Shown here: piece by piece, positions 1 through 64,000 of the stretch
Numbering within the stretch: the first letter of the stretch is position 1
How the letters are laid out: each line of letters begins with the position of its first letter
Assembly: GCA_964489525.1 (NCBI GenBank)
Contig: CAZAYY010000012.1
Location: forward strand, 65,320-129,319
Source of the DNA: an uncultured Anaerolineales bacterium
GTDB taxonomy: Bacteria; Chloroflexota; Anaerolineae; Anaerolineales; JABWBV01
DNA: 64,000 nucleotides
Reading direction: 5' to 3'
The notes under the pieces: generated by a model
Told to the model about the DNA's origin: nothing
What the model saw: only the letters and a program-made list of their open reading frames with translations
Databases searched by the model: none
Made by a program: the position numbers and the translations under genes

Positions 1-1
1 T

Positions 2-301
2 TCCAAAAGTGCAGGGCTTTTCGTGGCACTATTTGCCCTCCGAACCCAAAAAGTTCGCCTGCCATCGTTCAACCGCAGCCTTTGGCCTGGCATATTCACC
101 GGTTTGTTTGATGTGGGAGGGAATATTTTTTACATCATCGCGACCACGCTTACCCGCCTGGACATCGCCGCGGTTTTATCGTCTTTTGCCCCGGCCCTGG
201 CGGTGTTCTGGTACCGGGTATTTTTACACGAACACACCAGCCGGATGCAGTGGACAGGGGTGGCAATGTGCATCACTGCCGTAATTATGGTAACCCTTTA
301 A
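2..301 (+). CDS. EamA/DMT-family transporter, C-terminal fragment (5' end outside window)
   Basis: Frame is open from the window edge. Hydrophobic helices with an EamA-like C-terminal repeat (GNIFYIIATTLTRLDIAAVLSSFAPALAVFWYRVFLHE). Stop at 299-301. Confidence 0.6.
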   Translation, partial: SKSAGLFVALFALRTQKVRLPSFNRSLWPGIFTGLFDVGGNIFYIIATTLTRLDIAAVLSSFAPALAVFWYRVFLHEHTSRMQWTGVAMCITAVIMVTL

Positions 302-303
302 TC

Positions 304-1338
304 ATGCAGAACCTGCCGGAAACTTTTCTTATCGAAATGCTGCAAAAGGCCCTCGAAGCCCGGTGGGCTCATCTCGAGCCGCCCTACCAGGGAGGGCTGC
401 GGCTGTTCAACGGGCACACAGAAGGACTGCCAGGGGTGGTCGTCGAATCCTACGCCCAAACCCTGTTAATCCATGCCAGTTCAGGCCCTGAAAACCAAAC
501 CGCCCAATCCCATGCCGCGGTATTGGAGACAATCCAGTCCTTTTACCTGGATCATCTCCCCTGGTTAGAGAGTGTGTTGGTGAAAATTCGCAGCAGTTCA
601 GATGCCGCCCTGCGCCGTGGGCAGGTAGTAAATGGCGGCTCGCCCGCCCGTCAGTTAGAAGAAAATGGGGTAATCTACGCCCTGGACCTGCAAATGAACC
701 AGGATGCCAGCTTTTACCTGGATACGGCTGGTTTGCGCACCTGGTTGAAAGAACATGCTGCTGGCTGGCGAGTGTTAAACACGTTTGCCTATACGGGCAG
801 CCTGGGGGTTGCCGCGCTGGCGGGGGGTGCAAAGTATGTGATGCAAACCGACCGCAGCGCCCGGTTTTTGTCGCTTGCCCGTCGTTCGGCCATGCTCAAC
901 CATCTGGACCTGGGTAAAATGCCTTTACGCACTGCAGATTTTTTCAGCCAGATTGCCGCACTCAAAAAAAGCCGGGCCTTGTTTGACTGTGTGATTCTCG
1001 ACCCCCCTTTCTTTTCCAGCACAGCCAAAGGCCGGGTGGACCAGCAGCTTGAAACCGGCAGGCTGATCAACAAAGTCCGGCCTCTCATCCAGGATGGCGG
1101 CTGGTTGGTGGCCATTAACAACGCTTTATTTCTAAGCGGAGAAAACTACCTCGCTCAGGTACAGGCCTTGTGCGCAGATGGTTACCTGGATATTGCGGAA
1201 ATCATGCCCGTACCGGAGCATATCACCGGGCATTTCAAACCCGGCGACCATCCCAACCCTGGCCTGCCAGCCAACCCGGCCCCTTTCAACCACCCCACAA
1301 AAATTTTGCTTTTGCGTGTGCACCGGAAATCGTCTTAA
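304..1338 (+). CDS. Class I SAM-dependent methyltransferase (RlmI/RlmK-like)
   Basis: ATG at 304 is in frame with track ORF 250..1338; the upstream part overlaps the previous gene. Motifs VLNTFAYTGSLGVAA (SAM-binding loop) and ILDPPFFS (DPPF catalytic motif). Confidence 0.75.
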   Translation: MQNLPETFLIEMLQKALEARWAHLEPPYQGGLRLFNGHTEGLPGVVVESYAQTLLIHASSGPENQTAQSHAAVLETIQSFYLDHLPWLESVLVKIRSSSDAALRRGQVVNGGSPARQLEENGVIYALDLQMNQDASFYLDTAGLRTWLKEHAAGWRVLNTFAYTGSLGVAALAGGAKYVMQTDRSARFLSLARRSAMLNHLDLGKMPLRTADFFSQIAALKKSRALFDCVILDPPFFSSTAKGRVDQQLETGRLINKVRPLIQDGGWLVAINNALFLSGENYLAQVQALCADGYLDIAEIMPVPEHITGHFKPGDHPNPGLPANPAPFNHPTKILLLRVHRKSS

Positions 1339-2708
1339 CCCAGGAACACATCTTCCTGGGGGTAAGTGAGGTGGGTGGTGCGGGTGCTGCGCCCTAAGGT
1401 AGCCAATAAGGTGAGCGGCCCCAACCTTCCCCAAAACATCACCAACATAATCACAAATTGCCCAAACCCATTGAGCTGTCCTGTAAAAGACAGCGTAAGC
1501 CCACAAGTCGCAAAAGCAGAAATCACTTCAAACAAAGCCTGGTCAAGGGTAGCCGGATGGGTCATCAGGATAAGCCAGGTCGCAAGCCCCACAACCCCCA
1601 GGGATACCGTCAAAACCGCTGCCGCCCGCCGCATGGAAAATTCTGCCAGCGACCTATCCATGATAATGATCTGTTTATGATTGCGAATGTAGGAAAAGCT
1701 TCCCAGAATCAAAACTGTAAAAGTACCTGTGGTGATACCCCCACCCATACTGACCGGTGCACAGCCAATGAACATCAGCATCATCATCAGCAATTTACTG
1801 GCCGGAGCCAGGCTCTCGAATGGGGAAAGCCCGGCAAACCCCGCCGTGCGGACAGAAATAGACTGAAAGAAAGCCAGTGCCAGGCCGCGCAAGGTGGGCA
1901 CATCCGCCAACACCCCCCCATTCCTTTCGGTAATAAAAATCCCCATCCCACCCAAAAACACGAGCACCACGACCACAATCAGCGTAAGCCGGGTGTGGAG
2001 TGAGAGCCTGCGTTTAAAATCCCAACTGGACAGGTCAAGAATCAAAGGCAGCCCCAATCCACCCACAAAAATCAAGCCGCCAAAAACCAATAAAGTCGGC
2101 GTGTCCGTTGGAAACCCACCCGGAACGCTGCCAAACAAATCAAAACCAGCATTACAGAAAGCCGAAACGGCGTGAAAAATTGCGTAATACAGGGCTCGCC
2201 CGGTGCCAAGGCGCTCAGCCCAGAGTGCCCAAAGCAGCATCGCACCAATTGCCTCAATGACCAGGGTCACCCGAAGCAGCGCCCATGCCAGGCTGATCAC
2301 CTGCCCGGAATTCATCAAGCCCATCTGGTCAGTCAGGGCTGCCCGGTCAAGATAAGAAATTCGCCGCCCCAAAACACCCAGGATAAACACCACCCCAACC
2401 ATGATGCCAACCCCACCCAGTTGGATGAGCGCAAGCACCACCAACTGACCAAAGATGCTTAAATCCACGCCAGGGGTAATGGTTGAAAGACCGGTAACCG
2501 TCAGGGCACTGACCGAAGTAAAAAACGCCTCACGAAAGGTGAGGGAGGTTTCACCCCCAGATACCGGAAGCCTGAGAAGAAAAGCGCCTAAGAAAATCAG
2601 CGCTCCCAGGCCCCCGATAAACCGCGCCGGGGCAGACAGGCGAAAATCCAACATCTGTAGGCGCATATCCGCCAGGAAAGTTTTCAAAGAACGCTGGCGT
2701 TTTTTCAT
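1335..2708 (-). CDS. TrkH/KtrB-family K+ transporter membrane subunit
   Basis: 457-aa polytopic protein with four pore-loop signatures (SALTVTGLST, FCNAGFD, VRTAGFA, FATCGLT). Lies directly downstream of TrkA with a 3-nt gap. Confidence 0.85.
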   Translation of the reverse strand: MKKRQRSLKTFLADMRLQMLDFRLSAPARFIGGLGALIFLGAFLLRLPVSGGETSLTFREAFFTSVSALTVTGLSTITPGVDLSIFGQLVVLALIQLGGVGIMVGVVFILGVLGRRISYLDRAALTDQMGLMNSGQVISLAWALLRVTLVIEAIGAMLLWALWAERLGTGRALYYAIFHAVSAFCNAGFDLFGSVPGGFPTDTPTLLVFGGLIFVGGLGLPLILDLSSWDFKRRLSLHTRLTLIVVVVLVFLGGMGIFITERNGGVLADVPTLRGLALAFFQSISVRTAGFAGLSPFESLAPASKLLMMMLMFIGCAPVSMGGGITTGTFTVLILGSFSYIRNHKQIIIMDRSLAEFSMRRAAAVLTVSLGVVGLATWLILMTHPATLDQALFEVISAFATCGLTLSFTGQLNGFGQFVIMLVMFWGRLGPLTLLATLGRSTRTTHLTYPQEDVFLG

Positions 2709-2711
2709 GGG

Positions 2712-3383
2712 TTAACGAAAATCGTCTAGTTTTTTCAAGTCGCTGTACGCCCCAATTAACAACAGTGTGTCGCCCTCCTCCAACCGGAAATCGGCGTGTG
2801 GAGAAGCGATTAAGTCTCCATTGCGATAGACAACCAGAATGGTGATTCCTAGCCGGTTTCGCAAATCGATCTCGCGCAAAGTTTTGCCCACCAGCCCGGG
2901 GGGCAGTGAGCGTTCAAGCAGGCCGTGGTGTTCATCCACATACAACCGGGAAAAAACACTGGGGGCAACCAGCTCCTGTGCCAGCCTTTGACCTGCCTCA
3001 ATTTCCGGTAAAATGACCCGATCGGCACCTAACCGCATCAAAATGGCTTTCTGGCGGTCAGTGAGCGCCTTGCAAATGACATTACGCACACCCAGGCTTT
3101 TTAACGCCGAGGTAGTCAGGATGTTGCTCTCAAAATCGGTTCCGATGGCTACAATCACGGTATCAAAATGATGAATTCCGGCCTCTACCAACGCGGCTTC
3201 ATGGGTGGTATCCAACGCCATGGTGGTATACTGGTCATTAGCCAGGGATTGGACCAGTTTGGGATCACGATCCACGCCAAGAACGGTATACCCATTTTGT
3301 GCGAGGGCGCTGGCCAGGCTGGCCCCAAACCGTCCCAGGCCAATCACCACATATTCTTGCTGTTGTTTTTTACTCCGAAACAT
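2712..3383 (-). CDS. TrkA/KtrA K+ uptake regulatory subunit (RCK, NAD-binding)
   Basis: N-terminal Rossmann motif VIGLGRFG. Length and layout fit TrkA-N plus TrkA-C. Operonic with the TrkH-like gene. Confidence 0.85.
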   Translation of the reverse strand: MFRSKKQQQEYVVIGLGRFGASLASALAQNGYTVLGVDRDPKLVQSLANDQYTTMALDTTHEAALVEAGIHHFDTVIVAIGTDFESNILTTSALKSLGVRNVICKALTDRQKAILMRLGADRVILPEIEAGQRLAQELVAPSVFSRLYVDEHHGLLERSLPPGLVGKTLREIDLRNRLGITILVVYRNGDLIASPHADFRLEEGDTLLLIGAYSDLKKLDDFR

Positions 3384-3517
3384 ATTTCACCAATTGGGCA
3401 AATCATGATCAAAATGCAGGATGTTTTTCCAAAACCCGGGTCAGCCGCAAGAATAATTATAGCCCGTTTGGCAGGCATAGAATCAAAATTTTTGAACCTA
3501 TCCGGAAGGAAAACCCA

Positions 3518-4312
3518 ATGGAACCCGTAGATATCCGCGCTCACAACCGCCAGGCCTGGAACCAGAACGTTGAACATGGCAGCATCTATACCCTTCCTGT
3601 AACTCCAGAAGAAATCGCTGCAGCGCGCCAGGGAAATTTCCAAATTTTCCTGACAGACCGGCGGCCTGTACCGCGTGAATGGCTGCCCCAATCCATGGCG
3701 GGTGTGGATGTTTTAGGGCTGGCCTCTGGGGGTGGGCAGCAGGGGCCGCTTCTGGCGGCTGCCGGGGCACGGGTGACCATTTTTGACAATTCACCCGCCC
3801 AACTTGCCCAGGATCAAAAAGTTGCTGCACGTGAGAATCTGGAAATCCGGCTCGTAGAAGGGGACATGCGCGACCTTTCGGCATTTGGAGATGCAAGCTT
3901 CGACCTGGTGATCCACCCCATTTCGAATGTGTTTTGTCCTGAGCCAGAGCCTGTCTGGCGCGAAGCATACCGGGTTTTACGTCCGGACGGCGTTCTGCTT
4001 GCTGGCTTTATGAACCCGGATGTATTCATCTTCGACCTCGACCTGCTGGACACGGCTGGAAAACTCAAAGTACGCCACCCCCTGCCCTATGCAGATATTG
4101 AACACCTCTCACCCGCCAAGCGAAAACGCTACCTGGAACAGAAACTTGCTTTTGAATGGAGCCACTCCATGGAAACCCAAATTGGCGGGCAGCTGGCTGC
4201 AGGGTTTTTGATCAGTGGCTTTTTTGAAGACCGCAACCGTCCTGAACTGCGGGACCCAATTTCCGCCTACCTGCCCAACTACTACGCCACCCGCGCCCTG
4301 AAACCCGGATAA
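3518..4312 (+). CDS. Class I SAM-dependent methyltransferase
   Basis: ATG at 3518 (MEPVDIRAHN...) inside track ORF 3299..4312; the upstream part overlaps the trkA start region. Motif I VLGLASGGGQQG, acidic loop IFDNS, and LRPDGVLL post-motif. Confidence 0.7.
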   Translation: MEPVDIRAHNRQAWNQNVEHGSIYTLPVTPEEIAAARQGNFQIFLTDRRPVPREWLPQSMAGVDVLGLASGGGQQGPLLAAAGARVTIFDNSPAQLAQDQKVAARENLEIRLVEGDMRDLSAFGDASFDLVIHPISNVFCPEPEPVWREAYRVLRPDGVLLAGFMNPDVFIFDLDLLDTAGKLKVRHPLPYADIEHLSPAKRKRYLEQKLAFEWSHSMETQIGGQLAAGFLISGFFEDRNRPELRDPISAYLPNYYATRALKPG

Positions 4313-4393
4313 CCAGCACCATCCACTCACCAACAGGCCGGGCAAGCGAGTTTCAGGCGCTGCCCCCTGGTAGATTTCGGGGAATCACTGCTA

Positions 4394-5125
4394 TCAGGCT
4401 GGCAGCCGCCCGCCGGGCATCCACTGGACAAACTCTTCGCGCCGGGGCGAACTGGTCATCCAACTGGTATCGGGTAGTGGGAAGTTGAAGCACTCGCGCA
4501 CAGAGTAAAGCCGTTCAAACGGGGCTTCCTTCCACAAGCCGCGTTTGCTGAGCCAGCGCACAGCCCCCTGCTTCTCAATTTCATGGGCAAGCAGCAGCGG
4601 CTGGCGGACATCTTCCACAAGGTACTTCACCACAGCCTGGGTCTCTCCTTCTGCCCACAACCTGGGCGCCAGGCTGCCATCCATCTTGTCTAAAATTTGG
4701 CCATTTGAAAGGCGTACCTGCTTGGCCTTACCCGCCAACCCGGCTCCTTTAAGCGCTGCATCTAACGAAAGATAATGCCCCTGGCGAAATGTCACCATAA
4801 CCATCATATCCACATGGTCTGCTGCCAGCCGCGCACATGCTTCCCATTCCCCGGTTTCCTCCGCCAAAACCCGAAAATCAAACTTGCAGCCATTCCAGGT
4901 CAGCAGAGTGTACCCCTGGCTGTGGTACTCTTGCAGCGTGGTCAGCATCTCCAGGCAGTCTGGGCGCGACATACGCGGCACCCCCTGCCAGATTACCGGG
5001 TCTGGTTTTCCATCTAGAGCCACTGCTGCGCAGGTAATGCCAAGCGGCCCTAATTTTTGCCAATCGGTGTTATTGTCGGGTATCAATTGAGCGATTTCCA
5101 GGTCAAATGAAGCAAAATTCCGCAT
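4394..5125 (-). CDS. DnaQ-like (DEDDy) 3'-5' exonuclease-fold protein
   Basis: ExoI-like FDLE, ExoII-like WNGCKFDF and ExoIII-like YLVED (Yx3D) motifs in the correct order. AAGGAG RBS upstream of the ATG. Confidence 0.5.
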   Translation of the reverse strand: MRNFASFDLEIAQLIPDNNTDWQKLGPLGITCAAVALDGKPDPVIWQGVPRMSRPDCLEMLTTLQEYHSQGYTLLTWNGCKFDFRVLAEETGEWEACARLAADHVDMMVMVTFRQGHYLSLDAALKGAGLAGKAKQVRLSNGQILDKMDGSLAPRLWAEGETQAVVKYLVEDVRQPLLLAHEIEKQGAVRWLSKRGLWKEAPFERLYSVRECFNFPLPDTSWMTSSPRREEFVQWMPGGRLPA

Positions 5126-5236
5126 TTTCCCTTCTCCTTGACGCCTTTCGGGTTTCCCAGGGCGTAGGGTTTTTTCTATTATCCTGGTAATTGTAACCGA
5201 AAAAAAATGGCGTCAGGGTGAATGGGTTGTGGGCTT

Positions 5237-5261
5237 TCGTCACGGCTTTAGCCGCGTCCCC
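5237..5261. repeat. 25-nt intergenic repeat, copy 1 (reverse orientation of copy at 10618)
   Basis: tcgtcacggctttagccgcgtcccc is the reverse complement of ggggacgcggctaaagccgYgacga, matching 24/25. Contains the internal hairpin GCGGCT-AA-AGCCG. Confidence 0.6.
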
Positions 5262-5267
5262 CGCCCC

Positions 5268-5313
5268 AAAAAAGATATGGCCACCTGGCGGGCTTTGCCT
5301 GCCAGGTGGCCAT
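5268..5313 (-). terminator. Rho-independent terminator downstream of the META-domain gene
   Basis: Perfect 13-bp stem (5277-5289 atggccacctggc / 5301-5313 gccaggtggccat). On the minus strand it is followed by a T6 run (5268-5273). Confidence 0.75.
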
Positions 5314-5342
5314 AGGGAAGGGCTAAGCAGTCCCAGATAGGG

Positions 5343-6230
5343 CTACTTTGCCTGGAAATCCAACATACCCTCATCCGTCACGATGGTCAATCGCTCCCCA
5401 ATCAAGAGAATGGTTCGGGCGGTCTGCATGGCGCTCATGAAGCGCATTTCCTGGGCGTTGACCGATTCCTCACAAGCCATTTTGGTGGAGCCCAACGGGC
5501 TGACCGTAATCATGCTGCCGTCCACCGAGTAGCTGCCAAAGTAGTTGTTGCATCCGGCGGAACCAGCCAGCTGGCCATTTTCAAAGCGTACCGTCAGCTG
5601 AGTATTGTTCACAGGGCCATCCGCCTGGGTGTTGGTGACAAATGCGAGCAGTTCCCATTCCGTGTTTTCAAAGGGGCTGCCCGAAAGGGGCAGGAGCCGG
5701 GCGAAAGTTGCCTGCCCACCTTCAATCGAAAGGGTCAGGGAATCTCCCTCAATTTGATAACCAGTCACTGCGTTCAGGGCCTGCATCAAAGCGGTTTCCA
5801 CATCCATGGCATTGTTATTCTCGCAAAACATCATTGTGGAAAACAACTGGCTCATTACCAACTGCCCATTGCTGAGCGTATAGTTACCGCCATAAGTGTT
5901 GCACCCGGCATGCCCACCCACGGAATCTGTACCAAAGATGAGCGTGGCATAAACCGTCGCGGCCGGGGCAATGATCTGGCCATCTTTTTGAATGGAAATC
6001 AACAGCCAGGAAGAATCTGCCAACGAACCTGTTGAACCGGGAGCAGGATAGGAAATCTCTTCCTCGGTGGGTGGCACGGGTTGGGGATAACCAGTAACCG
6101 GCTGTTCAGTTTCCGGCATTTCCGGGTTTACCGTCGGTTCAGGGGCTTCCGCAGTAGTGCAGGCGGCCATCAGGCCCATCAGGGCGGCCAGGATCAGAAA
6201 AAGCATGGGTAATTTGGTTTTGAAAATCAT
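5343..6230 (-). CDS. Lipoprotein with two META (HslJ-like) domains
   Basis: Signal peptide plus lipobox (LMAAC). Two repeats of the META signature (GCNTYGGNYTLSNGQL and GCNNYFGSYSVDGSMITVSPLGSTKMAC). Confidence 0.75.
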   Translation of the reverse strand: MIFKTKLPMLFLILAALMGLMAACTTAEAPEPTVNPEMPETEQPVTGYPQPVPPTEEEISYPAPGSTGSLADSSWLLISIQKDGQIIAPAATVYATLIFGTDSVGGHAGCNTYGGNYTLSNGQLVMSQLFSTMMFCENNNAMDVETALMQALNAVTGYQIEGDSLTLSIEGGQATFARLLPLSGSPFENTEWELLAFVTNTQADGPVNNTQLTVRFENGQLAGSAGCNNYFGSYSVDGSMITVSPLGSTKMACEESVNAQEMRFMSAMQTARTILLIGERLTIVTDEGMLDFQAK

Positions 6231-6355
6231 TATTTAAGTCTCCTTTTGATTTTGTTTTTTCTAAATTTTCTTTTACGGGTGTATAACGCCGCTGGTCACA
6301 GAAAAGTTCCCAAAATAAATGTATAATTCCAAAATGGATTTAACCTGAGGACGAT

Positions 6356-7402
6356 ATGCCTGCTCTACTCGAAACCCCTCACCGTCGCTATAACGCCCTG
6401 ACCGGCGAATGGGTGCTGGTATCTCCACACCGCACCCAGCGCCCCTGGTTGGGCCAGGTTGAAAACCGCCCACCCGACCAGCGCCCGGCCTTCGACCCGG
6501 CCTGCTATCTTTGCCCGGGCAACACCCGGGCAGGGGGGGCGGTTAATCCTCAATACACCCAAACCTTTGTGTTTCAAAATGATTTCTCGGCCCTGCTGCC
6601 GGGCATGGCAGAACCTCCTCCTGTTTTATCAGACAATCCGCTGTTGGTTGCGCAACCTGTGCGAGGCGAGTGCCGGGTGATCTGTTTTTCCCCCCGGCAC
6701 GACCTGACCCTCCCCGAAATGTCGCTCGAAGACCTGATCCAGGTAGTTCATGTTTGGGCTGAACAAACTGCAGCATTGGGAGAGCGCTACACCTGGGTGC
6801 AAATTTTTGAAAACAAAGGCGCTGTGATGGGCGCTTCCAACCCCCACCCGCACGGCCAGGTTTGGGCTTTGGACAGCCTGCCCAACGAAGCCCTGAAGGA
6901 AGATGCGGCTCAACAGGCCTATTACCAGAAAACGAAACACCCCCTTCTGTTGGACTACCTGGCAGAAGAGCTGCAAAAAGGCGAACGGGTTGTGGTTGAA
7001 AATGATGAATGGGTTGTGCTGGTGCCTTTTTGGGCGATCTGGCCGTACGAAACCCTGCTGCTGCCGCGCAGCCCCAGGCAAAACCTTGCCCAATTGACTC
7101 CCCCAGAGCGCAAATCTCTGGCAGAGATTTTACAAAATTTACTCACTCGCTACGACAATCTTTTTGAAATTTCCTTTCCCTACTCAATGGGCTGGCACAA
7201 TGCCCCTTTTACCAGGGAAACCAACCCCCACTGGCAGCTTCATGCCCACTTCTACCCCCCCTTGCTGCGCTCAGCAACCATCAAAAAGTTCATGGTGGGT
7301 TTTGAAATGCTAGCAGAAGCCCAACGAGATATGACCCCCGAACAGGCAGCCTCCACGCTGCGAGCGCTGTCTGCAGTTCACTTTACACAGCGGGAAAGAT
7401 AA
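6356..7402 (+). CDS. galT: Galactose-1-phosphate uridylyltransferase
   Basis: N-terminal [16 protein letters not shown], zinc-site CYLCPGN, and active-site HPHGQ (HxHxQ) motif. Immediately followed by galK. Confidence 0.9.
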
Positions 7403-8551
7403 ATGCAAGAAACCAGCGCGCGCGAGAAAGCCATATCCGCTTTTGAAAAAACCTTCGGTGAACCAGCCCGGTTCGTGGTGCGCGCGCCAGGGCGGGTAAA
7501 TTTAATGGGTGACCATACGGATTACAATGAGGGCTTCGTCCTGCCAATGGCCATTGACCGGGCCTTGTATCTCGCACTGCGCCCCCGCCAGGATCGGATG
7601 GTCCGGGTGATTGCCTCAGATTTTCAGACAGAAACCTCATTCAACCTGGATCAGCTGCACCCCGGGAAGGGCTGGCAGGAATATTTGAAAGGAGCGGCCT
7701 TTGTTTTGCAAAACGAAGGCCTGGCCACCCTGGGTTGGGAGGGCGCGTTGGCGAGCGATGTACCCATTGGCGCCGGGCTGTCATCTTCGGCCGCAATCGA
7801 ATTGGCAGTGCTCAAAGCCTTCTCGCGGTTGGCCGGGTGGGGATGGAATGGGCGGGTGATGGCATTATTGGCCCAGAAAATTGAGAATTCCTGGCTTGGG
7901 CTGCGCACCGGCATTATGGATCAGATGATTTCGGCCAACGGAGCCGCCGGGCAGGCCATGCTGTTGGACTGCCGGAGCCTGGAATACACCCTGCACCCCA
8001 TTCCTACCAGCATTGCAGTGGTAGTGATGGATACCCAAACCCGACGGGGATTAGTCCACTCCGCCTACAACGAACGCCGGGCGCAGTGTGACACTGCCGC
8101 ACAAATTTTAGGCGTACCCGCCTTAAGAGATGCCTCCCTGTCACAATTAGAAGGCAGCCAGGCGAAAATGGACGCGGTTCTCTACCGCCGCGCCCGGCAT
8201 GTCATCAGCGAAAACGAACGCACCCTCCTTTCCGCCCAGGCACTGGAAGAAAATCAGCCAGCCCAGGTGGGGCAATGGATGAACCTGAGCCATACCAGCC
8301 TGGCCGAGGATTACGAAGTTTCCAGCCCTGCGCTGAATCAAATGGTAGAAATTGCCCGTGCTCAAACCAGCTGTTTTGGAGCCCGCATGACCGGAGCGGG
8401 GTTTGGGGGTTGTGCGGTTGCCCTGGTGGCAGAAGACCAGGCAATCCCGTTTAAATCCAAGGTGGAAACCCAATTCCAACAAAAAACTGGCCAACCCTGC
8501 GCTGTGTATGTGTGCAGTGCCTCGCAGGGTGTTTCAGTGGAAATGGTTTGA
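7403..8551 (+). CDS. galK: Galactokinase
   Basis: Galactokinase signature GRVNLMGDHTDYNEG and GHMP-kinase motif PIGAGLSSSAA. The ATG directly abuts the galT stop. Confidence 0.9.
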   Translation: MQETSAREKAISAFEKTFGEPARFVVRAPGRVNLMGDHTDYNEGFVLPMAIDRALYLALRPRQDRMVRVIASDFQTETSFNLDQLHPGKGWQEYLKGAAFVLQNEGLATLGWEGALASDVPIGAGLSSSAAIELAVLKAFSRLAGWGWNGRVMALLAQKIENSWLGLRTGIMDQMISANGAAGQAMLLDCRSLEYTLHPIPTSIAVVVMDTQTRRGLVHSAYNERRAQCDTAAQILGVPALRDASLSQLEGSQAKMDAVLYRRARHVISENERTLLSAQALEENQPAQVGQWMNLSHTSLAEDYEVSSPALNQMVEIARAQTSCFGARMTGAGFGGCAVALVAEDQAIPFKSKVETQFQQKTGQPCAVYVCSASQGVSVEMV

Positions 8552-8561
8552 GGAAAAACAA

Positions 8562-10472
8562 ATGACAGATATTGCCTCCCATTTCAACAACCTGCTGCAC
8601 CTGATGGAGTTGGAAGCCCAGGCTGAAGAGGAACAGCTGCGAGCCGCACAACAAAAAGCCCTGGAAGCAGGCCTGGACCCGGAAAAAACCGGCATGGCGC
8701 TGCGCGACCTCGTGGTGGTGGACGAAAGTGTGGGGCTGGCCGGTCGTGTGCTGCTGACATTGCGCAAACGGAATCGCACCCTGGCTTTGCCATATCACCA
8801 GCTTGGACCAGGAACGCCTGTGTTGGTTACCGAAGAAACCGGAAACCGTCAAACCGGCGCCACCTGGCGTGGACTGGTGAGCCAACGCAACCGGGAAACC
8901 ATTCAAGTAGCCCTTGAAATCCTTCCCGAAACCGAAAACGACCGGCCCATCTTCCGCCTGGATGCCTCCGGGGACGATACCGCACGCAGCCGGGCCCGTG
9001 AAGCCTTGCAAAAAGCTGCCCAGGCCCGCAGCCGCCGCCTGGCCGACTTACGCGACGTCCTTTTGGGCATCCAACCGCCAGTCCTGGCCTCCCCAGAAGC
9101 CTTCGAACCGTTTGACCCGACCCTGGATGAATCCCAAATTCGAGCCGTTGGGCTGTGCCTGGCCGCTCCAGATGTGGGCATCATTCACGGCCCGCCGGGC
9201 ACAGGCAAAACAACCACCGTGGTGGAAGTGATCCGCCAGGCTGTGGTTCGCGGTGAAACCGTTCTGGCCTGCGCACCATCCAACCTGGCTGTAGACAACA
9301 TCCTGGAACGTTTACTCGCCGCAGGCATTCATGCCGTACGCCTGGGCCACCCCGCCAGGGTAATGCCCATCCTGCGCGAAAACACGCTTGATGAACTGGT
9401 GCAAAACCATCCAGACTATGCCCTATCCCGAAAATTTCACCGGGAAGCCCAGGCACTGCATGCCCGCGCCGACCGGTTCACCCGGGCCAAACCAGCGCCA
9501 GGCGAAAAACGCCACATGCGTGAAGAAGCTGCCGCCCTGGTGGATGAAGCCCGTCAGCTGGAAAATTCCCTTGTGGAGCGGATTTTAGACCAGGCCCAGG
9601 TGATATGCGCAACACTCACCGGCTTAAGCCGTCAGGTGTTGGGCGAGCGAACTTTTGATTTATGCGTGCTGGATGAAGCCGCCCAATCAACCGAACCCGC
9701 TGCCTGGATCCCGATTTGCCGCAGCCGCAGGTTGGTTCTGGCTGGCGACCACAAGCAGCTGCCGCCGACGGTGCTGTCCATGCAGGCCGCTCAAAGAGGG
9801 TTTGGTGTCAGTCTGATGGAGAGGCTGATGGATAGTCTGCCGCCCAATATTGCCTGCCAACTCAATGTTCAATATCGCATGCACAACGACATTATGCAGT
9901 TTTCATCTGAAATGTTCTACCATCATTCACTGTTAGCCCACCCAAGCGTTGTGGCACACCTGCTGCAAGATTTACCCGGGGTGTCCTCCTCAGAATTGAC
10001 CTCTACCCCGGTTCACTTTGTGGATACTGCCGGTGCCAGTTATGATGAAGAGGAAGAAGAAAACAGTGAAAGCCGCTTAAACCCTATGGAAGCCAGCCTG
10101 GTCGTTCGCAAGGTCCAGGCCTTGATCGATTCTGGGCTGGCTGCAGAGTTCATTGGGGTGATTACGCCGTATTCTGCCCAGGTCCGGCTCTTACGCGAGC
10201 AGCTCCCAGAGGGGGTGGAAATTCACAGTGTGGACGGGTTCCAGGGACGGGAAAAAGAAGCCATCATCATTTCCCTGGTTCGCTCCAACACAGAAGGAGA
10301 AATTGGATTTCTCGGCGATGAGCGCAGAATGAACGTAGCGCTGACTCGCGCCCGGCGCAAGTTGGTGGTGATTGGTGACAGCGCCACGATTGGAGCCCAT
10401 GCGTTTTACCAATCTTTCCTGGCATACATTGAACGGATCAACGCCTATCATTCAGTTTGGGAAGAAAGCTGA
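8562..10472 (+). CDS. Superfamily-1 helicase, Upf1/IGHMBP2-like (AAA_11/AAA_12)
   Basis: ATG at 8562 (MTDIASHF...). Walker A GPPGTGKT, Walker B LDEAAQ, then GDHKQLPPTV, QYRMH, VDGFQGREK and NVALTRARRKL motifs. Confidence 0.8.
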   Translation: MTDIASHFNNLLHLMELEAQAEEEQLRAAQQKALEAGLDPEKTGMALRDLVVVDESVGLAGRVLLTLRKRNRTLALPYHQLGPGTPVLVTEETGNRQTGATWRGLVSQRNRETIQVALEILPETENDRPIFRLDASGDDTARSRAREALQKAAQARSRRLADLRDVLLGIQPPVLASPEAFEPFDPTLDESQIRAVGLCLAAPDVGIIHGPPGTGKTTTVVEVIRQAVVRGETVLACAPSNLAVDNILERLLAAGIHAVRLGHPARVMPILRENTLDELVQNHPDYALSRKFHREAQALHARADRFTRAKPAPGEKRHMREEAAALVDEARQLENSLVERILDQAQVICATLTGLSRQVLGERTFDLCVLDEAAQSTEPAAWIPICRSRRLVLAGDHKQLPPTVLSMQAAQRGFGVSLMERLMDSLPPNIACQLNVQYRMHNDIMQFSSEMFYHHSLLAHPSVVAHLLQDLPGVSSSELTSTPVHFVDTAGASYDEEEEENSESRLNPMEASLVVRKVQALIDSGLAAEFIGVITPYSAQVRLLREQLPEGVEIHSVDGFQGREKEAIIISLVRSNTEGEIGFLGDERRMNVALTRARRKLVVIGDSATIGAHAFYQSFLAYIERINAYHSVWEES

Positions 10473-10617
10473 AATGCAGCGCGCTTAATCCCTTCTATCT
10501 CCCAATATTTCTAACCCCTGCGCTGCAACCCGCCCCAAGAAGAGCCTGGTTGCACCTTCGCAGCCGCGCCAAACACCCCAGGGCGACTTTCCACAATCTT
10601 GCCTTCCCGCTGGGGCA

Positions 10618-10642
10618 GGGGACGCGGCTAAAGCCGCGACGA
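10618..10642. repeat. 25-nt intergenic repeat, copy 2
   Basis: ggggacgcggctaaagccgcgacga. Same element as 5237-5261 in the opposite orientation. Confidence 0.6.
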
Positions 10643-10778
10643 CAAGAGAGGGGCCGGGTCAACATTGGTTTGTTCACTGTATACCTTTCTGTCCCGCAGT
10701 TGTTAATAAGTTTGATAAAATAAACGAAATTCACAACAACTACCAGACAATCTGGCTATACGAAACGAGGTGATTCGG

Positions 10779-11732
10779 ATGCAGAAATATAAAGTCTCTT
10801 TTTGGGTTTTACTTGCTATTGTCGGGCTTTTTGCGCTGGCTGGCTGCTCCACCGACAGCCAGGGTGAAGCGAAACCCACCATTAAACTCGCTGAAAATCC
10901 CTGGTCAGCTTCCATGGTAAACGTGGCTGTTGCCAAAATTCTGTTGGAAGAACAGCTGGGGTATACGGTGGAAGTCGTCACCATTGATGAGAATGCACAG
11001 TGGGCTTCACTCTCTACGGGTGACCTGCATGCCAGCTTTGAAGTCTGGCCATCCGGCCATGGGGACAACGTGGCTCGGTATATTGAAGAACAAAAAGTGG
11101 TGGAATATGCTGGCCTGCTCGGCCCTGTGGGTAAAATTGGTTGGTTTATGCCAGCCTACATGCTGGAAACCCATCCCGAATTGGCCACCTGGGAAGGCTT
11201 TCAAAAACCTGAAAATGCCGCCCTGTTTGCAACTGCTGAAACGGGTGAAAAGGGGCAATTCCTGGCTGGTGACCCAAGCTGGGTACAGTACGATGCAGAG
11301 ATTATCAATAACCTGGGGATGAATTTCCAGGTTGTGGTCGCCGGTTCCGAGGAAGCCATTCTATCGGCCCTCGATTCGGTTTACAGCCGCAAAGAGCCGA
11401 TTGTCTTTTATTTCTGGACCCCCCACTCCATCCACGCCCGATACGAGCTTGTCAATGTCCAGCTGCCCGCTTACAGCGATGCGTGCTATGAAAAAATCGC
11501 TTCCGGTGGCGTAGACTGTGACTATCCATCCGATGAATTGTTCAAAATCATGTGGCCCGGCCTGAACACCCTGGCGCCAGACGCAGCTGCGCTGGTTAAA
11601 AATCTGAACTACTCCACGCAGGACCAGATCACCATGATTGCAGCCGTTGAATTGGATGGCAAAACCCCCGAAGAAGCTGCTCGCGCCTGGCTGGATGCTC
11701 ACGAATCTACCTGGAAGGGCTGGCTGCCCTGA
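10779..11732 (+). CDS. proX: Glycine betaine/choline-type ABC transporter substrate-binding lipoprotein
   Basis: ATG at 10779 with a GAGG RBS. Lipobox LAGC. Sequence is OpuAC/ProX-like (ENPWSASMVNVAVAKILLEE, WTPHSIHARY). Confidence 0.8.
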   Translation: MQKYKVSFWVLLAIVGLFALAGCSTDSQGEAKPTIKLAENPWSASMVNVAVAKILLEEQLGYTVEVVTIDENAQWASLSTGDLHASFEVWPSGHGDNVARYIEEQKVVEYAGLLGPVGKIGWFMPAYMLETHPELATWEGFQKPENAALFATAETGEKGQFLAGDPSWVQYDAEIINNLGMNFQVVVAGSEEAILSALDSVYSRKEPIVFYFWTPHSIHARYELVNVQLPAYSDACYEKIASGGVDCDYPSDELFKIMWPGLNTLAPDAAALVKNLNYSTQDQITMIAAVELDGKTPEEAARAWLDAHESTWKGWLP

Positions 11733-11753
11733 TCTGTTTCCAGGCATTGATAA

Positions 11754-11793
11754 AGCCAGCGCACCCGGTTATGGGGTGCGCTGGCTTTTTTTT
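11754..11793 (+). terminator. Rho-independent terminator after proX
   Basis: 12-bp stem (11754-11765 agccagcgcacc / 11775-11786 ggtgcgctggct) followed by a T8 run (11786-11793). Confidence 0.75.
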
Positions 11794-11823
11794 ATATTTA
11801 CAGGGATACATTTGCAATTGAGG

Positions 11824-13866
11824 CTAATGTTTTTGCTTTTGAGCCCAACCCTGGGTAATCCGGTCCAAAATCATCGCGATCAGTGCGATTGCCAGGCCTG
11901 CTTCAATGCCCCGGCCTGTTTGACCCTTGGCCAGGCCAATCACCGCTTCCAATCCCAGGCCGCCCCCACCCACCATACCAGAGATCACCACCATGGACAG
12001 CACCATCATAATGGTTTGGTTGACCCCCAAAAGAATGGAAGGCAGCGCCAGGGGGAGCTGTACTTTCAGCAGCTTTTGCCAATCGGTTGAGCCAAAAGCA
12101 TCTGCCGCTTCAACCACTTCCCCATCCACCTGTCGGATGCCCAGGTTGGTGAGGCGAATGACCGGCGGGATGGCGTAAATCACCGCAGCAATAATTCCAG
12201 GAACCCGGCCAATGTTGAACAGCATAATCACCGGAACCAGGTATACAAACGGCGGAATGGTTTGGAAGAAATCCAAAACCGGGCGTAAAACCTCCTCCAG
12301 CCACCTGCTGCGAGCGCTGGCAATGCCCAGCGGAATGCCAACAACCAGGGCAATCACCACAGCCACAAAAACCTGGCTGAGCGTATCCATGGCATTGGCC
12401 CACATCCCCAACAACCCCACCATTAAAAAGCCAAATGCAGCCAGGTACGCTAACCGCCAACCTGCTGCAGCCAATCCGGCTGCAGCAAATATCAATATCA
12501 GTGCAGGCCAGGGAATGCCTTCGGTTAGAAGTGCCCGTAAGGGGTGGAGAAACTGAATTACCAACCAATCGCTAAACGGGCCGGTGCCAATGGGCAGGCT
12601 GCCTATCTGGTAGAGGTTATCGCGCATCCAAACAACTGCAGCGTCTACGGGTGCGCGAATCGAAATCATCCATGCAGAAGGGTAAGTTTGCAAAGCCGGA
12701 ATTGCCCAGGCCAGCAGAAACACCAGCAGTAAGATGCTCAAGCCAATCAGCCAGTGACGGATTTCAAACAAACGCCGCCAGACACGCTGGTTTTTTTCGG
12801 GCTGGGGAGGAAGTAAACCAAGGACTTTTTTAAGAACCACGTTCTGGGCCAACCGGCTTTGGCGCAAACTGCGCCGTAAGTTAAACGAACCCGCCAGGGC
12901 GCTGCCCAAGCGATCGAGCAGAATGGCCATGAACACAATTGCCAGCCCGGCTTCCATTGCCCGTCCTACCTGGAGCCGTTGTAACGACACCAACACCTCT
13001 TTTCCAAGGCCGCCGGCGCCGATCAGTGCGGCAATAACCACCATCCCCAGGGCCATCATAATCGTCTGGTTGATGCCCGTTACAATTGAAGGGATGGCCA
13101 ATGGAATTTGCACCTTAAACAAAACCTGGCGCGAAGTCGCCCCAAAAGAATAGGCGGCTTCCATAATGGTGTGGGGTACCTGGCGTAGGCCCAGGTTGGT
13201 CAAGCGAATGGCCGGCGGCAGCGCAAATATTACAGTTGCGATGACACTCGGCACACGTGCCACCCCAAAAACCAGCAGCACCGGAATCAGGTATACAAAA
13301 GCGGGAATGGTTTGCATGGCATCCAACACCGGCCGGAGAATTTTTTCAATCCAGGTAAAGCGTGCGCTCAGAATGCCCAGCGGAATGCCCAACAGCAAAG
13401 AAATCAACACCGACACGCCGATTAACGTCAGGGTTTGCATGGATTCAGGCCAAAGGCCAATGGCTGCCATAAACCACAAGCACGCAGCAGCCAGGGCAGC
13501 CAGTTTTTTTCCGCCCCATAAGTAGCCTAATATCAACCCCGCAGTGACCACAACACTCCATGGCAGTGCCATGAGCCCGCGCTCAACCACCCGTAAACTG
13601 GCATCAATGGTGCGGCTTACAGGATTGAAGAAATAAGTAAAGATAGGATGGGTGGTGCGGTGCGTGATCAGCCAATCTTCATAGCGATCAATGCTCTGGC
13701 GCAGCTCCAGGTTCCAGGACACGGGGAAGCCCTGTTCCAATTCCACCTGGTTGCCCAGCCAGGCCAGGGTAAGGACTCCCCCAATTAAAACCAGGGCAAG
13801 CAAGGCTTCGCGCAGCCTGTAGCGAACATCAAGGTCCTGGATGGCCTGGGTAATGATTTGCTGCAT
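11824..13866 (-). CDS. proW: Glycine betaine/proline ABC transporter permease, tandem-fused double ProW/OpuAB
   Basis: 680 aa with two homologous permease halves, each carrying the EAA-type loop (...ARFTWIEKILRPVLDAMQTIPAFVYLIP... and ...ARSRWLEEVLRPVLDFFQTIPPFVYLVP...). Confidence 0.85.
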   Translation of the reverse strand: MQQIITQAIQDLDVRYRLREALLALVLIGGVLTLAWLGNQVELEQGFPVSWNLELRQSIDRYEDWLITHRTTHPIFTYFFNPVSRTIDASLRVVERGLMALPWSVVVTAGLILGYLWGGKKLAALAAACLWFMAAIGLWPESMQTLTLIGVSVLISLLLGIPLGILSARFTWIEKILRPVLDAMQTIPAFVYLIPVLLVFGVARVPSVIATVIFALPPAIRLTNLGLRQVPHTIMEAAYSFGATSRQVLFKVQIPLAIPSIVTGINQTIMMALGMVVIAALIGAGGLGKEVLVSLQRLQVGRAMEAGLAIVFMAILLDRLGSALAGSFNLRRSLRQSRLAQNVVLKKVLGLLPPQPEKNQRVWRRLFEIRHWLIGLSILLLVFLLAWAIPALQTYPSAWMISIRAPVDAAVVWMRDNLYQIGSLPIGTGPFSDWLVIQFLHPLRALLTEGIPWPALILIFAAAGLAAAGWRLAYLAAFGFLMVGLLGMWANAMDTLSQVFVAVVIALVVGIPLGIASARSRWLEEVLRPVLDFFQTIPPFVYLVPVIMLFNIGRVPGIIAAVIYAIPPVIRLTNLGIRQVDGEVVEAADAFGSTDWQKLLKVQLPLALPSILLGVNQTIMMVLSMVVISGMVGGGGLGLEAVIGLAKGQTGRGIEAGLAIALIAMILDRITQGWAQKQKH

Positions 13867-13869
13867 GGG

Positions 13870-14898
13870 TTATGCTCCCTGGCCTGCCAGGGCCTGAAGA
13901 ACCACATCCCGGTCCACATAGCCAATAGAGTGGTTATCTTGATCCACGATGGAAATCGGAGCGTCACTGGCCGCTGTGAGTTGGATGAGCTGTTCCAGAC
14001 GGGTATCTTGCGGAACCCGGACGCCGTGATCGGCAGGAGCACCTTGCCAGGGTCTCATCACGGAACGGGCTGTAAGCACTTTAACCCTGGGGACATCTTG
14101 CGTAAACTCGCGCACATAGTCGTTCGCGGGGTTTGCAACAATGTCTTCGGCTGTGCCCACCTGGATGAGTTCACCATCTTTCATAATCCCAATATGGTCG
14201 CCCAGCTTAATGGCTTCCAAAAAATCGTGGGTAATGAACAACATCGTTTTACGAACCCGCTGCTGCAAATGGAGTAGTTCATTTTGCATATCGCGGCGAA
14301 TCAGCGGGTCGAGGGCGCTGAAGGGCTCATCGCAAAGGAGCAGTTCCGGGTCTACGGCCAGGGCACGCGCCAGGCCTACCCGCTGCTGCATTCCACCACT
14401 TAGTTCACTCGGGTAATGGTTTTCCCAACCCGTCAGGCCAACCAGGTCCAGCATGTGGTGGGCCCGTTTTAACGCAGTGGGTTTTTCCACCCCCTGGATT
14501 TCAAGACCATAGGTCATGTTTTCAATCACTTTTCGGTGAGGAAACAGACCAAAATGCTGGAACACCATGCTCATTTTGTGGCGGCGCATATCGCGCAGCT
14601 GGCGCTTATTCATTTTGGTGACATTTGCGCCATCAAACAAAACTTCGCCAAAGGTTGGTTCAATCAGGCGGCTGACACAGCGAATGAGGGTAGATTTTCC
14701 ACTGCCGGAGAGGCCCATAATCACAAAAATCTCCCCTTCTTTGACTTCAAAAGAAACGTCCTTGATTGCAACCACCATCCCGGTTTGCTTTAAAATTTCA
14801 GCTTTGCTTAAAGCGGGGTCCGGAAGTTGGATGCGCTTCTTTTTGGGAGTGAAGATTTTCCAAAGATTGCGGCAAGAAACTTTTGTGAATTGGCTCAT
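13870..14898 (-). CDS. proV: Glycine betaine/L-proline ABC transporter ATPase with C-terminal CBS region
   Basis: Walker A GLSGSGKST, signature LSGGMQQRV, Walker B LLCDEPFSALD. C-terminal CBS-like extension. 3-nt gap to the permease. Confidence 0.9.
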   Translation of the reverse strand: MSQFTKVSCRNLWKIFTPKKKRIQLPDPALSKAEILKQTGMVVAIKDVSFEVKEGEIFVIMGLSGSGKSTLIRCVSRLIEPTFGEVLFDGANVTKMNKRQLRDMRRHKMSMVFQHFGLFPHRKVIENMTYGLEIQGVEKPTALKRAHHMLDLVGLTGWENHYPSELSGGMQQRVGLARALAVDPELLLCDEPFSALDPLIRRDMQNELLHLQQRVRKTMLFITHDFLEAIKLGDHIGIMKDGELIQVGTAEDIVANPANDYVREFTQDVPRVKVLTARSVMRPWQGAPADHGVRVPQDTRLEQLIQLTAASDAPISIVDQDNHSIGYVDRDVVLQALAGQGA

Positions 14899-14970
14899 TC
14901 TCTAAAATCAGTTAACCATCCGATAACATTCTAAAAAGTAACTATAACACAATTATCCTCGAATCGGTGT

Positions 14971-17025
14971 TTATTTAATCGGTGAAAAGCGAATGGCCAT
15001 GCCCCCACCCGGGGCCAGGGCCAGCTCCAACCGGTCTGCTGAGGTAACTTGTTGTTCTGTGATAACTACAGGCCAGGGGTTGGTATTCCAGTGGGCGTCC
15101 GGACCATCGGCATAGATTTGCGCCAGGTAGGTCACCCCTGGGTCCAGAAAATCGAGCCGGGCAGTCAGGTTTTGGGCATCCTCCGCAGTAACGCTGCCCA
15201 GGTACCAATCATCAGAATTCCGGTCTTTGCGAACAATCGTCAGGGATTCTCCAATCGAAGCATGCAGAACCCGGGTGGTTTCCCAGTCACATGGGACATC
15301 TACAATAAACTGGAAAGCCGGGTTGTTTACATAGTTTTCTGGCAAGTCGGCAGCCATTTGAAGCGGGCTGTATAAAACCACGTAAAACGCAAGCTGCTTG
15401 GCTACAGTCGTGTTGATCTGATTGCGCGATTGGTGTTCTGGATAACGCACATCCAGCATGCCAGGGGTGTAGTCCATGGGCCCGGAGAGCATGCGCTGAA
15501 AAGCCAGGAGCAGCACATGGTTGGGTGGGTTGCCGCCATCGCCGCTCCAGGCGTCATATTCAGCCCCTCGAGCGCCTTCCCGGCTGAGCATGTTTGGGTA
15601 GGTGCGCCTTAGCCCTGTATCTTTAATCGGCTCATGGATATTGATGCTGATCTGATAACGGGCTGCTGTCTCCATCACATGGTTATAATGGGCAACCCCA
15701 AACTGACCATGGTGCCATTCGCCGCCATCCAGGCGCGAACCAACATACCCGGTTTTCACCGTATCCACCCCCAGTCGTTGGTACAGCGCAAAGGCGTCTT
15801 CCATCTGACTTTCGTAGTTTTGCGTATTGGCAGCGGTTTCGTGGTGACCAATCAGCACCACACCTTTTTCACGGGCATAGCGGGTGACCTCTTCCAGGTC
15901 AAAATCCGGGTAGGGTTGGGTAAAGCTGAACGACGCCCCATTGCCAGCCCAATTACCATCCCAACCCAGGTTCCAGCCCTCAACCAAAACGCCTCGAAAG
16001 CCATAAAGAGCCGCAAAGTCAATATATTCTTTGGTTCTGGCAGTCGTTGCGCCATGGTTTGGACCGCTGCCCCAGGTATAAATTCCCAGGTGCATGCCCC
16101 ACCAGATGCCCACATATTTGCCGGGTTTGACCCAGGAAACATCGCCCAATTGGTTGGGCTCATTCAGGTTCAACACCAGGTAAGAAGTGATCAGGTCTCC
16201 CTCCCACTCGGCAACCTGGATGGTGCGCCAGGGGGTTTTCAGCGGAAGCTGGCTCACCACCGCCACACCATTGCGCCAGGGTACCAACCTGGCCTGCAGG
16301 GTTTGCGGGTTACCATTTGCGTTCCCTTCCAGGTACATTGAAGCATAATCCACCAATGCGGCTTCGTGAATGGATAGGAACAGCCCGCTTTGGTTGCGCA
16401 GCGTCAGGGGGGTGTGCACCGGCCGCTTTAGCTCACGGAGACGTACCTGGCTGATGAGGTATTCGTAACGATTCTCTTGCAAAGCCGGGATGCTCCAGGT
16501 GTCGGCGTCTTCCGCCAGGGCAAATTCCGTGCGCTCAGCCCGAATTTGGATATCTTGCAGGTTGGGCTGGGCAGGCAGCTCGTACCGAAAACCCAGGCCA
16601 TCGTTAAATAAACGGAAAACTAACACCATTTGCCGCTGCAAATCACCCGCCTCTTCCAGTGTGACCCGCAGCTCGTTGTAGCGGTTGCGGATAAAACGCT
16701 CTTCACCCCAGGGCTGTTCCCAGGTTTCGTCAAACGAGGCGGTTTCCACCTGGATGATGGCCATATTGTCACCCAAAGGCGGTGCATTGGTGAATTCAAA
16801 TCCGAGGCGGGATGGCAGCACCACCAAGGTCTGGTTGCGCTCCAATTGGTAATGCGGCACGCCGTTGATCAACGCAAGAGTCAGGGCGAGCTGGCCATCA
16901 GGCGAGAGCACCCCCGCTGCAGGCATCTCGTCCCAGGCTGTTTGAGAAGCCCCCTGGCAACCAGCCAGGCCCCCTAAAACTGCCAGCAGAAGCCATGCCC
17001 AAACAAAAAATGGTTGTATTCTCAT
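14971..17025 (-). CDS. Glycoside hydrolase family 97 (alpha-glucosidase-like) lipoprotein
   Basis: Lipobox LAGC. GH97-typical blocks EYIDFAALYGFRGVLVEGWNLGW, VLIGHHETAANTQNYE and VKTGYVG. Confidence 0.8.
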   Translation of the reverse strand: MRIQPFFVWAWLLLAVLGGLAGCQGASQTAWDEMPAAGVLSPDGQLALTLALINGVPHYQLERNQTLVVLPSRLGFEFTNAPPLGDNMAIIQVETASFDETWEQPWGEERFIRNRYNELRVTLEEAGDLQRQMVLVFRLFNDGLGFRYELPAQPNLQDIQIRAERTEFALAEDADTWSIPALQENRYEYLISQVRLRELKRPVHTPLTLRNQSGLFLSIHEAALVDYASMYLEGNANGNPQTLQARLVPWRNGVAVVSQLPLKTPWRTIQVAEWEGDLITSYLVLNLNEPNQLGDVSWVKPGKYVGIWWGMHLGIYTWGSGPNHGATTARTKEYIDFAALYGFRGVLVEGWNLGWDGNWAGNGASFSFTQPYPDFDLEEVTRYAREKGVVLIGHHETAANTQNYESQMEDAFALYQRLGVDTVKTGYVGSRLDGGEWHHGQFGVAHYNHVMETAARYQISINIHEPIKDTGLRRTYPNMLSREGARGAEYDAWSGDGGNPPNHVLLLAFQRMLSGPMDYTPGMLDVRYPEHQSRNQINTTVAKQLAFYVVLYSPLQMAADLPENYVNNPAFQFIVDVPCDWETTRVLHASIGESLTIVRKDRNSDDWYLGSVTAEDAQNLTARLDFLDPGVTYLAQIYADGPDAHWNTNPWPVVITEQQVTSADRLELALAPGGGMAIRFSPIK

Positions 17026-17193
17026 ATAAAATCCCTGCAGATGATTTTTAGATTTTCCTTAATTGTACAATGGAAATGAACTGCTTTCTTGCTGCTCGCT
17101 TACACAAAATCGCATCTCACCCTCAGAAGAGTATAATTTACACAAACTGAACAATCTGCGCTTCCCAAAACACAAATACCCGTGGAGAAGTTT

Positions 17194-18837
17194 ATGCAAA
17201 ACTCATACCTGTGGTGGCAAAAAGGAATCATTTACCAGATCTACCCCCGCTCCTTCCAGGACACCAACGGGGATGGCATTGGCGATTTACCCGGAATTCT
17301 TCAGAGGTTGGACTACATTCAACATCTTGGGGTAGATGCCATCTGGCTTTCCCCCATTTACCCCTCCCCCATGGCCGATTTCGGTTATGACGTTCAAGAC
17401 TACACCAATATTCACCCCATTTTCGGCACCCTGGAAGACTTCGATCAATTGTTGGCAGAAACCCACCAACGTGGTCTAAAACTGTTGATTGACCTGGTTC
17501 CAAACCACACCTCACACGAACACGCCTGGTTCAAAGAAAGCCGCAGCAGCCGCACCAACCCCAAGCGCGATTGGTATATCTGGCGAGACCCGGCCCCCGA
17601 TGGCGGCCCCCCCAACAACTGGGTAAGTTTTTTTGGCGGCCCAGCCTGGACTTTGGACCCCCACACAGGCCAATATTACCTGCACCAATTTCTTCCCGAG
17701 CAGCCCGAGTTAAATTACCGCAACCCGGACGTTTTACCCGCCATGCTGGATATTATGCGTTTCTGGCTCGATCGAGGCGTGGATGGTTTTCGGGTGGATG
17801 TCATCTGGTTAATGATGAAAGATGAAGCCCTGCGCGACGAGCCGCCCAACCCAAACTTCAAACCCGGCGATTGGCCCATCTCTTCCCTGCTGCACATCTA
17901 CACCCAAAACCACCCCGAAGTCCACAATCTGATTCGACAAATGCGGGCTGTTTTGGACGAATATTCCGAGCGAATGATGGTTGGCGAAATTTACCTGCCG
18001 AATGAAGAACTGGCGAAGTATTATGGGGAGCGGCTGGATGAATGCCACCTGCCCTTTAACTTCAGGCTGATTGACCAGGCCAGGGCGGAAAGTTGGAATG
18101 CAGCTGCCTTGCGCCAGGTTGTCACAGAATATCATGCTGCCCTGCCCGCGGACGCCTGGCCCAACTGGGTTTTGGGAAACCACGACCAACATCGAATTGC
18201 CAGCCGGCTGAACCAACCCCAGGCCCGGGTTGCCAATATGCTGCTGCTCACCTTGCACGGCACACCCACCACCTATTACGGTGAAGAACTCGGCCTGGAA
18301 AATGTGCCCATCCCGCTGGATCGCATCCAGGACCCTCCCGCACTCAACCTGCCCGAATTAGCCGATTCAATTGGCAGAGACCCCGAACGCACGCCCATGC
18401 AGTGGGATGCCAGCCAAAACGCTGGCTTTACCCTACCGGACGTATCACCCTGGCTACCGGTTGCATCTGATTCTGTCACCCGCAACGCTGCAGCCCAGGA
18501 AGCGAACCCCTTCTCAATGCTGGCGCTTTACCGCGCCCTTACCCGGCTGCGGCGTGCCGAACCTGCTCTGCACGCTGGAAAAATCCGGGTGTTGTCGCAG
18601 GGCGGGAACGATGTTTTTGCTTACCTGCGTCTGCCCCCCCATGGAAGCGGTGCCGATCGCTACCTGGTTGTACTCAACCTGTCCAACAACACCCAATTTG
18701 TGGATCTGCCCGAAGTAAACAACCAGGGCGTGGTTGAAATGTCTACCGCCCTCGACCGGGCAGGCCTGGTCAAACTGGAGGGACTGTCCCTGCGTCCCAA
18801 TGAGGGCCTGGTTATCCGGCTGCCTGAGTCTGCATGA
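17194..18837 (+). CDS. GH13 alpha-glucosidase / oligo-1,6-glucosidase
   Basis: ATG at 17194. WWQKGIIYQIYPRSFQDTNGDGIGDLPGI, DLVPNHTS, GFRVDVI, VGEI and GNHDQHR catalytic regions. Confidence 0.9.
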   Translation: MQNSYLWWQKGIIYQIYPRSFQDTNGDGIGDLPGILQRLDYIQHLGVDAIWLSPIYPSPMADFGYDVQDYTNIHPIFGTLEDFDQLLAETHQRGLKLLIDLVPNHTSHEHAWFKESRSSRTNPKRDWYIWRDPAPDGGPPNNWVSFFGGPAWTLDPHTGQYYLHQFLPEQPELNYRNPDVLPAMLDIMRFWLDRGVDGFRVDVIWLMMKDEALRDEPPNPNFKPGDWPISSLLHIYTQNHPEVHNLIRQMRAVLDEYSERMMVGEIYLPNEELAKYYGERLDECHLPFNFRLIDQARAESWNAAALRQVVTEYHAALPADAWPNWVLGNHDQHRIASRLNQPQARVANMLLLTLHGTPTTYYGEELGLENVPIPLDRIQDPPALNLPELADSIGRDPERTPMQWDASQNAGFTLPDVSPWLPVASDSVTRNAAAQEANPFSMLALYRALTRLRRAEPALHAGKIRVLSQGGNDVFAYLRLPPHGSGADRYLVVLNLSNNTQFVDLPEVNNQGVVEMSTALDRAGLVKLEGLSLRPNEGLVIRLPESA

Positions 18838-20153
18838 TCGCCAAACCTGCTCCAGGCTGGGACCTGATTGTGGTCGGCGGCGGTGCAGCTGGCTTTTTTG
18901 GCGCAATTGCTGCCTCTGAAAAAAAAGCCGGGCTGAGGGTTTTGATCGTAGAAAAAGCTCGCAAAAACCTGGGCAAGGTGTTGATTTCCGGGGGTGGACG
19001 CTGTAATGTGACCCATGCCTGCTTCGACCCGGCCCGATTGGTGGAATTTTACCCGCGCGGTGGTGCGGCTTTGCGGGGGCCATTCAATCGCTTTCACCCC
19101 TCCCACACCGTGGCCTGGTTCCAACAGCGGGGTGCAGCCCTGAAAACCGAGAGTGATGGCAGAATTTTCCCGGTTTCCGATAGTTCCACCACCATTGCAG
19201 ATACCCTGCAGCACGCTGCCCGGCAGGCCGGCGTGGTCATTTGGAACCAAACTGCGGTTGTTAAAATCGTCCAAAACCCTGGCGAAGGCAGCTTTGAACT
19301 GTGGCTGCGCCATCCTGGTGGCGAAAACAGCCAGGTTTCCTGCAGGGCTGTCTTGCTGGCAACCGGCGGGGAGCAAGGTGGGTTTCTCCTGGCCCAGTCG
19401 CTGGGGCACCAAATTGAACCCCCAGTTCCATCTTTGTTTACTTTTAACATAAAAGACCCGCGGCTGGATGGCCTCGCCGGGGTTTCGGTTCCCATTGTCC
19501 AATTGACCCTGCTCAACCCAGCGGGTAAACCTGCCAGTGCCGGAAAAAAACCGCTCCAACCACAAACCGGGCCTGTGCTGATTACCCATTGGGGGTTGAG
19601 CGGGCCAGCCGTGCTGCGCCTGTCAGCCTGGGGTGCTCGCAGCCTGGCCAACAGCAGATACCATGCCAATCTGCAGGTGAACTGGCTGCACCCCCTGGCA
19701 ACCGGAGAAGCCCTCTCTGCCCTGCAAGCGTTCAAAAACAGCCCTACGACAAACCGTAAAAAGCCAGTCGCACACAGTCCTTTTGACTCAATGCCGCAGC
19801 GCCTGTGGAAACGGTTCGTAGAAACCGCGGGCATCACCGAAACCCAAAATTGGGCCGACCTTTCGCGCAGCCAGCTCACACACCTGGCAGAAGAACTTAC
19901 CGCCGGCCGCTACCCCATCCGGGGTAAAGGTCCTTTCAAAGAAGAGTTTGTCACCTGCGGAGGGGTCTCCCTGGACCAAGTAGATTTCAAAACCATGCAG
20001 AGCCGCCTGATTCCCGGCTTGTTTTTCGCCGGTGAGGTTTTGGACATAGACGGTTTAACAGGCGGATTCAACTTCCAGGCAGCCTGGACAACCAGTTGGA
20101 TCGCCGGGCAAGCCGCCGCTGAACAACTTCAGAAGGCTCCGCTGGGCGCATAG
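18834..20153 (+). CDS. HI0933/BaiN-family FAD-dependent oxidoreductase
   Basis: The ATG overlaps the upstream stop (ATGA). Dinucleotide fold VVGGGAAGFFGAI. Family hallmarks ISGGGRCNVTH and C-terminal FFAGEVLDIDGLTGGFNFQ. Confidence 0.8.
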   Translation: MIAKPAPGWDLIVVGGGAAGFFGAIAASEKKAGLRVLIVEKARKNLGKVLISGGGRCNVTHACFDPARLVEFYPRGGAALRGPFNRFHPSHTVAWFQQRGAALKTESDGRIFPVSDSSTTIADTLQHAARQAGVVIWNQTAVVKIVQNPGEGSFELWLRHPGGENSQVSCRAVLLATGGEQGGFLLAQSLGHQIEPPVPSLFTFNIKDPRLDGLAGVSVPIVQLTLLNPAGKPASAGKKPLQPQTGPVLITHWGLSGPAVLRLSAWGARSLANSRYHANLQVNWLHPLATGEALSALQAFKNSPTTNRKKPVAHSPFDSMPQRLWKRFVETAGITETQNWADLSRSQLTHLAEELTAGRYPIRGKGPFKEEFVTCGGVSLDQVDFKTMQSRLIPGLFFAGEVLDIDGLTGGFNFQAAWTTSWIAGQAAAEQLQKAPLGA

Positions 20154-20313
20154 GATTGGGTGTGAGGGTCTCCCCCTCCAAAATACACAGGGTTGTCATA
20201 TTGAGCGAAGCGAAGCAATCTCCTGGTCATATAGAAACGAGCTCAAGATATCTCAAACCCCACAAATCTGTGTTCTCCAGCACCTGGCTCTCGGCTACTT
20301 AATCATCCCTCAT

Positions 20314-20342
20314 TTGCCAAACCTTGTGATAAACGTTACAAT
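20314..20342 (+). promoter_or_regulatory. Sigma70-type promoter upstream of the ABC exporter operon
   Basis: TTGCCA (20314-20319), a 17-nt spacer, then TACAAT (20337-20342). Confidence 0.5.
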
Positions 20343-20465
20343 ATACCTTGGTTATATTCGATGCAACAAAAAACAACCCTAATTCATCCACAAATCAGTG
20401 GACAAAAAACCAGAATCATTCCAATTTAGCCGCCGGGCGACAGCCGGTTTTTATAATCGAATCTC

Positions 20466-21263
20466 ATGTTTTCCCAGAAAAACCGCACCTATCGCCTAAA
20501 AAACAGCCATCTCCAGGATCCCCACCCTGTGGGGAAAATATCTCTTTCGGATGGTAATCCCTTAATCCGGCTGGTGAACTTATCCAAAGTGTACCGCAGC
20601 GCGGCGGGCAATTTTCCTGCGCTTCAACAGATCAATCTGGAAATTCAGCGAGGCCAATTTGTGGGTGTGGTGGGCAAATCGGGTGCCGGAAAATCGACCC
20701 TGGTGAATATGCTCACCGGAGTAGACACCCTGACCGAGGGAGAGTGCTGGGTAAATGGCACCCCCATTCACACCCTGGATGAAAACCAGGTTGCCCTCTG
20801 GCGAGGCCAAAACGTTGGCGTAGTTTACCAGTCGTTTCAATTGATGCCCATGCTGACCCTGGTGGATAATGTCATGCTGCCCATGGATTTCACGGGCAAG
20901 TTTACCCCACGCCCCAGCCGCGAAAAAGCCATCCAACTGCTCACAGCAGTGGAATTGGAAGAGCATATTCACAAAACCCCCAGCCTGCTCTCCGGCGGCC
21001 AGCAGCAGCGTGTGGCGATTGCCCGGGCACTGGCCAACGAACCTGGCATCCTGGTTGCCGATGAACCCACCGGAAATCTAGACACCGTTACAGCAGAACA
21101 CATCATCCAGCTTTTTGAAAGCCTGGTGGCCGAGGGAAAAACCGTCATCATGGCTACCCACGACAACGCGATGTCCGGGCGGTTTACCCATCTGATTCAA
21201 CTTAGCGATGGTCAGGTTGTGCATCAAGAACACCGCAGCAAACCTGTAAAGAGGGCACCATGA
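20466..21263 (+). CDS. ABC transporter ATP-binding protein (MacB/LolD/DevA-like), ATPase 1
   Basis: Walker [10 protein letters not shown], signature LSGGQQQRV, Walker [12 protein letters not shown]. About 30-aa N-terminal extension of uncertain reality. Confidence 0.85.
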
Positions 21264-22477
21264 ACCGGACTGCCTCCAACCAGACCAACCCACCCGCCCT
21301 GATTGAGATGCGGGATATTACGAAAACCTTTCATACTGCCGCAGGTGAATTCCAGGCGCTAAAAGGTATCAACGTCTCCATCCATGCCGGAGAATTTGTG
21401 GCCGTGGTCGGTAAATCGGGCAGCGGCAAATCTACCCTGATCAATATGATCACTGGAATTGACCGGCCTACCTCCGGAAAAGTTATCATCAACGGTACCG
21501 ACATCCACGCGATGAGTGAAAGCCAGATGGCCATCTGGCGCGGTAAAAACCTGGGCATTGTCTTCCAGTTTTATCAGCTTTTACCGATGCTCAGCCTGCT
21601 GGAAAACGTCATGCTCCCCATGCAAATTGCCAATGTTTTCCCAGCCAACGAACACAAAGACAGGGCTTTGAACCTGCTGGAAATGGTTGGCCTGCAAAAG
21701 GAAGCCTATAAAATGCCTGCCGCAGTATCTGGCGGCCAGCAGCAAAGCGCTGCCATCGCCCGCGCCCTGGCTAACGACCCGACCATCCTGATCACCGATG
21801 AACCCACCGGCAACCTGGATTCGCGCTCGGCAGAAAACGTGTTCCAAATTTTTCACAACCTGGTTCAGCAGGGTAAAACAGTAGTCATTGTGACCCACGA
21901 CAACCAGCTTGCCCAACGCTCTAACCGCACATTGCTGCTCTCCGATGGCGAAGTGATCAACGAAACCATTGCCACCACCCTGCCCTTGTTAAGCCACCAG
22001 CAAATGCTGCGAGCTACCAAATCCCATAAACCTATGCAATACGCCCCGGGGGAAGTGATTATCCGCCAGGGAGAAAGCCATGGGTATTTTTACATGATTA
22101 ACCGGGGTTTTGTAGATGTCACCCTGGAAGAACCCAATGGCGGCGATCGGGCCATTGCCCGGCTTGGTCCTGGCCAATATTTTGGCGAAATCGAGCTGCT
22201 CCACGCCAGCAAACCCGTGGCTGGCATCCGGGCAGCGGGTGGAGAACCTGTTGAGCTGATTGCCCTCGACCGGCAGATATTCAATGAACTGATGGCAGAT
22301 GCAACCGCCATGCGAGCTGCAATTTACAAAGTATCCCAAGAACGGTTGGGCGAACACCAGGCCCGGGGCGGACAGCCCAGGCCAGGCTCAACCATGCAGC
22401 GCAGCCTGTTCTCACGCCTGGCAAAACGGCTGCGCCCGACACGCTCGGCAAGTATTAAGGAAAATGGCGATGTTTAG
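21260..22477 (+). CDS. ABC transporter ATP-binding protein fused to a C-terminal cyclic-nucleotide-binding domain, ATPase 2
   Basis: ATGA overlap with ATPase 1. Walker [10 protein letters not shown], signature VSGGQQQSA, Walker [12 protein letters not shown]. The C-terminal ~130 aa carry cNMP-domain motifs (GEVIIRQGE..., [12 protein letters not shown]..., IRAAG). Confidence 0.85.
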
Positions 22478-24869
22478 ACCCCGCTGGCGTAAAGTAATCA
22501 GCGATTTGTGGGACAATAAGGCCCGCACCCTGTTGGTGATTGCCTCCATCGCCATCGGGGTTTTTGCTGTTGGCATGATTGCCGGCGCCTACATCCTCAT
22601 TCCGGAAGGGATGAACACCAGCTACGCCAGCGCCAACCCCGCAAACACCCGTTTATCCACCACGGGGTTAGATGAAGATTTCGTGCAAAGCCTGCGCCGC
22701 ATTTCAGGTGTGGACCAGGTTGAAGGCGAACGCGCCTTCACGGTGCGGGTTCAACTTGGCCCCGATCAATGGGCATCCTTGGAACTGGCCGCAAAGAAAG
22801 ACTATACCCGGCAAGAAATCAACATTCTTAAACCATTCGCGGGGCAAGCCTACCCCGAACGGCGCGAAGTCGTTTTGTTTGCCCCTGCCCTGGCAGAATT
22901 GAACACCACCATCGGCGAATCCATTACCATCCAACTTCCCGATGGCACCCTGCGCTCCCTCCAGGTGGTTGGCACAACCAAAGATCTGACCGCCGGGCTG
23001 GAAGGCATTTTGAACAAACGCAAAGGGTTTGTCAGCTTCGACACCCTCCCCTGGCTGCTTCAACCCGAAAGCTACAACCAGCTCTTAATCACCATCTCCG
23101 GAGATAAAAACAACCTGGACGACATCCAGGCGGTTTCTGAAAGAATCAATGAACAAATAGAATCGAGTGGGGGCATGGTGTTCAATACCACCAACAATCC
23201 ACAAAACCAACATCCCCTCGGCTACATTGTCCAGGCAGTTCTGGGCGTTCTCAGTTTGCTTGGCGTGCTGGTGGTGTTTTTAAGCAGCTCGCTCATCGCC
23301 AACACGCTAAATTCTTTGCTCAGCCAACAGCTTCGCCAAATTGGCGTGATGAAATTAATTGGAGGGCGCAGCCTGCAAATTATTGGGATGTACCTGACGT
23401 TCATTTTGCTGCTCAGCCTGGTGGCCCTGGCAATTGCCATTCCCAGCGGTGCAGCCGTGGCCTACTGGATGTCGGCCCAACTGGCAGAACTGATTAACAT
23501 TGAATTGGCCCGCACCTCCCCAGTGCCGATCATTCCCGAAGCAGTTCTGCTTCAAATGGTGATTGCAATCGGTGTACCCTTGCTGGCCGGCATCTTCCCC
23601 GTGCGCAGTGGAGCGCGCACCACGGTTCAGGAAGCTGTGAGTGGAGCAGCCAACCTGGGAGACCCCAGCGGCCGGCGCAGCCGTTTTGACCGCTGGATTG
23701 AATCCATCCGCTGGGTAAAAGGCCCCAACCTGGTGGCCATTCGCAACACCTTCCGGCGCAAGAGCCGGCTTGCCCTCACACTGTTCACCCTGGCGCTGGG
23801 CGGGTCCATTTTCATCTCGGTTTTCAACGTTCAAATTGCCCTCAACCGCAAAGTGGAAGATATCACCCAATATTTCACTGCTGATGTAAACATTGATTTC
23901 AGCCAGAGCTACCTGGTGGAAGAAATTCAGCAAATTGGAATGCGTGTTCCTGGTGTGGTGCGAGTCGAAGGCTGGGCAGCCACCGCCGTCGATTGGGTTG
24001 GGTCGAGCGGCGCAACCATAGATACCATTACCATTCTCGCCCCCCCCGGAGAGTCCGACCTGATCACCCCCATTTTGCTTGAAGGCCGTTGGGTGCAGCC
24101 TGGGGATGGCAAAGTGCTGGCCATTAACGAGGCGTTTTACGACCTGGCCCCCGACCTAAAAGCAGGCGATTTCATCACCATCAATATTCTCGGCAAAGAA
24201 GAAACCTGGCAGGTGGTGGGCATTTTCCAATACGCCGGTCTGGACCGTCTTTTTGCCTATTCTACTTATGAAACCCTTTCGCGCACGCTCAACGAACCCA
24301 ACCGGGCCCGCACCTACCGGATTGTGACCGAACAGCACGACCTGGCTTACCAGGAAAGGCTTGCTTCCCAGGTAGATTCGCTCTACCGTGACCGCGGCTT
24401 CCAGGTTTCATCCACCGAGGCCGGGCAGAGTTTTACCGCAACCATCACCGAGCTGCTGGGGGTTCTGACGATTGTGCTGCTCATCCTGGCCATCATGACC
24501 GCGCTGGTGGGCAGTATTGGTTTGGCAGGTACATTAAGCATGAATGTACTCGAACGCACCCGCGAAATTGGCGTTATGCGTGCCATTGGCGCTTACGACC
24601 AGGTTGTCATTCAACTGGTGGTCGTCGAAGGACTGTTAATTGGAGTTTTCAGCTACATCCTGGCTGTGTTGCTTTCTTTCCCAATCACCAGTGTACTCTC
24701 CAACATCATCAGCCAGGCAATGTTTAACAGCCCGGCAAACTTCGCCTTTACCACAAACGGATTTATCATCTGGTTGGTGGTGGTGCTGGCGCTTTCAGCC
24801 TTTGCAAGCGTCATCCCGGCCCGCAGTGCAGCGCGCATGACCATCCGGGAGGTGCTGGCATATGAATAA
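22464..24869 (+). CDS. ABC transporter permease with two FtsX domains (MacB/DevC-like)
   Basis: ATG at 22464 overlaps the end of ATPase 2. N-terminal RWRKVISDLWDNKARTLLV. Two large extracytoplasmic loops, each followed by an FtsX-type 3-helix bundle. Confidence 0.85.
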   Translation: MAMFRPRWRKVISDLWDNKARTLLVIASIAIGVFAVGMIAGAYILIPEGMNTSYASANPANTRLSTTGLDEDFVQSLRRISGVDQVEGERAFTVRVQLGPDQWASLELAAKKDYTRQEINILKPFAGQAYPERREVVLFAPALAELNTTIGESITIQLPDGTLRSLQVVGTTKDLTAGLEGILNKRKGFVSFDTLPWLLQPESYNQLLITISGDKNNLDDIQAVSERINEQIESSGGMVFNTTNNPQNQHPLGYIVQAVLGVLSLLGVLVVFLSSSLIANTLNSLLSQQLRQIGVMKLIGGRSLQIIGMYLTFILLLSLVALAIAIPSGAAVAYWMSAQLAELINIELARTSPVPIIPEAVLLQMVIAIGVPLLAGIFPVRSGARTTVQEAVSGAANLGDPSGRRSRFDRWIESIRWVKGPNLVAIRNTFRRKSRLALTLFTLALGGSIFISVFNVQIALNRKVEDITQYFTADVNIDFSQSYLVEEIQQIGMRVPGVVRVEGWAATAVDWVGSSGATIDTITILAPPGESDLITPILLEGRWVQPGDGKVLAINEAFYDLAPDLKAGDFITINILGKEETWQVVGIFQYAGLDRLFAYSTYETLSRTLNEPNRARTYRIVTEQHDLAYQERLASQVDSLYRDRGFQVSSTEAGQSFTATITELLGVLTIVLLILAIMTALVGSIGLAGTLSMNVLERTREIGVMRAIGAYDQVVIQLVVVEGLLIGVFSYILAVLLSFPITSVLSNIISQAMFNSPANFAFTTNGFIIWLVVVLALSAFASVIPARSAARMTIREVLAYE

Positions 24870-24958
24870 TCGAACCCAACTGCCTTTCCAAGCCACGAAT
24901 GGAGGCCAGGACAGGCATAAAACTAACTACTTTGGGTAAAAAACCAAGGAGCGGAACC

Positions 24959-26125
24959 ATGAAAAAAACGCAATGGATGTTATGGATCGGGCTTGCAGCG
25001 TTTGCGCTGTCTGGCTGCTCGCTGTTTGAAACAGCCTCCCCCACCCCCACCGCGGCTGCGCCTGCGATCACATCGCCTGAAATCGTCATTGCCGAAGGTT
25101 ACCTTGTGCCAGCTCGTTTCATGTCCCTGGCCTTTTCTGCCAACGGGACGATTGTTGAGATTCTGGTAGAAGAGGGGGATGCGGTTGTTGAAGACCAGGT
25201 TTTAGCCCGGCTTGGAGACCGGGAAGCCATCACAGCCCAGCTGTCTGCTGCCCGTCTGGAGCGTCTGAAAACCTCCCAACAGCTCGACACCCTGAACAAA
25301 ACCGCAGCCCTGGCGAAAGCCCAGGCCAACCAGGATGTACTTACAGCCCGGCAGGCACTGATTGAAGCCCAGGCTGCTTTAGACGCGATCAACATGCAGG
25401 ACTTTCGCACCGCCCTGGATGACGCACTGTTAGAAATCAACGATACCAAAACCGCATTGGAAGATGCCCAAGAAGCCTTTGATGATGTCGCCGACCTTTC
25501 AAGCGACAACCCCGAACGCACGGCAAGCGAGGCAACCCTTGAAACCGCCCAGGATGCCTACCAGGCAGCCGTACGAGCCCGTCAACTCATCCAGCTTTCG
25601 TATGACCGGGCAAAAGAGGGGGTTGACCTTGCCCAGGCTGGTTTGGATGAGGCCAATCGGAAAACTGCCCTTCTCGAAAATGGTCCAGACCCAGACGCCC
25701 TGGCCCAACTGACGGCCGCCCTGGCCACCATTGATGATCAGATTGCTGCACTGGAAAGCCAACTTGCCTACCTGGAAATCCGCGCCCCATACGCCGGCAC
25801 TATTGCCTGGTTGGATATGGATGTAAATGAGCAAGCCGCTCCCGGAAAACCGGTAATCACGCTGGCCGATACCCGCACCTGGTATGTAGAGACCGACGAC
25901 CTGACCGAAATTGAAGTGGTGAATATCGCTGTTGGACAGCGAATCAGCATCGAACCAGATGCCCTGCCCGGCCTGGAAATTGCCGGGGAAGTTGAAAGCA
26001 TCAGCAATATCCCGGTTACCAAGCGCGGGGATATTACCTATACTGCCCGAATCCGGCTCGACCCTGTGGATGAAGAGCGCTTGCGCTGGGGAATGACCGT
26101 TACGGTCCGGTTCGACAACCCGTAA
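24959..26125 (+). CDS. HlyD/MacA/DevB-family periplasmic adaptor (membrane fusion) lipoprotein
   Basis: ATG at 24959. Signal peptide plus LSGCS lipobox. Long coiled-coil Ala/Gln/Leu-rich hairpin region. C-terminal beta-barrel segment. Confidence 0.8.
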   Translation: MKKTQWMLWIGLAAFALSGCSLFETASPTPTAAAPAITSPEIVIAEGYLVPARFMSLAFSANGTIVEILVEEGDAVVEDQVLARLGDREAITAQLSAARLERLKTSQQLDTLNKTAALAKAQANQDVLTARQALIEAQAALDAINMQDFRTALDDALLEINDTKTALEDAQEAFDDVADLSSDNPERTASEATLETAQDAYQAAVRARQLIQLSYDRAKEGVDLAQAGLDEANRKTALLENGPDPDALAQLTAALATIDDQIAALESQLAYLEIRAPYAGTIAWLDMDVNEQAAPGKPVITLADTRTWYVETDDLTEIEVVNIAVGQRISIEPDALPGLEIAGEVESISNIPVTKRGDITYTARIRLDPVDEERLRWGMTVTVRFDNP

Positions 26126-26154
26126 CAACCCAACCTGCCTGATGTGAAAATATA

Positions 26155-26190
26155 TCCCTGCCGGTTCGGTTCCCGGCAGGGATTTTTTTT
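26155..26190 (+). terminator. Rho-independent terminator after the exporter operon
   Basis: 10-bp stem (26155-26164 tccctgccgg / 26173-26182 ccggcaggga) followed by a T8 run (26183-26190). Confidence 0.8.
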
Positions 26191-26229
26191 GGGAAACCCA
26201 CTTTGGCCACGTTTTGTTTACAGAAAAGT

Positions 26230-27024
26230 CTACTTCTGTGTGAAACCGCGTAAAAGCAAATAGCCGCCACCCAAAATCAGCAGTATCGCACCCAGGTATT
26301 CCACCCCATCGGTAAACACCAGAAACCCAAGCCCAATAATTGCCAATGGAATTGTGGGATATTTTGCCCAATCTGTAGGTGAGATATGCCTGCGCAGCCA
26401 TAGAACGCCAAAAGTGACCGCCCAACCTAAGAACATGACCCCGACCGCAAACGTACCCTGGCTAAACACCCCCTCAATACCGGTCAGCAGAATCATAACC
26501 CCGATGCTGGTTAGAATCCCCGCAGGAATCATCGCCCACCAATTGGGAATCGAAAGAAAGAACACCAGGAAAAAGGGAGCTGCAACCCCAAACAACACCA
26601 GGGCGGCAATCGCTTCACCTGGTGCATAATCGGCAAAAACCAAAATCAGCATCACCACGAACATTGACCAGGCAGGAATTAAGGCCCACCAATTCGCTTT
26701 TCGATTCACCAGGTATGCTGCTAAAAACGGTAATCCCACACCCGCAATTACCGGAGCAGCAACAATCGCATCCCCAATACCCCGGTCTGCCATAAAAATG
26801 GTTGCTGCGATCCCCATAAAAATGGTAGCCGGGAAAAGCCAACCCCAGGCTGATACTCCCTCTGTAAAGTAGCCAGCCAAAAACAAAAATCCGGCACCCA
26901 GGAAAATCAACGTCCAGGCTGACGGGGCAAAAGCATCCAGCAATCCGAGCGTTTGCGCCAGAAAAAGCCCTCCAGCCCCAATGAGCGCCAGGCCAAGTGG
27001 AATATTACCCTTTTTGGATTTCAT
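26230..27024 (-). CDS. Polytopic membrane protein, unknown function (internal repeats)
   Basis: 264 aa, almost entirely hydrophobic helices. Repeated NWWALIPAW / NWWAMIPAG segments. I did not recognise a family. Confidence 0.6.
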   Translation of the reverse strand: MKSKKGNIPLGLALIGAGGLFLAQTLGLLDAFAPSAWTLIFLGAGFLFLAGYFTEGVSAWGWLFPATIFMGIAATIFMADRGIGDAIVAAPVIAGVGLPFLAAYLVNRKANWWALIPAWSMFVVMLILVFADYAPGEAIAALVLFGVAAPFFLVFFLSIPNWWAMIPAGILTSIGVMILLTGIEGVFSQGTFAVGVMFLGWAVTFGVLWLRRHISPTDWAKYPTIPLAIIGLGFLVFTDGVEYLGAILLILGGGYLLLRGFTQK

Positions 27025-27283
27025 ATCGCATCCTCCGAAATTGATTCGCTGAAAATCAAACGTTCAGCACGTTTTTACTCATCATACCCGCCCGTTCCTC
27101 TTGAAATCATCAACGTGAGGATCTTGGCTTATATTAATTTTAAATGAACATTCCCCAATTTGCAATTGAAAAGCAGACCGATCTCAAGAAAATTCCCCAT
27201 AAAAAGCAAAACTGGTTATAATCGTATCATTCCCAACCCTGGAAGCACCGGGGCTGGTATTTTGTTATGACCGAGGCTGCTTT

Positions 27284-29230
27284 ATGACTTCTAACCGGAA
27301 AATTGGACGCTATGAGGTCACAGGTGAGTTGGGCCGGGGCGGTATGGCCACGGTCTTTCAAGCCTTTGATCCGCAGTTTAAAAGAGATGTGGCGATTAAG
27401 GTGTTGCCCCGCGAATTTCTCCATCAGGAATTGTTCCGGGTTCGTTTTCTTCAAGAAGCCACCACAGTAGCCTCCCTGGAACACCCTTCTATCGTACCTG
27501 TGTATGACTTTGGGGATGATGCCGGGCAGCCCTACCTTGTGATGCGCTTTATGAAAGGGGGGCAGTTGGGCGACCGGATCCGCAAAGGACGCATGAACAT
27601 TGTAGAAACCGCCCAAATTATCGGGCAGCTTGCTCCCGCGTTGGATTATGCCCACCAACGCGGCATTGTCCATCGCGACCTTAAGCCCGACAACATCATG
27701 TTCGACGAACACGGGCAGGCCTACCTGACCGATTTTGGCATCGCCAAGCTCACAGAATCCACCGGAACCTTAACCGGGGACGCCATCATTGGCACGCCGG
27801 CCTACATGAGTCCCGAACAAGCCCGCGGCGATGAAGACATTGACGGCCGCAGCGATATTTATTCCATGGGCGTGATTGTCTTTGAAATGTTGGCTGGTGT
27901 GGTTCCCTACCAGGCCACCTCCCCGATGGGGCAGGCCGTCAAACATATCACCGATCCCGTTCCAAACATTCAGGAAGCAGCAGGCGATTTACCCTACGCC
28001 CTACAAGTCATCATCGAGAAGGTGATGAGCAAAAACAAACACCTGCGTTTCCAAACCGCCCGTGAGTTTGCCAACGCACTGAGGTTGGTGGCTGGTGGTG
28101 AAATGCCCGATTCGATCACCGACGTGGTTAAACCCACCATGGCAAAAATGATGCGGGATGAAGTTGCCTCCATCGAAGGCTCCCGGCCAACCCAACCCGG
28201 CACGCCCATAAACCCCACAGCAGAACAAAGCCAGGCCGCCCCAACCGCCCGGGCGGGCCGCAATAATTTGTTGCTTTATGGCGGTCTGGCCGCCATCGGT
28301 TTGGTGGTTGTACTGGTGCTCGCCTTTGTGTTAGGGCGGGGCAGTTCTGCTGCGCAAAGCCCAACCGATATTCCCCCTACCCAGGTTGAAGTGAATACGG
28401 CAGCCACCCAGGAAGCCCAACTTCAGCAGACACAAACGGTTCTGGCCCTGGAATTGGAAGCAACCCGCACATCCGCAACCGCCGAGGCGCTGGCGGCCCT
28501 GGCCACCCAATCGGCCCAACCCACCCCTGAACCGACTCCAACCAGCATCCCTGAAACCGAGGAGCCAGGCCCAACCGCCAGCAATTCCAACATTCGCACC
28601 TCATTCTCGGAAGATGAGGGTTTCTTTAACCTCTTTGACGGAATTCGGATTGAAAACGATGCCCTATTCATGGGACCGTTTGAAAAGTGTGCCCTGGATG
28701 TGGGCCGGGCGTCGGCTGGCTGCCTGGCCGTTTGCACCGCCTGTGGGTTCGCCACCGATTTTTCGATGACTTATGAATCCAGTTTTGTAGACGGTCGTCC
28801 CTGGAAATTGTTCGGGGTTGCCCTGCGCTTCCTGGATGAAGATGAGGACGGCATTATTGACCCCGAAGATTACTTCCTCGGTTGGGCATACAGTGTTGCT
28901 GTTCGCTCGGAATTCCCCGAAGCCCGTTGGACAATGTACGAACACCTGCCAAACGCAACGAACAACCCCTGGGTTTTCCTGGACAGCGAAATTTCAAACC
29001 TGCCCCCAACCCCGCGCCTGCCCAGCCTGATCCGGATTGAAAGCAGTGAAAACGGAAAATATATCGAAATCTACATGAATGACGTGCGCATGATCCGGTT
29101 CACCAATGAAACCCCCAAGCCGGGCGAAAAACTGGTACGAAACATGCCCCAAAGCGGTTTTGTGGGTTTTTGGGTAGTAGAGAAAGAAATAACCGTCAAA
29201 TACGAAAACTTCCGCTTCGAACCGAAATAA
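27284..29230 (+). CDS. Ser/Thr protein kinase with one TM helix and a ConA/DUF1080-like ectodomain
   Basis: Hanks motifs GRGGMATVF, AIK, HRDLKPDN, DFG and GTPAYMSPE. TM helix LLLYGGLAAIGLVVVLVLAFVL. The C-terminal beta-rich domain ends VKYENFRFEPK. Confidence 0.9.
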   Translation: MTSNRKIGRYEVTGELGRGGMATVFQAFDPQFKRDVAIKVLPREFLHQELFRVRFLQEATTVASLEHPSIVPVYDFGDDAGQPYLVMRFMKGGQLGDRIRKGRMNIVETAQIIGQLAPALDYAHQRGIVHRDLKPDNIMFDEHGQAYLTDFGIAKLTESTGTLTGDAIIGTPAYMSPEQARGDEDIDGRSDIYSMGVIVFEMLAGVVPYQATSPMGQAVKHITDPVPNIQEAAGDLPYALQVIIEKVMSKNKHLRFQTAREFANALRLVAGGEMPDSITDVVKPTMAKMMRDEVASIEGSRPTQPGTPINPTAEQSQAAPTARAGRNNLLLYGGLAAIGLVVVLVLAFVLGRGSSAAQSPTDIPPTQVEVNTAATQEAQLQQTQTVLALELEATRTSATAEALAALATQSAQPTPEPTPTSIPETEEPGPTASNSNIRTSFSEDEGFFNLFDGIRIENDALFMGPFEKCALDVGRASAGCLAVCTACGFATDFSMTYESSFVDGRPWKLFGVALRFLDEDEDGIIDPEDYFLGWAYSVAVRSEFPEARWTMYEHLPNATNNPWVFLDSEISNLPPTPRLPSLIRIESSENGKYIEIYMNDVRMIRFTNETPKPGEKLVRNMPQSGFVGFWVVEKEITVKYENFRFEPK

Positions 29231-29272
29231 CCAGCACCCTGAAAGCACTGCACTCCCAACGGTACAAATTCG

Positions 29273-29302
29273 AAAAACCCCGGCTTCTGGCCGGGGTTTT
29301 TT
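29273..29302. terminator. Bidirectional rho-independent terminator between the kinase gene and rnhB
   Basis: A5-CCCCGGC-loop-GCCGGGG-T6: a GC stem flanked by an A-run and a T-run. Confidence 0.75.
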
Positions 29303-29303
29303 C

Positions 29304-29954
29304 TCAAGAACCAACCCTGGCAAACGTGAATCGGTGTTCCGGGCACGGCCCAAAACGGGCCAGGGCATCCAGGTGGGCTGCCACACCATACCCTTTATTT
29401 TGCAGAAAACCATAAGCGGGATATTGGCTGGCAAGTGAATTCATCCAGGCGTCGCGGCTGGTTTTCGCCAATACAGCGCCAGCGGCAATCGAAAGGCTGC
29501 GGGCATCGCCCTTAATCAGGGTGGTTTGTGGAATGGGCACATCGGGCAGGGCAAGGGCATCCACCAACAGGTGGTCTGGCAGGGGCTCCAGGTTCAACAA
29601 AGCCCGGCGAATGGCCAGCCGCGTGGCAGGCACAATGCCCAACTGGTCAATTTCGGCAGCGCTGGCAAACCCAACCGCCCAGGCAGCAGCTGCCGCTTTT
29701 ACCCGCACCGCAAATTTTTCCCGGCTGTCGGCTTGCATTTCTTTACTATCCCTCAAGCCAATTAAACCGGCTTCTGCCAGGTTCAGCCCACTGGGAAAAA
29801 CCGCACAACCGGCAGCCACCGGGCCTGCCAATGCACCCCGCCCGGCTTCGTCCACACCTGCAACCCAACGCAGTCCACTGCGCCAGAGGGCAGTTTCAAA
29901 GTGCAAATCTGGCGCTGGAGGAAGCTGGCTGAGGTCAAACTTTTGGCGAGGCAT
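29304..29954 (-). CDS. rnhB: Ribonuclease HII
   Basis: Start at MPRQKF (29954). Catalytic GVDEAGRGALAGPV and SKEM motifs, plus the C-terminal KGYG...H signature. Confidence 0.9.
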   Translation of the reverse strand: MPRQKFDLSQLPPAPDLHFETALWRSGLRWVAGVDEAGRGALAGPVAAGCAVFPSGLNLAEAGLIGLRDSKEMQADSREKFAVRVKAAAAAWAVGFASAAEIDQLGIVPATRLAIRRALLNLEPLPDHLLVDALALPDVPIPQTTLIKGDARSLSIAAGAVLAKTSRDAWMNSLASQYPAYGFLQNKGYGVAAHLDALARFGPCPEHRFTFARVGS

Positions 29955-30170
29955 AGATTGGCATGGGCACAACAGCACAAAAGGGTATCTTTCAGGGTTT
30001 GATTATAGTATATTACAGGAGCAAATCAGGTTTGCAGTTGGGCAGTTACCGCAATCACATCCAAGGACCAGTCTACAAGAATTCTATTCTTAAACAGTGC
30101 AGCCCCTGCATCATTCTCAACCGATTTTTTCGGAAGGCAAAAAATACCCTGACCCTGAAAAGGAGCCACG

Positions 30171-30956
30171 ATGAAGATTACCACCTGGAACGTCAATGGA
30201 CTGCGGGCCTTGCTGCGCAAAAATGGCTGGGAGTGGATCCGGCAGCATGACGCAGACATCATTTGCCTGCAAGAAATCAAAGCTCGCCCGGAACAGCTTA
30301 CCCCAGACGAACTGGCCCTTTTTGCCCCCTACCAGGCGTGTTGGAACCCGGCTGACCGCCCTGGATACAGCGGCACCCTCACATTGGTCAAAAACATCCC
30401 GGTTCAATTTGAAACCGGGTTGGGGGTTCCCCTTTTTGACACGGAAGGCAGAGTGGTTAAAACCTTTTTTGAAAATATCATTTTGTTTAATATTTACTTT
30501 CCCAATGGCGGGCGCGACCACAGCCGGGTTCCCTTTAAGTTGGACTTTTACGCAGAGCTGCTCCACCAGTGTGATGCCCTCCACAGTGCGGGGCGCCATC
30601 TGATTATTTGTGGCGACATCAACACTGCCCACCAGGAAATTGACTTAAAAAACCCAAAATCAAACCAAAACACCACCGGGTTTCTTCCCGAAGAACGCGC
30701 CTGGGTAAGCAAATACCTGGAAAGTGGTTTTGTGGATGTATTCCGAAACCTTTATCCCAAAAAAATCCAATATACATGGTGGTCGTACATCGGAAGCGCT
30801 CGTGCCCGCAACGTGGGTTGGCGGTTGGATTACTTCCTGGCGAGCACAAATCTGGTTCCGCAAGTGAGCAGCGTGATGATTCATGATGATGTGCCCGGTT
30901 CCGACCACTGCCCGGTCACGCTGCATCTTGAAACCCGCAGCCAGACAGTCGGTTGA
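30171..30956 (+). CDS. xth: Exodeoxyribonuclease III
   Basis: MKITTWNVNGLRA, LQEIK, ICGDINTAH, WWSY and final SDHCPV motifs. GGAG RBS. Confidence 0.9.
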   Translation: MKITTWNVNGLRALLRKNGWEWIRQHDADIICLQEIKARPEQLTPDELALFAPYQACWNPADRPGYSGTLTLVKNIPVQFETGLGVPLFDTEGRVVKTFFENIILFNIYFPNGGRDHSRVPFKLDFYAELLHQCDALHSAGRHLIICGDINTAHQEIDLKNPKSNQNTTGFLPEERAWVSKYLESGFVDVFRNLYPKKIQYTWWSYIGSARARNVGWRLDYFLASTNLVPQVSSVMIHDDVPGSDHCPVTLHLETRSQTVG

Positions 30957-30995
30957 TTTCCGCTTAAAACAACTATTAATCAGCCTCCTTGCGCG

Positions 30996-31175
30996 CAAAT
31001 TCTGGCAATTCGCGGCAAATGGCTGCGGCCTCTTCCAAAGAAAAGAAAGATTTCTCAGTCGCTTCGCCCTTTCGAAACGACACGCAAAAGATGGTCAAAT
31101 TACCCCTGAACCCGCACACCTGGGATAAAGTCTCCAGACCTTACTTCACACAAATTCGCGCAATTCACGGCAAAT
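30996..31175. repeat. Pair of 25-nt direct repeats in a 417-bp non-coding spacer
   Basis: caaattcTGgcaattcGcggcaaat (30996-31020) versus caaattcGCgcaattcAcggcaaat (31151-31175), matching 22/25. Confidence 0.5.
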
Positions 31176-31373
31176 TAATTACGGAAAAAGCCATGTTTTT
31201 TTCTTAGCCAGCGTTTAACCTCAGCGCATCTTGGTTTAAACCAGTGCAAATATAATACAAAGCTTATTGAGAAAGATTTACAGCCAGCCACACACTGCGC
31301 CTGGTGGGCATCTGCCCTCAGAGACAGTCTTTGACTGGTGCCATTCACATAAACATTGATTGAGGAGAATACG

Positions 31374-32243
31374 ATGAAAAAAACAGTTGCTTTCTTTATT
31401 GGGGTTGCGGTGCTTTTGGTGATTGGAGGCGTTTTTTGGGCTTTACGCCCGGCGCCTGAAGCCAGCGAACCCCTGACAGCCATTTCAATTGCGACGGCCA
31501 CCTCCGCCCCAACCACTGCCCCCCAAAACAGCCAGGCAAATGAAGCCTATCCCGCCAGCACCAGCGCACCCGAAGCCTACCCGGCCGCAAATAATGCCCC
31601 AGAAGCCTACCCTGCAGCCACCCAAGCCCCTGCGCCGGCTGCCGACCCCGCTTATCCCGCCCCCACCGAAACGGGAGCAGGCAGTGAAGCGCCTGTAGCG
31701 GCGGCTGGTTCCACCATTTTTACCCTTTCTGCCTCGGAATCGTATGTACAGTTTTCAATTGATGAAATCCTGCGCAATAATCCTTTTACTGCCGTTGGGG
31801 TTACCAACCAGGTTGCAGCCGAAATCGCAATAGATTTCAATAACCCCTCCCAATCCATCCTTGGCCCGGTCCTGGTCAATGCTCGCACCCTGCGCACCGA
31901 CAGCGAATTCCGCGATAATGCCATTGCTAACCAAATTCTGCAAACCGGCCGCTACGAGTTCATCCAGTTCACCCCAACTGCCCTGGAAGGCATGCCTGAA
32001 ACGGTTGCCGTAGGAGACACGCTCAAATTCAACATCATCGGCGACCTGACCATTCGCGACGTGACTGCCCCGGCGACTTTCGCAGCAGAAATCAAAGTGG
32101 TGTCGGAACAGCGCCTGGAAGGAAAAGCCTCTGCAGTTGTTTTACGATCGGTTTATGGGCTTCAAATTCCGCAGGTCCAATCCGTAGCGGGTGTGGATGA
32201 TGATGTCTTGTTGGAAATCGTGTTTGCAGCCGTACCCAAATAA
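31374..32243 (+). CDS. YceI-like domain protein with N-terminal TM anchor and Ala/Pro-rich linker
   Basis: ATG at 31374 with a GAGGAG RBS. TM helix. EAYPA repeats. The C-terminal ~170 aa are YceI-like (ESYVQFSIDE..., RTDSEFRDNAI..., GDLTIRDVT). Confidence 0.7.
   Translation: MKKTVAFFIGVAVLLVIGGVFWALRPAPEASEPLTAISIATATSAPTTAPQNSQANEAYPASTSAPEAYPAANNAPEAYPAATQAPAPAADPAYPAPTETGAGSEAPVAAAGSTIFTLSASESYVQFSIDEILRNNPFTAVGVTNQVAAEIAIDFNNPSQSILGPVLVNARTLRTDSEFRDNAIANQILQTGRYEFIQFTPTALEGMPETVAVGDTLKFNIIGDLTIRDVTAPATFAAEIKVVSEQRLEGKASAVVLRSVYGLQIPQVQSVAGVDDDVLLEIVFAAVPK
31542..31631 (+). repeat. In-frame 3 x 30-bp tandem repeat (EAYPAxxxAP) inside the YceI-like gene
   Basis: gaagcctaYccNgcc... begins at 31542, 31572 and 31602. 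Confidence 0.8.
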
Positions 32244-32271
32244 CCACAGCGCAATCAAACACAAATTCTTG

Positions 32272-32307
32272 GTGACTGCTCTCCGGCCTGGGGGGCAGTC
32301 ACTTTTT
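32272..32307 (+). terminator. Rho-independent terminator after the YceI-like gene
   Basis: 8-bp stem (gtgactgc 32272-32279 / gcagtcac 32295-32302) followed by T5. Overlaps the stop codon of the convergent GT2 gene. Confidence 0.6.
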
Positions 32308-33061
32308 ATTGCCCAGGATTCACACCCAGGTTGTATACCCCATTGCGCGCGTTTTGCCGAATTTTTAATATGTCGCTGACCATGCCCAGGGTATCCCGCA
32401 CCGGGCTTACTTTACTCTCAGCATTGAAATACCAGGGTACCGGAAGTTCAATCACACGGTAGCCGCGCAAACGCGCGATATATAAAATTTCCACATCAAA
32501 CGAAAACCCTACCATGGTCTGGTGGTAAAACAGGTCCTGGGCGATTTCAGACCGGAAACACTTAAAGCCACACTGGGTATCCCGTAAACCGGGCAGCGCC
32601 ATCAAACGAATGGCAAGGTTCACCAGCCGCCCGCCCCAGTGCCGGTAAACCGGCTCATCATAGCGAACAGCTCCTTGTGCTTCGCGCGATGCAATCACAA
32701 TATCATACCCATCCAAGTGGGGCGGAAAAAACCGGCTGATTTCACTTACAGGCATGGACAAATCGGCATCGCACATGAACCGAAACTGGCCTGTGGCCGC
32801 CAGCATACCCGTTCGTACAGCAAGCCCTTTGCCTTTACCTTTTTCTCGCAATAGTTCCAGGCGCACATTGGGGGCGGTCACCTTGAAAGCCTGGACAATT
32901 TCTGCCGTCCGGTCCTTGCTGCCGTTTTCTACAACCAGCAGTTCGCTTTCATAGGGTTGGGCTTCCAGGAAACTGACGGTTTTATCCAGTGTGCCCGGCA
33001 GTCTCGACTCTTCGTTATGCGCAGGGATGATAATGGAAAGAAAAGGGGTTTGGACAGACAA
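32306..33061 (-). CDS. Family 2 glycosyltransferase (polyprenyl-phosphate glycosyltransferase-like)
   Basis: LSIIIPAHNEE N-terminus, DxD-like VVENGSKD / CDADL, and a typical ~250-aa DPM1/GtrB-like length. Confidence 0.85.
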   Translation of the reverse strand: MSVQTPFLSIIIPAHNEESRLPGTLDKTVSFLEAQPYESELLVVENGSKDRTAEIVQAFKVTAPNVRLELLREKGKGKGLAVRTGMLAATGQFRFMCDADLSMPVSEISRFFPPHLDGYDIVIASREAQGAVRYDEPVYRHWGGRLVNLAIRLMALPGLRDTQCGFKCFRSEIAQDLFYHQTMVGFSFDVEILYIARLRGYRVIELPVPWYFNAESKVSPVRDTLGMVSDILKIRQNARNGVYNLGVNPGQ

Positions 33062-33146
33062 GGATCGATTATTCCTGGTTGATCAAGGTTTTGCCTTATT
33101 ATATTCGAAATTGTGCCTGTGCGAATTTTATCCATGAAAAGATATA

Positions 33147-33512
33147 ATGGATACAGGAGATATACCCATGACACGTAAAGATCTTGGCCCTGCAATCGTT
33201 TTCCTGTCCATTTTCCCGTTCATCTACTATGGCTCGGCGCTGCCCGGCTTTTTCGACCTGGAGTCGTATATTTGGGTCTTTGTACTGCTCAGCCTGGGGT
33301 ACGTGGTTTTTCCCTGGATGGTGATTCAGCCGCCTGAACGGCTGCCTGGGCTTGCCAAAGCCTGGCACTGGATTTACATGGGCTGGGTAGATCTTTCGAT
33401 TGTGTTGTATTTTGTGCTGGGGCGCGAAATATCTGCGCTCGGGGTAGGGGTTGTCATCATTCAGATGGCGCTCTCCGCGCTGATTGTGCTGCATTGGCGA
33501 GCACGCGGTTAA
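33147..33512 (+). CDS. Small membrane protein, unknown function
   Basis: 121 aa with about four hydrophobic helices. No recognisable family. Intergenic context is compatible with a gene. Confidence 0.45.
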   Translation: MDTGDIPMTRKDLGPAIVFLSIFPFIYYGSALPGFFDLESYIWVFVLLSLGYVVFPWMVIQPPERLPGLAKAWHWIYMGWVDLSIVLYFVLGREISALGVGVVIIQMALSALIVLHWRARG

Positions 33513-33535
33513 AAAAATCCCCCTCCCAGAAAAAT

Positions 33536-33946
33536 CTATTTTCGGGTCATTTCAAATGTCCCTTCAACTTCATCGGCGGGGTTTTCCCAGGTGCCAGAAA
33601 TCGTGTCTACGCCTGTAAATCCGCCTGTCATCGCGAAATTCTCCATCCCCAGGATGACCTCGAGGCCATTGACCACGTAAGTTCCCAGGTACTCAACTTC
33701 ATAAAAGTTCAACATACGATACTTCCCCTCGCTTTCCGTCCCCGTGAACGTGAGTGTACCGCTGTCGTAGGCATTCCCGGTTGCCTTTTCCACCAGGGTA
33801 TATTCCCAGGTTCCCAGCACGGAATAAACAGGAACAGCCAGGGTGGGTTCGGGGGTTTGGGGAAGAACATCTGGCTGGCTGGAACAGCCGGAAAAAAGAC
33901 CCAAAAGAACCAGCAGCAACAAAGCAAACGTCATTCTACGCATCAT
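33536..33946 (-). CDS. Lipoprotein, unknown function
   Basis: Signal peptide plus lipobox (LFSGCSS). 4-nt overlap (ATGA) with the upstream gene. Confidence 0.55.
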   Translation of the reverse strand: MMRRMTFALLLLVLLGLFSGCSSQPDVLPQTPEPTLAVPVYSVLGTWEYTLVEKATGNAYDSGTLTFTGTESEGKYRMLNFYEVEYLGTYVVNGLEVILGMENFAMTGGFTGVDTISGTWENPADEVEGTFEMTRK

Positions 33947-34434
33947 TTTATCCTTTGCAAGGCGAATTCAATCCCCTTGGCTTCATCCCCCCCTGGGGGA
34001 ATGTTGTACATGGTAATCATCAACTTATCGTCCAATTCCAGCCGGATTTCTGTGCGCCAGCCCCAATCCGGGGTCGTATCGCCGGTAGGATAGGAGCCCA
34101 TCACAGAAAAACCATGCCCGGCTTCTTCTCCGGTGGAAATCAGCAAGTTCGCACTGGAATGGAAGCTGTCAACCCAGACCGTCTCATACCGCTGTTTAAA
34201 CAAGTTAAAGCTGCACACCAATAACCCATGATAGGGGTTCCCCTGTAAGATGGCTTCATATTCCCACAAGAGGGTGCGGCTTTCCGGTACGAAACGAAAA
34301 ACCCCCTGCACCGGAGATTCGTCCGCCAGAACGCCAGGTTCAAACCAGGTTTGGGCGGTACCTGCCCATTTGCCAGCCAGGGCATTGAACAAGGAAAGCG
34401 CTTTGATGGCAAGGTCAGTTTTCTCGCGGGGCAT
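33943..34434 (-). CDS. DUF1579-like small soluble protein (hypothetical)
   Basis: Start at MPREKT (34434) with a GGAGGA RBS. Pattern ...LAGKWAGTAQTWFEPG...WVDSFH...MGSY... resembles DUF1579. Assignment from memory only. Confidence 0.45.
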   Translation of the reverse strand: MPREKTDLAIKALSLFNALAGKWAGTAQTWFEPGVLADESPVQGVFRFVPESRTLLWEYEAILQGNPYHGLLVCSFNLFKQRYETVWVDSFHSSANLLISTGEEAGHGFSVMGSYPTGDTTPDWGWRTEIRLELDDKLMITMYNIPPGGDEAKGIEFALQRIK

Positions 34435-34538
34435 AATTCCTCCATGGGTAATTTTGTTGAGTATAACACAGGAATTTTTGCGATGCTCGTCTTTCACAAG
34501 ATCCGCTTACTTCACGCAGCGCCTGCGAAAACCTGCCC

Positions 34539-34567
34539 TTGCGAAGTCGGGCAGTTGCCTGTACAAT
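34539..34567 (+). promoter_or_regulatory. Sigma70-type promoter upstream of the Pcs-like gene
   Basis: TTGCGA (34539-34544), a 17-nt spacer, then TACAAT (34562-34567). Implies a ~190-nt leader. Confidence 0.45.
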
Positions 34568-34761
34568 TTTTGGTAAAGGACGGATTAGCCTTTGGTCAGG
34601 TAAATTGCCAGAAAAAATTTTATAAAGTTTTCGGGCATTGCCAACAACTCCGTTAAACAATCGGCCTGGATTGTCCTGAATTTTTATAATGACATTTACA
34701 GCCAGTGACCAAGCACCAACCCGTTCATCATTTGCGAATTGATTCATTCAGGAGCTTGAGG

Positions 34762-35484
34762 ATGCCCGCTTTTCTTGATTCCCAAAAACCAAATAAATTC
34801 ATCGTAGCGCGAGCCTGGTTTGTTCATTTCTATACAAGCCTGGGGCTGATTTGTGCGCTGGTAGCCGTCCTGGCGATTGCCAACAAGGACATTGTGACGG
34901 CTTTTTTTGCCCTGGTGGTCGCACAGATTATTGATGGGTCGGATGGCCCAATGGCACGGGCTTTTGATGTAAAAACCAACACCCCCCATTTTGACGGCCG
35001 CAAACTGGACGATATCATTGATTACATGACTTACACCTTCATTCCGGTGTTTTTTATGTATACCTATGAAATTGTCACCGGGCCATGGCTGGTGGTATTG
35101 TTCATGGTGCTGCTGGCATCGGCCTACGGATTTTGCAGCGATGCCGCCAAGACCGATGACGGCTTTTTCACCGGGTTTCCTTCTTACTGGAACGGCGCAG
35201 CACTGTACCTGTTCTGGCTCAACCTGCCAACGTGGGGAGCGGGGTTATTTTTATTGTTCTTTGTGATCCTGACCTTTATCCCGGTTAAGTACCCCTCTGC
35301 CAACCAGACCCGGCAGTTTCGCTGGTTAACCTACCTGGTTGCGGCTGTGTGGGTTGTGCTGGTCATCTGGATGATTGCCATTGATTGGCAAAACCCACCC
35401 AGGTGGATGTTAATGGCCTCATTCTTCTTCCCCGTTTACTACCTGGGGATGGGTTTTTACCTGACCTACAAAAATCCTGGATAA
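34762..35484 (+). CDS. pcs: CDP-alcohol phosphatidyltransferase, phosphatidylcholine-synthase (Pcs) type
   Basis: ATG at 34762 with a GGAG RBS. Motif DGPMAR-x12-GRKLDDIID, i.e. D-G-x2-A-R-x12-G-x3-D-x3-D (the x12 spacing is the Pcs variant). About 8 TM helices in ~240 aa. Confidence 0.6.
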   Translation: MPAFLDSQKPNKFIVARAWFVHFYTSLGLICALVAVLAIANKDIVTAFFALVVAQIIDGSDGPMARAFDVKTNTPHFDGRKLDDIIDYMTYTFIPVFFMYTYEIVTGPWLVVLFMVLLASAYGFCSDAAKTDDGFFTGFPSYWNGAALYLFWLNLPTWGAGLFLLFFVILTFIPVKYPSANQTRQFRWLTYLVAAVWVVLVIWMIAIDWQNPPRWMLMASFFFPVYYLGMGFYLTYKNPG

Positions 35485-35487
35485 GGG

Positions 35488-36147
35488 TTACCCCTGCCCA
35501 TCCCATTCCGCATAGAATTGAGCAAGATATTCTTCCATAAACGCATGGCGGGCTTTCGCCATGCGTTTTGCTGTGGGGGTATTCATCAGGTCTTTTAACA
35601 AAAGTAGTTTCTCGTAAAAATGGTTGATCGTAGAAGATTTGCTGTTTTTGTAATCTTCAAAACGGGTGTGCATGACAGGCGTCTCATCCGGGTCGTATAA
35701 AGCCCGGTTTTTCTGACCACCATAGGCAAAAGCGCGGGCGATGCCAATCGCGCCGATGGCGTCCAACCGGTCGGCGTCCTGGACAATTTTGCCTTCCAGG
35801 GTAGCCATTTCAGAAGCCACCCCTGCGCCTTTAAAACTAAGCGAGTCAATAATATCAGCCACGTGGTCAATGATTGGCTCCGGAAGGTCATACTGGGCTA
35901 ACCAGGTACGGGCTGCTTTGGGTCCCAGGGTATGGTCGCCGCCGTGAAATTTATGGTCGGCAATATCATGGAGCAAGGCGGCCAGGGTGACCACAAAAAG
36001 GTCTGCCCCGGTTTCCTCTGCGCAAATTGTCCGGGCATTCTGCAGCACCCGGTAGACATGCCACCAGTCATGACCTGCGTGTTCAACCGTCATCACCTGG
36101 CGAACATGGGCCTCGGTTTGAGCAAGAATATCTTGTGGAAGAATCAT
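35488..36147 (-). CDS. HD-domain phosphohydrolase
   Basis: H...HD metal-binding motif (WWHVYRV..., LLHDIADHKF), DADRLDAIGA, and a YedJ-like length. Confidence 0.8.
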   Translation of the reverse strand: MILPQDILAQTEAHVRQVMTVEHAGHDWWHVYRVLQNARTICAEETGADLFVVTLAALLHDIADHKFHGGDHTLGPKAARTWLAQYDLPEPIIDHVADIIDSLSFKGAGVASEMATLEGKIVQDADRLDAIGAIGIARAFAYGGQKNRALYDPDETPVMHTRFEDYKNSKSSTINHFYEKLLLLKDLMNTPTAKRMAKARHAFMEEYLAQFYAEWDGQG

Positions 36148-36168
36148 CGGAACCTGCCTTCATAAACA

Positions 36169-36483
36169 TCAAAATAACAGTGGGAGAAGCCACAGGATGA
36201 GCATCCCCACGACAACTGTGAGCAAAGCATTTTTGGTGCGCCAGGCCATCAGGGCCGCCGCTATACCCGCCAACAGGCGAAAATTTTCCAAAGAGACGCT
36301 CAACGCCCCATCCACTAGCAGAATTTCGGGAAAGATAATTGCGGTGAGAACGGCTGGAGGGACATAGCGCAACGCTCTCCGCAGCCACTCTGGAACCCCG
36401 GCCCTTCCCAATAGATAGATGAATGAAAACCGGGTGGTAAAGGTTAACAGCCCACCTGCAGCCAAAACCAGCCAGGGGTTCAT
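36169..36483 (-). CDS. azlD: AzlD-family branched-chain amino acid transport protein
   Basis: Start at MNPWLV (36483), overlapping the azlC stop by 4 nt. ~104 aa with three helices (TFTTRFSFIYLLGR...). Confidence 0.75.
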   Translation of the reverse strand: MNPWLVLAAGGLLTFTTRFSFIYLLGRAGVPEWLRRALRYVPPAVLTAIIFPEILLVDGALSVSLENFRLLAGIAAALMAWRTKNALLTVVVGMLILWLLPLLF

Positions 36484-37196
36484 TTGCGCCCCTCCAAAGC
36501 CATGCCCACCCCAATGCCCACCAGGGCGGCAGCCAGCAGCCCCAGTTTGTAGGGTAGATGATAGGCGGCCAGGGCGGTGATTCCAGCTGCCAGGGCCGAT
36601 GCCACGCCTGGCCTGTCGGTTAAAAGCGGAACCACGATGGCAATGAAGGTGAGCGCCAGGGTGAAATCCAACCCCCAGGAAGCCGGAATGGCCGCACCCA
36701 AAAAAATGCCTGCTGCTGTGCTGGCCTGCCAACCAGACCAAAGGGTGAAACCTGCCCCCAAAAAGAAGTAATGAGTATTCACCCCTGCCTCACTGCGCAA
36801 ATAGTGCAGCAGCGTCACGGCATATGCCTCATCCGTTAGCAGGTATGAAAGCAGGGTTTTCCAACCCAAAGACAGTTTTTGCACATACGGTGCCATGGAT
36901 GCACTGTACAGCGCATGGCGCAGGTTAACCACGAAAATGGTCAGGACGATTACCATTCCGGGTGCATTGGCAGCAAATAATTGGGAAGCAATGAACTGCG
37001 ATGAACCCGCGAAAACAATCGCGCTCATCGCCTGGGCAGCCCCGGTGGAAATGCCAGCCTGCAGAGCCAGCAAACCATAAATCATCCCAAAGGGAAAAAC
37101 ACCCACCAACAACGGTAGTTCGGCGCGCACACCTGCCCAAAACTGGGCAGCAGGCTGGTCGGCAGGGGCAGCTAGAGAGGAGAGTTGGTTTGGCAT
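36480..37196 (-). CDS. azlC: AzlC-family branched-chain amino acid permease
   Basis: Start at MPNQLSS (37196). GVFPFGMIYG, AQAMSAIVFAGSSQF and LTDEAY signatures. Confidence 0.8.
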   Translation of the reverse strand: MPNQLSSLAAPADQPAAQFWAGVRAELPLLVGVFPFGMIYGLLALQAGISTGAAQAMSAIVFAGSSQFIASQLFAANAPGMVIVLTIFVVNLRHALYSASMAPYVQKLSLGWKTLLSYLLTDEAYAVTLLHYLRSEAGVNTHYFFLGAGFTLWSGWQASTAAGIFLGAAIPASWGLDFTLALTFIAIVVPLLTDRPGVASALAAGITALAAYHLPYKLGLLAAALVGIGVGMALEGRK

Positions 37197-37206
37197 GCGG
37201 TGAGGT

Positions 37207-38451
37207 TTAAGGCGGGCAGGAACCCTCTCCAGGGCAAGCCAGCAGCCATTGACTTTCAAAATCGCTCTCGGCTGTCCAGCCTGTGATGGCCAGGCTGGGG
37301 ACATTCACCTCCCAAAAAACCAGGCCATCCGTACACACAGGGCCTTTGAGCAGTTCCACCACGGTACCAGGGCCTAGAGTAGCGCGCACATCCGTACCCA
37401 CCCCCGCCCCATTGCGCAAACGGTTGCTGGTGGGGGGGTTGGGGTTAACATAAGCCCGTCCGCCCTGCTGCAGCAGGCTCAGGCAAGCGGGGGTCAGTTC
37501 TGGTGAGCCAGTTACGCGCAGGGACATGACCAACGCATCCAGGGTTTCCAGGCTGGGGTTAAAACTGGCTGCGGGCTGGTTTTCGAGCCGGATTTTGATG
37601 GCTTCCAGGTATCTTTCGTAGGCAGCAGGGAAATTGGTGGAACTGTAATCAGGGAAAGGCTCTCCACCGGGGGGGATGGCGGTGTCGGCACTGCGGGCAG
37701 GGAGAATTGCTGAATGAATCGGCAGGATAACAGCAACATAATACGCCCCATCGGCTGTAAGTCCCTGGTATGTATAAAAAAGCGAATGGTTGTTAAGTTG
37801 GCCGGCATCCTGGCCGAATTGGGTCAGATAGCGAATTCCACTGCCATTTTGAAAATTGAGAAAAACCAGGTTGCTGTGAAATACCTGGGCGGCGTTAAAT
37901 ACGGGCAGAAAAGGCAGGGGGCTGCTGGCTGCAGCGCCATCCAACAAACCTCTTAATTGGTTCTCCTGATTGGCCGCACCGGGGTTATATCGGCCTATGG
38001 CTGCCAGCGGATACACAAAAACCACCGGGCTGTGCAGGGTATCTTGCAAAGGGTATCCTTCCAGGGCATACTGCAGGTGGGCGGGCATCACTTCCCAGGG
38101 AGGGCTGCTGCCCCCAGGGGCTACTGCGGGAACGAATAACGCCTCTACCCCCACAGCGAGGCTGGCTGGTAAAACCAGCTGGATTTCATCCGCAAAAAAT
38201 GAAAGGGATTCCGATGTGGGCAGCGGGGAAAGGGTGGCTGTTGGTTCAACACCCGGGTTGGTGGGGGTGGGCAGCACAGGTGAAGGGGGCGGCGTGGGGC
38301 TGACGGGGGCCACCAGAGTAGCAGCCGCTGCCAGGGTAGCCGTAGGCGAGCCAACTGGCTGTTGAACCAGGCTGCGCGCCAGGTTGCAGCCCAGGCTCAT
38401 CAGGATGAGAAACAAAATCCACAGAAAAGGTTTTCTTCGAGTTAATCGCAT
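37207..38451 (-). CDS. Secreted lipoprotein with Pro/Thr-rich linker and C-terminal SH3b-like domain
   Basis: Start at MRLTRRK (38451). Lipobox LGC. The C-terminal ~70 aa (RLRNGAGVGTDVRATLGPGTVVELL...GLVFWEV...GWTAES) resemble a bacterial SH3 domain. Last gene of the cytochrome cluster. Confidence 0.55.
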   Translation of the reverse strand: MRLTRRKPFLWILFLILMSLGCNLARSLVQQPVGSPTATLAAAATLVAPVSPTPPPSPVLPTPTNPGVEPTATLSPLPTSESLSFFADEIQLVLPASLAVGVEALFVPAVAPGGSSPPWEVMPAHLQYALEGYPLQDTLHSPVVFVYPLAAIGRYNPGAANQENQLRGLLDGAAASSPLPFLPVFNAAQVFHSNLVFLNFQNGSGIRYLTQFGQDAGQLNNHSLFYTYQGLTADGAYYVAVILPIHSAILPARSADTAIPPGGEPFPDYSSTNFPAAYERYLEAIKIRLENQPAASFNPSLETLDALVMSLRVTGSPELTPACLSLLQQGGRAYVNPNPPTSNRLRNGAGVGTDVRATLGPGTVVELLKGPVCTDGLVFWEVNVPSLAITGWTAESDFESQWLLACPGEGSCPP

Positions 38452-38566
38452 GCCGATTATTTTATCAAAAAAGTTCAGTACCACCCAAAAAGGCGGGGTG
38501 TTTGCGAGGAGGGCAGCTCGCAAACACCCCATAAAAAACAGGCAGAGAAATCAGCCCGGCTGGTGG

Positions 38567-40675
38567 TCAGGGTGCGGTTGTGGGCAGGAGAATCGTCCAG
38601 CTATCGGTTGTGTGACAGTTAGAACATTGTCCACGTGCATGACCGAGCGGCCGGTCTTTGGCATGGCAAGATTTACAATCGTTATATCCATCGTGATTAA
38701 AATCAACATCAGCCCAATCGGTAAAGTTGTGACACCCGGAACACTGCCCGGGCCAATGGCCCGTTGGCGCTGGATGGCAGTAAATGCAGTTATCTGTTAA
38801 CGAGTGTTTGTAATAGGCGGGTGTCCAGGTAATCGTATTATGACAAAGCGAACACTGAAGGGTGTAATGTTCAGGGGATGTGGCATGGCAGGACAGACAA
38901 TTGGTGCTGACCAGTGAATGGTCAAATACCCACTCTCGCCAATCCTGGGTGTTGTGGCATTTGATACAAATGGTTTGAGAATAATGCATCAGCGGAACCA
39001 CATGGCAGCTTGTGCAAGGGTAGGCCATGTTGGTGTGGCTGTAGTTGGAGTTCGTCCAAGTGGTCATCGCATGGCACGAGCTGCATTCGCCGGGGTAGTG
39101 ATTGGTTGGCTGCTCGCGGAGATGGCAGTTGGAACAAGAATTCAAGGGGTTGTGCTGATAAAGATTTTTCTTCCAATTGTTCAGGTTGTGGCAGTCGGTA
39201 CACAAGCCTGGGTAGTGTTCTTCAGGCGTGGTGTGGCACTGCAGGCAGTTGGTGGACTTGTGATAAAACGGTTCCTCCCAGCTTGTGGTACTGTGGCAAA
39301 GGTCGCAGTTGGGGTTGTAATGGTCTGCGATCGTTTCATGGCAGGTTATGCAGCGTTGGCTTTTGACTTCATGGAAATCTTTGTTGGTTTTCCAGGTGTT
39401 TGTCAGGTGACAATTGGTGCAGCTGCCCAGGTAGTCGTGGTTTGTATTGGGTTCGGTGTGACAGCGCACACAGGATGTGCGGGTATACAATTGGTGGGCA
39501 AACTGGTAAACATTCCAATCGGTTTCGCTTGTATGACAATCCACGCAGGCGCCCTTGGTATAGTGGTTGGCGGGTGTGTCGGGGGTATGACAGGTTTCAC
39601 AGGTATATTCCCCAACATGGACATATTCAATGACCGTCCAGTCTTCCATATCCTGGTGGCAGTTCTGGCAAAAGCCCGGGTTGTGTTCGGGCGGTTCGGC
39701 ATCGGCGTGGCAGCTTTCACAGCGCTCGCCTTCGGTATGTTCAAAAATGGTGAGAGACCAATCTTCGGTGTCTTCGTGGCAGCGTTTACACTCCCCTGGA
39801 TAGTGGGCAGAATCCCCTTGGGGCAAGGTGAAAATTTCTTCTGTGTAACCCACGGAATAAACCGCTTCGGTGAGCATGGTAATCGCATGGCAGGATTGGC
39901 ATTCAAAGACGCCCACGTGGTCAAAAGCAGTTGGTGTCCAGTCCAGGGTGTTATGGCAGTTTTCACAGGCACCAGCAAAGTGGTTGGTATAAATAGAAGC
40001 ACTGGCAAGCAAATCAATGGTGTGGCATTGGGCACAAATCCGGGTGGTGCCTGCATACAGCCCGTTGACATGGCAGTCCTCGCAATTGCCTGAATGACCG
40101 CCTTCCATTGAAAAATTGCTGTGGTCCACATCTGAATCGAGATAGGAAACCGCGACCGGGTTAACGCTCACCACAGAAGGCAGAAGCTGCACCTTGGGCG
40201 TCTCGGCTTTAGGCTCCGGGGTGTTAAGCATGGCGGAAACAAAGGCAAAGAGCGGCGCCGCTGCAGGCTCATTTTCTTTTAGATCGAGTGATTTTACAAC
40301 CACAATGGTTTTGCGAGCCAGGCTTTCAAACTCTGGCTGGAAGCCAGAAACGGATTGGGCTGGAATGGCGTTTTGCTGAACCACCAATACATCCAGTGCA
40401 TCCGCCAAAAACCCCACCGCAAGAGACACCTCCTCAGGGTTTTGCGCACCCGCCAGGTCCACCAGGCGCCGTTCTGCAAGCTGGCAGGCATAAGCGGTCT
40501 TTTCTTCTGGACCCTGGGTCAACTGCATCCGCCAGCTTTCTGCTAGGTGTTGGGATTGAAACCAGGGTTGTTCAAGACAGCTAAAAGGCTCTACCTCGGC
40601 CAGGTAAAAAAGCCCGAGGCCCGCCATGACCAATAAACAGGTTAGCGATAATAATAGGATGACGAGCTTTTTCAT
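38567..40675 (-). CDS. Membrane-anchored multihaem c-type cytochrome, 25 CxxCH motifs
   Basis: N-terminal signal anchor, then a ~190-aa haem-free domain. That is followed by 25 CxxCH motifs, mostly as repeated two-haem modules CxxCH-x(6-8)-H(Y/W)-x(2-4)-CxxCH-x3-W. Confidence 0.9.
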   Translation of the reverse strand: MKKLVILLLSLTCLLVMAGLGLFYLAEVEPFSCLEQPWFQSQHLAESWRMQLTQGPEEKTAYACQLAERRLVDLAGAQNPEEVSLAVGFLADALDVLVVQQNAIPAQSVSGFQPEFESLARKTIVVVKSLDLKENEPAAAPLFAFVSAMLNTPEPKAETPKVQLLPSVVSVNPVAVSYLDSDVDHSNFSMEGGHSGNCEDCHVNGLYAGTTRICAQCHTIDLLASASIYTNHFAGACENCHNTLDWTPTAFDHVGVFECQSCHAITMLTEAVYSVGYTEEIFTLPQGDSAHYPGECKRCHEDTEDWSLTIFEHTEGERCESCHADAEPPEHNPGFCQNCHQDMEDWTVIEYVHVGEYTCETCHTPDTPANHYTKGACVDCHTSETDWNVYQFAHQLYTRTSCVRCHTEPNTNHDYLGSCTNCHLTNTWKTNKDFHEVKSQRCITCHETIADHYNPNCDLCHSTTSWEEPFYHKSTNCLQCHTTPEEHYPGLCTDCHNLNNWKKNLYQHNPLNSCSNCHLREQPTNHYPGECSSCHAMTTWTNSNYSHTNMAYPCTSCHVVPLMHYSQTICIKCHNTQDWREWVFDHSLVSTNCLSCHATSPEHYTLQCSLCHNTITWTPAYYKHSLTDNCIYCHPAPTGHWPGQCSGCHNFTDWADVDFNHDGYNDCKSCHAKDRPLGHARGQCSNCHTTDSWTILLPTTAP

Positions 40676-40715
40676 AAGGATACCCTCATTCTGGGCCGTT
40701 TATTTGAAACAGCCG

Positions 40716-41732
40716 TTAGCGGCCCGATTGCACGGCTGTCTTTAACGCTGCTGCCTCCCCCGCTGCACCTGTGGGATGGCAGGAAGCGCAGTCACTCAAA
40801 TCACCATACTCACCTACGGCAAAGTGTTCTGCAATGGTTTCAACGGGCTGGTGATCGTGGCACCCGTAACAGGTAATTTCGGTGTAGTACTGCTGATGGC
40901 AGGTTTCACAGGCCACCACATCATCACTGCCATGACGAATGTCAAATGTGTGCAGCAGCAGATAGGCTGGCTTCCAGGCCGTTGTTGTGTGGCAGCGGTT
41001 GCAGGCAGCGCCAAACATGACCTTGTCTTTTTCGGCAATGTGGCAATCGGAACAAACCTGGCTGGTGCCCTGGAACACCTGGTTCTGGTGACAGCTGGCA
41101 CACTCCGCTCCGGCATGGGCCCCATCCAGGACATAGGTATCATGGGCAAATTCTGCCATGTTGGCTGTGCCATCATGACAGGCCAGGCAATTCACGCCAT
41201 AGAAATCCATGTGGGCAGAAGTAAAGTCATGATCCATCTCGACATGGCAGGTGACACAATCGGTAGAACCTTCGGCGAAATTCCCCTGCGTATGGCAGTC
41301 TTCACAGGTCATCAGCGAGTTATCCACGCGCAGGTTATGTTTTTCAAGCGAAAAACCTCCCAACTCCTGGTGATTGATGTTGACAAACGGCACATAGCTG
41401 ATGTTGGCATCGGTACCCTGGTGTTCAGTATGGCACGTCTGGCATTTGTAAGTACCAGGCAGTTTGCTGTGCAATCCATCCTGTTCCATTCGCTCTCGGG
41501 CAATTTCCAGGTGGCAGTTCTGGCAGCGATCATCACTGATACAGTGAATGGGAACATGGCAGTGCCCACATTCGTGTTTGAAGGCTTCGTGGTTTGGATA
41601 CCCCCCCAACATCGCTCCTGTCGCCTGGGCTGTGGACAAATTTCCCACCATCCGGTACTTCACGCTTTCAAAGGTGAGAAAACCGGCGGAGAAAACCACC
41701 ATCAGGGCAATAATTTTTATAAATCCTTTCAC
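40716..41732 (-). CDS. Membrane-anchored multihaem c-type cytochrome, 12 CxxCH motifs
   Basis: N-terminal TM helix and 12 CxxCH motifs. The C-terminal 4-haem block is paralogous to the C-terminus of the 6-haem protein. Confidence 0.9.
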   Translation of the reverse strand: MKGFIKIIALMVVFSAGFLTFESVKYRMVGNLSTAQATGAMLGGYPNHEAFKHECGHCHVPIHCISDDRCQNCHLEIARERMEQDGLHSKLPGTYKCQTCHTEHQGTDANISYVPFVNINHQELGGFSLEKHNLRVDNSLMTCEDCHTQGNFAEGSTDCVTCHVEMDHDFTSAHMDFYGVNCLACHDGTANMAEFAHDTYVLDGAHAGAECASCHQNQVFQGTSQVCSDCHIAEKDKVMFGAACNRCHTTTAWKPAYLLLHTFDIRHGSDDVVACETCHQQYYTEITCYGCHDHQPVETIAEHFAVGEYGDLSDCASCHPTGAAGEAAALKTAVQSGR

Positions 41733-41787
41733 AATAACACCTCCAATCCTTCGAAATGCTGGAAGGATTTGAACGGTAAATCAAGAA

Positions 41788-42609
41788 TCATCGCGTTCCT
41801 TTCTGCGCGGGCGGGGCCACCAGTTCCCAATCCCCGGGTTCTCCTGTCAGATGGCAGCTTGTGCAGGCCTTGATGTCGTAGATGTTGGCCTTCAAATGCA
41901 CCGCTAACATGGCATCGGGTTGGTGGTCGTGGCATCCAAAACAAGTGTGCGTATCATACGAATCAATGTGGCAAGAAACACACTGCTGCGTTGTATCTGA
42001 ACCGTGATCCAGGTGAAAAGTGTGGCGGGTGAGTAAGGCTGGTTTCCAGGCTTGGAGCGTGTGGCAGCGCACACAATCCAACCCAAAACGGTCTTTGTGA
42101 ACCTCGGGCTGCTCATGGCAAGCCGAGCAGCGGTGGGGGTCATCCACCACAACATTTAAGAACTCTTCTTCAAGGGCCATTTCAACCAGGGCATACGCTT
42201 CCACTTGACGCTCGCCAGCCAGGGCTTCGACCAGATTCCAGTTCACATTTTGAATGAAAGTAACCAACTGTTCAATTTGTAGGTCACTCAAAATGCCGCC
42301 CTTGTTGGTGTGCCAGGCAGCCATAACCGAGCCATGCGCAGAACGGGCAATAATCTGAAAAAGAGCGTCCGGGTCGGCATCCGCAAGGTAAGGGGAGTTA
42401 AGCGGCGGCATATCCCCAATCCCCTCGCCATACAGCCCGTGGCAAGACACGCAGTTATCCATATACACCACAGCCGCCTCAGCAATATGCTGTTTGCGCA
42501 CTTCTTCCATGGCAATGGCAATCCGTTGGCCTTCTTGCAAGGCATACAAAGGCAGCAAAATGAGGAATCCAAGCAGTCCGAGTGCTGTAATCCAGGAATA
42601 TCGGTTCAT
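41788..42609 (-). CDS. Membrane-anchored c-type cytochrome: class-I monohaem domain fused to a 5-haem module (6 CxxCH)
   Basis: TM helix. CVSCHGLYGEG...M class-I-like domain. Then CSACH, CVRCH, CVSCH, CFGCH and CTSCH. Confidence 0.9.
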   Translation of the reverse strand: MNRYSWITALGLLGFLILLPLYALQEGQRIAIAMEEVRKQHIAEAAVVYMDNCVSCHGLYGEGIGDMPPLNSPYLADADPDALFQIIARSAHGSVMAAWHTNKGGILSDLQIEQLVTFIQNVNWNLVEALAGERQVEAYALVEMALEEEFLNVVVDDPHRCSACHEQPEVHKDRFGLDCVRCHTLQAWKPALLTRHTFHLDHGSDTTQQCVSCHIDSYDTHTCFGCHDHQPDAMLAVHLKANIYDIKACTSCHLTGEPGDWELVAPPAQKGTR

Positions 42610-42618
42610 GGCACCCTC

Positions 42619-43185
42619 CTACCCATACACCAACTGGTCGGGCGAGAAGTGGTCGCGCCGCCGTAAGTAAGAAGTATCGACATACACTTTGCCGCTGTCA
42701 ATTTTGACGGTGTATAAATCTAAGGCCCGGTGAAGGGTAGTTTTTTCTGAATTTCCGTAAAAATCAAAAGCCGAAGCGTGGCAAGGGCAAAGGAATTTGC
42801 CTTCATCGGAAGAATAATTAACTGTGCAGCCCAGGTGGGGGCAGCGGCGGTAGACGGCCATAAACCCGCCATCCGCCGCCCGCACCAAGTAAAAACCTGC
42901 TACTGGAAAATCGGTCACCGAACCAGGGCTAAAGCTATCCACAGTCCCAACGTCCACCTGCCGGGCAACCCGGCTTTCTCCGGTTTGCGGTTTGAGATAC
43001 ATCAGGCCAATGCCGATGAGTTCAACAGCAGCCGCAACACCCGCCAGTTTCAAAAATTCTTTGCGGTTAATGCGCAGCTTCTTCCGAGGTTCTGAAATCG
43101 GGTGGGATACCATAGCTTCCAAACCCTGGATTTCTTCAGGGTCCATATCGGTTGTTGGGGTAGGTTTACTGTTAAGCGTTTGCAT
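42619..43185 (-). CDS. Rieske [2Fe-2S] subunit of a cytochrome bc-type complex
   Basis: AGGAGG RBS. Tat-like NRKEFLKLAG plus a TM helix. Cluster boxes CPHLGC and CPCHAS. Confidence 0.9.
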   Translation of the reverse strand: MQTLNSKPTPTTDMDPEEIQGLEAMVSHPISEPRKKLRINRKEFLKLAGVAAAVELIGIGLMYLKPQTGESRVARQVDVGTVDSFSPGSVTDFPVAGFYLVRAADGGFMAVYRRCPHLGCTVNYSSDEGKFLCPCHASAFDFYGNSEKTTLHRALDLYTVKIDSGKVYVDTSYLRRRDHFSPDQLVYG

Positions 43186-43202
43186 TTTTCACCTCCTGTC
43201 CA

Positions 43203-44558
43203 TTAAGAAAATGGCAGGATAAGAGCCATATTCGCGCCTCGGAAGAAGACGCCAATGATGGTCAGCGCCACCAGGCTGGAAAACTCGAACATAAATAAAC
43301 CCAACAATGCTTCCGAGCGGTTTGCCCGTAAAAGCCTGAATAAACCATAAACCAGGGCCAGCAGCAAAACCGCGACCGCAAATGGAATCACTCCATTCGC
43401 AACCAGGGGATTCAGGGTTGGGAATAGTTCCGGAATTTCGAGCCAGTATTCATCGGCAATCACCAGCAAGGGAATCAGGTTGAAGGCCAGCAGCGCGCCC
43501 AGGGCAAAAGTCCACCTGCCGGTTTTTGACCGGAAATAGATACCAGTGCTTTGATCCTGTCGATCGTAATAAGGAAGCAGTACTGCCATCAAGGTCACCA
43601 AAATCACCAGTGCCATGGCTGCTCGAGCATCCATATGCAGCAGCAGTTCTTGAAGTCCCATGAAATACCAGGCAGCTTTGGCCGGGTTTGGAGAAGAAAG
43701 GGGGTCGGCAACAGCCAACAACGGGGCTGGAAACTGCGTTCCGATTAAGAAAACCCCAAAAGCCACCAGAACCATAATCCCCAGCTCTTTCTGAACCAGG
43801 TTTGGAATGGTGGTTACCTGTTCGGTGATTTCGCCTGGCTTTGAAGGGGGGTGGCTGATTCCACCCGATTTGCGAATTTTCCAAAAGTGGTAGCTCATCG
43901 TTGCCACCAACAAAACTGGCAGCACAGCCACATGAATCGCATAAAAATTCCGCAAGGCCGCCTGGCCAAGATCCGGCCCGCCCAACAAAAAATGAGACAG
44001 AGAATCTCCAGCGAATGGAATGTACTGAACCAGGCTGGCCGCAACAGTTACCGCCCAATACGAAAGCTGGTCCCAGGGCAGCAGGTAGCCAGTGAAATTG
44101 AAGCCAAGAACGATGAACAGCAAAACCATCCCAATCACCCAGTTGAAAGCCCGTTCTTTAACATGGCTGCCCGTCAAAAAGACCCGCAGCAAATGGAGCA
44201 CCACCACAAACACCAGGATGTTTGCAGACCAATGGTGAATGGCGCGAATCAGCGAGCCAAACATCACCTGTGATTCAATCATCTGGATGCTCTGGTAAGC
44301 CCGATCCACACTGGCATCATAGCGGAACATGAGCAAAACCCCGGTAGAAATCAGGACAAGTGTCAGAAAGGTGGCAATCCCACCCAGACCCCAGGTATAG
44401 GTAAAACGCAAAGCCGGGACTGGGACGCGGGTGGGGTGCAGATGTAAAATGACGTTATTTAGAACTTCTCGCAAGCGGCTGCGTTCTTCTTCTGCTGAAA
44501 TGGCAGCCTGGTCTCGCCCAGGAGTACTGGTTTTATTCAAAGGAAGATTGGTATCCAT
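43203..44558 (-). CDS. Cytochrome b (fused b6-like N-domain plus subunit-IV-like C-domain plus extra helices)
   Basis: Helix B H-x13-H (IHHWSANILVFVVVLH) and helix D H-x14-H (IHVAVLPVLLVATMSYH). The Qo-loop region PAKAAWYFMGLQELL sits at the position of the PEWY motif. Confidence 0.9.
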   Translation of the reverse strand: MDTNLPLNKTSTPGRDQAAISAEEERSRLREVLNNVILHLHPTRVPVPALRFTYTWGLGGIATFLTLVLISTGVLLMFRYDASVDRAYQSIQMIESQVMFGSLIRAIHHWSANILVFVVVLHLLRVFLTGSHVKERAFNWVIGMVLLFIVLGFNFTGYLLPWDQLSYWAVTVAASLVQYIPFAGDSLSHFLLGGPDLGQAALRNFYAIHVAVLPVLLVATMSYHFWKIRKSGGISHPPSKPGEITEQVTTIPNLVQKELGIMVLVAFGVFLIGTQFPAPLLAVADPLSSPNPAKAAWYFMGLQELLLHMDARAAMALVILVTLMAVLLPYYDRQDQSTGIYFRSKTGRWTFALGALLAFNLIPLLVIADEYWLEIPELFPTLNPLVANGVIPFAVAVLLLALVYGLFRLLRANRSEALLGLFMFEFSSLVALTIIGVFFRGANMALILPFS

Positions 44559-44570
44559 ATAAGCCCTCGA

Positions 44571-46118
44571 TTATTGGGTAACCAACAAAGGAATAAAAAC
44601 TTTAAAGTTCACTGGTACTTCTGTACCCAAATATAAAAAAGCACTGCCAACCAGGTCAAAATTGACCCGATAAACTGGAGCGCCAACAACCAGGTCGGCA
44701 TGGTTGTCTAGGTCCAGGTCGGTGCCGCCAGAAAACGTAAAACCAAAGGATGCGTCAGCCTTGTTGCCCAGCCCGCGCCAGAGCACACTGACACCCAACC
44801 CACCGGGATAGCCTGCGAAAGCATAGATGGCGCCCTGGTCTGGTTTGTCGCCATCAAACATGGATGCACCCACAAAAACGTCGGGAAAACCATCCTGGTT
44901 GACATCGCCAGCGCTTCCAACAGAACAGCCAAACTGGGAGCCGCCCTGCGGGAAGATGTAACTCCAGACCGGGATGGGGAAAAGTCCATCGCCACTGCCT
45001 AGATAAAAATAAGCGGCGCCCTGGTTCACCAACTGGCTGCTGTGATAGGGCTCACCAATGATTAAGTCCGCATAACCATCCTGGTTGACATCCCCTGCCC
45101 CCGCTAAAGCATAGCCAAACTGAGCTCTATCCTCCTGCCCATAAACAACCTGGGCGGGTGTTTCTGCCAGGCCATTTTCGCCACCCAGGTAAACATAAAC
45201 TGCACCCACCTGAACCGTTTGCGTCACATAATAGGGTGCGGCGATGGCGACATCGGTATAACCATCCTTGTTCAGGTCCCCCACCCCGGCCACCACCATC
45301 CCAAAGTCAGCGCCAGCTTGCCCGCCATACACAACCCAATCCGGCTCAAATGGCAGACCGCTGGCAGAACCATAGTAACCAAAAACTGCGCCTGCTTTAA
45401 GCCCTGAAAGCGGGGACGTAAAATTGGGAGCGCCGATCATCACATCGCCAAAACCATCCTTGTTGACATCACCGGCACTGGCCACAGCATATCCAAATTG
45501 TGCACTTTTGGTGTTGGATTCCACCCGCCAATCCGGGGTGAGTGCAGGCGTTCCAGGTTGGCCGTAGAACAGGTATGCAGCGCCTTCCTCAGCTTCCGGG
45601 TTTGTGGTGCTGGGAGCCCCGATCAGAATATCATCCCGGCCATCCCCGTTAACATCCTGCACAATCGCCAGGCTGCTGCCATAGCGCGAGCCCTGCTGCT
45701 CGCCAGCCGTTTGCCAGGAAGCCGCGTTTCCCGGACCGGAAGGGCCGCTCAGGTATAGGAAAGCCCGGCCTTCGCGGTACACCTGGTCGGTCATTTTCGC
45801 GGCACCCACCAGTAAATCGGCCCGGCCATCACCGTTCACATCGCCTGTGATGCTGACTGCGCTGCCAAATTCATCGCCATTGCTCTCGCCGCTTTGCGAC
45901 CAAACGGGGGTCAGGGAAAAGCCCGCCAGGGTTTGGTTTTGAGACAGGGAAAGGCTTGCGCTTTCAGGAGCAGCGCCCGCCAGGGAAGGGTGAGAAAACC
46001 CGAACGCCAAAAGCACAACCAGGCTCAGCCAGACCCAGGCGGTTGGGCGGGAATGGGTATTTTGGGAAGGGGTTAAGGGGGTTGGGTTCATCAGGTTGTG
46101 CTTTTGGCTGTCTTGCAA
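44571..46118 (-). CDS. Secreted FG-GAP (integrin-alpha-like) beta-propeller repeat protein
   Basis: Signal peptide. About 7 repeats of FG..V...GDVNxDGxxDxxxGAP. Only 12 nt upstream of cytochrome b. C-terminal tail NFKVFIPLLVTQ. Confidence 0.85.
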   Translation of the reverse strand: MQDSQKHNLMNPTPLTPSQNTHSRPTAWVWLSLVVLLAFGFSHPSLAGAAPESASLSLSQNQTLAGFSLTPVWSQSGESNGDEFGSAVSITGDVNGDGRADLLVGAAKMTDQVYREGRAFLYLSGPSGPGNAASWQTAGEQQGSRYGSSLAIVQDVNGDGRDDILIGAPSTTNPEAEEGAAYLFYGQPGTPALTPDWRVESNTKSAQFGYAVASAGDVNKDGFGDVMIGAPNFTSPLSGLKAGAVFGYYGSASGLPFEPDWVVYGGQAGADFGMVVAGVGDLNKDGYTDVAIAAPYYVTQTVQVGAVYVYLGGENGLAETPAQVVYGQEDRAQFGYALAGAGDVNQDGYADLIIGEPYHSSQLVNQGAAYFYLGSGDGLFPIPVWSYIFPQGGSQFGCSVGSAGDVNQDGFPDVFVGASMFDGDKPDQGAIYAFAGYPGGLGVSVLWRGLGNKADASFGFTFSGGTDLDLDNHADLVVGAPVYRVNFDLVGSAFLYLGTEVPVNFKVFIPLLVTQ

Positions 46119-46149
46119 AAAATCTGTTTCAGGATCCTACAAGTCGAGA

Positions 46150-46179
46150 GGGCAGGGGCCAGCAAACCAGCCCCTGCCC
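46150..46179 (-). other. Intercistronic GC-rich stem-loop between the BNR and FG-GAP genes
   Basis: Perfect 10-bp stem (gggcaggggc 46150-46159 / gcccctgccc 46170-46179). No T-tract follows on the minus strand. Confidence 0.5.
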
Positions 46180-46194
46180 ATTATGGCTGGGTTG

Positions 46195-49100
46195 TTACCG
46201 GGTGAAGGGCAGGTATACCCTGTAAAGCGTGTCTGCCACCAGCAAAGGCTGCCAGGCATCCACAGACCAGTTGCCCTTAGCATCTTTCGCCCGGAATTTG
46301 ATGATGTGCAAGCCTGGGCTGAGGCCCCACTGGTTGGGGTTCATGGCAAAACCAGGCTGGTTGCTCATAAGCCCGTCATGGGAGGAAGTCCACTCGTATT
46401 CCACAATGCCGCCACTCAGCTGGTCACAATCCTTGGCAAAGCCCTGGAAATAGACCAGGTCGGTCGTGGCAAGTTCTATGGAAGTTGGAGCAACCACAAT
46501 CCGGGCGGTGGGTACAATCTCGATGGCTTCGTTGTAATATACCCGGCGGTACCACATGTCGCTGTTGGTCACCACTTCTTCGGCGTCTTCATTCCATTGG
46601 TTCCAAACCGCATAGAAGAATGTGCCGCCCGGGTTGGCCACCAGCGCCGCCTCTCCAGAAAGATCGTCCTGGTTGTTTTCAAGCCAGTCAAAGGATTCGC
46701 GATAAACGCCGTTGGCATCTGGAATGTCTGCAAGCACAATGTCATCATAGTTGTCGCCCCAGTCGGAAGCCCGGCTGTAATACAGGTTCAACGGGGTGGC
46801 TTCGCCAAGGGTAACCGTGGTATTGTCGCCGGTTTCATACACCACGAAGAACTTGCTGGGGTCTCGCTCATCATCGGTATAGCGATACTCCGTCTTCAAC
46901 GTATCCGAGAAAATTGCCGGAGCGGTGGGGCTGTAGCGGGGATCCAGGATGGTGATCTTGGTGCCAATAAGCTGTGAAACGTTGCGGGCGGGTTCAAAAG
47001 CGCCTACCCCATAGCAGGTTTCTACCGACAGTTCACTTTCGCCATCAGGGATATCCAGGTAGTTTTCAACGTGGCACGGGCCGATATCGTCTCCCAGCCC
47101 AAGTGGGGTGGTTGTCCAGGTCTGCCCGCCGTCGAAGGAGCGGCGAATGTACAGGTTGTATTTGTCATTTCCAACCGAGTTAGCCATCCAGTTGGGCGAC
47201 CAGGCGTAAAGCACCATGACAAAATCACCATCAATGAAACCACGGTGGCCTTTGGCAATGTCGTAGGGGTTTTCCCAGGTCTGGTCATCCAGGTTTTCTG
47301 CTGTCTGGTCCCAAACGGTCACCTTCGGGAAGGGGGATACGCCGCCATCCCACGGGAAGGCTTGAATGCATTGAGCCGGGTCGGTGCCATCTCCACCCGC
47401 TGGCAGGTTGGTACAGCGCTCAATGCTGGTTCCAGACAGGTTGGTGGGTGTCGAAAGGCAGATGCCACCGGGGTAGTTCGGGTTGATTGCTGCATGGACG
47501 GTTTCGGTGGTGTAGCGGGTATCGGTGATCGGCACATAGTCCCAGATATCACAGGCCATGTTCTCAAAAGCAAAGGGGTTATCGAGCATGGGGTCAAATT
47601 CATCTGGAATGACCAGCCGGCGCATGTAGATATCGGCCGGGCCGCCCTGGTTAATGATGCCCTGCTTGTAGAGCAAGATTGCCGAGGTTTTTTCCACTGA
47701 GTTCAACGTGGCTTTTCCAGATTGGACAATCAGGCTGAAACGCCGGGCAATTTCGGTTTCGTAAAATGCGTTGCCCCAGTCATCCAACTGAAGCTCAAAG
47801 AAATCTCCTGTTTCTGGGTCGGAAGAAGGTTGGTTGAGGATATGGCCTCGGCTGACCAGGTCGGGTTGGAACATGTCGAAGCTGTGGTACCAGATATTCT
47901 TACCGATATCAATGGGTTCCACTTCCAACTCGCTCGATCCTTCACCTAATGCTTTGGTTTCTTCGTAGGCAATCAGCACCCAGGCGCTGGTTCGGGTGTC
48001 GTAGATGGGTTCGGTAATCTCGACGGTATAGGTGATGCCTGAGGTATCGGTGAGAGTAACGGTCTGGGTGATTTCGCCAATGATGGTGTCATAATCATAG
48101 GTGGTGTACCCTTGCAAGCCAATCCGGGGTCGCGAAGCGCCCACCCGCCCTACCAGGGTGCGGCCATCTTCCGTCACGCAAACATTCTTGGGCTGGCCGC
48201 CGGGGTTAAGCCACTCTACTGTGGATGCACAGTACTCAAGAATTCCATCTCCGTTGAAGTCGTGGTGGCAATAGGGGTCTTCGGTCAAAGAGGTGGCATC
48301 ACAAAAGTCGTTGTCGGTCAGGCGAACCGGAACTTCCATGAGCACACCCACTTTGGGCAGGGTTCCTTCCGGATCATAAACATATTCAATCGGGTCGGGG
48401 ATGTTTTCCAGGTTCTCGGTGGTCGGGTCGTCCACCAGGGCAAAATCATCCCAACCAATATAACTGTACCAGACATCGGTTTTGGCGTTGACAATCGCAC
48501 CGCTCCAACCCTCGCCTGGGCCAAGGCCCTGGCCGGGCCGCAGGCCTTCGGGGTCTTCCTGCCAGGTGACAATAAAGCCAGCGCCTTCCACGCCTTTAAC
48601 TTCAATCCGGTGTGCATCCCGGCGTCCAGAGGTCAGGCGTTCGGCTTTGCGCCAAATCATGTCATAATAGGAGGTGCCATCTTCCCGGGTGATTTGCTCC
48701 AAGGTGCCTCGGGCTACCCAAACACAGCCATAAGGGATTTCGCCTATTTCAGGAAAGCCCTGTAGGGTGTAATCTACTGATTTTTGGGTACCCATCACGC
48801 CAAACAGATCTTTTTCCGGATAGATGGTATAGGCGGGCAGGCCGCCATCACAGTAGCGGCTGATCCAGGCCACCATCGCGTACCGCCCGGTAATGGCGAA
48901 TTCACGCGAAACGCCCAGTTCCAGGTAGAAAACATCACCGGGGTAGGGTATGCCATCCACGGTGAATGAGCTCAGATGGGCTGAATCTGACAGGTTGTAG
49001 TTCTTCCAGGTGGCGCCATCGTCCAGCGAGAGAGCGGCAAAGGCATCCCGTGCACCAAAACCAAGGCCGCTGCGCACTTCTTCCTCGTGTTCAATACCAT

Positions 49101-49386
49101 CAATGTATGCGCTCAATAAAGGCCGGGCATAGTCGCGGGTTTCAATCACCGTTTCTGTGTCGGAAAGCAAGACGGTGTACTCAATGGTGGTCAGGCTGCC
49201 ATCGGCTTTTTGGGCTGGGACATAAAAGTTCATCATACCCACAGCGGCTTCCTCGGTTTCACCGTCGGGTGTTCTGGAGACGTTTCTGCGAAACATCACG
49301 CCATCATCACCCAGGGCTGAACCGGTGACAAGGCCGAGGGCCAGGACAACCATGAGCACTGCAAATAATACGGTTTTCGGTTTCAT
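46195..49386 (-). CDS. Large secreted protein with BNR/Asp-box motifs and a C-terminal Ig/PKD-like domain
   Basis: Signal peptide. Two Asp-boxes (SLDDGATW, SFDGGQTW). C-terminal beta-sandwich-like region. Tail YRVYLPFTR. No further family recognised. Confidence 0.7.
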   Translation of the reverse strand: MKPKTVLFAVLMVVLALGLVTGSALGDDGVMFRRNVSRTPDGETEEAAVGMMNFYVPAQKADGSLTTIEYTVLLSDTETVIETRDYARPLLSAYIDGIEHEEEVRSGLGFGARDAFAALSLDDGATWKNYNLSDSAHLSSFTVDGIPYPGDVFYLELGVSREFAITGRYAMVAWISRYCDGGLPAYTIYPEKDLFGVMGTQKSVDYTLQGFPEIGEIPYGCVWVARGTLEQITREDGTSYYDMIWRKAERLTSGRRDAHRIEVKGVEGAGFIVTWQEDPEGLRPGQGLGPGEGWSGAIVNAKTDVWYSYIGWDDFALVDDPTTENLENIPDPIEYVYDPEGTLPKVGVLMEVPVRLTDNDFCDATSLTEDPYCHHDFNGDGILEYCASTVEWLNPGGQPKNVCVTEDGRTLVGRVGASRPRIGLQGYTTYDYDTIIGEITQTVTLTDTSGITYTVEITEPIYDTRTSAWVLIAYEETKALGEGSSELEVEPIDIGKNIWYHSFDMFQPDLVSRGHILNQPSSDPETGDFFELQLDDWGNAFYETEIARRFSLIVQSGKATLNSVEKTSAILLYKQGIINQGGPADIYMRRLVIPDEFDPMLDNPFAFENMACDIWDYVPITDTRYTTETVHAAINPNYPGGICLSTPTNLSGTSIERCTNLPAGGDGTDPAQCIQAFPWDGGVSPFPKVTVWDQTAENLDDQTWENPYDIAKGHRGFIDGDFVMVLYAWSPNWMANSVGNDKYNLYIRRSFDGGQTWTTTPLGLGDDIGPCHVENYLDIPDGESELSVETCYGVGAFEPARNVSQLIGTKITILDPRYSPTAPAIFSDTLKTEYRYTDDERDPSKFFVVYETGDNTTVTLGEATPLNLYYSRASDWGDNYDDIVLADIPDANGVYRESFDWLENNQDDLSGEAALVANPGGTFFYAVWNQWNEDAEEVVTNSDMWYRRVYYNEAIEIVPTARIVVAPTSIELATTDLVYFQGFAKDCDQLSGGIVEYEWTSSHDGLMSNQPGFAMNPNQWGLSPGLHIIKFRAKDAKGNWSVDAWQPLLVADTLYRVYLPFTR

Positions 49387-49430
49387 TTTTTACTCCTCTT
49401 CTAGAAGGTTCAAAGGACTTAAGGGGGCTG

Positions 49431-49640
49431 TCAAAGGGTCTTAACATACTTCATAAAGATTTCCTCCATTTGTTCAGGGGTGGCATTGACCTGTTTGCAC
49501 AAATAATTGAACATCAGTTCAACGGTTGAAAAGTGGATCACTTCCTGGGTGAGGACATTTTGCAGGGTGGCTCGCCAATCCCCACTCTGGCTATCACACC
49601 AGATGCGCATTAAGTAGGATTTGTAAAGTTGATCTTGCAT
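49431..49640 (-). CDS. Small conserved hypothetical protein (69 aa), paralog of 52906-53130
   Basis: Start at MQDQLYKSY (49640) with an AAGGAG RBS. Shares the motif Y-x-S-Y-x-x-R-x-W...W-R-A-x-L-Q-x-x-x-T-x-E-x-x-x-F-S with the second copy. Confidence 0.6.
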   Translation of the reverse strand: MQDQLYKSYLMRIWCDSQSGDWRATLQNVLTQEVIHFSTVELMFNYLCKQVNATPEQMEEIFMKYVKTL

Positions 49641-49679
49641 AGGCTGACTCCTTATAGCCCTCTTAATGTACAAATTGTG

Positions 49680-49708
49680 TTGACAAACTTCACAGTTAAA
49701 TGTATTAT
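49680..49708 (+). promoter_or_regulatory. Sigma70-type promoter for the SARP-STAND regulator
   Basis: Consensus TTGACA (49680-49685), a 17-nt spacer, then TATTAT (49703-49708). About 98 nt upstream of the ATG. Confidence 0.55.
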
Positions 49709-49805
49709 GAGAGTAAGCAGTGATAAAAACGTGAAAAGGGTGTGATTTTAAGAACGTGAAAGATTAAGGTTTTTTTTATACCGTTTCACACTTCAGGGAG
49801 GTTGT

Positions 49806-52736
49806 ATGGAGCGGATCGTGATCAACCTGTTGGGTTCGTTTAACGTCCTGGCAGGCGGCCAAAAAATCAACGACGATTTTCGAACCAGCAAAGAGCGTGC
49901 CTTACTGGCTTATCTGGTTGTTGAGCACCAGCAGGTTCACTTACGAGATGCTTTGGCCGAAATGTTCTGGCCAGGCAAGCCGCCCGGAAGCGCCCGTACC
50001 AATTTACGACAGGCTCTGACGGGTATCCGCCAGGTTTTGACGCAGGGGTTGAACAACCTGGACAACCATCTGATTGTGAACAATGAGAGTGTGCAGCTGC
50101 ACCTGGGGGGGCAGATCCAGGTAGATGCACTCACGTTTGCCGGGCAAATTCATCATGCAGGTCATCATACCCACCTGGAGTTAAGCCAATGCCCAAAATG
50201 CCTGGCCGAGTTAGAAGAGGCCGTGGCTGCATACCAGGGAAATTTTCTTGAATCCTTTTTCCTGCCAGACAGCATTACATTTCAAGAATGGATTACCTAT
50301 CAACGCGAGTATTACAACCGCCAGCTTGGCTCTGCCCTCTGGATGTTAATAAGTGCCCACAAAAAGCGTGTGGATTTTGAGCGGGTCGAGCAGTATGCAG
50401 CCCAAATGAACCGCTTTTTCCCCCTGGAAGAATTTGGCTACCGCGAACTGATGGAAGTGTATGCGGCCACAGGAAGAAGGAACGCCGCCCTGGAAAAATT
50501 TTCTGAATGCGCAAACCTGATGCAGCGTGAATTGGGCATTGAACCTTCTGGGGAAACCCAGGCTCTGTACGAAAAAATCAAAAGAAATCCGGACACAAGA
50601 CCCCTGGCGCAAACCAGAGAGCCACCCGCTGCCCGGATTCCCACGGGTGAGTCACCTGTAAAAACGAACCTACAAGCACCCCTGACCAACTTTTTTGGCC
50701 GTCAAAAGGAATTGAACCGGCTTGCCACCTACCTGGAAAGCCCAAACTGCCGGTTGATCACCATTTTAGGGATTTCAGGCGTTGGCAAAACCCGGCTGGC
50801 CCTGGAAGCAGCCCGGAAAAACGGCCATTTGTTTCCTGATGGGGTTTGGATTGTGTTTTCAAACGAACTCCGAAAGTCGCGCTTCCTGGCGGATACCTTG
50901 CTGCAAACCATGGGGGTTTATATTGCAAACCCGAACGATGTCAAAGCTCAGCTGGCCAGGGTGCTGCAAAACCAGCAGGCACTTTTGGTTTTGGATGGGT
51001 TTGAATTGCTTGAAGACCAGATCCAGCTTGTTTTGGATCTGTTGAGCCAGGCACCCAGGTTAAAAATTTTACTCACCTCTCGGGTACACCTGAACACAAA
51101 AGCCGATTACCCGATCATTCTGGGCAGCCTGGATTACCCGCCCCAAACTACTCAATCCAAAACACTCCAAATTAACGATTATCCTGCCCTACAGCTTCTC
51201 CACGACCGGGCATATCCGTTTTTGCTGCCAGAGCAAATTCCCCCTGCTCATATTCAAGAAATGGCAAAAATTTGCCAGGAGGTGGAAGGGCTGCCTTTAG
51301 CCATTGAACTGATTGCCGCCAACCTGGACGAATTCAGCTTTGGCGAAATCCTGGCCATGTTAGCGAACAACCAACTGCAGATCGAAACCCAACAGCTCGA
51401 TTTTCCAGACAAACACCGCAGTCTTGTGGTCGCGCTCAACAGCCTTTGGGAAAGTCTGTGCTCAGAATGCAAACAAAACGCCCCAAAATTGAACGTTTTC
51501 AAAAGCGGGTTCACATCCCAGGCCGCCCAGGCCTTAGGCGTGTCCAACCACACCCTGCAGCACCTGAGCAGTAAGTTCATTTTGCAAAAAGACATTCACC
51601 AGAGGTACCAGTTTCAACCCATGGTTCAGCGGTTAATCGTATCCATGTTCCCGGTCGCAGCCGAACAAGCCGAAAGGCATGCCCGGCATTACCTGGAATA
51701 CCTTCAAAAACACGAAATGGAACTGCTTTTTGGCTACCCAAACAGCCTTACTTACCTGGAAATCAAACAAGATATCGCCAACATTCGCCAGGCCATAGAT
51801 TGGGCCATCCTGAACACGAGGGCCGACCTTTTATCCCCCTCTCTGAACAGTATTTACGCCTACTATGATACCAGCAACCGTTTTCACGAAGGGGAAGGCC
51901 GGTTTGAAAGAATCAGCAAAGCCTTTGAAAGGCTGCCCCTCACTCCTGAAAACCAGCGCAGCCTGGGCATTGCCATGGGCTACCAGGCCTGGTTCAGCGG
52001 GCGCGGTGGTGCGCTGGAAAATGCCCTGGTAATGCTGGCAAGCAGCCTGGCCCTGCTTGAGGAGTTTGGAACCGAGAGCGACAAAACCTTCATCTATGTT
52101 GCCCTCAGCCAGCTGGAGCTGCGATCAGGGCAGTTTGCCTGGGCAAAAGAACATGCTGATCAGGCGAAAGCCCTGGCCATTCACTACTACCAACCACACT
52201 GGCGCTGGCTCAGTGAACTGACCCTGGCGCAAACTGCCCACCTGACCCACGAGAAAGAATCACCGGTCACAATCTACCTGGAGTGCCTTTCCGCATTTAA
52301 GAACTTAGGCTATGGGTTGGGATATATCCGTACCTTGCTGCTGCTTGCCCGGTACAACCTGGCCACAAACCAGGCGGAAATGGCAAAATCGCACCTGATG
52401 CAAGCCTGGGAATACATTAAAAGCCCGCAGGATACCTGGCTTTCAGCCATCCTGGAGTTGGAGTTGGGAAATGTCGAACTGCAGCAGGGGTTCATTGCCC
52501 AAAGCCAGCTTACCTTAGAGAAAAGCTACGCCTATTTTCAAGATGTGGGAGACAAATATCATATCAGCCTGGCTGCCATCAGCCTGGGCAATCTTTGGAC
52601 AAAACAGGGACAACTCGAAAAAGCCGAGATGTACTACCAGGAAGCCCTGGTTGCTGGCAACCAACAACAGCTGGAACCCATTACCCGAGAAGTTGAGCAC
52701 AGGCTGCTGAAATTGAGAGAATCCCCCACCCGATAA
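49806..52736 (+). CDS. SARP/BTAD-family transcriptional regulator fused to NB-ARC (STAND) ATPase and TPR repeats (AfsR-like)
   Basis: N-terminal winged-helix (SKERALLAYLVVE...) plus BTAD (...YRELMEVYAATGRRNAALEKFSECANLMQRELGIEPSGETQALYEKI). P-loop GISGVGKT, Walker B LLVLDGFE, and a TPR-like C-terminal half. Confidence 0.85.
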   Translation: MERIVINLLGSFNVLAGGQKINDDFRTSKERALLAYLVVEHQQVHLRDALAEMFWPGKPPGSARTNLRQALTGIRQVLTQGLNNLDNHLIVNNESVQLHLGGQIQVDALTFAGQIHHAGHHTHLELSQCPKCLAELEEAVAAYQGNFLESFFLPDSITFQEWITYQREYYNRQLGSALWMLISAHKKRVDFERVEQYAAQMNRFFPLEEFGYRELMEVYAATGRRNAALEKFSECANLMQRELGIEPSGETQALYEKIKRNPDTRPLAQTREPPAARIPTGESPVKTNLQAPLTNFFGRQKELNRLATYLESPNCRLITILGISGVGKTRLALEAARKNGHLFPDGVWIVFSNELRKSRFLADTLLQTMGVYIANPNDVKAQLARVLQNQQALLVLDGFELLEDQIQLVLDLLSQAPRLKILLTSRVHLNTKADYPIILGSLDYPPQTTQSKTLQINDYPALQLLHDRAYPFLLPEQIPPAHIQEMAKICQEVEGLPLAIELIAANLDEFSFGEILAMLANNQLQIETQQLDFPDKHRSLVVALNSLWESLCSECKQNAPKLNVFKSGFTSQAAQALGVSNHTLQHLSSKFILQKDIHQRYQFQPMVQRLIVSMFPVAAEQAERHARHYLEYLQKHEMELLFGYPNSLTYLEIKQDIANIRQAIDWAILNTRADLLSPSLNSIYAYYDTSNRFHEGEGRFERISKAFERLPLTPENQRSLGIAMGYQAWFSGRGGALENALVMLASSLALLEEFGTESDKTFIYVALSQLELRSGQFAWAKEHADQAKALAIHYYQPHWRWLSELTLAQTAHLTHEKESPVTIYLECLSAFKNLGYGLGYIRTLLLLARYNLATNQAEMAKSHLMQAWEYIKSPQDTWLSAILELELGNVELQQGFIAQSQLTLEKSYAYFQDVGDKYHISLAAISLGNLWTKQGQLEKAEMYYQEALVAGNQQQLEPITREVEHRLLKLRESPTR

Positions 52737-52776
52737 TCCGCATCACCACAGACAGAACCAACAACCATGATGAATA

Positions 52777-52831
52777 AAAGCATCTGCCCTTTGGTCACTG
52801 CGATATTCGCAGCCTGGCGGGCAGATGCTTT
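52777..52831. terminator. Compound hairpin in the convergent spacer (likely bidirectional terminator)
   Basis: 13-bp outer stem (52777-52789 / 52819-52831, aaagcatctgccc / gggcagatgcttt). It encloses a 6-bp inner hairpin (ctgcga-tat-tcgcag, 52798-52812). The flanking A/T runs are short. Confidence 0.5.
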
Positions 52832-52905
52832 GCATGGATGTTCTGATGGGGTTCGAAGCGGCAAAGATCAGTTTCGTGGTGGTGGATTCTTTACGATAAA
52901 CCTCT

Positions 52906-53130
52906 TCAAGCAGGCTCAACCCTGCGGGATTTAACCTGTTGGGGTTTGCCAGGTTGGAATTCCACTCCAATTTTGTCATAAATATAAACCGCCATGGCCG
53001 GAATCTCCGAAAATTCTACGATCTCCTTGGTGAAAATATCTTGCAAGGAAGCCCGCCATTGGTTTTCATCTCTTACCCACCACAGGCGAAGAATGTAGGA
53101 CTGGTAAAGGTGGTTAATTCCTGCTGTCAT
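52906..53130 (-). CDS. Small conserved hypothetical protein (74 aa), paralog of 49431-49640
   Basis: GGAGGA RBS. Sequence LYQSYILRLWWVRDENQWRASLQDIFTKEIVEFS matches the motif of the first copy. Confidence 0.6.
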   Translation of the reverse strand: MTAGINHLYQSYILRLWWVRDENQWRASLQDIFTKEIVEFSEIPAMAVYIYDKIGVEFQPGKPQQVKSRRVEPA

Positions 53131-53182
53131 TTTGTTTTCCTCCGGGGGTGAATCACCAAGAATGCCAATTGGGAGGGGAATG

Positions 53183-53224
53183 AAAACCCCTTCGGATTTG
53201 ATGGGCTGCCCAAATCCGAAGGGG
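53183..53224 (-). terminator. Stem-loop with short T-tract between the anti-sigma gene and the small paralog
   Basis: 13-bp perfect stem (53187-53199 ccccttcggattt / 53212-53224 aaatccgaagggg). On the minus strand it is followed by TTTT (53183-53186). Confidence 0.5.
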
Positions 53225-53243
53225 TGATTGTTGAAAAGGGGGG

Positions 53244-54383
53244 TTAAGGTTTTGCAGGCGTTTGTTCGGGAATTCCAGCGCCAGGCTCACCAGGAGTCTC
53301 TTCAGGCTGCCCCAGGGCGGGGTCGCCAATTGGTTCCTCGGGTTGACCTTCGCCGGGTTCACCAGGAATTTCTTCCGGAATGCCCTGTCCAGGGGTTTCA
53401 GGTGTGTCTTCGGGCTTACCCAGGCCGGGTTCGCCGGGCACATCCTCTGGTTTGCCCAGGCCAGGTTCACCGGGCACATCCTCTGGTTTGCCCAGGCCAG
53501 GTTCACCGGGCACATCCTCTGGCTTGCCCTGGCCTGGAGTGCCAGGAACTTCTTCAGGCTTGCCAGACGGGGAATCGGGGTTGACATTATTGTTCGGGCC
53601 TTCGCCATTGAAAACAGGTTCGCCTGGATCTTCGTTGGTGCGGTCGCGTGGCTGCTGTTCAAGCATGTTCATGGTGGGGTCCAGGTTGCCGTTGCCAGCC
53701 TGCAGCAGGCGCAGCCGTTCAATAACCATCTGTCGCACCTGGTTTAGCACAGGGCTGGGTGATTCTTTCTGATCCTGCAGCAGCCGCTCTTGCACCTGCA
53801 GGGCTTGCTGCAGCCGGATGGCAGCTTGTGCCTGGCCTTCTGGGCTGAGTTGGGCAGCATATTGGTAAGCCATTTCCAGGGTGTGGGTGGCCTGCTCCCC
53901 GGCGCTCGCTGGAATCTCAAGCCCGGCTTCTTGCAGGGCTAAAATCTCCATGGTGCGCAGTTCAGAGAGGTGCAACATGCGCTGAAAACGGGCATCATCA
54001 TTGAAGGTGAGGGCAAGGGCAATGTCTTCAGTCAGGGTTTTGACAGGGTATAGAGGTTCGCCGGGCAGGCTGTCTTGGGCCGCATAGGCTGTGGCGCCAG
54101 CGCCACCCAGGGCGAGAACAAAGGCTACGAGAATTGAAGTTAAGAGGGGTACCATTTTATGCTCCTTTCGCATAGGGTTCCAAAAAGAAAACAAAGAAAC
54201 CAGGAATGAGCGGCTGGCCGGGCGAAGCGCATGCGGCGCAGGAAGATGTTCCAATTCATCCAGGAAAGCAGCCCGTTTTTGTGCAGCGATTTCCGGGTTT
54301 CGGGCCGGGGTGGTTTTCGCAAGGGGAGCGAAAAGTTCCCGGGCTTCATCGTCAGACATGGGGGGGGTGTTGAAGGGGTTCAT
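53244..54383 (-). CDS. Anti-sigma-factor-like membrane protein with DUF5667-like domain and repetitive Pro/Gly/Glu tail
   Basis: 4-nt overlap with the ECF sigma gene. Single TM helix (VPLLTSILVAFVLALGGAGA). LPGEPLYPVKTLTEDI block typical of DUF5667. C-terminal 9 x 12-aa repeats. Confidence 0.7.
   Translation of the reverse strand: MNPFNTPPMSDDEARELFAPLAKTTPARNPEIAAQKRAAFLDELEHLPAPHALRPASRSFLVSLFSFWNPMRKEHKMVPLLTSILVAFVLALGGAGATAYAAQDSLPGEPLYPVKTLTEDIALALTFNDDARFQRMLHLSELRTMEILALQEAGLEIPASAGEQATHTLEMAYQYAAQLSPEGQAQAAIRLQQALQVQERLLQDQKESPSPVLNQVRQMVIERLRLLQAGNGNLDPTMNMLEQQPRDRTNEDPGEPVFNGEGPNNNVNPDSPSGKPEEVPGTPGQGKPEDVPGEPGLGKPEDVPGEPGLGKPEDVPGEPGLGKPEDTPETPGQGIPEEIPGEPGEGQPEEPIGDPALGQPEETPGEPGAGIPEQTPAKP
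53247..53564 (-). repeat. In-frame tandem repeat, 9 x 36 bp (GKPEDVPGEPGL-type), three central copies near-identical
   Basis: The protein tail reads GKPEEVPGTPGQ, GKPEDVPGEPGL x3, GKPEDTPETPGQ, GIPEEIPGEPGE, GQPEEPIGDPAL, GQPEETPGEPGA, GIPEQTPAKP. Confidence 0.85.
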
Positions 54384-54919
54384 TCTACCTCCTGGGGGTT
54401 CAAGATCCGGCGCAGTGCGCTGAGCCCACGATGCTGCAGGGCTTTGATCGCCCCAACAGGCTTTTCCAGGACTTCAGCAACTTCTGCTTGCGACCAGCCT
54501 TCTAAAAATCGCAGGGTGACTACCTGGCGCTGCTCTGGGGTGAGCATGCGCAGGGCCTGGCGAAGGTTTTCGGCTTGCATCTCTCGGGCGGCTTCCTCCG
54601 CGGTGGATAGCTCGGCAGGGAGATGGGCTGCGTTTTCTAATTGGGTTTCACCAGGATGGTTTCTGCGATAGTAATCGTTGATCCAGTAGTGAGCAATCTG
54701 GTAGAGATAGGCTCTCAGGTATTTTTCTGGCCCACCGCCGCGCTGGATCGCATGTAAAAAACGGCGGAAGGTCTCGGCCACGCAGTCCTCGGCCAGCAAA
54801 GGGTCACCCAAAAGACGGGCAGCGTAGCGATACAGTTCAGGATTGTAGCGGTCGTAAATTTCTGCCAGGGTTTGGCGGTCAAATTTCCGGGCTTTTTCCA
54901 GCAGTTCTTGTTCCAACAT
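54380..54919 (-). CDS. ECF-type RNA polymerase sigma-70 factor
   Basis: Start at MLEQELLEKA (54919) with an AAGGAAGGA RBS. Region 2 (EIYDRYNPELYRYAARLLGD..AEDCVAETF) and region 4 (LTPEQRQVVTLRFLEGWSQAEVAEVL). Confidence 0.85.
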   Translation of the reverse strand: MLEQELLEKARKFDRQTLAEIYDRYNPELYRYAARLLGDPLLAEDCVAETFRRFLHAIQRGGGPEKYLRAYLYQIAHYWINDYYRRNHPGETQLENAAHLPAELSTAEEAAREMQAENLRQALRMLTPEQRQVVTLRFLEGWSQAEVAEVLEKPVGAIKALQHRGLSALRRILNPQEVE

Positions 54920-55116
54920 GCTCGTTCCTTCCTTGCTGGAGGGGATGATGCTTTCTCCGGTATGTATTGTAATAGATGGTCTGGCAAATTGGGTAAACAT
55001 AATCTTTTCGAGTGAACTTTTGCTTTTATAATATATGACGAGCAGGCACCAAAAAAGATATGGTTTCCAAAAAAGTTCCCTCAAAACTGCTCACCCAAGT
55101 TCATAGGAGGATCCCA

Positions 55117-55356
55117 ATGGGCAAGATAACCATCGAGTTTTGCGTGGTTTGAAACTACACCCCAAGAGCCGTCAGTTTGGCGGACGAACTTCTGCGAAAA
55201 TTTGCTGAGAAACTTGAATCCCTTACGCTGGTGCCATCGGATGGGGGCAGGTTTGAAGTGACCCTGGATGACGAGACCCTTTTTTCGAAAAAATCCCTGC
55301 ACCGCCATGCCGAACCGGGCGAAATTGCCGGGTTGGTTGGCAAACTCTTGATGTAA
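55117..55356 (+). CDS. SelW/Rdx-family thioredoxin-fold protein with in-frame TGA (probable selenocysteine, CxxU)
   Basis: AGGAGG RBS 6 nt upstream of ATG 55117. Translation is MGKITIEFCVV[TGA@55150]NYTPRAVSLADELLRKFAEKLESLTLVPSDGGRFEVTLDDETLFSKKSLHRHAEPGEIAGLVGKLLM. The pattern matches the Rdx family, with TGA at the second redox position. Confidence 0.7.
55163..55194 (+). promoter_or_regulatory. Candidate bacterial SECIS hairpin
   Basis: Starts 11 nt after the UGA. Upper stem CCGUCA/UGGCGG (55169-55174 / 55178-55183) with a GUU apical loop. Imperfect lower stem (55163-55168 / 55189-55194) with a 3' bulge. Confidence 0.35.
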
Positions 55357-55412
55357 CCGGGATAAACGGGGGATGGATTGCGCACAGCTGCATGGGTATA
55401 ATCCGCTTACCC

Positions 55413-56885
55413 ATGCAGAAAACTCCATTTCTTTCCTCCCTGCCCAGGCTAAATCGCTTCTCCCGGCTTGCCCAGGTGCTTGGCCTGGCTGTGCTCCTGG
55501 GTTTAGGATCCGTTGGGGTTGGCTGGGCAAGGCAAGGCCACACCGGGCCTCAGCCTGCTTCCACCCATTCCACATCTGCTCTGGAATTTTTTGTCAGCCC
55601 AACGGGAGGGCCTTCTGGCGATGGCTCATTGGAAAACCCATGGGATTTCAAGACTGCCATTGCCCCTCACCCCGCCATCCAGCCCGGCTCCACCATTTGG
55701 ATGCGCGGCGGCGTATACAGCGGCGGCCCGTACACCAGCCGCCTGAACGGAACCCTGGCCCAACCCATTCATGTTCGCCCATACCAGAACGAGCATGTGA
55801 TTCTGGATGCCTCTTTACTCGTGGATACCTCGGCAGAGTTTTTCCAGGTTTACAGCAACCACACCTGGTATTGGGACATTGAAAGCACCATCCTCAGCCC
55901 TCTTCCCAGAATCGGCGGCGACAACCTGGAAGTCTCCGGGATGGGCAACAAGTTGATCAACTGGGTCATCCACGATACGGCAAACAACGCCTTTGGCCGG
56001 TCGGGCAACGAGATTTATGGCAGCATCCTGTACAACAATGGGGTAGACGGCAATTCCGGGCTGCACCAGCTTTATGTCCAAAACCCCGACCCCAATTTTC
56101 CAACCGTCCTCCGGGACAACATCGTCTTCAACGCCTACGAGTTCGGGATTCATGCCTACGCCAGCGGCAGCGGGCAAATTAACGGGGTGCAGGTGGTTGG
56201 CAATGTACTCTTTCAAAATGGGGCCGCCAAAACCGTGCGCAACCTTAAAGACAATATCATCTTCGCCGGAATCAACGGCCTATCCCAAATTATCCTGCAA
56301 GAAAATATGACCTGGGCCACCGGCCCCAATGTGCGCAGCCTGGCCCTGGGGCGCTATTGGAACCTGAACCACGATATTACCCTCACCAACAACTATATTT
56401 ATGGGGACACCTGGTTTGCCAATCCATTCGAATCTGTCACCATGAATGGCAACACTTTTTACAACCCGCCCAGAGGAATCAACACCGTCCTGTATCCAAA
56501 CAACACCTACCTGACCACCGCCCCAACCAGCAATAAAATTTTCATCCGCCCCAACGTGTATGAACCCAAACGGGCACACATTGTGGTCTATAACTGGCAA
56601 AACCTGGATTTCGTTTCGGTGGACCTTTCTGGTGTGCTGTCCCCAGGCGATTGGTACGAAATTCGGAATGCCCAAAATTTTTATGCGCCGCCATTGGTTA
56701 TTAGCAAATATACCGGGGGCACAATCCAACTGCCCATGAGCGGGCTTAGCCCTGCCCAACCTACCGGCCCCGGGCTGATTGAAAACGTGGAAATGACTGG
56801 AAAGGCTTTTAACGTATTCGTGCTGCTGCCCCGCCAACCCATTGAAACCTTTTATGATATCTATCTACCCCTGGTAGCCCGTTGA
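55413..56885 (+). CDS. Secreted right-handed parallel beta-helix (pectate-lyase-fold) repeat protein
   Basis: Start at MQKTPF (55413). Signal peptide. Repeated ...N.I..N... beta-helix rungs (NKLINWVIHDTANNAF, GSILYNNG, LRDNIVFNAY, GNVLFQNG, LKDNIIFAG). C-terminal tail FYDIYLPLVAR. Confidence 0.7.
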   Translation: MQKTPFLSSLPRLNRFSRLAQVLGLAVLLGLGSVGVGWARQGHTGPQPASTHSTSALEFFVSPTGGPSGDGSLENPWDFKTAIAPHPAIQPGSTIWMRGGVYSGGPYTSRLNGTLAQPIHVRPYQNEHVILDASLLVDTSAEFFQVYSNHTWYWDIESTILSPLPRIGGDNLEVSGMGNKLINWVIHDTANNAFGRSGNEIYGSILYNNGVDGNSGLHQLYVQNPDPNFPTVLRDNIVFNAYEFGIHAYASGSGQINGVQVVGNVLFQNGAAKTVRNLKDNIIFAGINGLSQIILQENMTWATGPNVRSLALGRYWNLNHDITLTNNYIYGDTWFANPFESVTMNGNTFYNPPRGINTVLYPNNTYLTTAPTSNKIFIRPNVYEPKRAHIVVYNWQNLDFVSVDLSGVLSPGDWYEIRNAQNFYAPPLVISKYTGGTIQLPMSGLSPAQPTGPGLIENVEMTGKAFNVFVLLPRQPIETFYDIYLPLVAR

Positions 56886-56987
56886 CCCGCCCATCCCGAT
56901 CTTCCGCTGCAAATGGTAATATAATGACAACCAACCGCAGGTCCGAACCATGCCCTTGAATCATCCTGTGGTGTATCTGGAGGAATC

Positions 56988-57449
56988 ATGCGTCTTGTAA
57001 TCCAACGTGTACAGCGAGCCCAGGTTTCTGTATCCGGCGAAGTCATTGCGGCCATTGGGCCGGGGATGTTAATCCTGGTGGGGGTTGGGCATGGCGACGG
57101 GGAAGAACAGGCCCGTTTTCTGGCAGAAAAAGCCGCCACCCTGCGCATTTTTGAGGATGACCAGGGCAAAACCAATCGCGCTCTACTGGATGTGCAAGGG
57201 GAAGCGCTGGTGGTTTCGCAGTTCACCCTGTACGCCGACACTCGCAAAGGCCGCCGGCCTTCGTTTACCGACGCGGCGCTGCCAGAAGCAGCCGCCCCAC
57301 TGGTGGAGCGGTTTGCAGAAATCCTGCAAGGGTTGGGGGTTCCGGCAAAAACCGGTGTTTTTGGAGCGTATATGCAGGTGGAATTGGTCAACGATGGCCC
57401 AATGACCATTTTATTAGAACGTGGGCCAGGGACCGCGCCACAAAACTAA
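56988..57449 (+). CDS. dtd: D-aminoacyl-tRNA deacylase
   Basis: MRLVIQRV...[10 protein letters not shown]...[15 protein letters not shown]...NDGPMT motifs in ~150 aa. Confidence 0.9.
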
Positions 57450-58190
57450 ATCGAGCTGGACAGCCGCCGCGCCTGCCTGCAGCATGGCATCTACCTGAGA
57501 TGGGTGAAAAACCCCACAGCCGCCAATCACCATCGTCGAAAACCTGGACAAAAACCGGACTGCCTCAAGCGCCTGGGGAAACAAACCCGGCCCGTATAAC
57601 CTGCCGCTAACCAACCCACCCCCAGGAATGGGCAGCGCCCCACGGGGCGGGCCCAGGCTGAGTGCGGAAGCCCCGGCCCCTAACACAGCCTCTGCAAGGG
57701 CCTGCACCTGGTCGAGCGACAAACGCACCACAAGCGGGGTTTCACCCACCGCCGCCTGAATCAGCTCAACTGCCCGGCCCGCTTCCACTCCCGGCGGCAA
57801 ACCCAGCTCGAACGCACTGACGCCGGGTTTATTCTCTAACCTTGCAGCCAGCCGGGCAATGGTATACGGCTCTTCACCCACCAAATGGACAATCACCGGC
57901 ACACGCTGCCTGGCCCAGCGCCGGCTATATTGGCGCAAGATTTCATCCAGGCCAGGGTTGGGCAAACCCGTGTGGAGCAGCAAACCACCAGGGTAAGACA
58001 CCAGGCGCGTTCCAGCAGCCGGGGTTCGGGCAGTAAGGCTGATTGGGTTCGTCACAAACGCCCCAAGTTCCCCTGGCGAAACAGGCCCTTTGAGCGAAGG
58101 CGCAAAACCCAACATGCCCGCAGCGTTCATCAACCGGCCCTGCAGGGGCACATCTGCAATCGGAATTCCTGTTATTTCATCCATTCTCAA
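57414..58190 (-). CDS. Dihydroorotate-dehydrogenase-like TIM-barrel protein lacking the canonical catalytic loop
   Basis: DHOD class-1-like blocks ([23 protein letters not shown]...AGAAAVQL). At the position of ELNxSCPN the sequence reads [10 protein letters not shown]. 36-bp convergent overlap with dtd. Confidence 0.6.
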
Positions 58191-58231
58191 TCCATTTTAA
58201 CCTGACACTCAAAATTGCGCATTATAATCCA

Positions 58232-58331
58232 TTACAGTAAATGCTTAACCTCACCCCCAATTCCTCGCCCCAATCTTGGTGCGAAGGTCCGAACGTCAAT
58301 TTCATTGGGGGTTGGGTTACCGTTACTGTAA
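58232..58331. repeat. 100-nt nested inverted repeat (long imperfect hairpin) in a divergent intergenic region
   Basis: Three helices: TTACAGTAA/TTACTGTAA (58232-40 / 58323-31), TAACC/GGTTA (58246-50 / 58315-19), and CCCCCAAT/ATTGGGGG (58254-61 / 58304-11). Confidence 0.55.
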
Positions 58332-58353
58332 GTATATAACCAGGAGCTGAATT

Positions 58354-59343
58354 TTGAACCACGATCTGAACCTTGAAGACCAATCGCCCCGCAAAACAGA
58401 AAGCGAAGAAATCGAACTTGACCACTACCCTACCCAGTCCGCACCGGACGAGATGCCCCAAACGGTGCGCCTCAACCAATCCTTCCTTTTTGGGCTGTTG
58501 ATTCCCCTGGTTTTTCTTTTGGGGCTTGGCTTTGGCTACTGGTTTTGGGGCCGCACTGCAGCCAGCCAAACTGCTTTAGATATTGCCCGGGTTGAAACTG
58601 CCGCCAACCAGGCGCTGCAGGCTGCCCAGGAGGCACGCAGCCTGGCCGCCCAATTTGCCAACGCCCAGGCGGCTGTTTCCGCTGCGACCGGCAGTTCGAG
58701 CAGCCCCAACAGCGGAGAAGGCACCCCCAACACACAAACCACCCAACCCACTGCTGCTGCCGCAAACAATCCGGAACCCACAGAAACGCCTGCTGAAACA
58801 CGCAGCGTGGTGCGCTACGACGTGCCTGTGGATGACGACCCGGTTATCGGGGCCGAAGATGCCGTGATTACCATCATCGAATTCAGCGACTACGAATGCC
58901 CATTCTGCACCAAGTGGCACGAAGAAGTGTTCCCCAAAATCCTGGCAGAATACCCCACCCAGGTGCGCATTGTGTACCGCGACTTCCCCCTGGAAAATAT
59001 CCACCCCAATGCCATTCCGGCCGCTGAAGCCGCCAACTGCGCTTTTGAACAAGGGAAATTCTGGGAATACCACGACTTGCTGTTCAGCGGGGGTAAATCT
59101 TTAAACCGGACCACGTACATGGCCTATGCCAGCCAGCTTAACTTGAACCTGGAAACCTTCGCCGACTGTCTGAGCTCCAATAAGTACGAGCAAGAAGTTC
59201 TGGGTGACTTTGAATTTGCCGCCAATCTCGGTGTGCGCTCTACCCCGACCTTCTTCATCAATGGCATTGCCCTGGTTGGCGCCCAGCCCTACGAAGTGTT
59301 CAAACAAATCATTGATGGTGAGTTGAACGGGGAATTTGAATAA
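58354..59343 (+). CDS. DsbA-family thiol:disulfide oxidoreductase with N-terminal membrane anchor
   Basis: TTG at 58354 lies 7 nt after an AGGAG RBS; the alternative ATG is at 58453. TM helix. Thioredoxin-fold active site SDYECPFCTKWH. Confidence 0.8.
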   Translation: MNHDLNLEDQSPRKTESEEIELDHYPTQSAPDEMPQTVRLNQSFLFGLLIPLVFLLGLGFGYWFWGRTAASQTALDIARVETAANQALQAAQEARSLAAQFANAQAAVSAATGSSSSPNSGEGTPNTQTTQPTAAAANNPEPTETPAETRSVVRYDVPVDDDPVIGAEDAVITIIEFSDYECPFCTKWHEEVFPKILAEYPTQVRIVYRDFPLENIHPNAIPAAEAANCAFEQGKFWEYHDLLFSGGKSLNRTTYMAYASQLNLNLETFADCLSSNKYEQEVLGDFEFAANLGVRSTPTFFINGIALVGAQPYEVFKQIIDGELNGEFE

Positions 59344-59393
59344 ATCCCAGGCAAACTACCAGCCTCGAAATCATCAAGAATTCACCTCTACCC

Positions 59394-59426
59394 CCGACAG
59401 GTTTTCGAAAACCTGTCGGTTTTTTT
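59394..59426 (+). terminator. Rho-independent terminator after the DsbA-like gene
   Basis: ccgacaggtttt / aaaacctgtcgg palindromic stem (59394-59419) followed by T7 (59420-59426). Confidence 0.8.
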
Positions 59427-59445
59427 AGAAAACTGGGCTGCTGGG

Positions 59446-60342
59446 CTACATTCTGAAATCGTAAATTCCATCCCGAACCGGCCACTCAACCTGGCAGCCC
59501 GAACACACCAGCGCCTCTGGCTCGGATCGCAGGTGGGTGCTGCCGCACTTTGGGCATTGGAACAAAACCCCCAGTGGCACGGTTGTGCTGGCACCTCTCG
59601 CCCGGCTGCGCACAAAAACACTGGGCGAAAGCTGCCACCAGTTCCCGGTAAGCTGGGCCAGGCTGTCGAACCAGACCAAAAGCCGGTGCGGCACTAGCCG
59701 TTTGAGCAATCCAATGCGAAAATGAGAAACCGTGAGCTGCCGCTCCACCTCAAAGCCGCTGTCAGCCAACCACTGCCGGGTTGTGCGAGGGTGAAAATCA
59801 AAGTTCAACTCAACAAATTCGACCGGCTCAGGTGAGAAAGGGCTCCATTTTTGGCGGCCTAACAACCAGCGGAAAATCGCTTTCAGGTTCAACTTGTTGG
59901 CAAATTCCAGGATAAAAAGCCCGCCCGGCTGCATCACCCGGCGAATTTCGCCAAGGGCCAGCGGGCCATCTTTTAGATGGTGTAGAACTCGAATCATCGT
60001 AGCCCGGTCGAAGGCGCTGGCCACAAACGGCAGGTGGTAGACATTGGCCGCCACGTAAATATACTGGCTGCCCCGCCCCAACCGCGCCTGGGCTTGCTGA
60101 AGCTGGGTGAGGGAATAATCCAGCAGCACAATTTGATCCATTTTGGGATACCGCGCTGTATTTCGCCCGGCGCCTGCGCCCACCTCTAACAACAGCTTGC
60201 CGCCCGGGGGCAGCAGCCGCTGGATCGCAATGGCCTCGGCTGCGTCTTCGTAGGCGCGGCCGCCTTTGTCCCAAAACGTTTCCTGGTATGTGGAACCTTC
60301 ATAATCGCACACTGGTGGTGTGTTGGATGAGGATGTTGTCAT
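59446..60342 (-). CDS. Class I SAM-dependent methyltransferase with C-terminal zinc-ribbon (Trm112-like) tail
   Basis: Motif I LLEVGAGAGRN and post-I VLLDYS. C-terminal CPKCGS...CSGCQ...DGIYDF. Confidence 0.8.
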   Translation of the reverse strand: MTTSSSNTPPVCDYEGSTYQETFWDKGGRAYEDAAEAIAIQRLLPPGGKLLLEVGAGAGRNTARYPKMDQIVLLDYSLTQLQQAQARLGRGSQYIYVAANVYHLPFVASAFDRATMIRVLHHLKDGPLALGEIRRVMQPGGLFILEFANKLNLKAIFRWLLGRQKWSPFSPEPVEFVELNFDFHPRTTRQWLADSGFEVERQLTVSHFRIGLLKRLVPHRLLVWFDSLAQLTGNWWQLSPSVFVRSRARGASTTVPLGVLFQCPKCGSTHLRSEPEALVCSGCQVEWPVRDGIYDFRM

Positions 60343-60355
60343 GGATTTTCCCTTA

Positions 60356-60526
60356 TTATGGTTTCAGGCTGCTGCGCTGTCCATTTTTTTGAGACCAACG
60401 CAGCAGCGTTAAATTTTCTTCAAGTGAGCCAGCCGGCCATTTTTTGTAAATGTTCCCAAAAAAGGTACCCGGAATCTTCACCGCGCTGCTCGCATTGGGT
60501 GGGGCAGGTGTTTCGTCAGTAGTCAT
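60356..60526 (-). CDS. Possible 56-aa upstream small ORF (hypothetical)
   Basis: ATG at 60526. Ends 13 nt before the methyltransferase ATG. Non-repetitive sequence (..FFGNIYKKWPAGSLEENLTLLRW..). No clear RBS. Below the ORF-track cutoff. Confidence 0.25.
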   Translation of the reverse strand: MTTDETPAPPNASSAVKIPGTFFGNIYKKWPAGSLEENLTLLRWSQKNGQRSSLKP

Positions 60527-60646
60527 TTTAGAAAATTCGGGTTCATAGCGGCGAAACCCTGGGGCAAACCGCAGTTTTCAGGGCGATATCACCTGAGGTA
60601 AACGCCAGTTCACCCAACATTTACCCTGATTTTACCAAAAACGAAA

Positions 60647-61504
60647 TTACTGCAATGCAATCAGCAAGATTCCAGCAAAGATAACCGCAGCCCCTAAAGC
60701 CCGGATTTTCCCCAACCCTTCCCCCAACAACAGCCACCCGGCCAGCGCCCCAAAAACGATACTGATTTCGCGCACTGCACCGGCATAGCTGACTGGTGCA
60801 ATCCGGTAGGCAGCCAGCGCCAGGGCATACGACCCAAACGAGGCCAACCCCATCCCCAGGTAGCCGCGCCAATGAGCCCGCCAGGCCCTGGCCAACACCG
60901 GCCGGGGGAATCGCCTGAGAACCACGGGCGTCAGCCCCAGGGCAATTCCCTGGTACACCAATACATTATAGCCAATGGGGTGAAGGCTTTTCATGGCTGC
61001 GCCGTCAATCGCCGTGTACACCGAAATGCTGAATGCTGCCAGCAGCGCCCCGGCCACTACCCACGGGTTGGGTTTCTTTTGACTTGCGTTCTGGCGAACC
61101 AGACCGCTGCCGCCCACCACCAAAAGACCCACCACCACAACAGACAGGCCCAAAGCACCACCGGCTGTGGGGGTTTCTCCTAAAAACACAACCGCCCAAA
61201 CCGCCAACAAAGCCGGTGCTGCACCCCGGGCAATTGGGTAGACCACAGAAAAGTCACCATCACGGTACGAGGTCAGCAAAACCCCCAGGTATACAAACTC
61301 AGCCACCAAACTGGGTACAAGGAAAACCCAGGCCGTTGCCAGCGGAACCGGAAAAAACCACAGCAAAGGTGTGGTCAGGGCTGCAACAATGAGCAAAGCC
61401 CACCAGGTGGCCGCCAACCGGTCCCCGGCCTGTTTAATAAACAGGTTCCAACTGGTGTGCAGCAAAGCCGAAAGCAGTAAAAAGACCAGGGCAGCAGCAG
61501 GCAT
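60647..61504 (-). CDS. EamA/DMT-family transporter
   Basis: 285 aa, 10 predicted helices, two EamA repeats (...YPIARGAAPALLAVWAVVFLGE... and ...YAGAVREISIVFGALAGWLLLGE...). Confidence 0.8.
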   Translation of the reverse strand: MPAAALVFLLLSALLHTSWNLFIKQAGDRLAATWWALLIVAALTTPLLWFFPVPLATAWVFLVPSLVAEFVYLGVLLTSYRDGDFSVVYPIARGAAPALLAVWAVVFLGETPTAGGALGLSVVVVGLLVVGGSGLVRQNASQKKPNPWVVAGALLAAFSISVYTAIDGAAMKSLHPIGYNVLVYQGIALGLTPVVLRRFPRPVLARAWRAHWRGYLGMGLASFGSYALALAAYRIAPVSYAGAVREISIVFGALAGWLLLGEGLGKIRALGAAVIFAGILLIALQ

Positions 61505-61543
61505 GCGTGTTTTGTATATTAATGGAAATGAATAAGGGTGGGG

Positions 61544-64000
61544 TCAGGAAACGCCGCTGAAATAATCCTGGACGAGGCGGTTGATGAAAATATATCCACC
61601 GCCCACACGGCGCAAAATCGCCAGGTCGGTTGCGTGCTCCAAGAACCCGGCCAGGTTCCAGGGCACACCCTCCAACCACAAGAAAAGGCGCAAGAACAGG
61701 TGGTTGACAGCACCCGAACCGCCAAAGCCAAAGAACCGGGCCAGAAAAATCATCCCGGCCTGGATAATTCCAAAAGAAGCGTCTGGGGCATACAGGGGAC
61801 CAAACCCCCAAAACAATACCCCGAGGGCAGCACCAGTAACCACACCTGCCTGAAAATCGGCCCGGAGCGAGATCCAGGTAGCCTGGTTGGGTCTGCTGGT
61901 GCGTTCAATCCGGCGGCCGCGCAGCCCACCCGTCACAAAAAAGACCAGGGTCCAGGGCATCACCCACAGCATCACTGCCAACGGTGCAGGGTAAGTCCAT
62001 TCCGCGAGATCATCGGGAAACATCAATAGTTGAAGCAGGCCAAACAAAAGCCCGATGATTAAACCAATCGGTGCCTGGCGCAGCGCTTCGCGCCACGACC
62101 ACTGCAGCGATTCGCCCAACTCAATCAGACCGCGCAGGCTGATATTGCTGTTGCTAAAGCCAATGGTGTAAAACGCCCCCTGCCAGATTGCAATAAACAA
62201 GGTTTCTTCCAGGGTTGAGCCACCCAAATTGAGATAAATGATGGTAACCAGTGTGGCAAGAACACCCATGCCTGCGGCTCGCAGCCATTTGAGCCGGGCG
62301 CTGATTTGCGCGGGTTTCCCCATCCGGTCCCACCACTCTGCAAGGCCAATTTGAAGGGGGATGAAAACTGCGGCAATGACCAGGTTGATTTTTAGCAATA
62401 CCCACAGGCTGGCCAGTGTACCTGTCAGCAAAGGCTGTGTACCCGGGATCAGGGTAAAGCCAAACGAGATCAATACCAGCAAATTGAGCATCGTAGTGAC
62501 CAGGCAAACCAACAAGGTGCTGGCCGCAGCAAACCCCCAACGCAGCCATTTCTTCTGAATCCAGGATGGCTGAAGTGCCTCCACCAGGAAAACCGCCTGG
62601 TTTGAGGTGGTCATATTGTGGGCAAGCCACTTAAGCAGTGCATCGGTTTTCTCATTGTCATGGGCAAACACAGTCTGGCGGCGATAGCCCCGGTGAACAT
62701 ACGCTTCAATCAGGCGCTGGCGGCGCGAGTGGCCAGCATTGGCTGCCAGGCTGACAGGGGTGAGGCCGGTTTTTTCTAACGCGGCAGCCTCGTCCCGGTA
62801 GGCGCTGCGCATAATGTTCAACCACAGAGGTGTTTTTGCCAGCCCGGCCAGTTCAGTGTCTTGAGATATCAAGGTCTTTAACCCGGCAGCGTACAAACCC
62901 TGGGTGGTCAGGTATTGATTTACCTGGTCGGGCTGCAAGGGCATCAGTTCGATCGCCCCACCCATGCGCAGTTTTACTTTCGCATTCTGGTAATCGCCCT
63001 GGCGCGTTGTAATCACCAGGCCTGCCAGGCCGCGGCTTTTGCGAAATTCATTGATCGCCCGAATCGCTTGGGGCAAGATTGCATCGGGAATTTCATCCAA
63101 CCCATCTAACAGCAGCACCAGTTCGTTGGCTTCCAGCCAGGCCTTACCCATCACCCGGGGAATCTGGTACTTGGCGTTGAGTTCTTCAACCAACCAGTCT
63201 TCAAGCGAGCCGCGTTCCTCCGCCCAGGACGCCAACTGGAGCACAACCGGAACCGGTTGGCTGGAATCTTTCTGAGCGCGTTCCACCAGGTCACGAGCCA
63301 GCTTGAGCAAAGTGATGGTTTTACCGGTACCCGGCCCCCCTAAAATAAGCAAACTCCGGTCACTTTCTTGAAATAACTGCAAGGTATCTTTTGGAACCGG
63401 TTCCTCTTCGCCAGAATCACCCCCTAACCCACCCCAAGGGCGCTCCACCCAGGCGTTGGCAGGTCGTTTATGCAGTTCGATCAAGGCACCACTTGGAATA
63501 GACTGTTCTAAAACGCCATTGACCCAAAAATTCTTGACCTTTTCGAGCAGAATGTGCTGATTGCGGCGTTCCGCAGGGGACGGCTGAGCCTCAGTTTGTG
63601 CCGGGCGAGGGGCAAGCAAGGTGGGCAATGGCGGGGTGAAAGCCGTTTGAGCAGGGGCCTGGACAGGCTGGTTTTGCAGAATTGCCTCAAGGCGGGCAGC
63701 CACCATCCGGGCGCTGCCCAGGCGCAGTTCGAGTGGTTTTTTCAGCATCTGGTTAATCAATTCGGCCAGGGCTGGCGGACAATCGGGCCGGTAGGCAAGA
63801 ATATCCTGCGGGGTTTGGGTGAGAATGGCGGTGATGATTGCGGCGACGCTTTCCCCCTGGAAGGGCTTGACGCCTGCCAACATTTCGTAAAGCATCACCC
63901 CAAAAGACCAGATATCCGCCCGGCTGTCGAGTATCTCTCCGCCGCAGGCCTCTGGGCTGAGATAGTTGATGGTGCCCACAATCATGCCCGACTGGGTGAG
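61544..64000 (-). CDS. Ser/Thr kinase - NACHT (STAND) NTPase - polytopic membrane domain protein (5' end outside window)
   Basis: The frame stays open to the window edge. Kinase subdomains VIII-XI (GTINYLSPE, DIWSFGVMLYEMLAG). P-loop GGPGTGKT and Walker B LLLDGLDE. About 8-10 hydrophobic helices. C-terminal LRRVGGGYIFINRLVQDYF wHTH-like tail. Confidence 0.8.
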   Translation of the reverse strand, partial: LTQSGMIVGTINYLSPEACGGEILDSRADIWSFGVMLYEMLAGVKPFQGESVAAIITAILTQTPQDILAYRPDCPPALAELINQMLKKPLELRLGSARMVAARLEAILQNQPVQAPAQTAFTPPLPTLLAPRPAQTEAQPSPAERRNQHILLEKVKNFWVNGVLEQSIPSGALIELHKRPANAWVERPWGGLGGDSGEEEPVPKDTLQLFQESDRSLLILGGPGTGKTITLLKLARDLVERAQKDSSQPVPVVLQLASWAEERGSLEDWLVEELNAKYQIPRVMGKAWLEANELVLLLDGLDEIPDAILPQAIRAINEFRKSRGLAGLVITTRQGDYQNAKVKLRMGGAIELMPLQPDQVNQYLTTQGLYAAGLKTLISQDTELAGLAKTPLWLNIMRSAYRDEAAALEKTGLTPVSLAANAGHSRRQRLIEAYVHRGYRRQTVFAHDNEKTDALLKWLAHNMTTSNQAVFLVEALQPSWIQKKWLRWGFAAASTLLVCLVTTMLNLLVLISFGFTLIPGTQPLLTGTLASLWVLLKINLVIAAVFIPLQIGLAEWWDRMGKPAQISARLKWLRAAGMGVLATLVTIIYLNLGGSTLEETLFIAIWQGAFYTIGFSNSNISLRGLIELGESLQWSWREALRQAPIGLIIGLLFGLLQLLMFPDDLAEWTYPAPLAVMLWVMPWTLVFFVTGGLRGRRIERTSRPNQATWISLRADFQAGVVTGAALGVLFWGFGPLYAPDASFGIIQAGMIFLARFFGFGGSGAVNHLFLRLFLWLEGVPWNLAGFLEHATDLAILRRVGGGYIFINRLVQDYFSGVS

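Follow-up and report, generated by a model that had tools for sequence, protein, structure and literature searches.

An in-frame UGA in a SelW-like (Rdx-family) gene of an Anaerolineales bacterium, with a conserved hairpin predicted to direct its reading as selenocysteine

The gene described here, found on the plus strand of a stretch of 64,000 nucleotides (hereafter called the window), is in all likelihood functional and encodes a SelW-like (Rdx-family) selenoprotein of 79 residues. The small doubt that this assignment carries is shared by three other readings, namely a relic gene, a UGA decoded as something other than selenocysteine (Sec) and an error in base calling. Gene finders miss the gene on account of its twelfth codon, a UGA that is in all probability decoded as selenocysteine. 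The features on which the assignment is based are collected in table 1.

Table 1. Features of the predicted selenoprotein gene, in positions of the window
Feature	Position	Strand	Basis
Shine-Dalgarno AGGAGG	55105..55110	+	read from the sequence; 6-nt spacer to ATG 55117-55119
CDS, predicted 79-aa SelW-like/Rdx selenoprotein, complete	55117..55356	+	translation; Pfam Rdx, NF041051, TIGR02174, PDB relatives 3DEX and 2FA8
Cys9 codon TGC, which opens the CxxU redox motif	55141..55143	+	Cys codon there in 56/56 Sec-type sequences
In-frame UGA, codon 12, predicted selenocysteine	55150..55152	+	TGA in 55/55 related Sec-type loci; aligns with second Cys of CxxC
Bacterial SECIS upper hairpin (predicted)	55169..55183	+	5' arm 55169-55174, apical loop GUU 55175-55177, 3' arm 55178-55183

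The frame translates as MGKITIEFCVV*NYTPRAV...GKLLM*, the residues from the TGA to the TAA stop codon (55354-55356) being NYTPRAVSLADELLRKFAEKLESLTLVPSDGGRFEVTLDDETLFSKKSLHRHAEPGEIAGLVGKLLM, and it is intact, with neither a frameshift nor any stop besides the TGA of codon 12. The redox motif C9-V-V-U12 stands directly after ITIEF, which forms the first beta strand. The initial annotation had read the same frame down to its TAA, with an AGGAGG ribosome-binding site 6 nt before the ATG, and both were reproduced here. It had also pointed out that the ORF track misses the gene; indeed, the standard ORF list reduces it to a piece of 59 residues (55177-55356, TTG start) and otherwise gives ORFs of the minus strand, the longest of which (55081-55575, 164 aa) has no match in Pfam. 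That the real product would be this 59-residue ORF or one of the minus-strand ORFs, the upstream part being non-coding, is hardly credible. These are the ORFs that the standard list contains, and many homologues in the public protein catalogue are likewise fragments of 60-62 residues, but the 59-residue piece lacks both strand beta1 and the redox motif and has no Shine-Dalgarno sequence before its TTG at 55177, the 11 residues preceding the TGA are conserved, with a cysteine that is invariant in all 56 sequences compared, and the 164-residue ORF of the minus strand matches no family.

The short fragments, which begin past the TGA, constitute most of the catalogue homologues. Entries of full length divide into true CxxC forms and 'CxxW' forms (CVPW, CAVW and others; P0001, P0002, P0006, P0012, P0062 and P0065) with tryptophan at the Sec position, evidently the outcome of gene calling with a table in which TGA specifies Trp. 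The product of the present gene was not found in the public protein catalogue in any form, while a neighbour from the same contig is present there.

To query family models, the 79-residue product was used with U replaced by C. It matches Pfam Rdx (PF10262) with 73.6 bits (cutoff 22.6, E = 1.5e-20) along profile positions 1-72 of 74, TIGR02174 (CXXU_selWTH) with 57.5 bits against a cutoff of 34.2, and NF041051 (SelT/SelW/SelH family (seleno)protein) with 88.4 bits, a borderline pass of its cutoff of 88. Four solved Rdx structures, 3DEX (SAV_2001), 2FA8 (Atu0228), 2P0G and 2OBK, align with residues 3-69 (E from 3e-10 to 5e-7); their CxxC, which is CTQC in 3DEX and 2FA8, falls on C9..U12, and the same C9-V-V-U12 also aligns with the CVPC of Cys-type homologues. 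These structurally characterized proteins differ from the window product in having Cys in place of Sec, in being about 25 residues longer and in needing no recoding signal. The closest Rdx proteins in the collections searched are 63-68% identical, so that no close relative is found there. Membership of the Rdx/SelW family, as first proposed, is thus upheld by the full-length Pfam match and by both NCBIfam SelT/SelW/SelH models scoring above cutoff; the same match, together with conserved flanks on both sides, bears out the claim that the similarity continues past the TGA, and the alignment with CxxC homologues and solved structures places the TGA at the second redox position, as had been stated. 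A thioredoxin-like fold may be predicted for the product from its homology to the solved Rdx structures over residues 3-69.

We then compared the gene with its homologues in other genomes, taking one genome per species in the first scan, which yielded 42 related loci from Chloroflexota (Anaerolineae, Caldilineaceae), Acidimicrobiales, Nitriliruptorales, Gemmatimonadota, Dormibacterota, Proteobacteria and others. The homologous codon is TGA in every one of these 42 loci. When a Cys-type homologue was the query of a second scan, 20 loci were obtained: TGA is found in 19, 13 of which were new, and TGC in the remaining one, L043. Taken together, TGA occupies the homologous codon in 55/55 Sec-type loci, which belong to many phyla, Actinomycetota among them, and conservation of the protein extends to either side of it. 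In the set of 56 sequences formed by these loci and the window copy, a Cys codon lies three codons before the TGA without exception, with synonymous variation between TGC (45 sequences) and TGT (11), and the frame past the TGA runs for 60-77 codons until a stop. Cys-type (CxxC) homologues, represented by catalogue proteins P0003-5, P0007-11, P0013 and P0016 in addition to L043, provide Sec/Cys pairs. The classic hallmarks of a bacterial selenoprotein gene (PMC1088965) are pairs of this sort, conservation of the in-frame TGA and conservation of its flanks, and all of them are found here. The ratio of Sec to Cys forms, 55:1 in scans that are biased to Sec-type relatives, is in line with the reported rarity of Cys forms in organisms that use Sec (PMC1794560).

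TGA is nonetheless a normal stop codon in this genomic context: it terminates 13 of the 41 Pfam-supported genes of the window and is the terminal stop of 23 of the 56 family members themselves. The recoding of codon 12 must therefore be site-specific. The base following the Sec UGA is A in 35, C in 15 and G in 6 of the 56 Sec-type sequences, and never U, perhaps because a strong termination context is avoided or perhaps just because of which residue comes next (N/H/D/G/S). Three Sec-type copies (L022, L036 and L051) come from metagenome-assembled genomes labelled as Patescibacteria group, Melainabacteria and Bacillaceae, in which Sec use would be unusual; their presence could be due to mis-binning, to an alternative code or to genuine use of Sec.

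The same comparison bears on the possibility that the codon was misread in sequencing or assembly, the true codon being TGC or TGT and the product an ordinary CxxC protein of the Rdx family. A single base change would suffice, and the source looks metagenome-assembled; yet the nearest homologues have TGA at this codon in 55 cases out of 55, and what follows the TGA in the window is the Sec-type signature NYTPRAVSLADEL, accompanied by the hairpin, rather than the Cys-type DFRPQA... that comes without a conserved hairpin. We regard such an error as extremely improbable.

The hairpin that would specify this site-specific recoding has the sequence CCGUCA-GUU-UGGCGG, with a stem of 6 bp in which all pairs form, and its loop, starting with G55175 followed by U55176, is separated from the UGA by 22 nt (55153-55174). 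According to the published bSECISearch model of bacterial SECIS elements (bSECIS; PMC13188914, Fig. 2), the apical loop has 3-9 nt and the upper stem 4-16 bp, a G stands at the first or second loop position and is usually followed by G or U, the distance from UGA to apical loop is 16-37 nt, and the minimum free energy is -7.5 kcal/mol or lower. The window hairpin satisfies this geometry with its 3-nt loop, 6-bp stem, initial loop G followed by U and spacing of 22 nt. Its energy is -7.2 kcal/mol with the current ViennaRNA parameters, 0.3 kcal/mol above a search threshold of -7.5 that is heuristic and dependent on the parameter set. Compared with shuffled sequences, the folding energy is no better than chance (z = +0.55). 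In a context of 60 nt a competing fold has equal energy, structures containing the hairpin make up about 68% of the ensemble and these reach -10.7 kcal/mol, the family mean over nt 10-45 being -11.4 kcal/mol.

Strong support for the hairpin comes instead from the comparison of homologues. Over the six pairs in an ungapped alignment of the 55 homologous loci, 90.1% of the cells are paired, against 21-58% in slid controls in which the 3' partner was moved by 1-3 columns, and the observed covariation score was not attained in any of 500 column shuffles, with a similar result when the window is added. Changes on both sides that compensate each other occur in four of the six pairs. The pair 21-33 links the wobble positions of two codons and changes from C-G to U-A in five sequences, three of which encode Ala-Ala there and two Ala-Val; being synonymous, these switches cannot be ascribed to selection on the protein and leave pairing in the RNA as their only explanation. 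At locus L020 the peptide changes from Val-Ser-Leu-Ala to Ile-Gly-Gln-Met, yet every pair is kept. The loop G (column 26) does not vary among the 56 sequences, and G-U is present in 44 of them.

Cys-type genes served as a control, the set being small (seven genes, L043 and L063-L068) and drawn mostly from a single clade. On average, 3.7 of the six pairs are present in them, as compared with 5.4 of 6 in the TGA forms, and no gene has the complete set; moreover, just two of the seven have the loop G. The peptide encoded by the hairpin segment is variable in these genes (DFRPQAIATAEE...), whereas Sec-type members keep PRAVSLADEL. Since the hairpin sits within the codons for A-V-S-L-A-D, the same stretch carries both a protein message and an RNA-structure message. 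The SECIS-like hairpin of the initial annotation is thus corroborated as an element that is conserved and covarying in the TGA forms and is not conserved in the Cys forms.

Its extent requires some revision. The hairpin with a GUU loop had been drawn from 55163 to 55194, and the upper part (55169-55183) is indeed conserved, but the outer stem (55163-55168 with 55189-55194) weakens the fold from -7.2 to -5.5 kcal/mol and is paired in 47.9% of the cells across the family, against 91.1% for the upper stem, so that we do not include this outer, or lower, stem in the SECIS element. A covariance model, which had been suggested as a check, was built from the 55 homologous loci with the window excluded; it gave a single hit in the window, at 55150-55191, with 53.8 bits (E about 8e-11), while the second-ranking match scored 12 bits. 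This hit largely reflects homology and should be taken as consistency, not as independent proof. One subclade (L003, L009, L014, L015, L017-L019, L025 and L040) varies in the segment nt 14-32 after the TGA: with GTG-AGC-CTG, it loses two of the pairs that make up the family hairpin, and its members fold a hairpin about 5 nt nearer to the UGA, with the loop CGUGA and G-U still exposed, which may be an alternative register of the SECIS.

The integrity of both frame and hairpin also has to be weighed against the view that the gene is a relic, in which the Sec machinery has been lost from the lineage, the UGA terminates translation after 11 residues and the sequence is an early pseudogene. Loss of selenoproteins, including SelW-like ones, is common in bacterial evolution (PMC1794560), and no Sec machinery is seen within the 64-kb window. 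A relic is nevertheless very unlikely, considering that the frame, its Shine-Dalgarno sequence and its ATG are intact, the Pfam match extends over the full length, the hairpin forms all six pairs with G-U in its loop, and the window scores 53.8 bits on a model derived from homologues that look functional. The negative search for the machinery covered selA, selB, selD and tRNA-Sec, and a stretch of this size is too short for their absence to be informative. In the same window, Rfam gave no match at gathering thresholds and ARAGORN no tRNA, nor did the latter detect a tRNA-Sec in the 42 related loci; a search by regular expressions for TGA-interrupted redox motifs produced noise and no credible second selenoprotein, and the covariance model no second element. 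Selenoproteins have been reported in Chloroflexi (PMC1794560), as has a (8/4) tRNA(Sec) (PMC5389517), reports that bear on the lineage and not on this particular genome.

Alternatively, the UGA could be translated as an amino acid other than Sec, namely Cys by a tRNA(Cys) of the SelC* type with UCA anticodon, possibly with the help of a SelB paralogue, or Trp by low-level read-through with the near-cognate tRNA. Some anaerobic bacteria do possess SelC* tRNA(Cys), opal suppressors built as mimics of tRNA(Sec) (PMC5389517), and sequence cannot separate the insertion of Sec from that of Cys at a UGA followed by a SECIS. However, SelC* has been reported in Firmicutes, Thermodesulfobacteria, Nitrospirae and Proteobacteria but not in Chloroflexi, and always beside a complete Sec system (PMC5389517); genome-wide reassignment of UGA is excluded by the 13 of 41 genes that stop at TGA; and Sec is the simplest explanation for the retention of UGA and SECIS together in 55 species. 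We therefore consider decoding by another amino acid very improbable. Equally improbable is the broader case in which this poorly sampled, Anaerolineae-like lineage would decode the conserved UGA and hairpin without a canonical Sec system, either as Cys of the SelC* type through a SelB-like factor or by a non-standard (8/4) tRNA(Sec); if true, it would mean that recoding variants reach the Chloroflexota and the SelW-like family.

Insertion of selenocysteine, the recoding claimed in the initial annotation, is accordingly the reading favoured by family membership, the TGA of 55/55 loci and a hairpin that is conserved and covaries in TGA forms; the alignment with Cys- and Sec-containing Rdx homologues, another check that had been proposed, agrees with it through the 55 TGA loci and the CxxC forms that align with them. 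In the mechanism that we envisage, translation would start at ATG 55117 behind the strong Shine-Dalgarno sequence, and SelB carrying Sec-tRNA(Sec), a machinery that is assumed here, would bind the hairpin at 55169-55183 and deliver selenocysteine at the UGA of codon 12, after which the ribosome would read on to the TAA at 55354. The product would take the thioredoxin-like fold of Rdx proteins, with its Cys9-x-x-Sec12 redox centre placed at the start of helix 1, and would cycle between selenol/thiol and selenenylsulfide states as a thiol-dependent oxidoreductase.

The genomic neighbourhood contributes to the question of orthology. The Rdx gene is divergent from a gene for an ECF sigma factor (54380-55084, probably starting around 54919) and one for a DUF5667 protein, and is followed downstream by an ORF of 490-497 residues (55392-56885, +), dtd (D-Tyr-tRNA deacylase; 56988-57449, +; Pfam 186.5 bits) and a DHOD-like gene on the minus strand. 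In 17-19 loci of the Anaerolineae type, Rdx(Sec) is followed first by a class-I Trp/Tyr tRNA synthetase and then by dtd, so the 490-497-residue ORF takes the place of the synthetase. Because the dtd and DHOD-like neighbours are shared with Anaerolineae loci, the window copy can be considered an orthologue in a partly conserved neighbourhood. The neighbours offer no hint of function. The ORF at that place has no Pfam family and no relative in representative genomes, and its N-terminus contains a hydrophobic segment. A minus-strand ORF of 182 residues (56861-57409) is spurious, as synteny and Pfam place dtd on the plus strand. For the alpha-glucosidase encoded nearby, the catalogue contains a protein of 100% identity, the next best matches (about 70%) deriving from metagenome-assembled genomes of Anaerolineae and Chloroflexota.

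Other elements of the region were also noted. A perfect inverted repeat of 11 bp (55388-55418; CTGCATGGGTA / TACCCATGCAG, 9-nt spacer) lies 32 nt past the stop of the Rdx gene and overlaps two candidate ATG starts of the downstream ORF, at 55392 and 55413. It is not a classic terminator, given that no T-run follows it, and might occlude the start of this ORF. At the Cys-type loci L063-L067, the Rdx gene consistently and divergently adjoins the gene for a FAD-binding subunit of the CO/xanthine dehydrogenase family (FAD_binding_5, CO_deh_flav_C), with an MFS transporter next in most cases, a neighbourhood unlike that of the Sec-type genes. Elsewhere in the window, the minus strand contains a respiratory-type cluster (38567-46118) encoding two multihaem c-type cytochromes (c7/c3-like), a mono-haem cytochrome c, a Rieske protein and cytochrome b, after which come an FG-GAP repeat protein and an ORF of 1063 residues (46195-49386) without family match. 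Two large signalling proteins of the STAND type are encoded at 49806-52736 (+) and 61544-63985 (-); one has BTAD, NB-ARC and TPR domains and the other, which runs off the end of the window, a Ser/Thr kinase and a NACHT domain.

The paradigm of bacterial recoding elements is the SECIS of Escherichia coli fdhF, a short upper stem-loop within the coding sequence that exposes G-U in its apical loop for recognition by SelB; its loop is GGUC, with the loop G 19 nt after the UGA. Many members of the Rdx family have the loop GGUCU, resembling that of fdhF. The window element differs in having its loop G 22 nt after the UGA and a GUU loop of 3 nt, in the absence of a bulged U and of a conserved lower stem, and in being weaker (-7.2 kcal/mol). 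At the protein level, mammalian selenoprotein W also belongs to the Rdx fold family and has the CxxU redox motif seen in the window protein. Eukaryotic SECIS elements, in turn, are located in the 3' UTR and have a different architecture (PMC1088965), and the bacterial and eukaryotic branches of SelW appear to have evolved separately.

Descriptions of bacterial SelW-like selenoproteins with CxxU, a SECIS in the coding region and a conserved G in its loop date from 2004-2005, and with 48 genes they outnumbered every other selenoprotein family in the Sargasso Sea data (PMC1088965), which vindicates the initial view of SelW-like/Rdx proteins as a recurrent family of bacterial selenoproteins. The present gene shares with them a size of about 80 residues, the N-terminal CxxU, the UGA position and, directly after it in the coding sequence, a SECIS hairpin, and differs from them in nothing of kind. 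It is thus an ordinary further case of a family known since about 2004-2005, which leaves the understanding of selenoprotein biology unchanged. Its practical value lies in annotation, for calling the gene correctly adds one selenoprotein to this genome and implies that the organism uses selenium. The set of homologues, in addition, offers a clean example of dual coding, in which the PRAVSLADEL segment of helix 1 is held by the RNA hairpin in Sec-type members and drifts freely in Cys-type ones.
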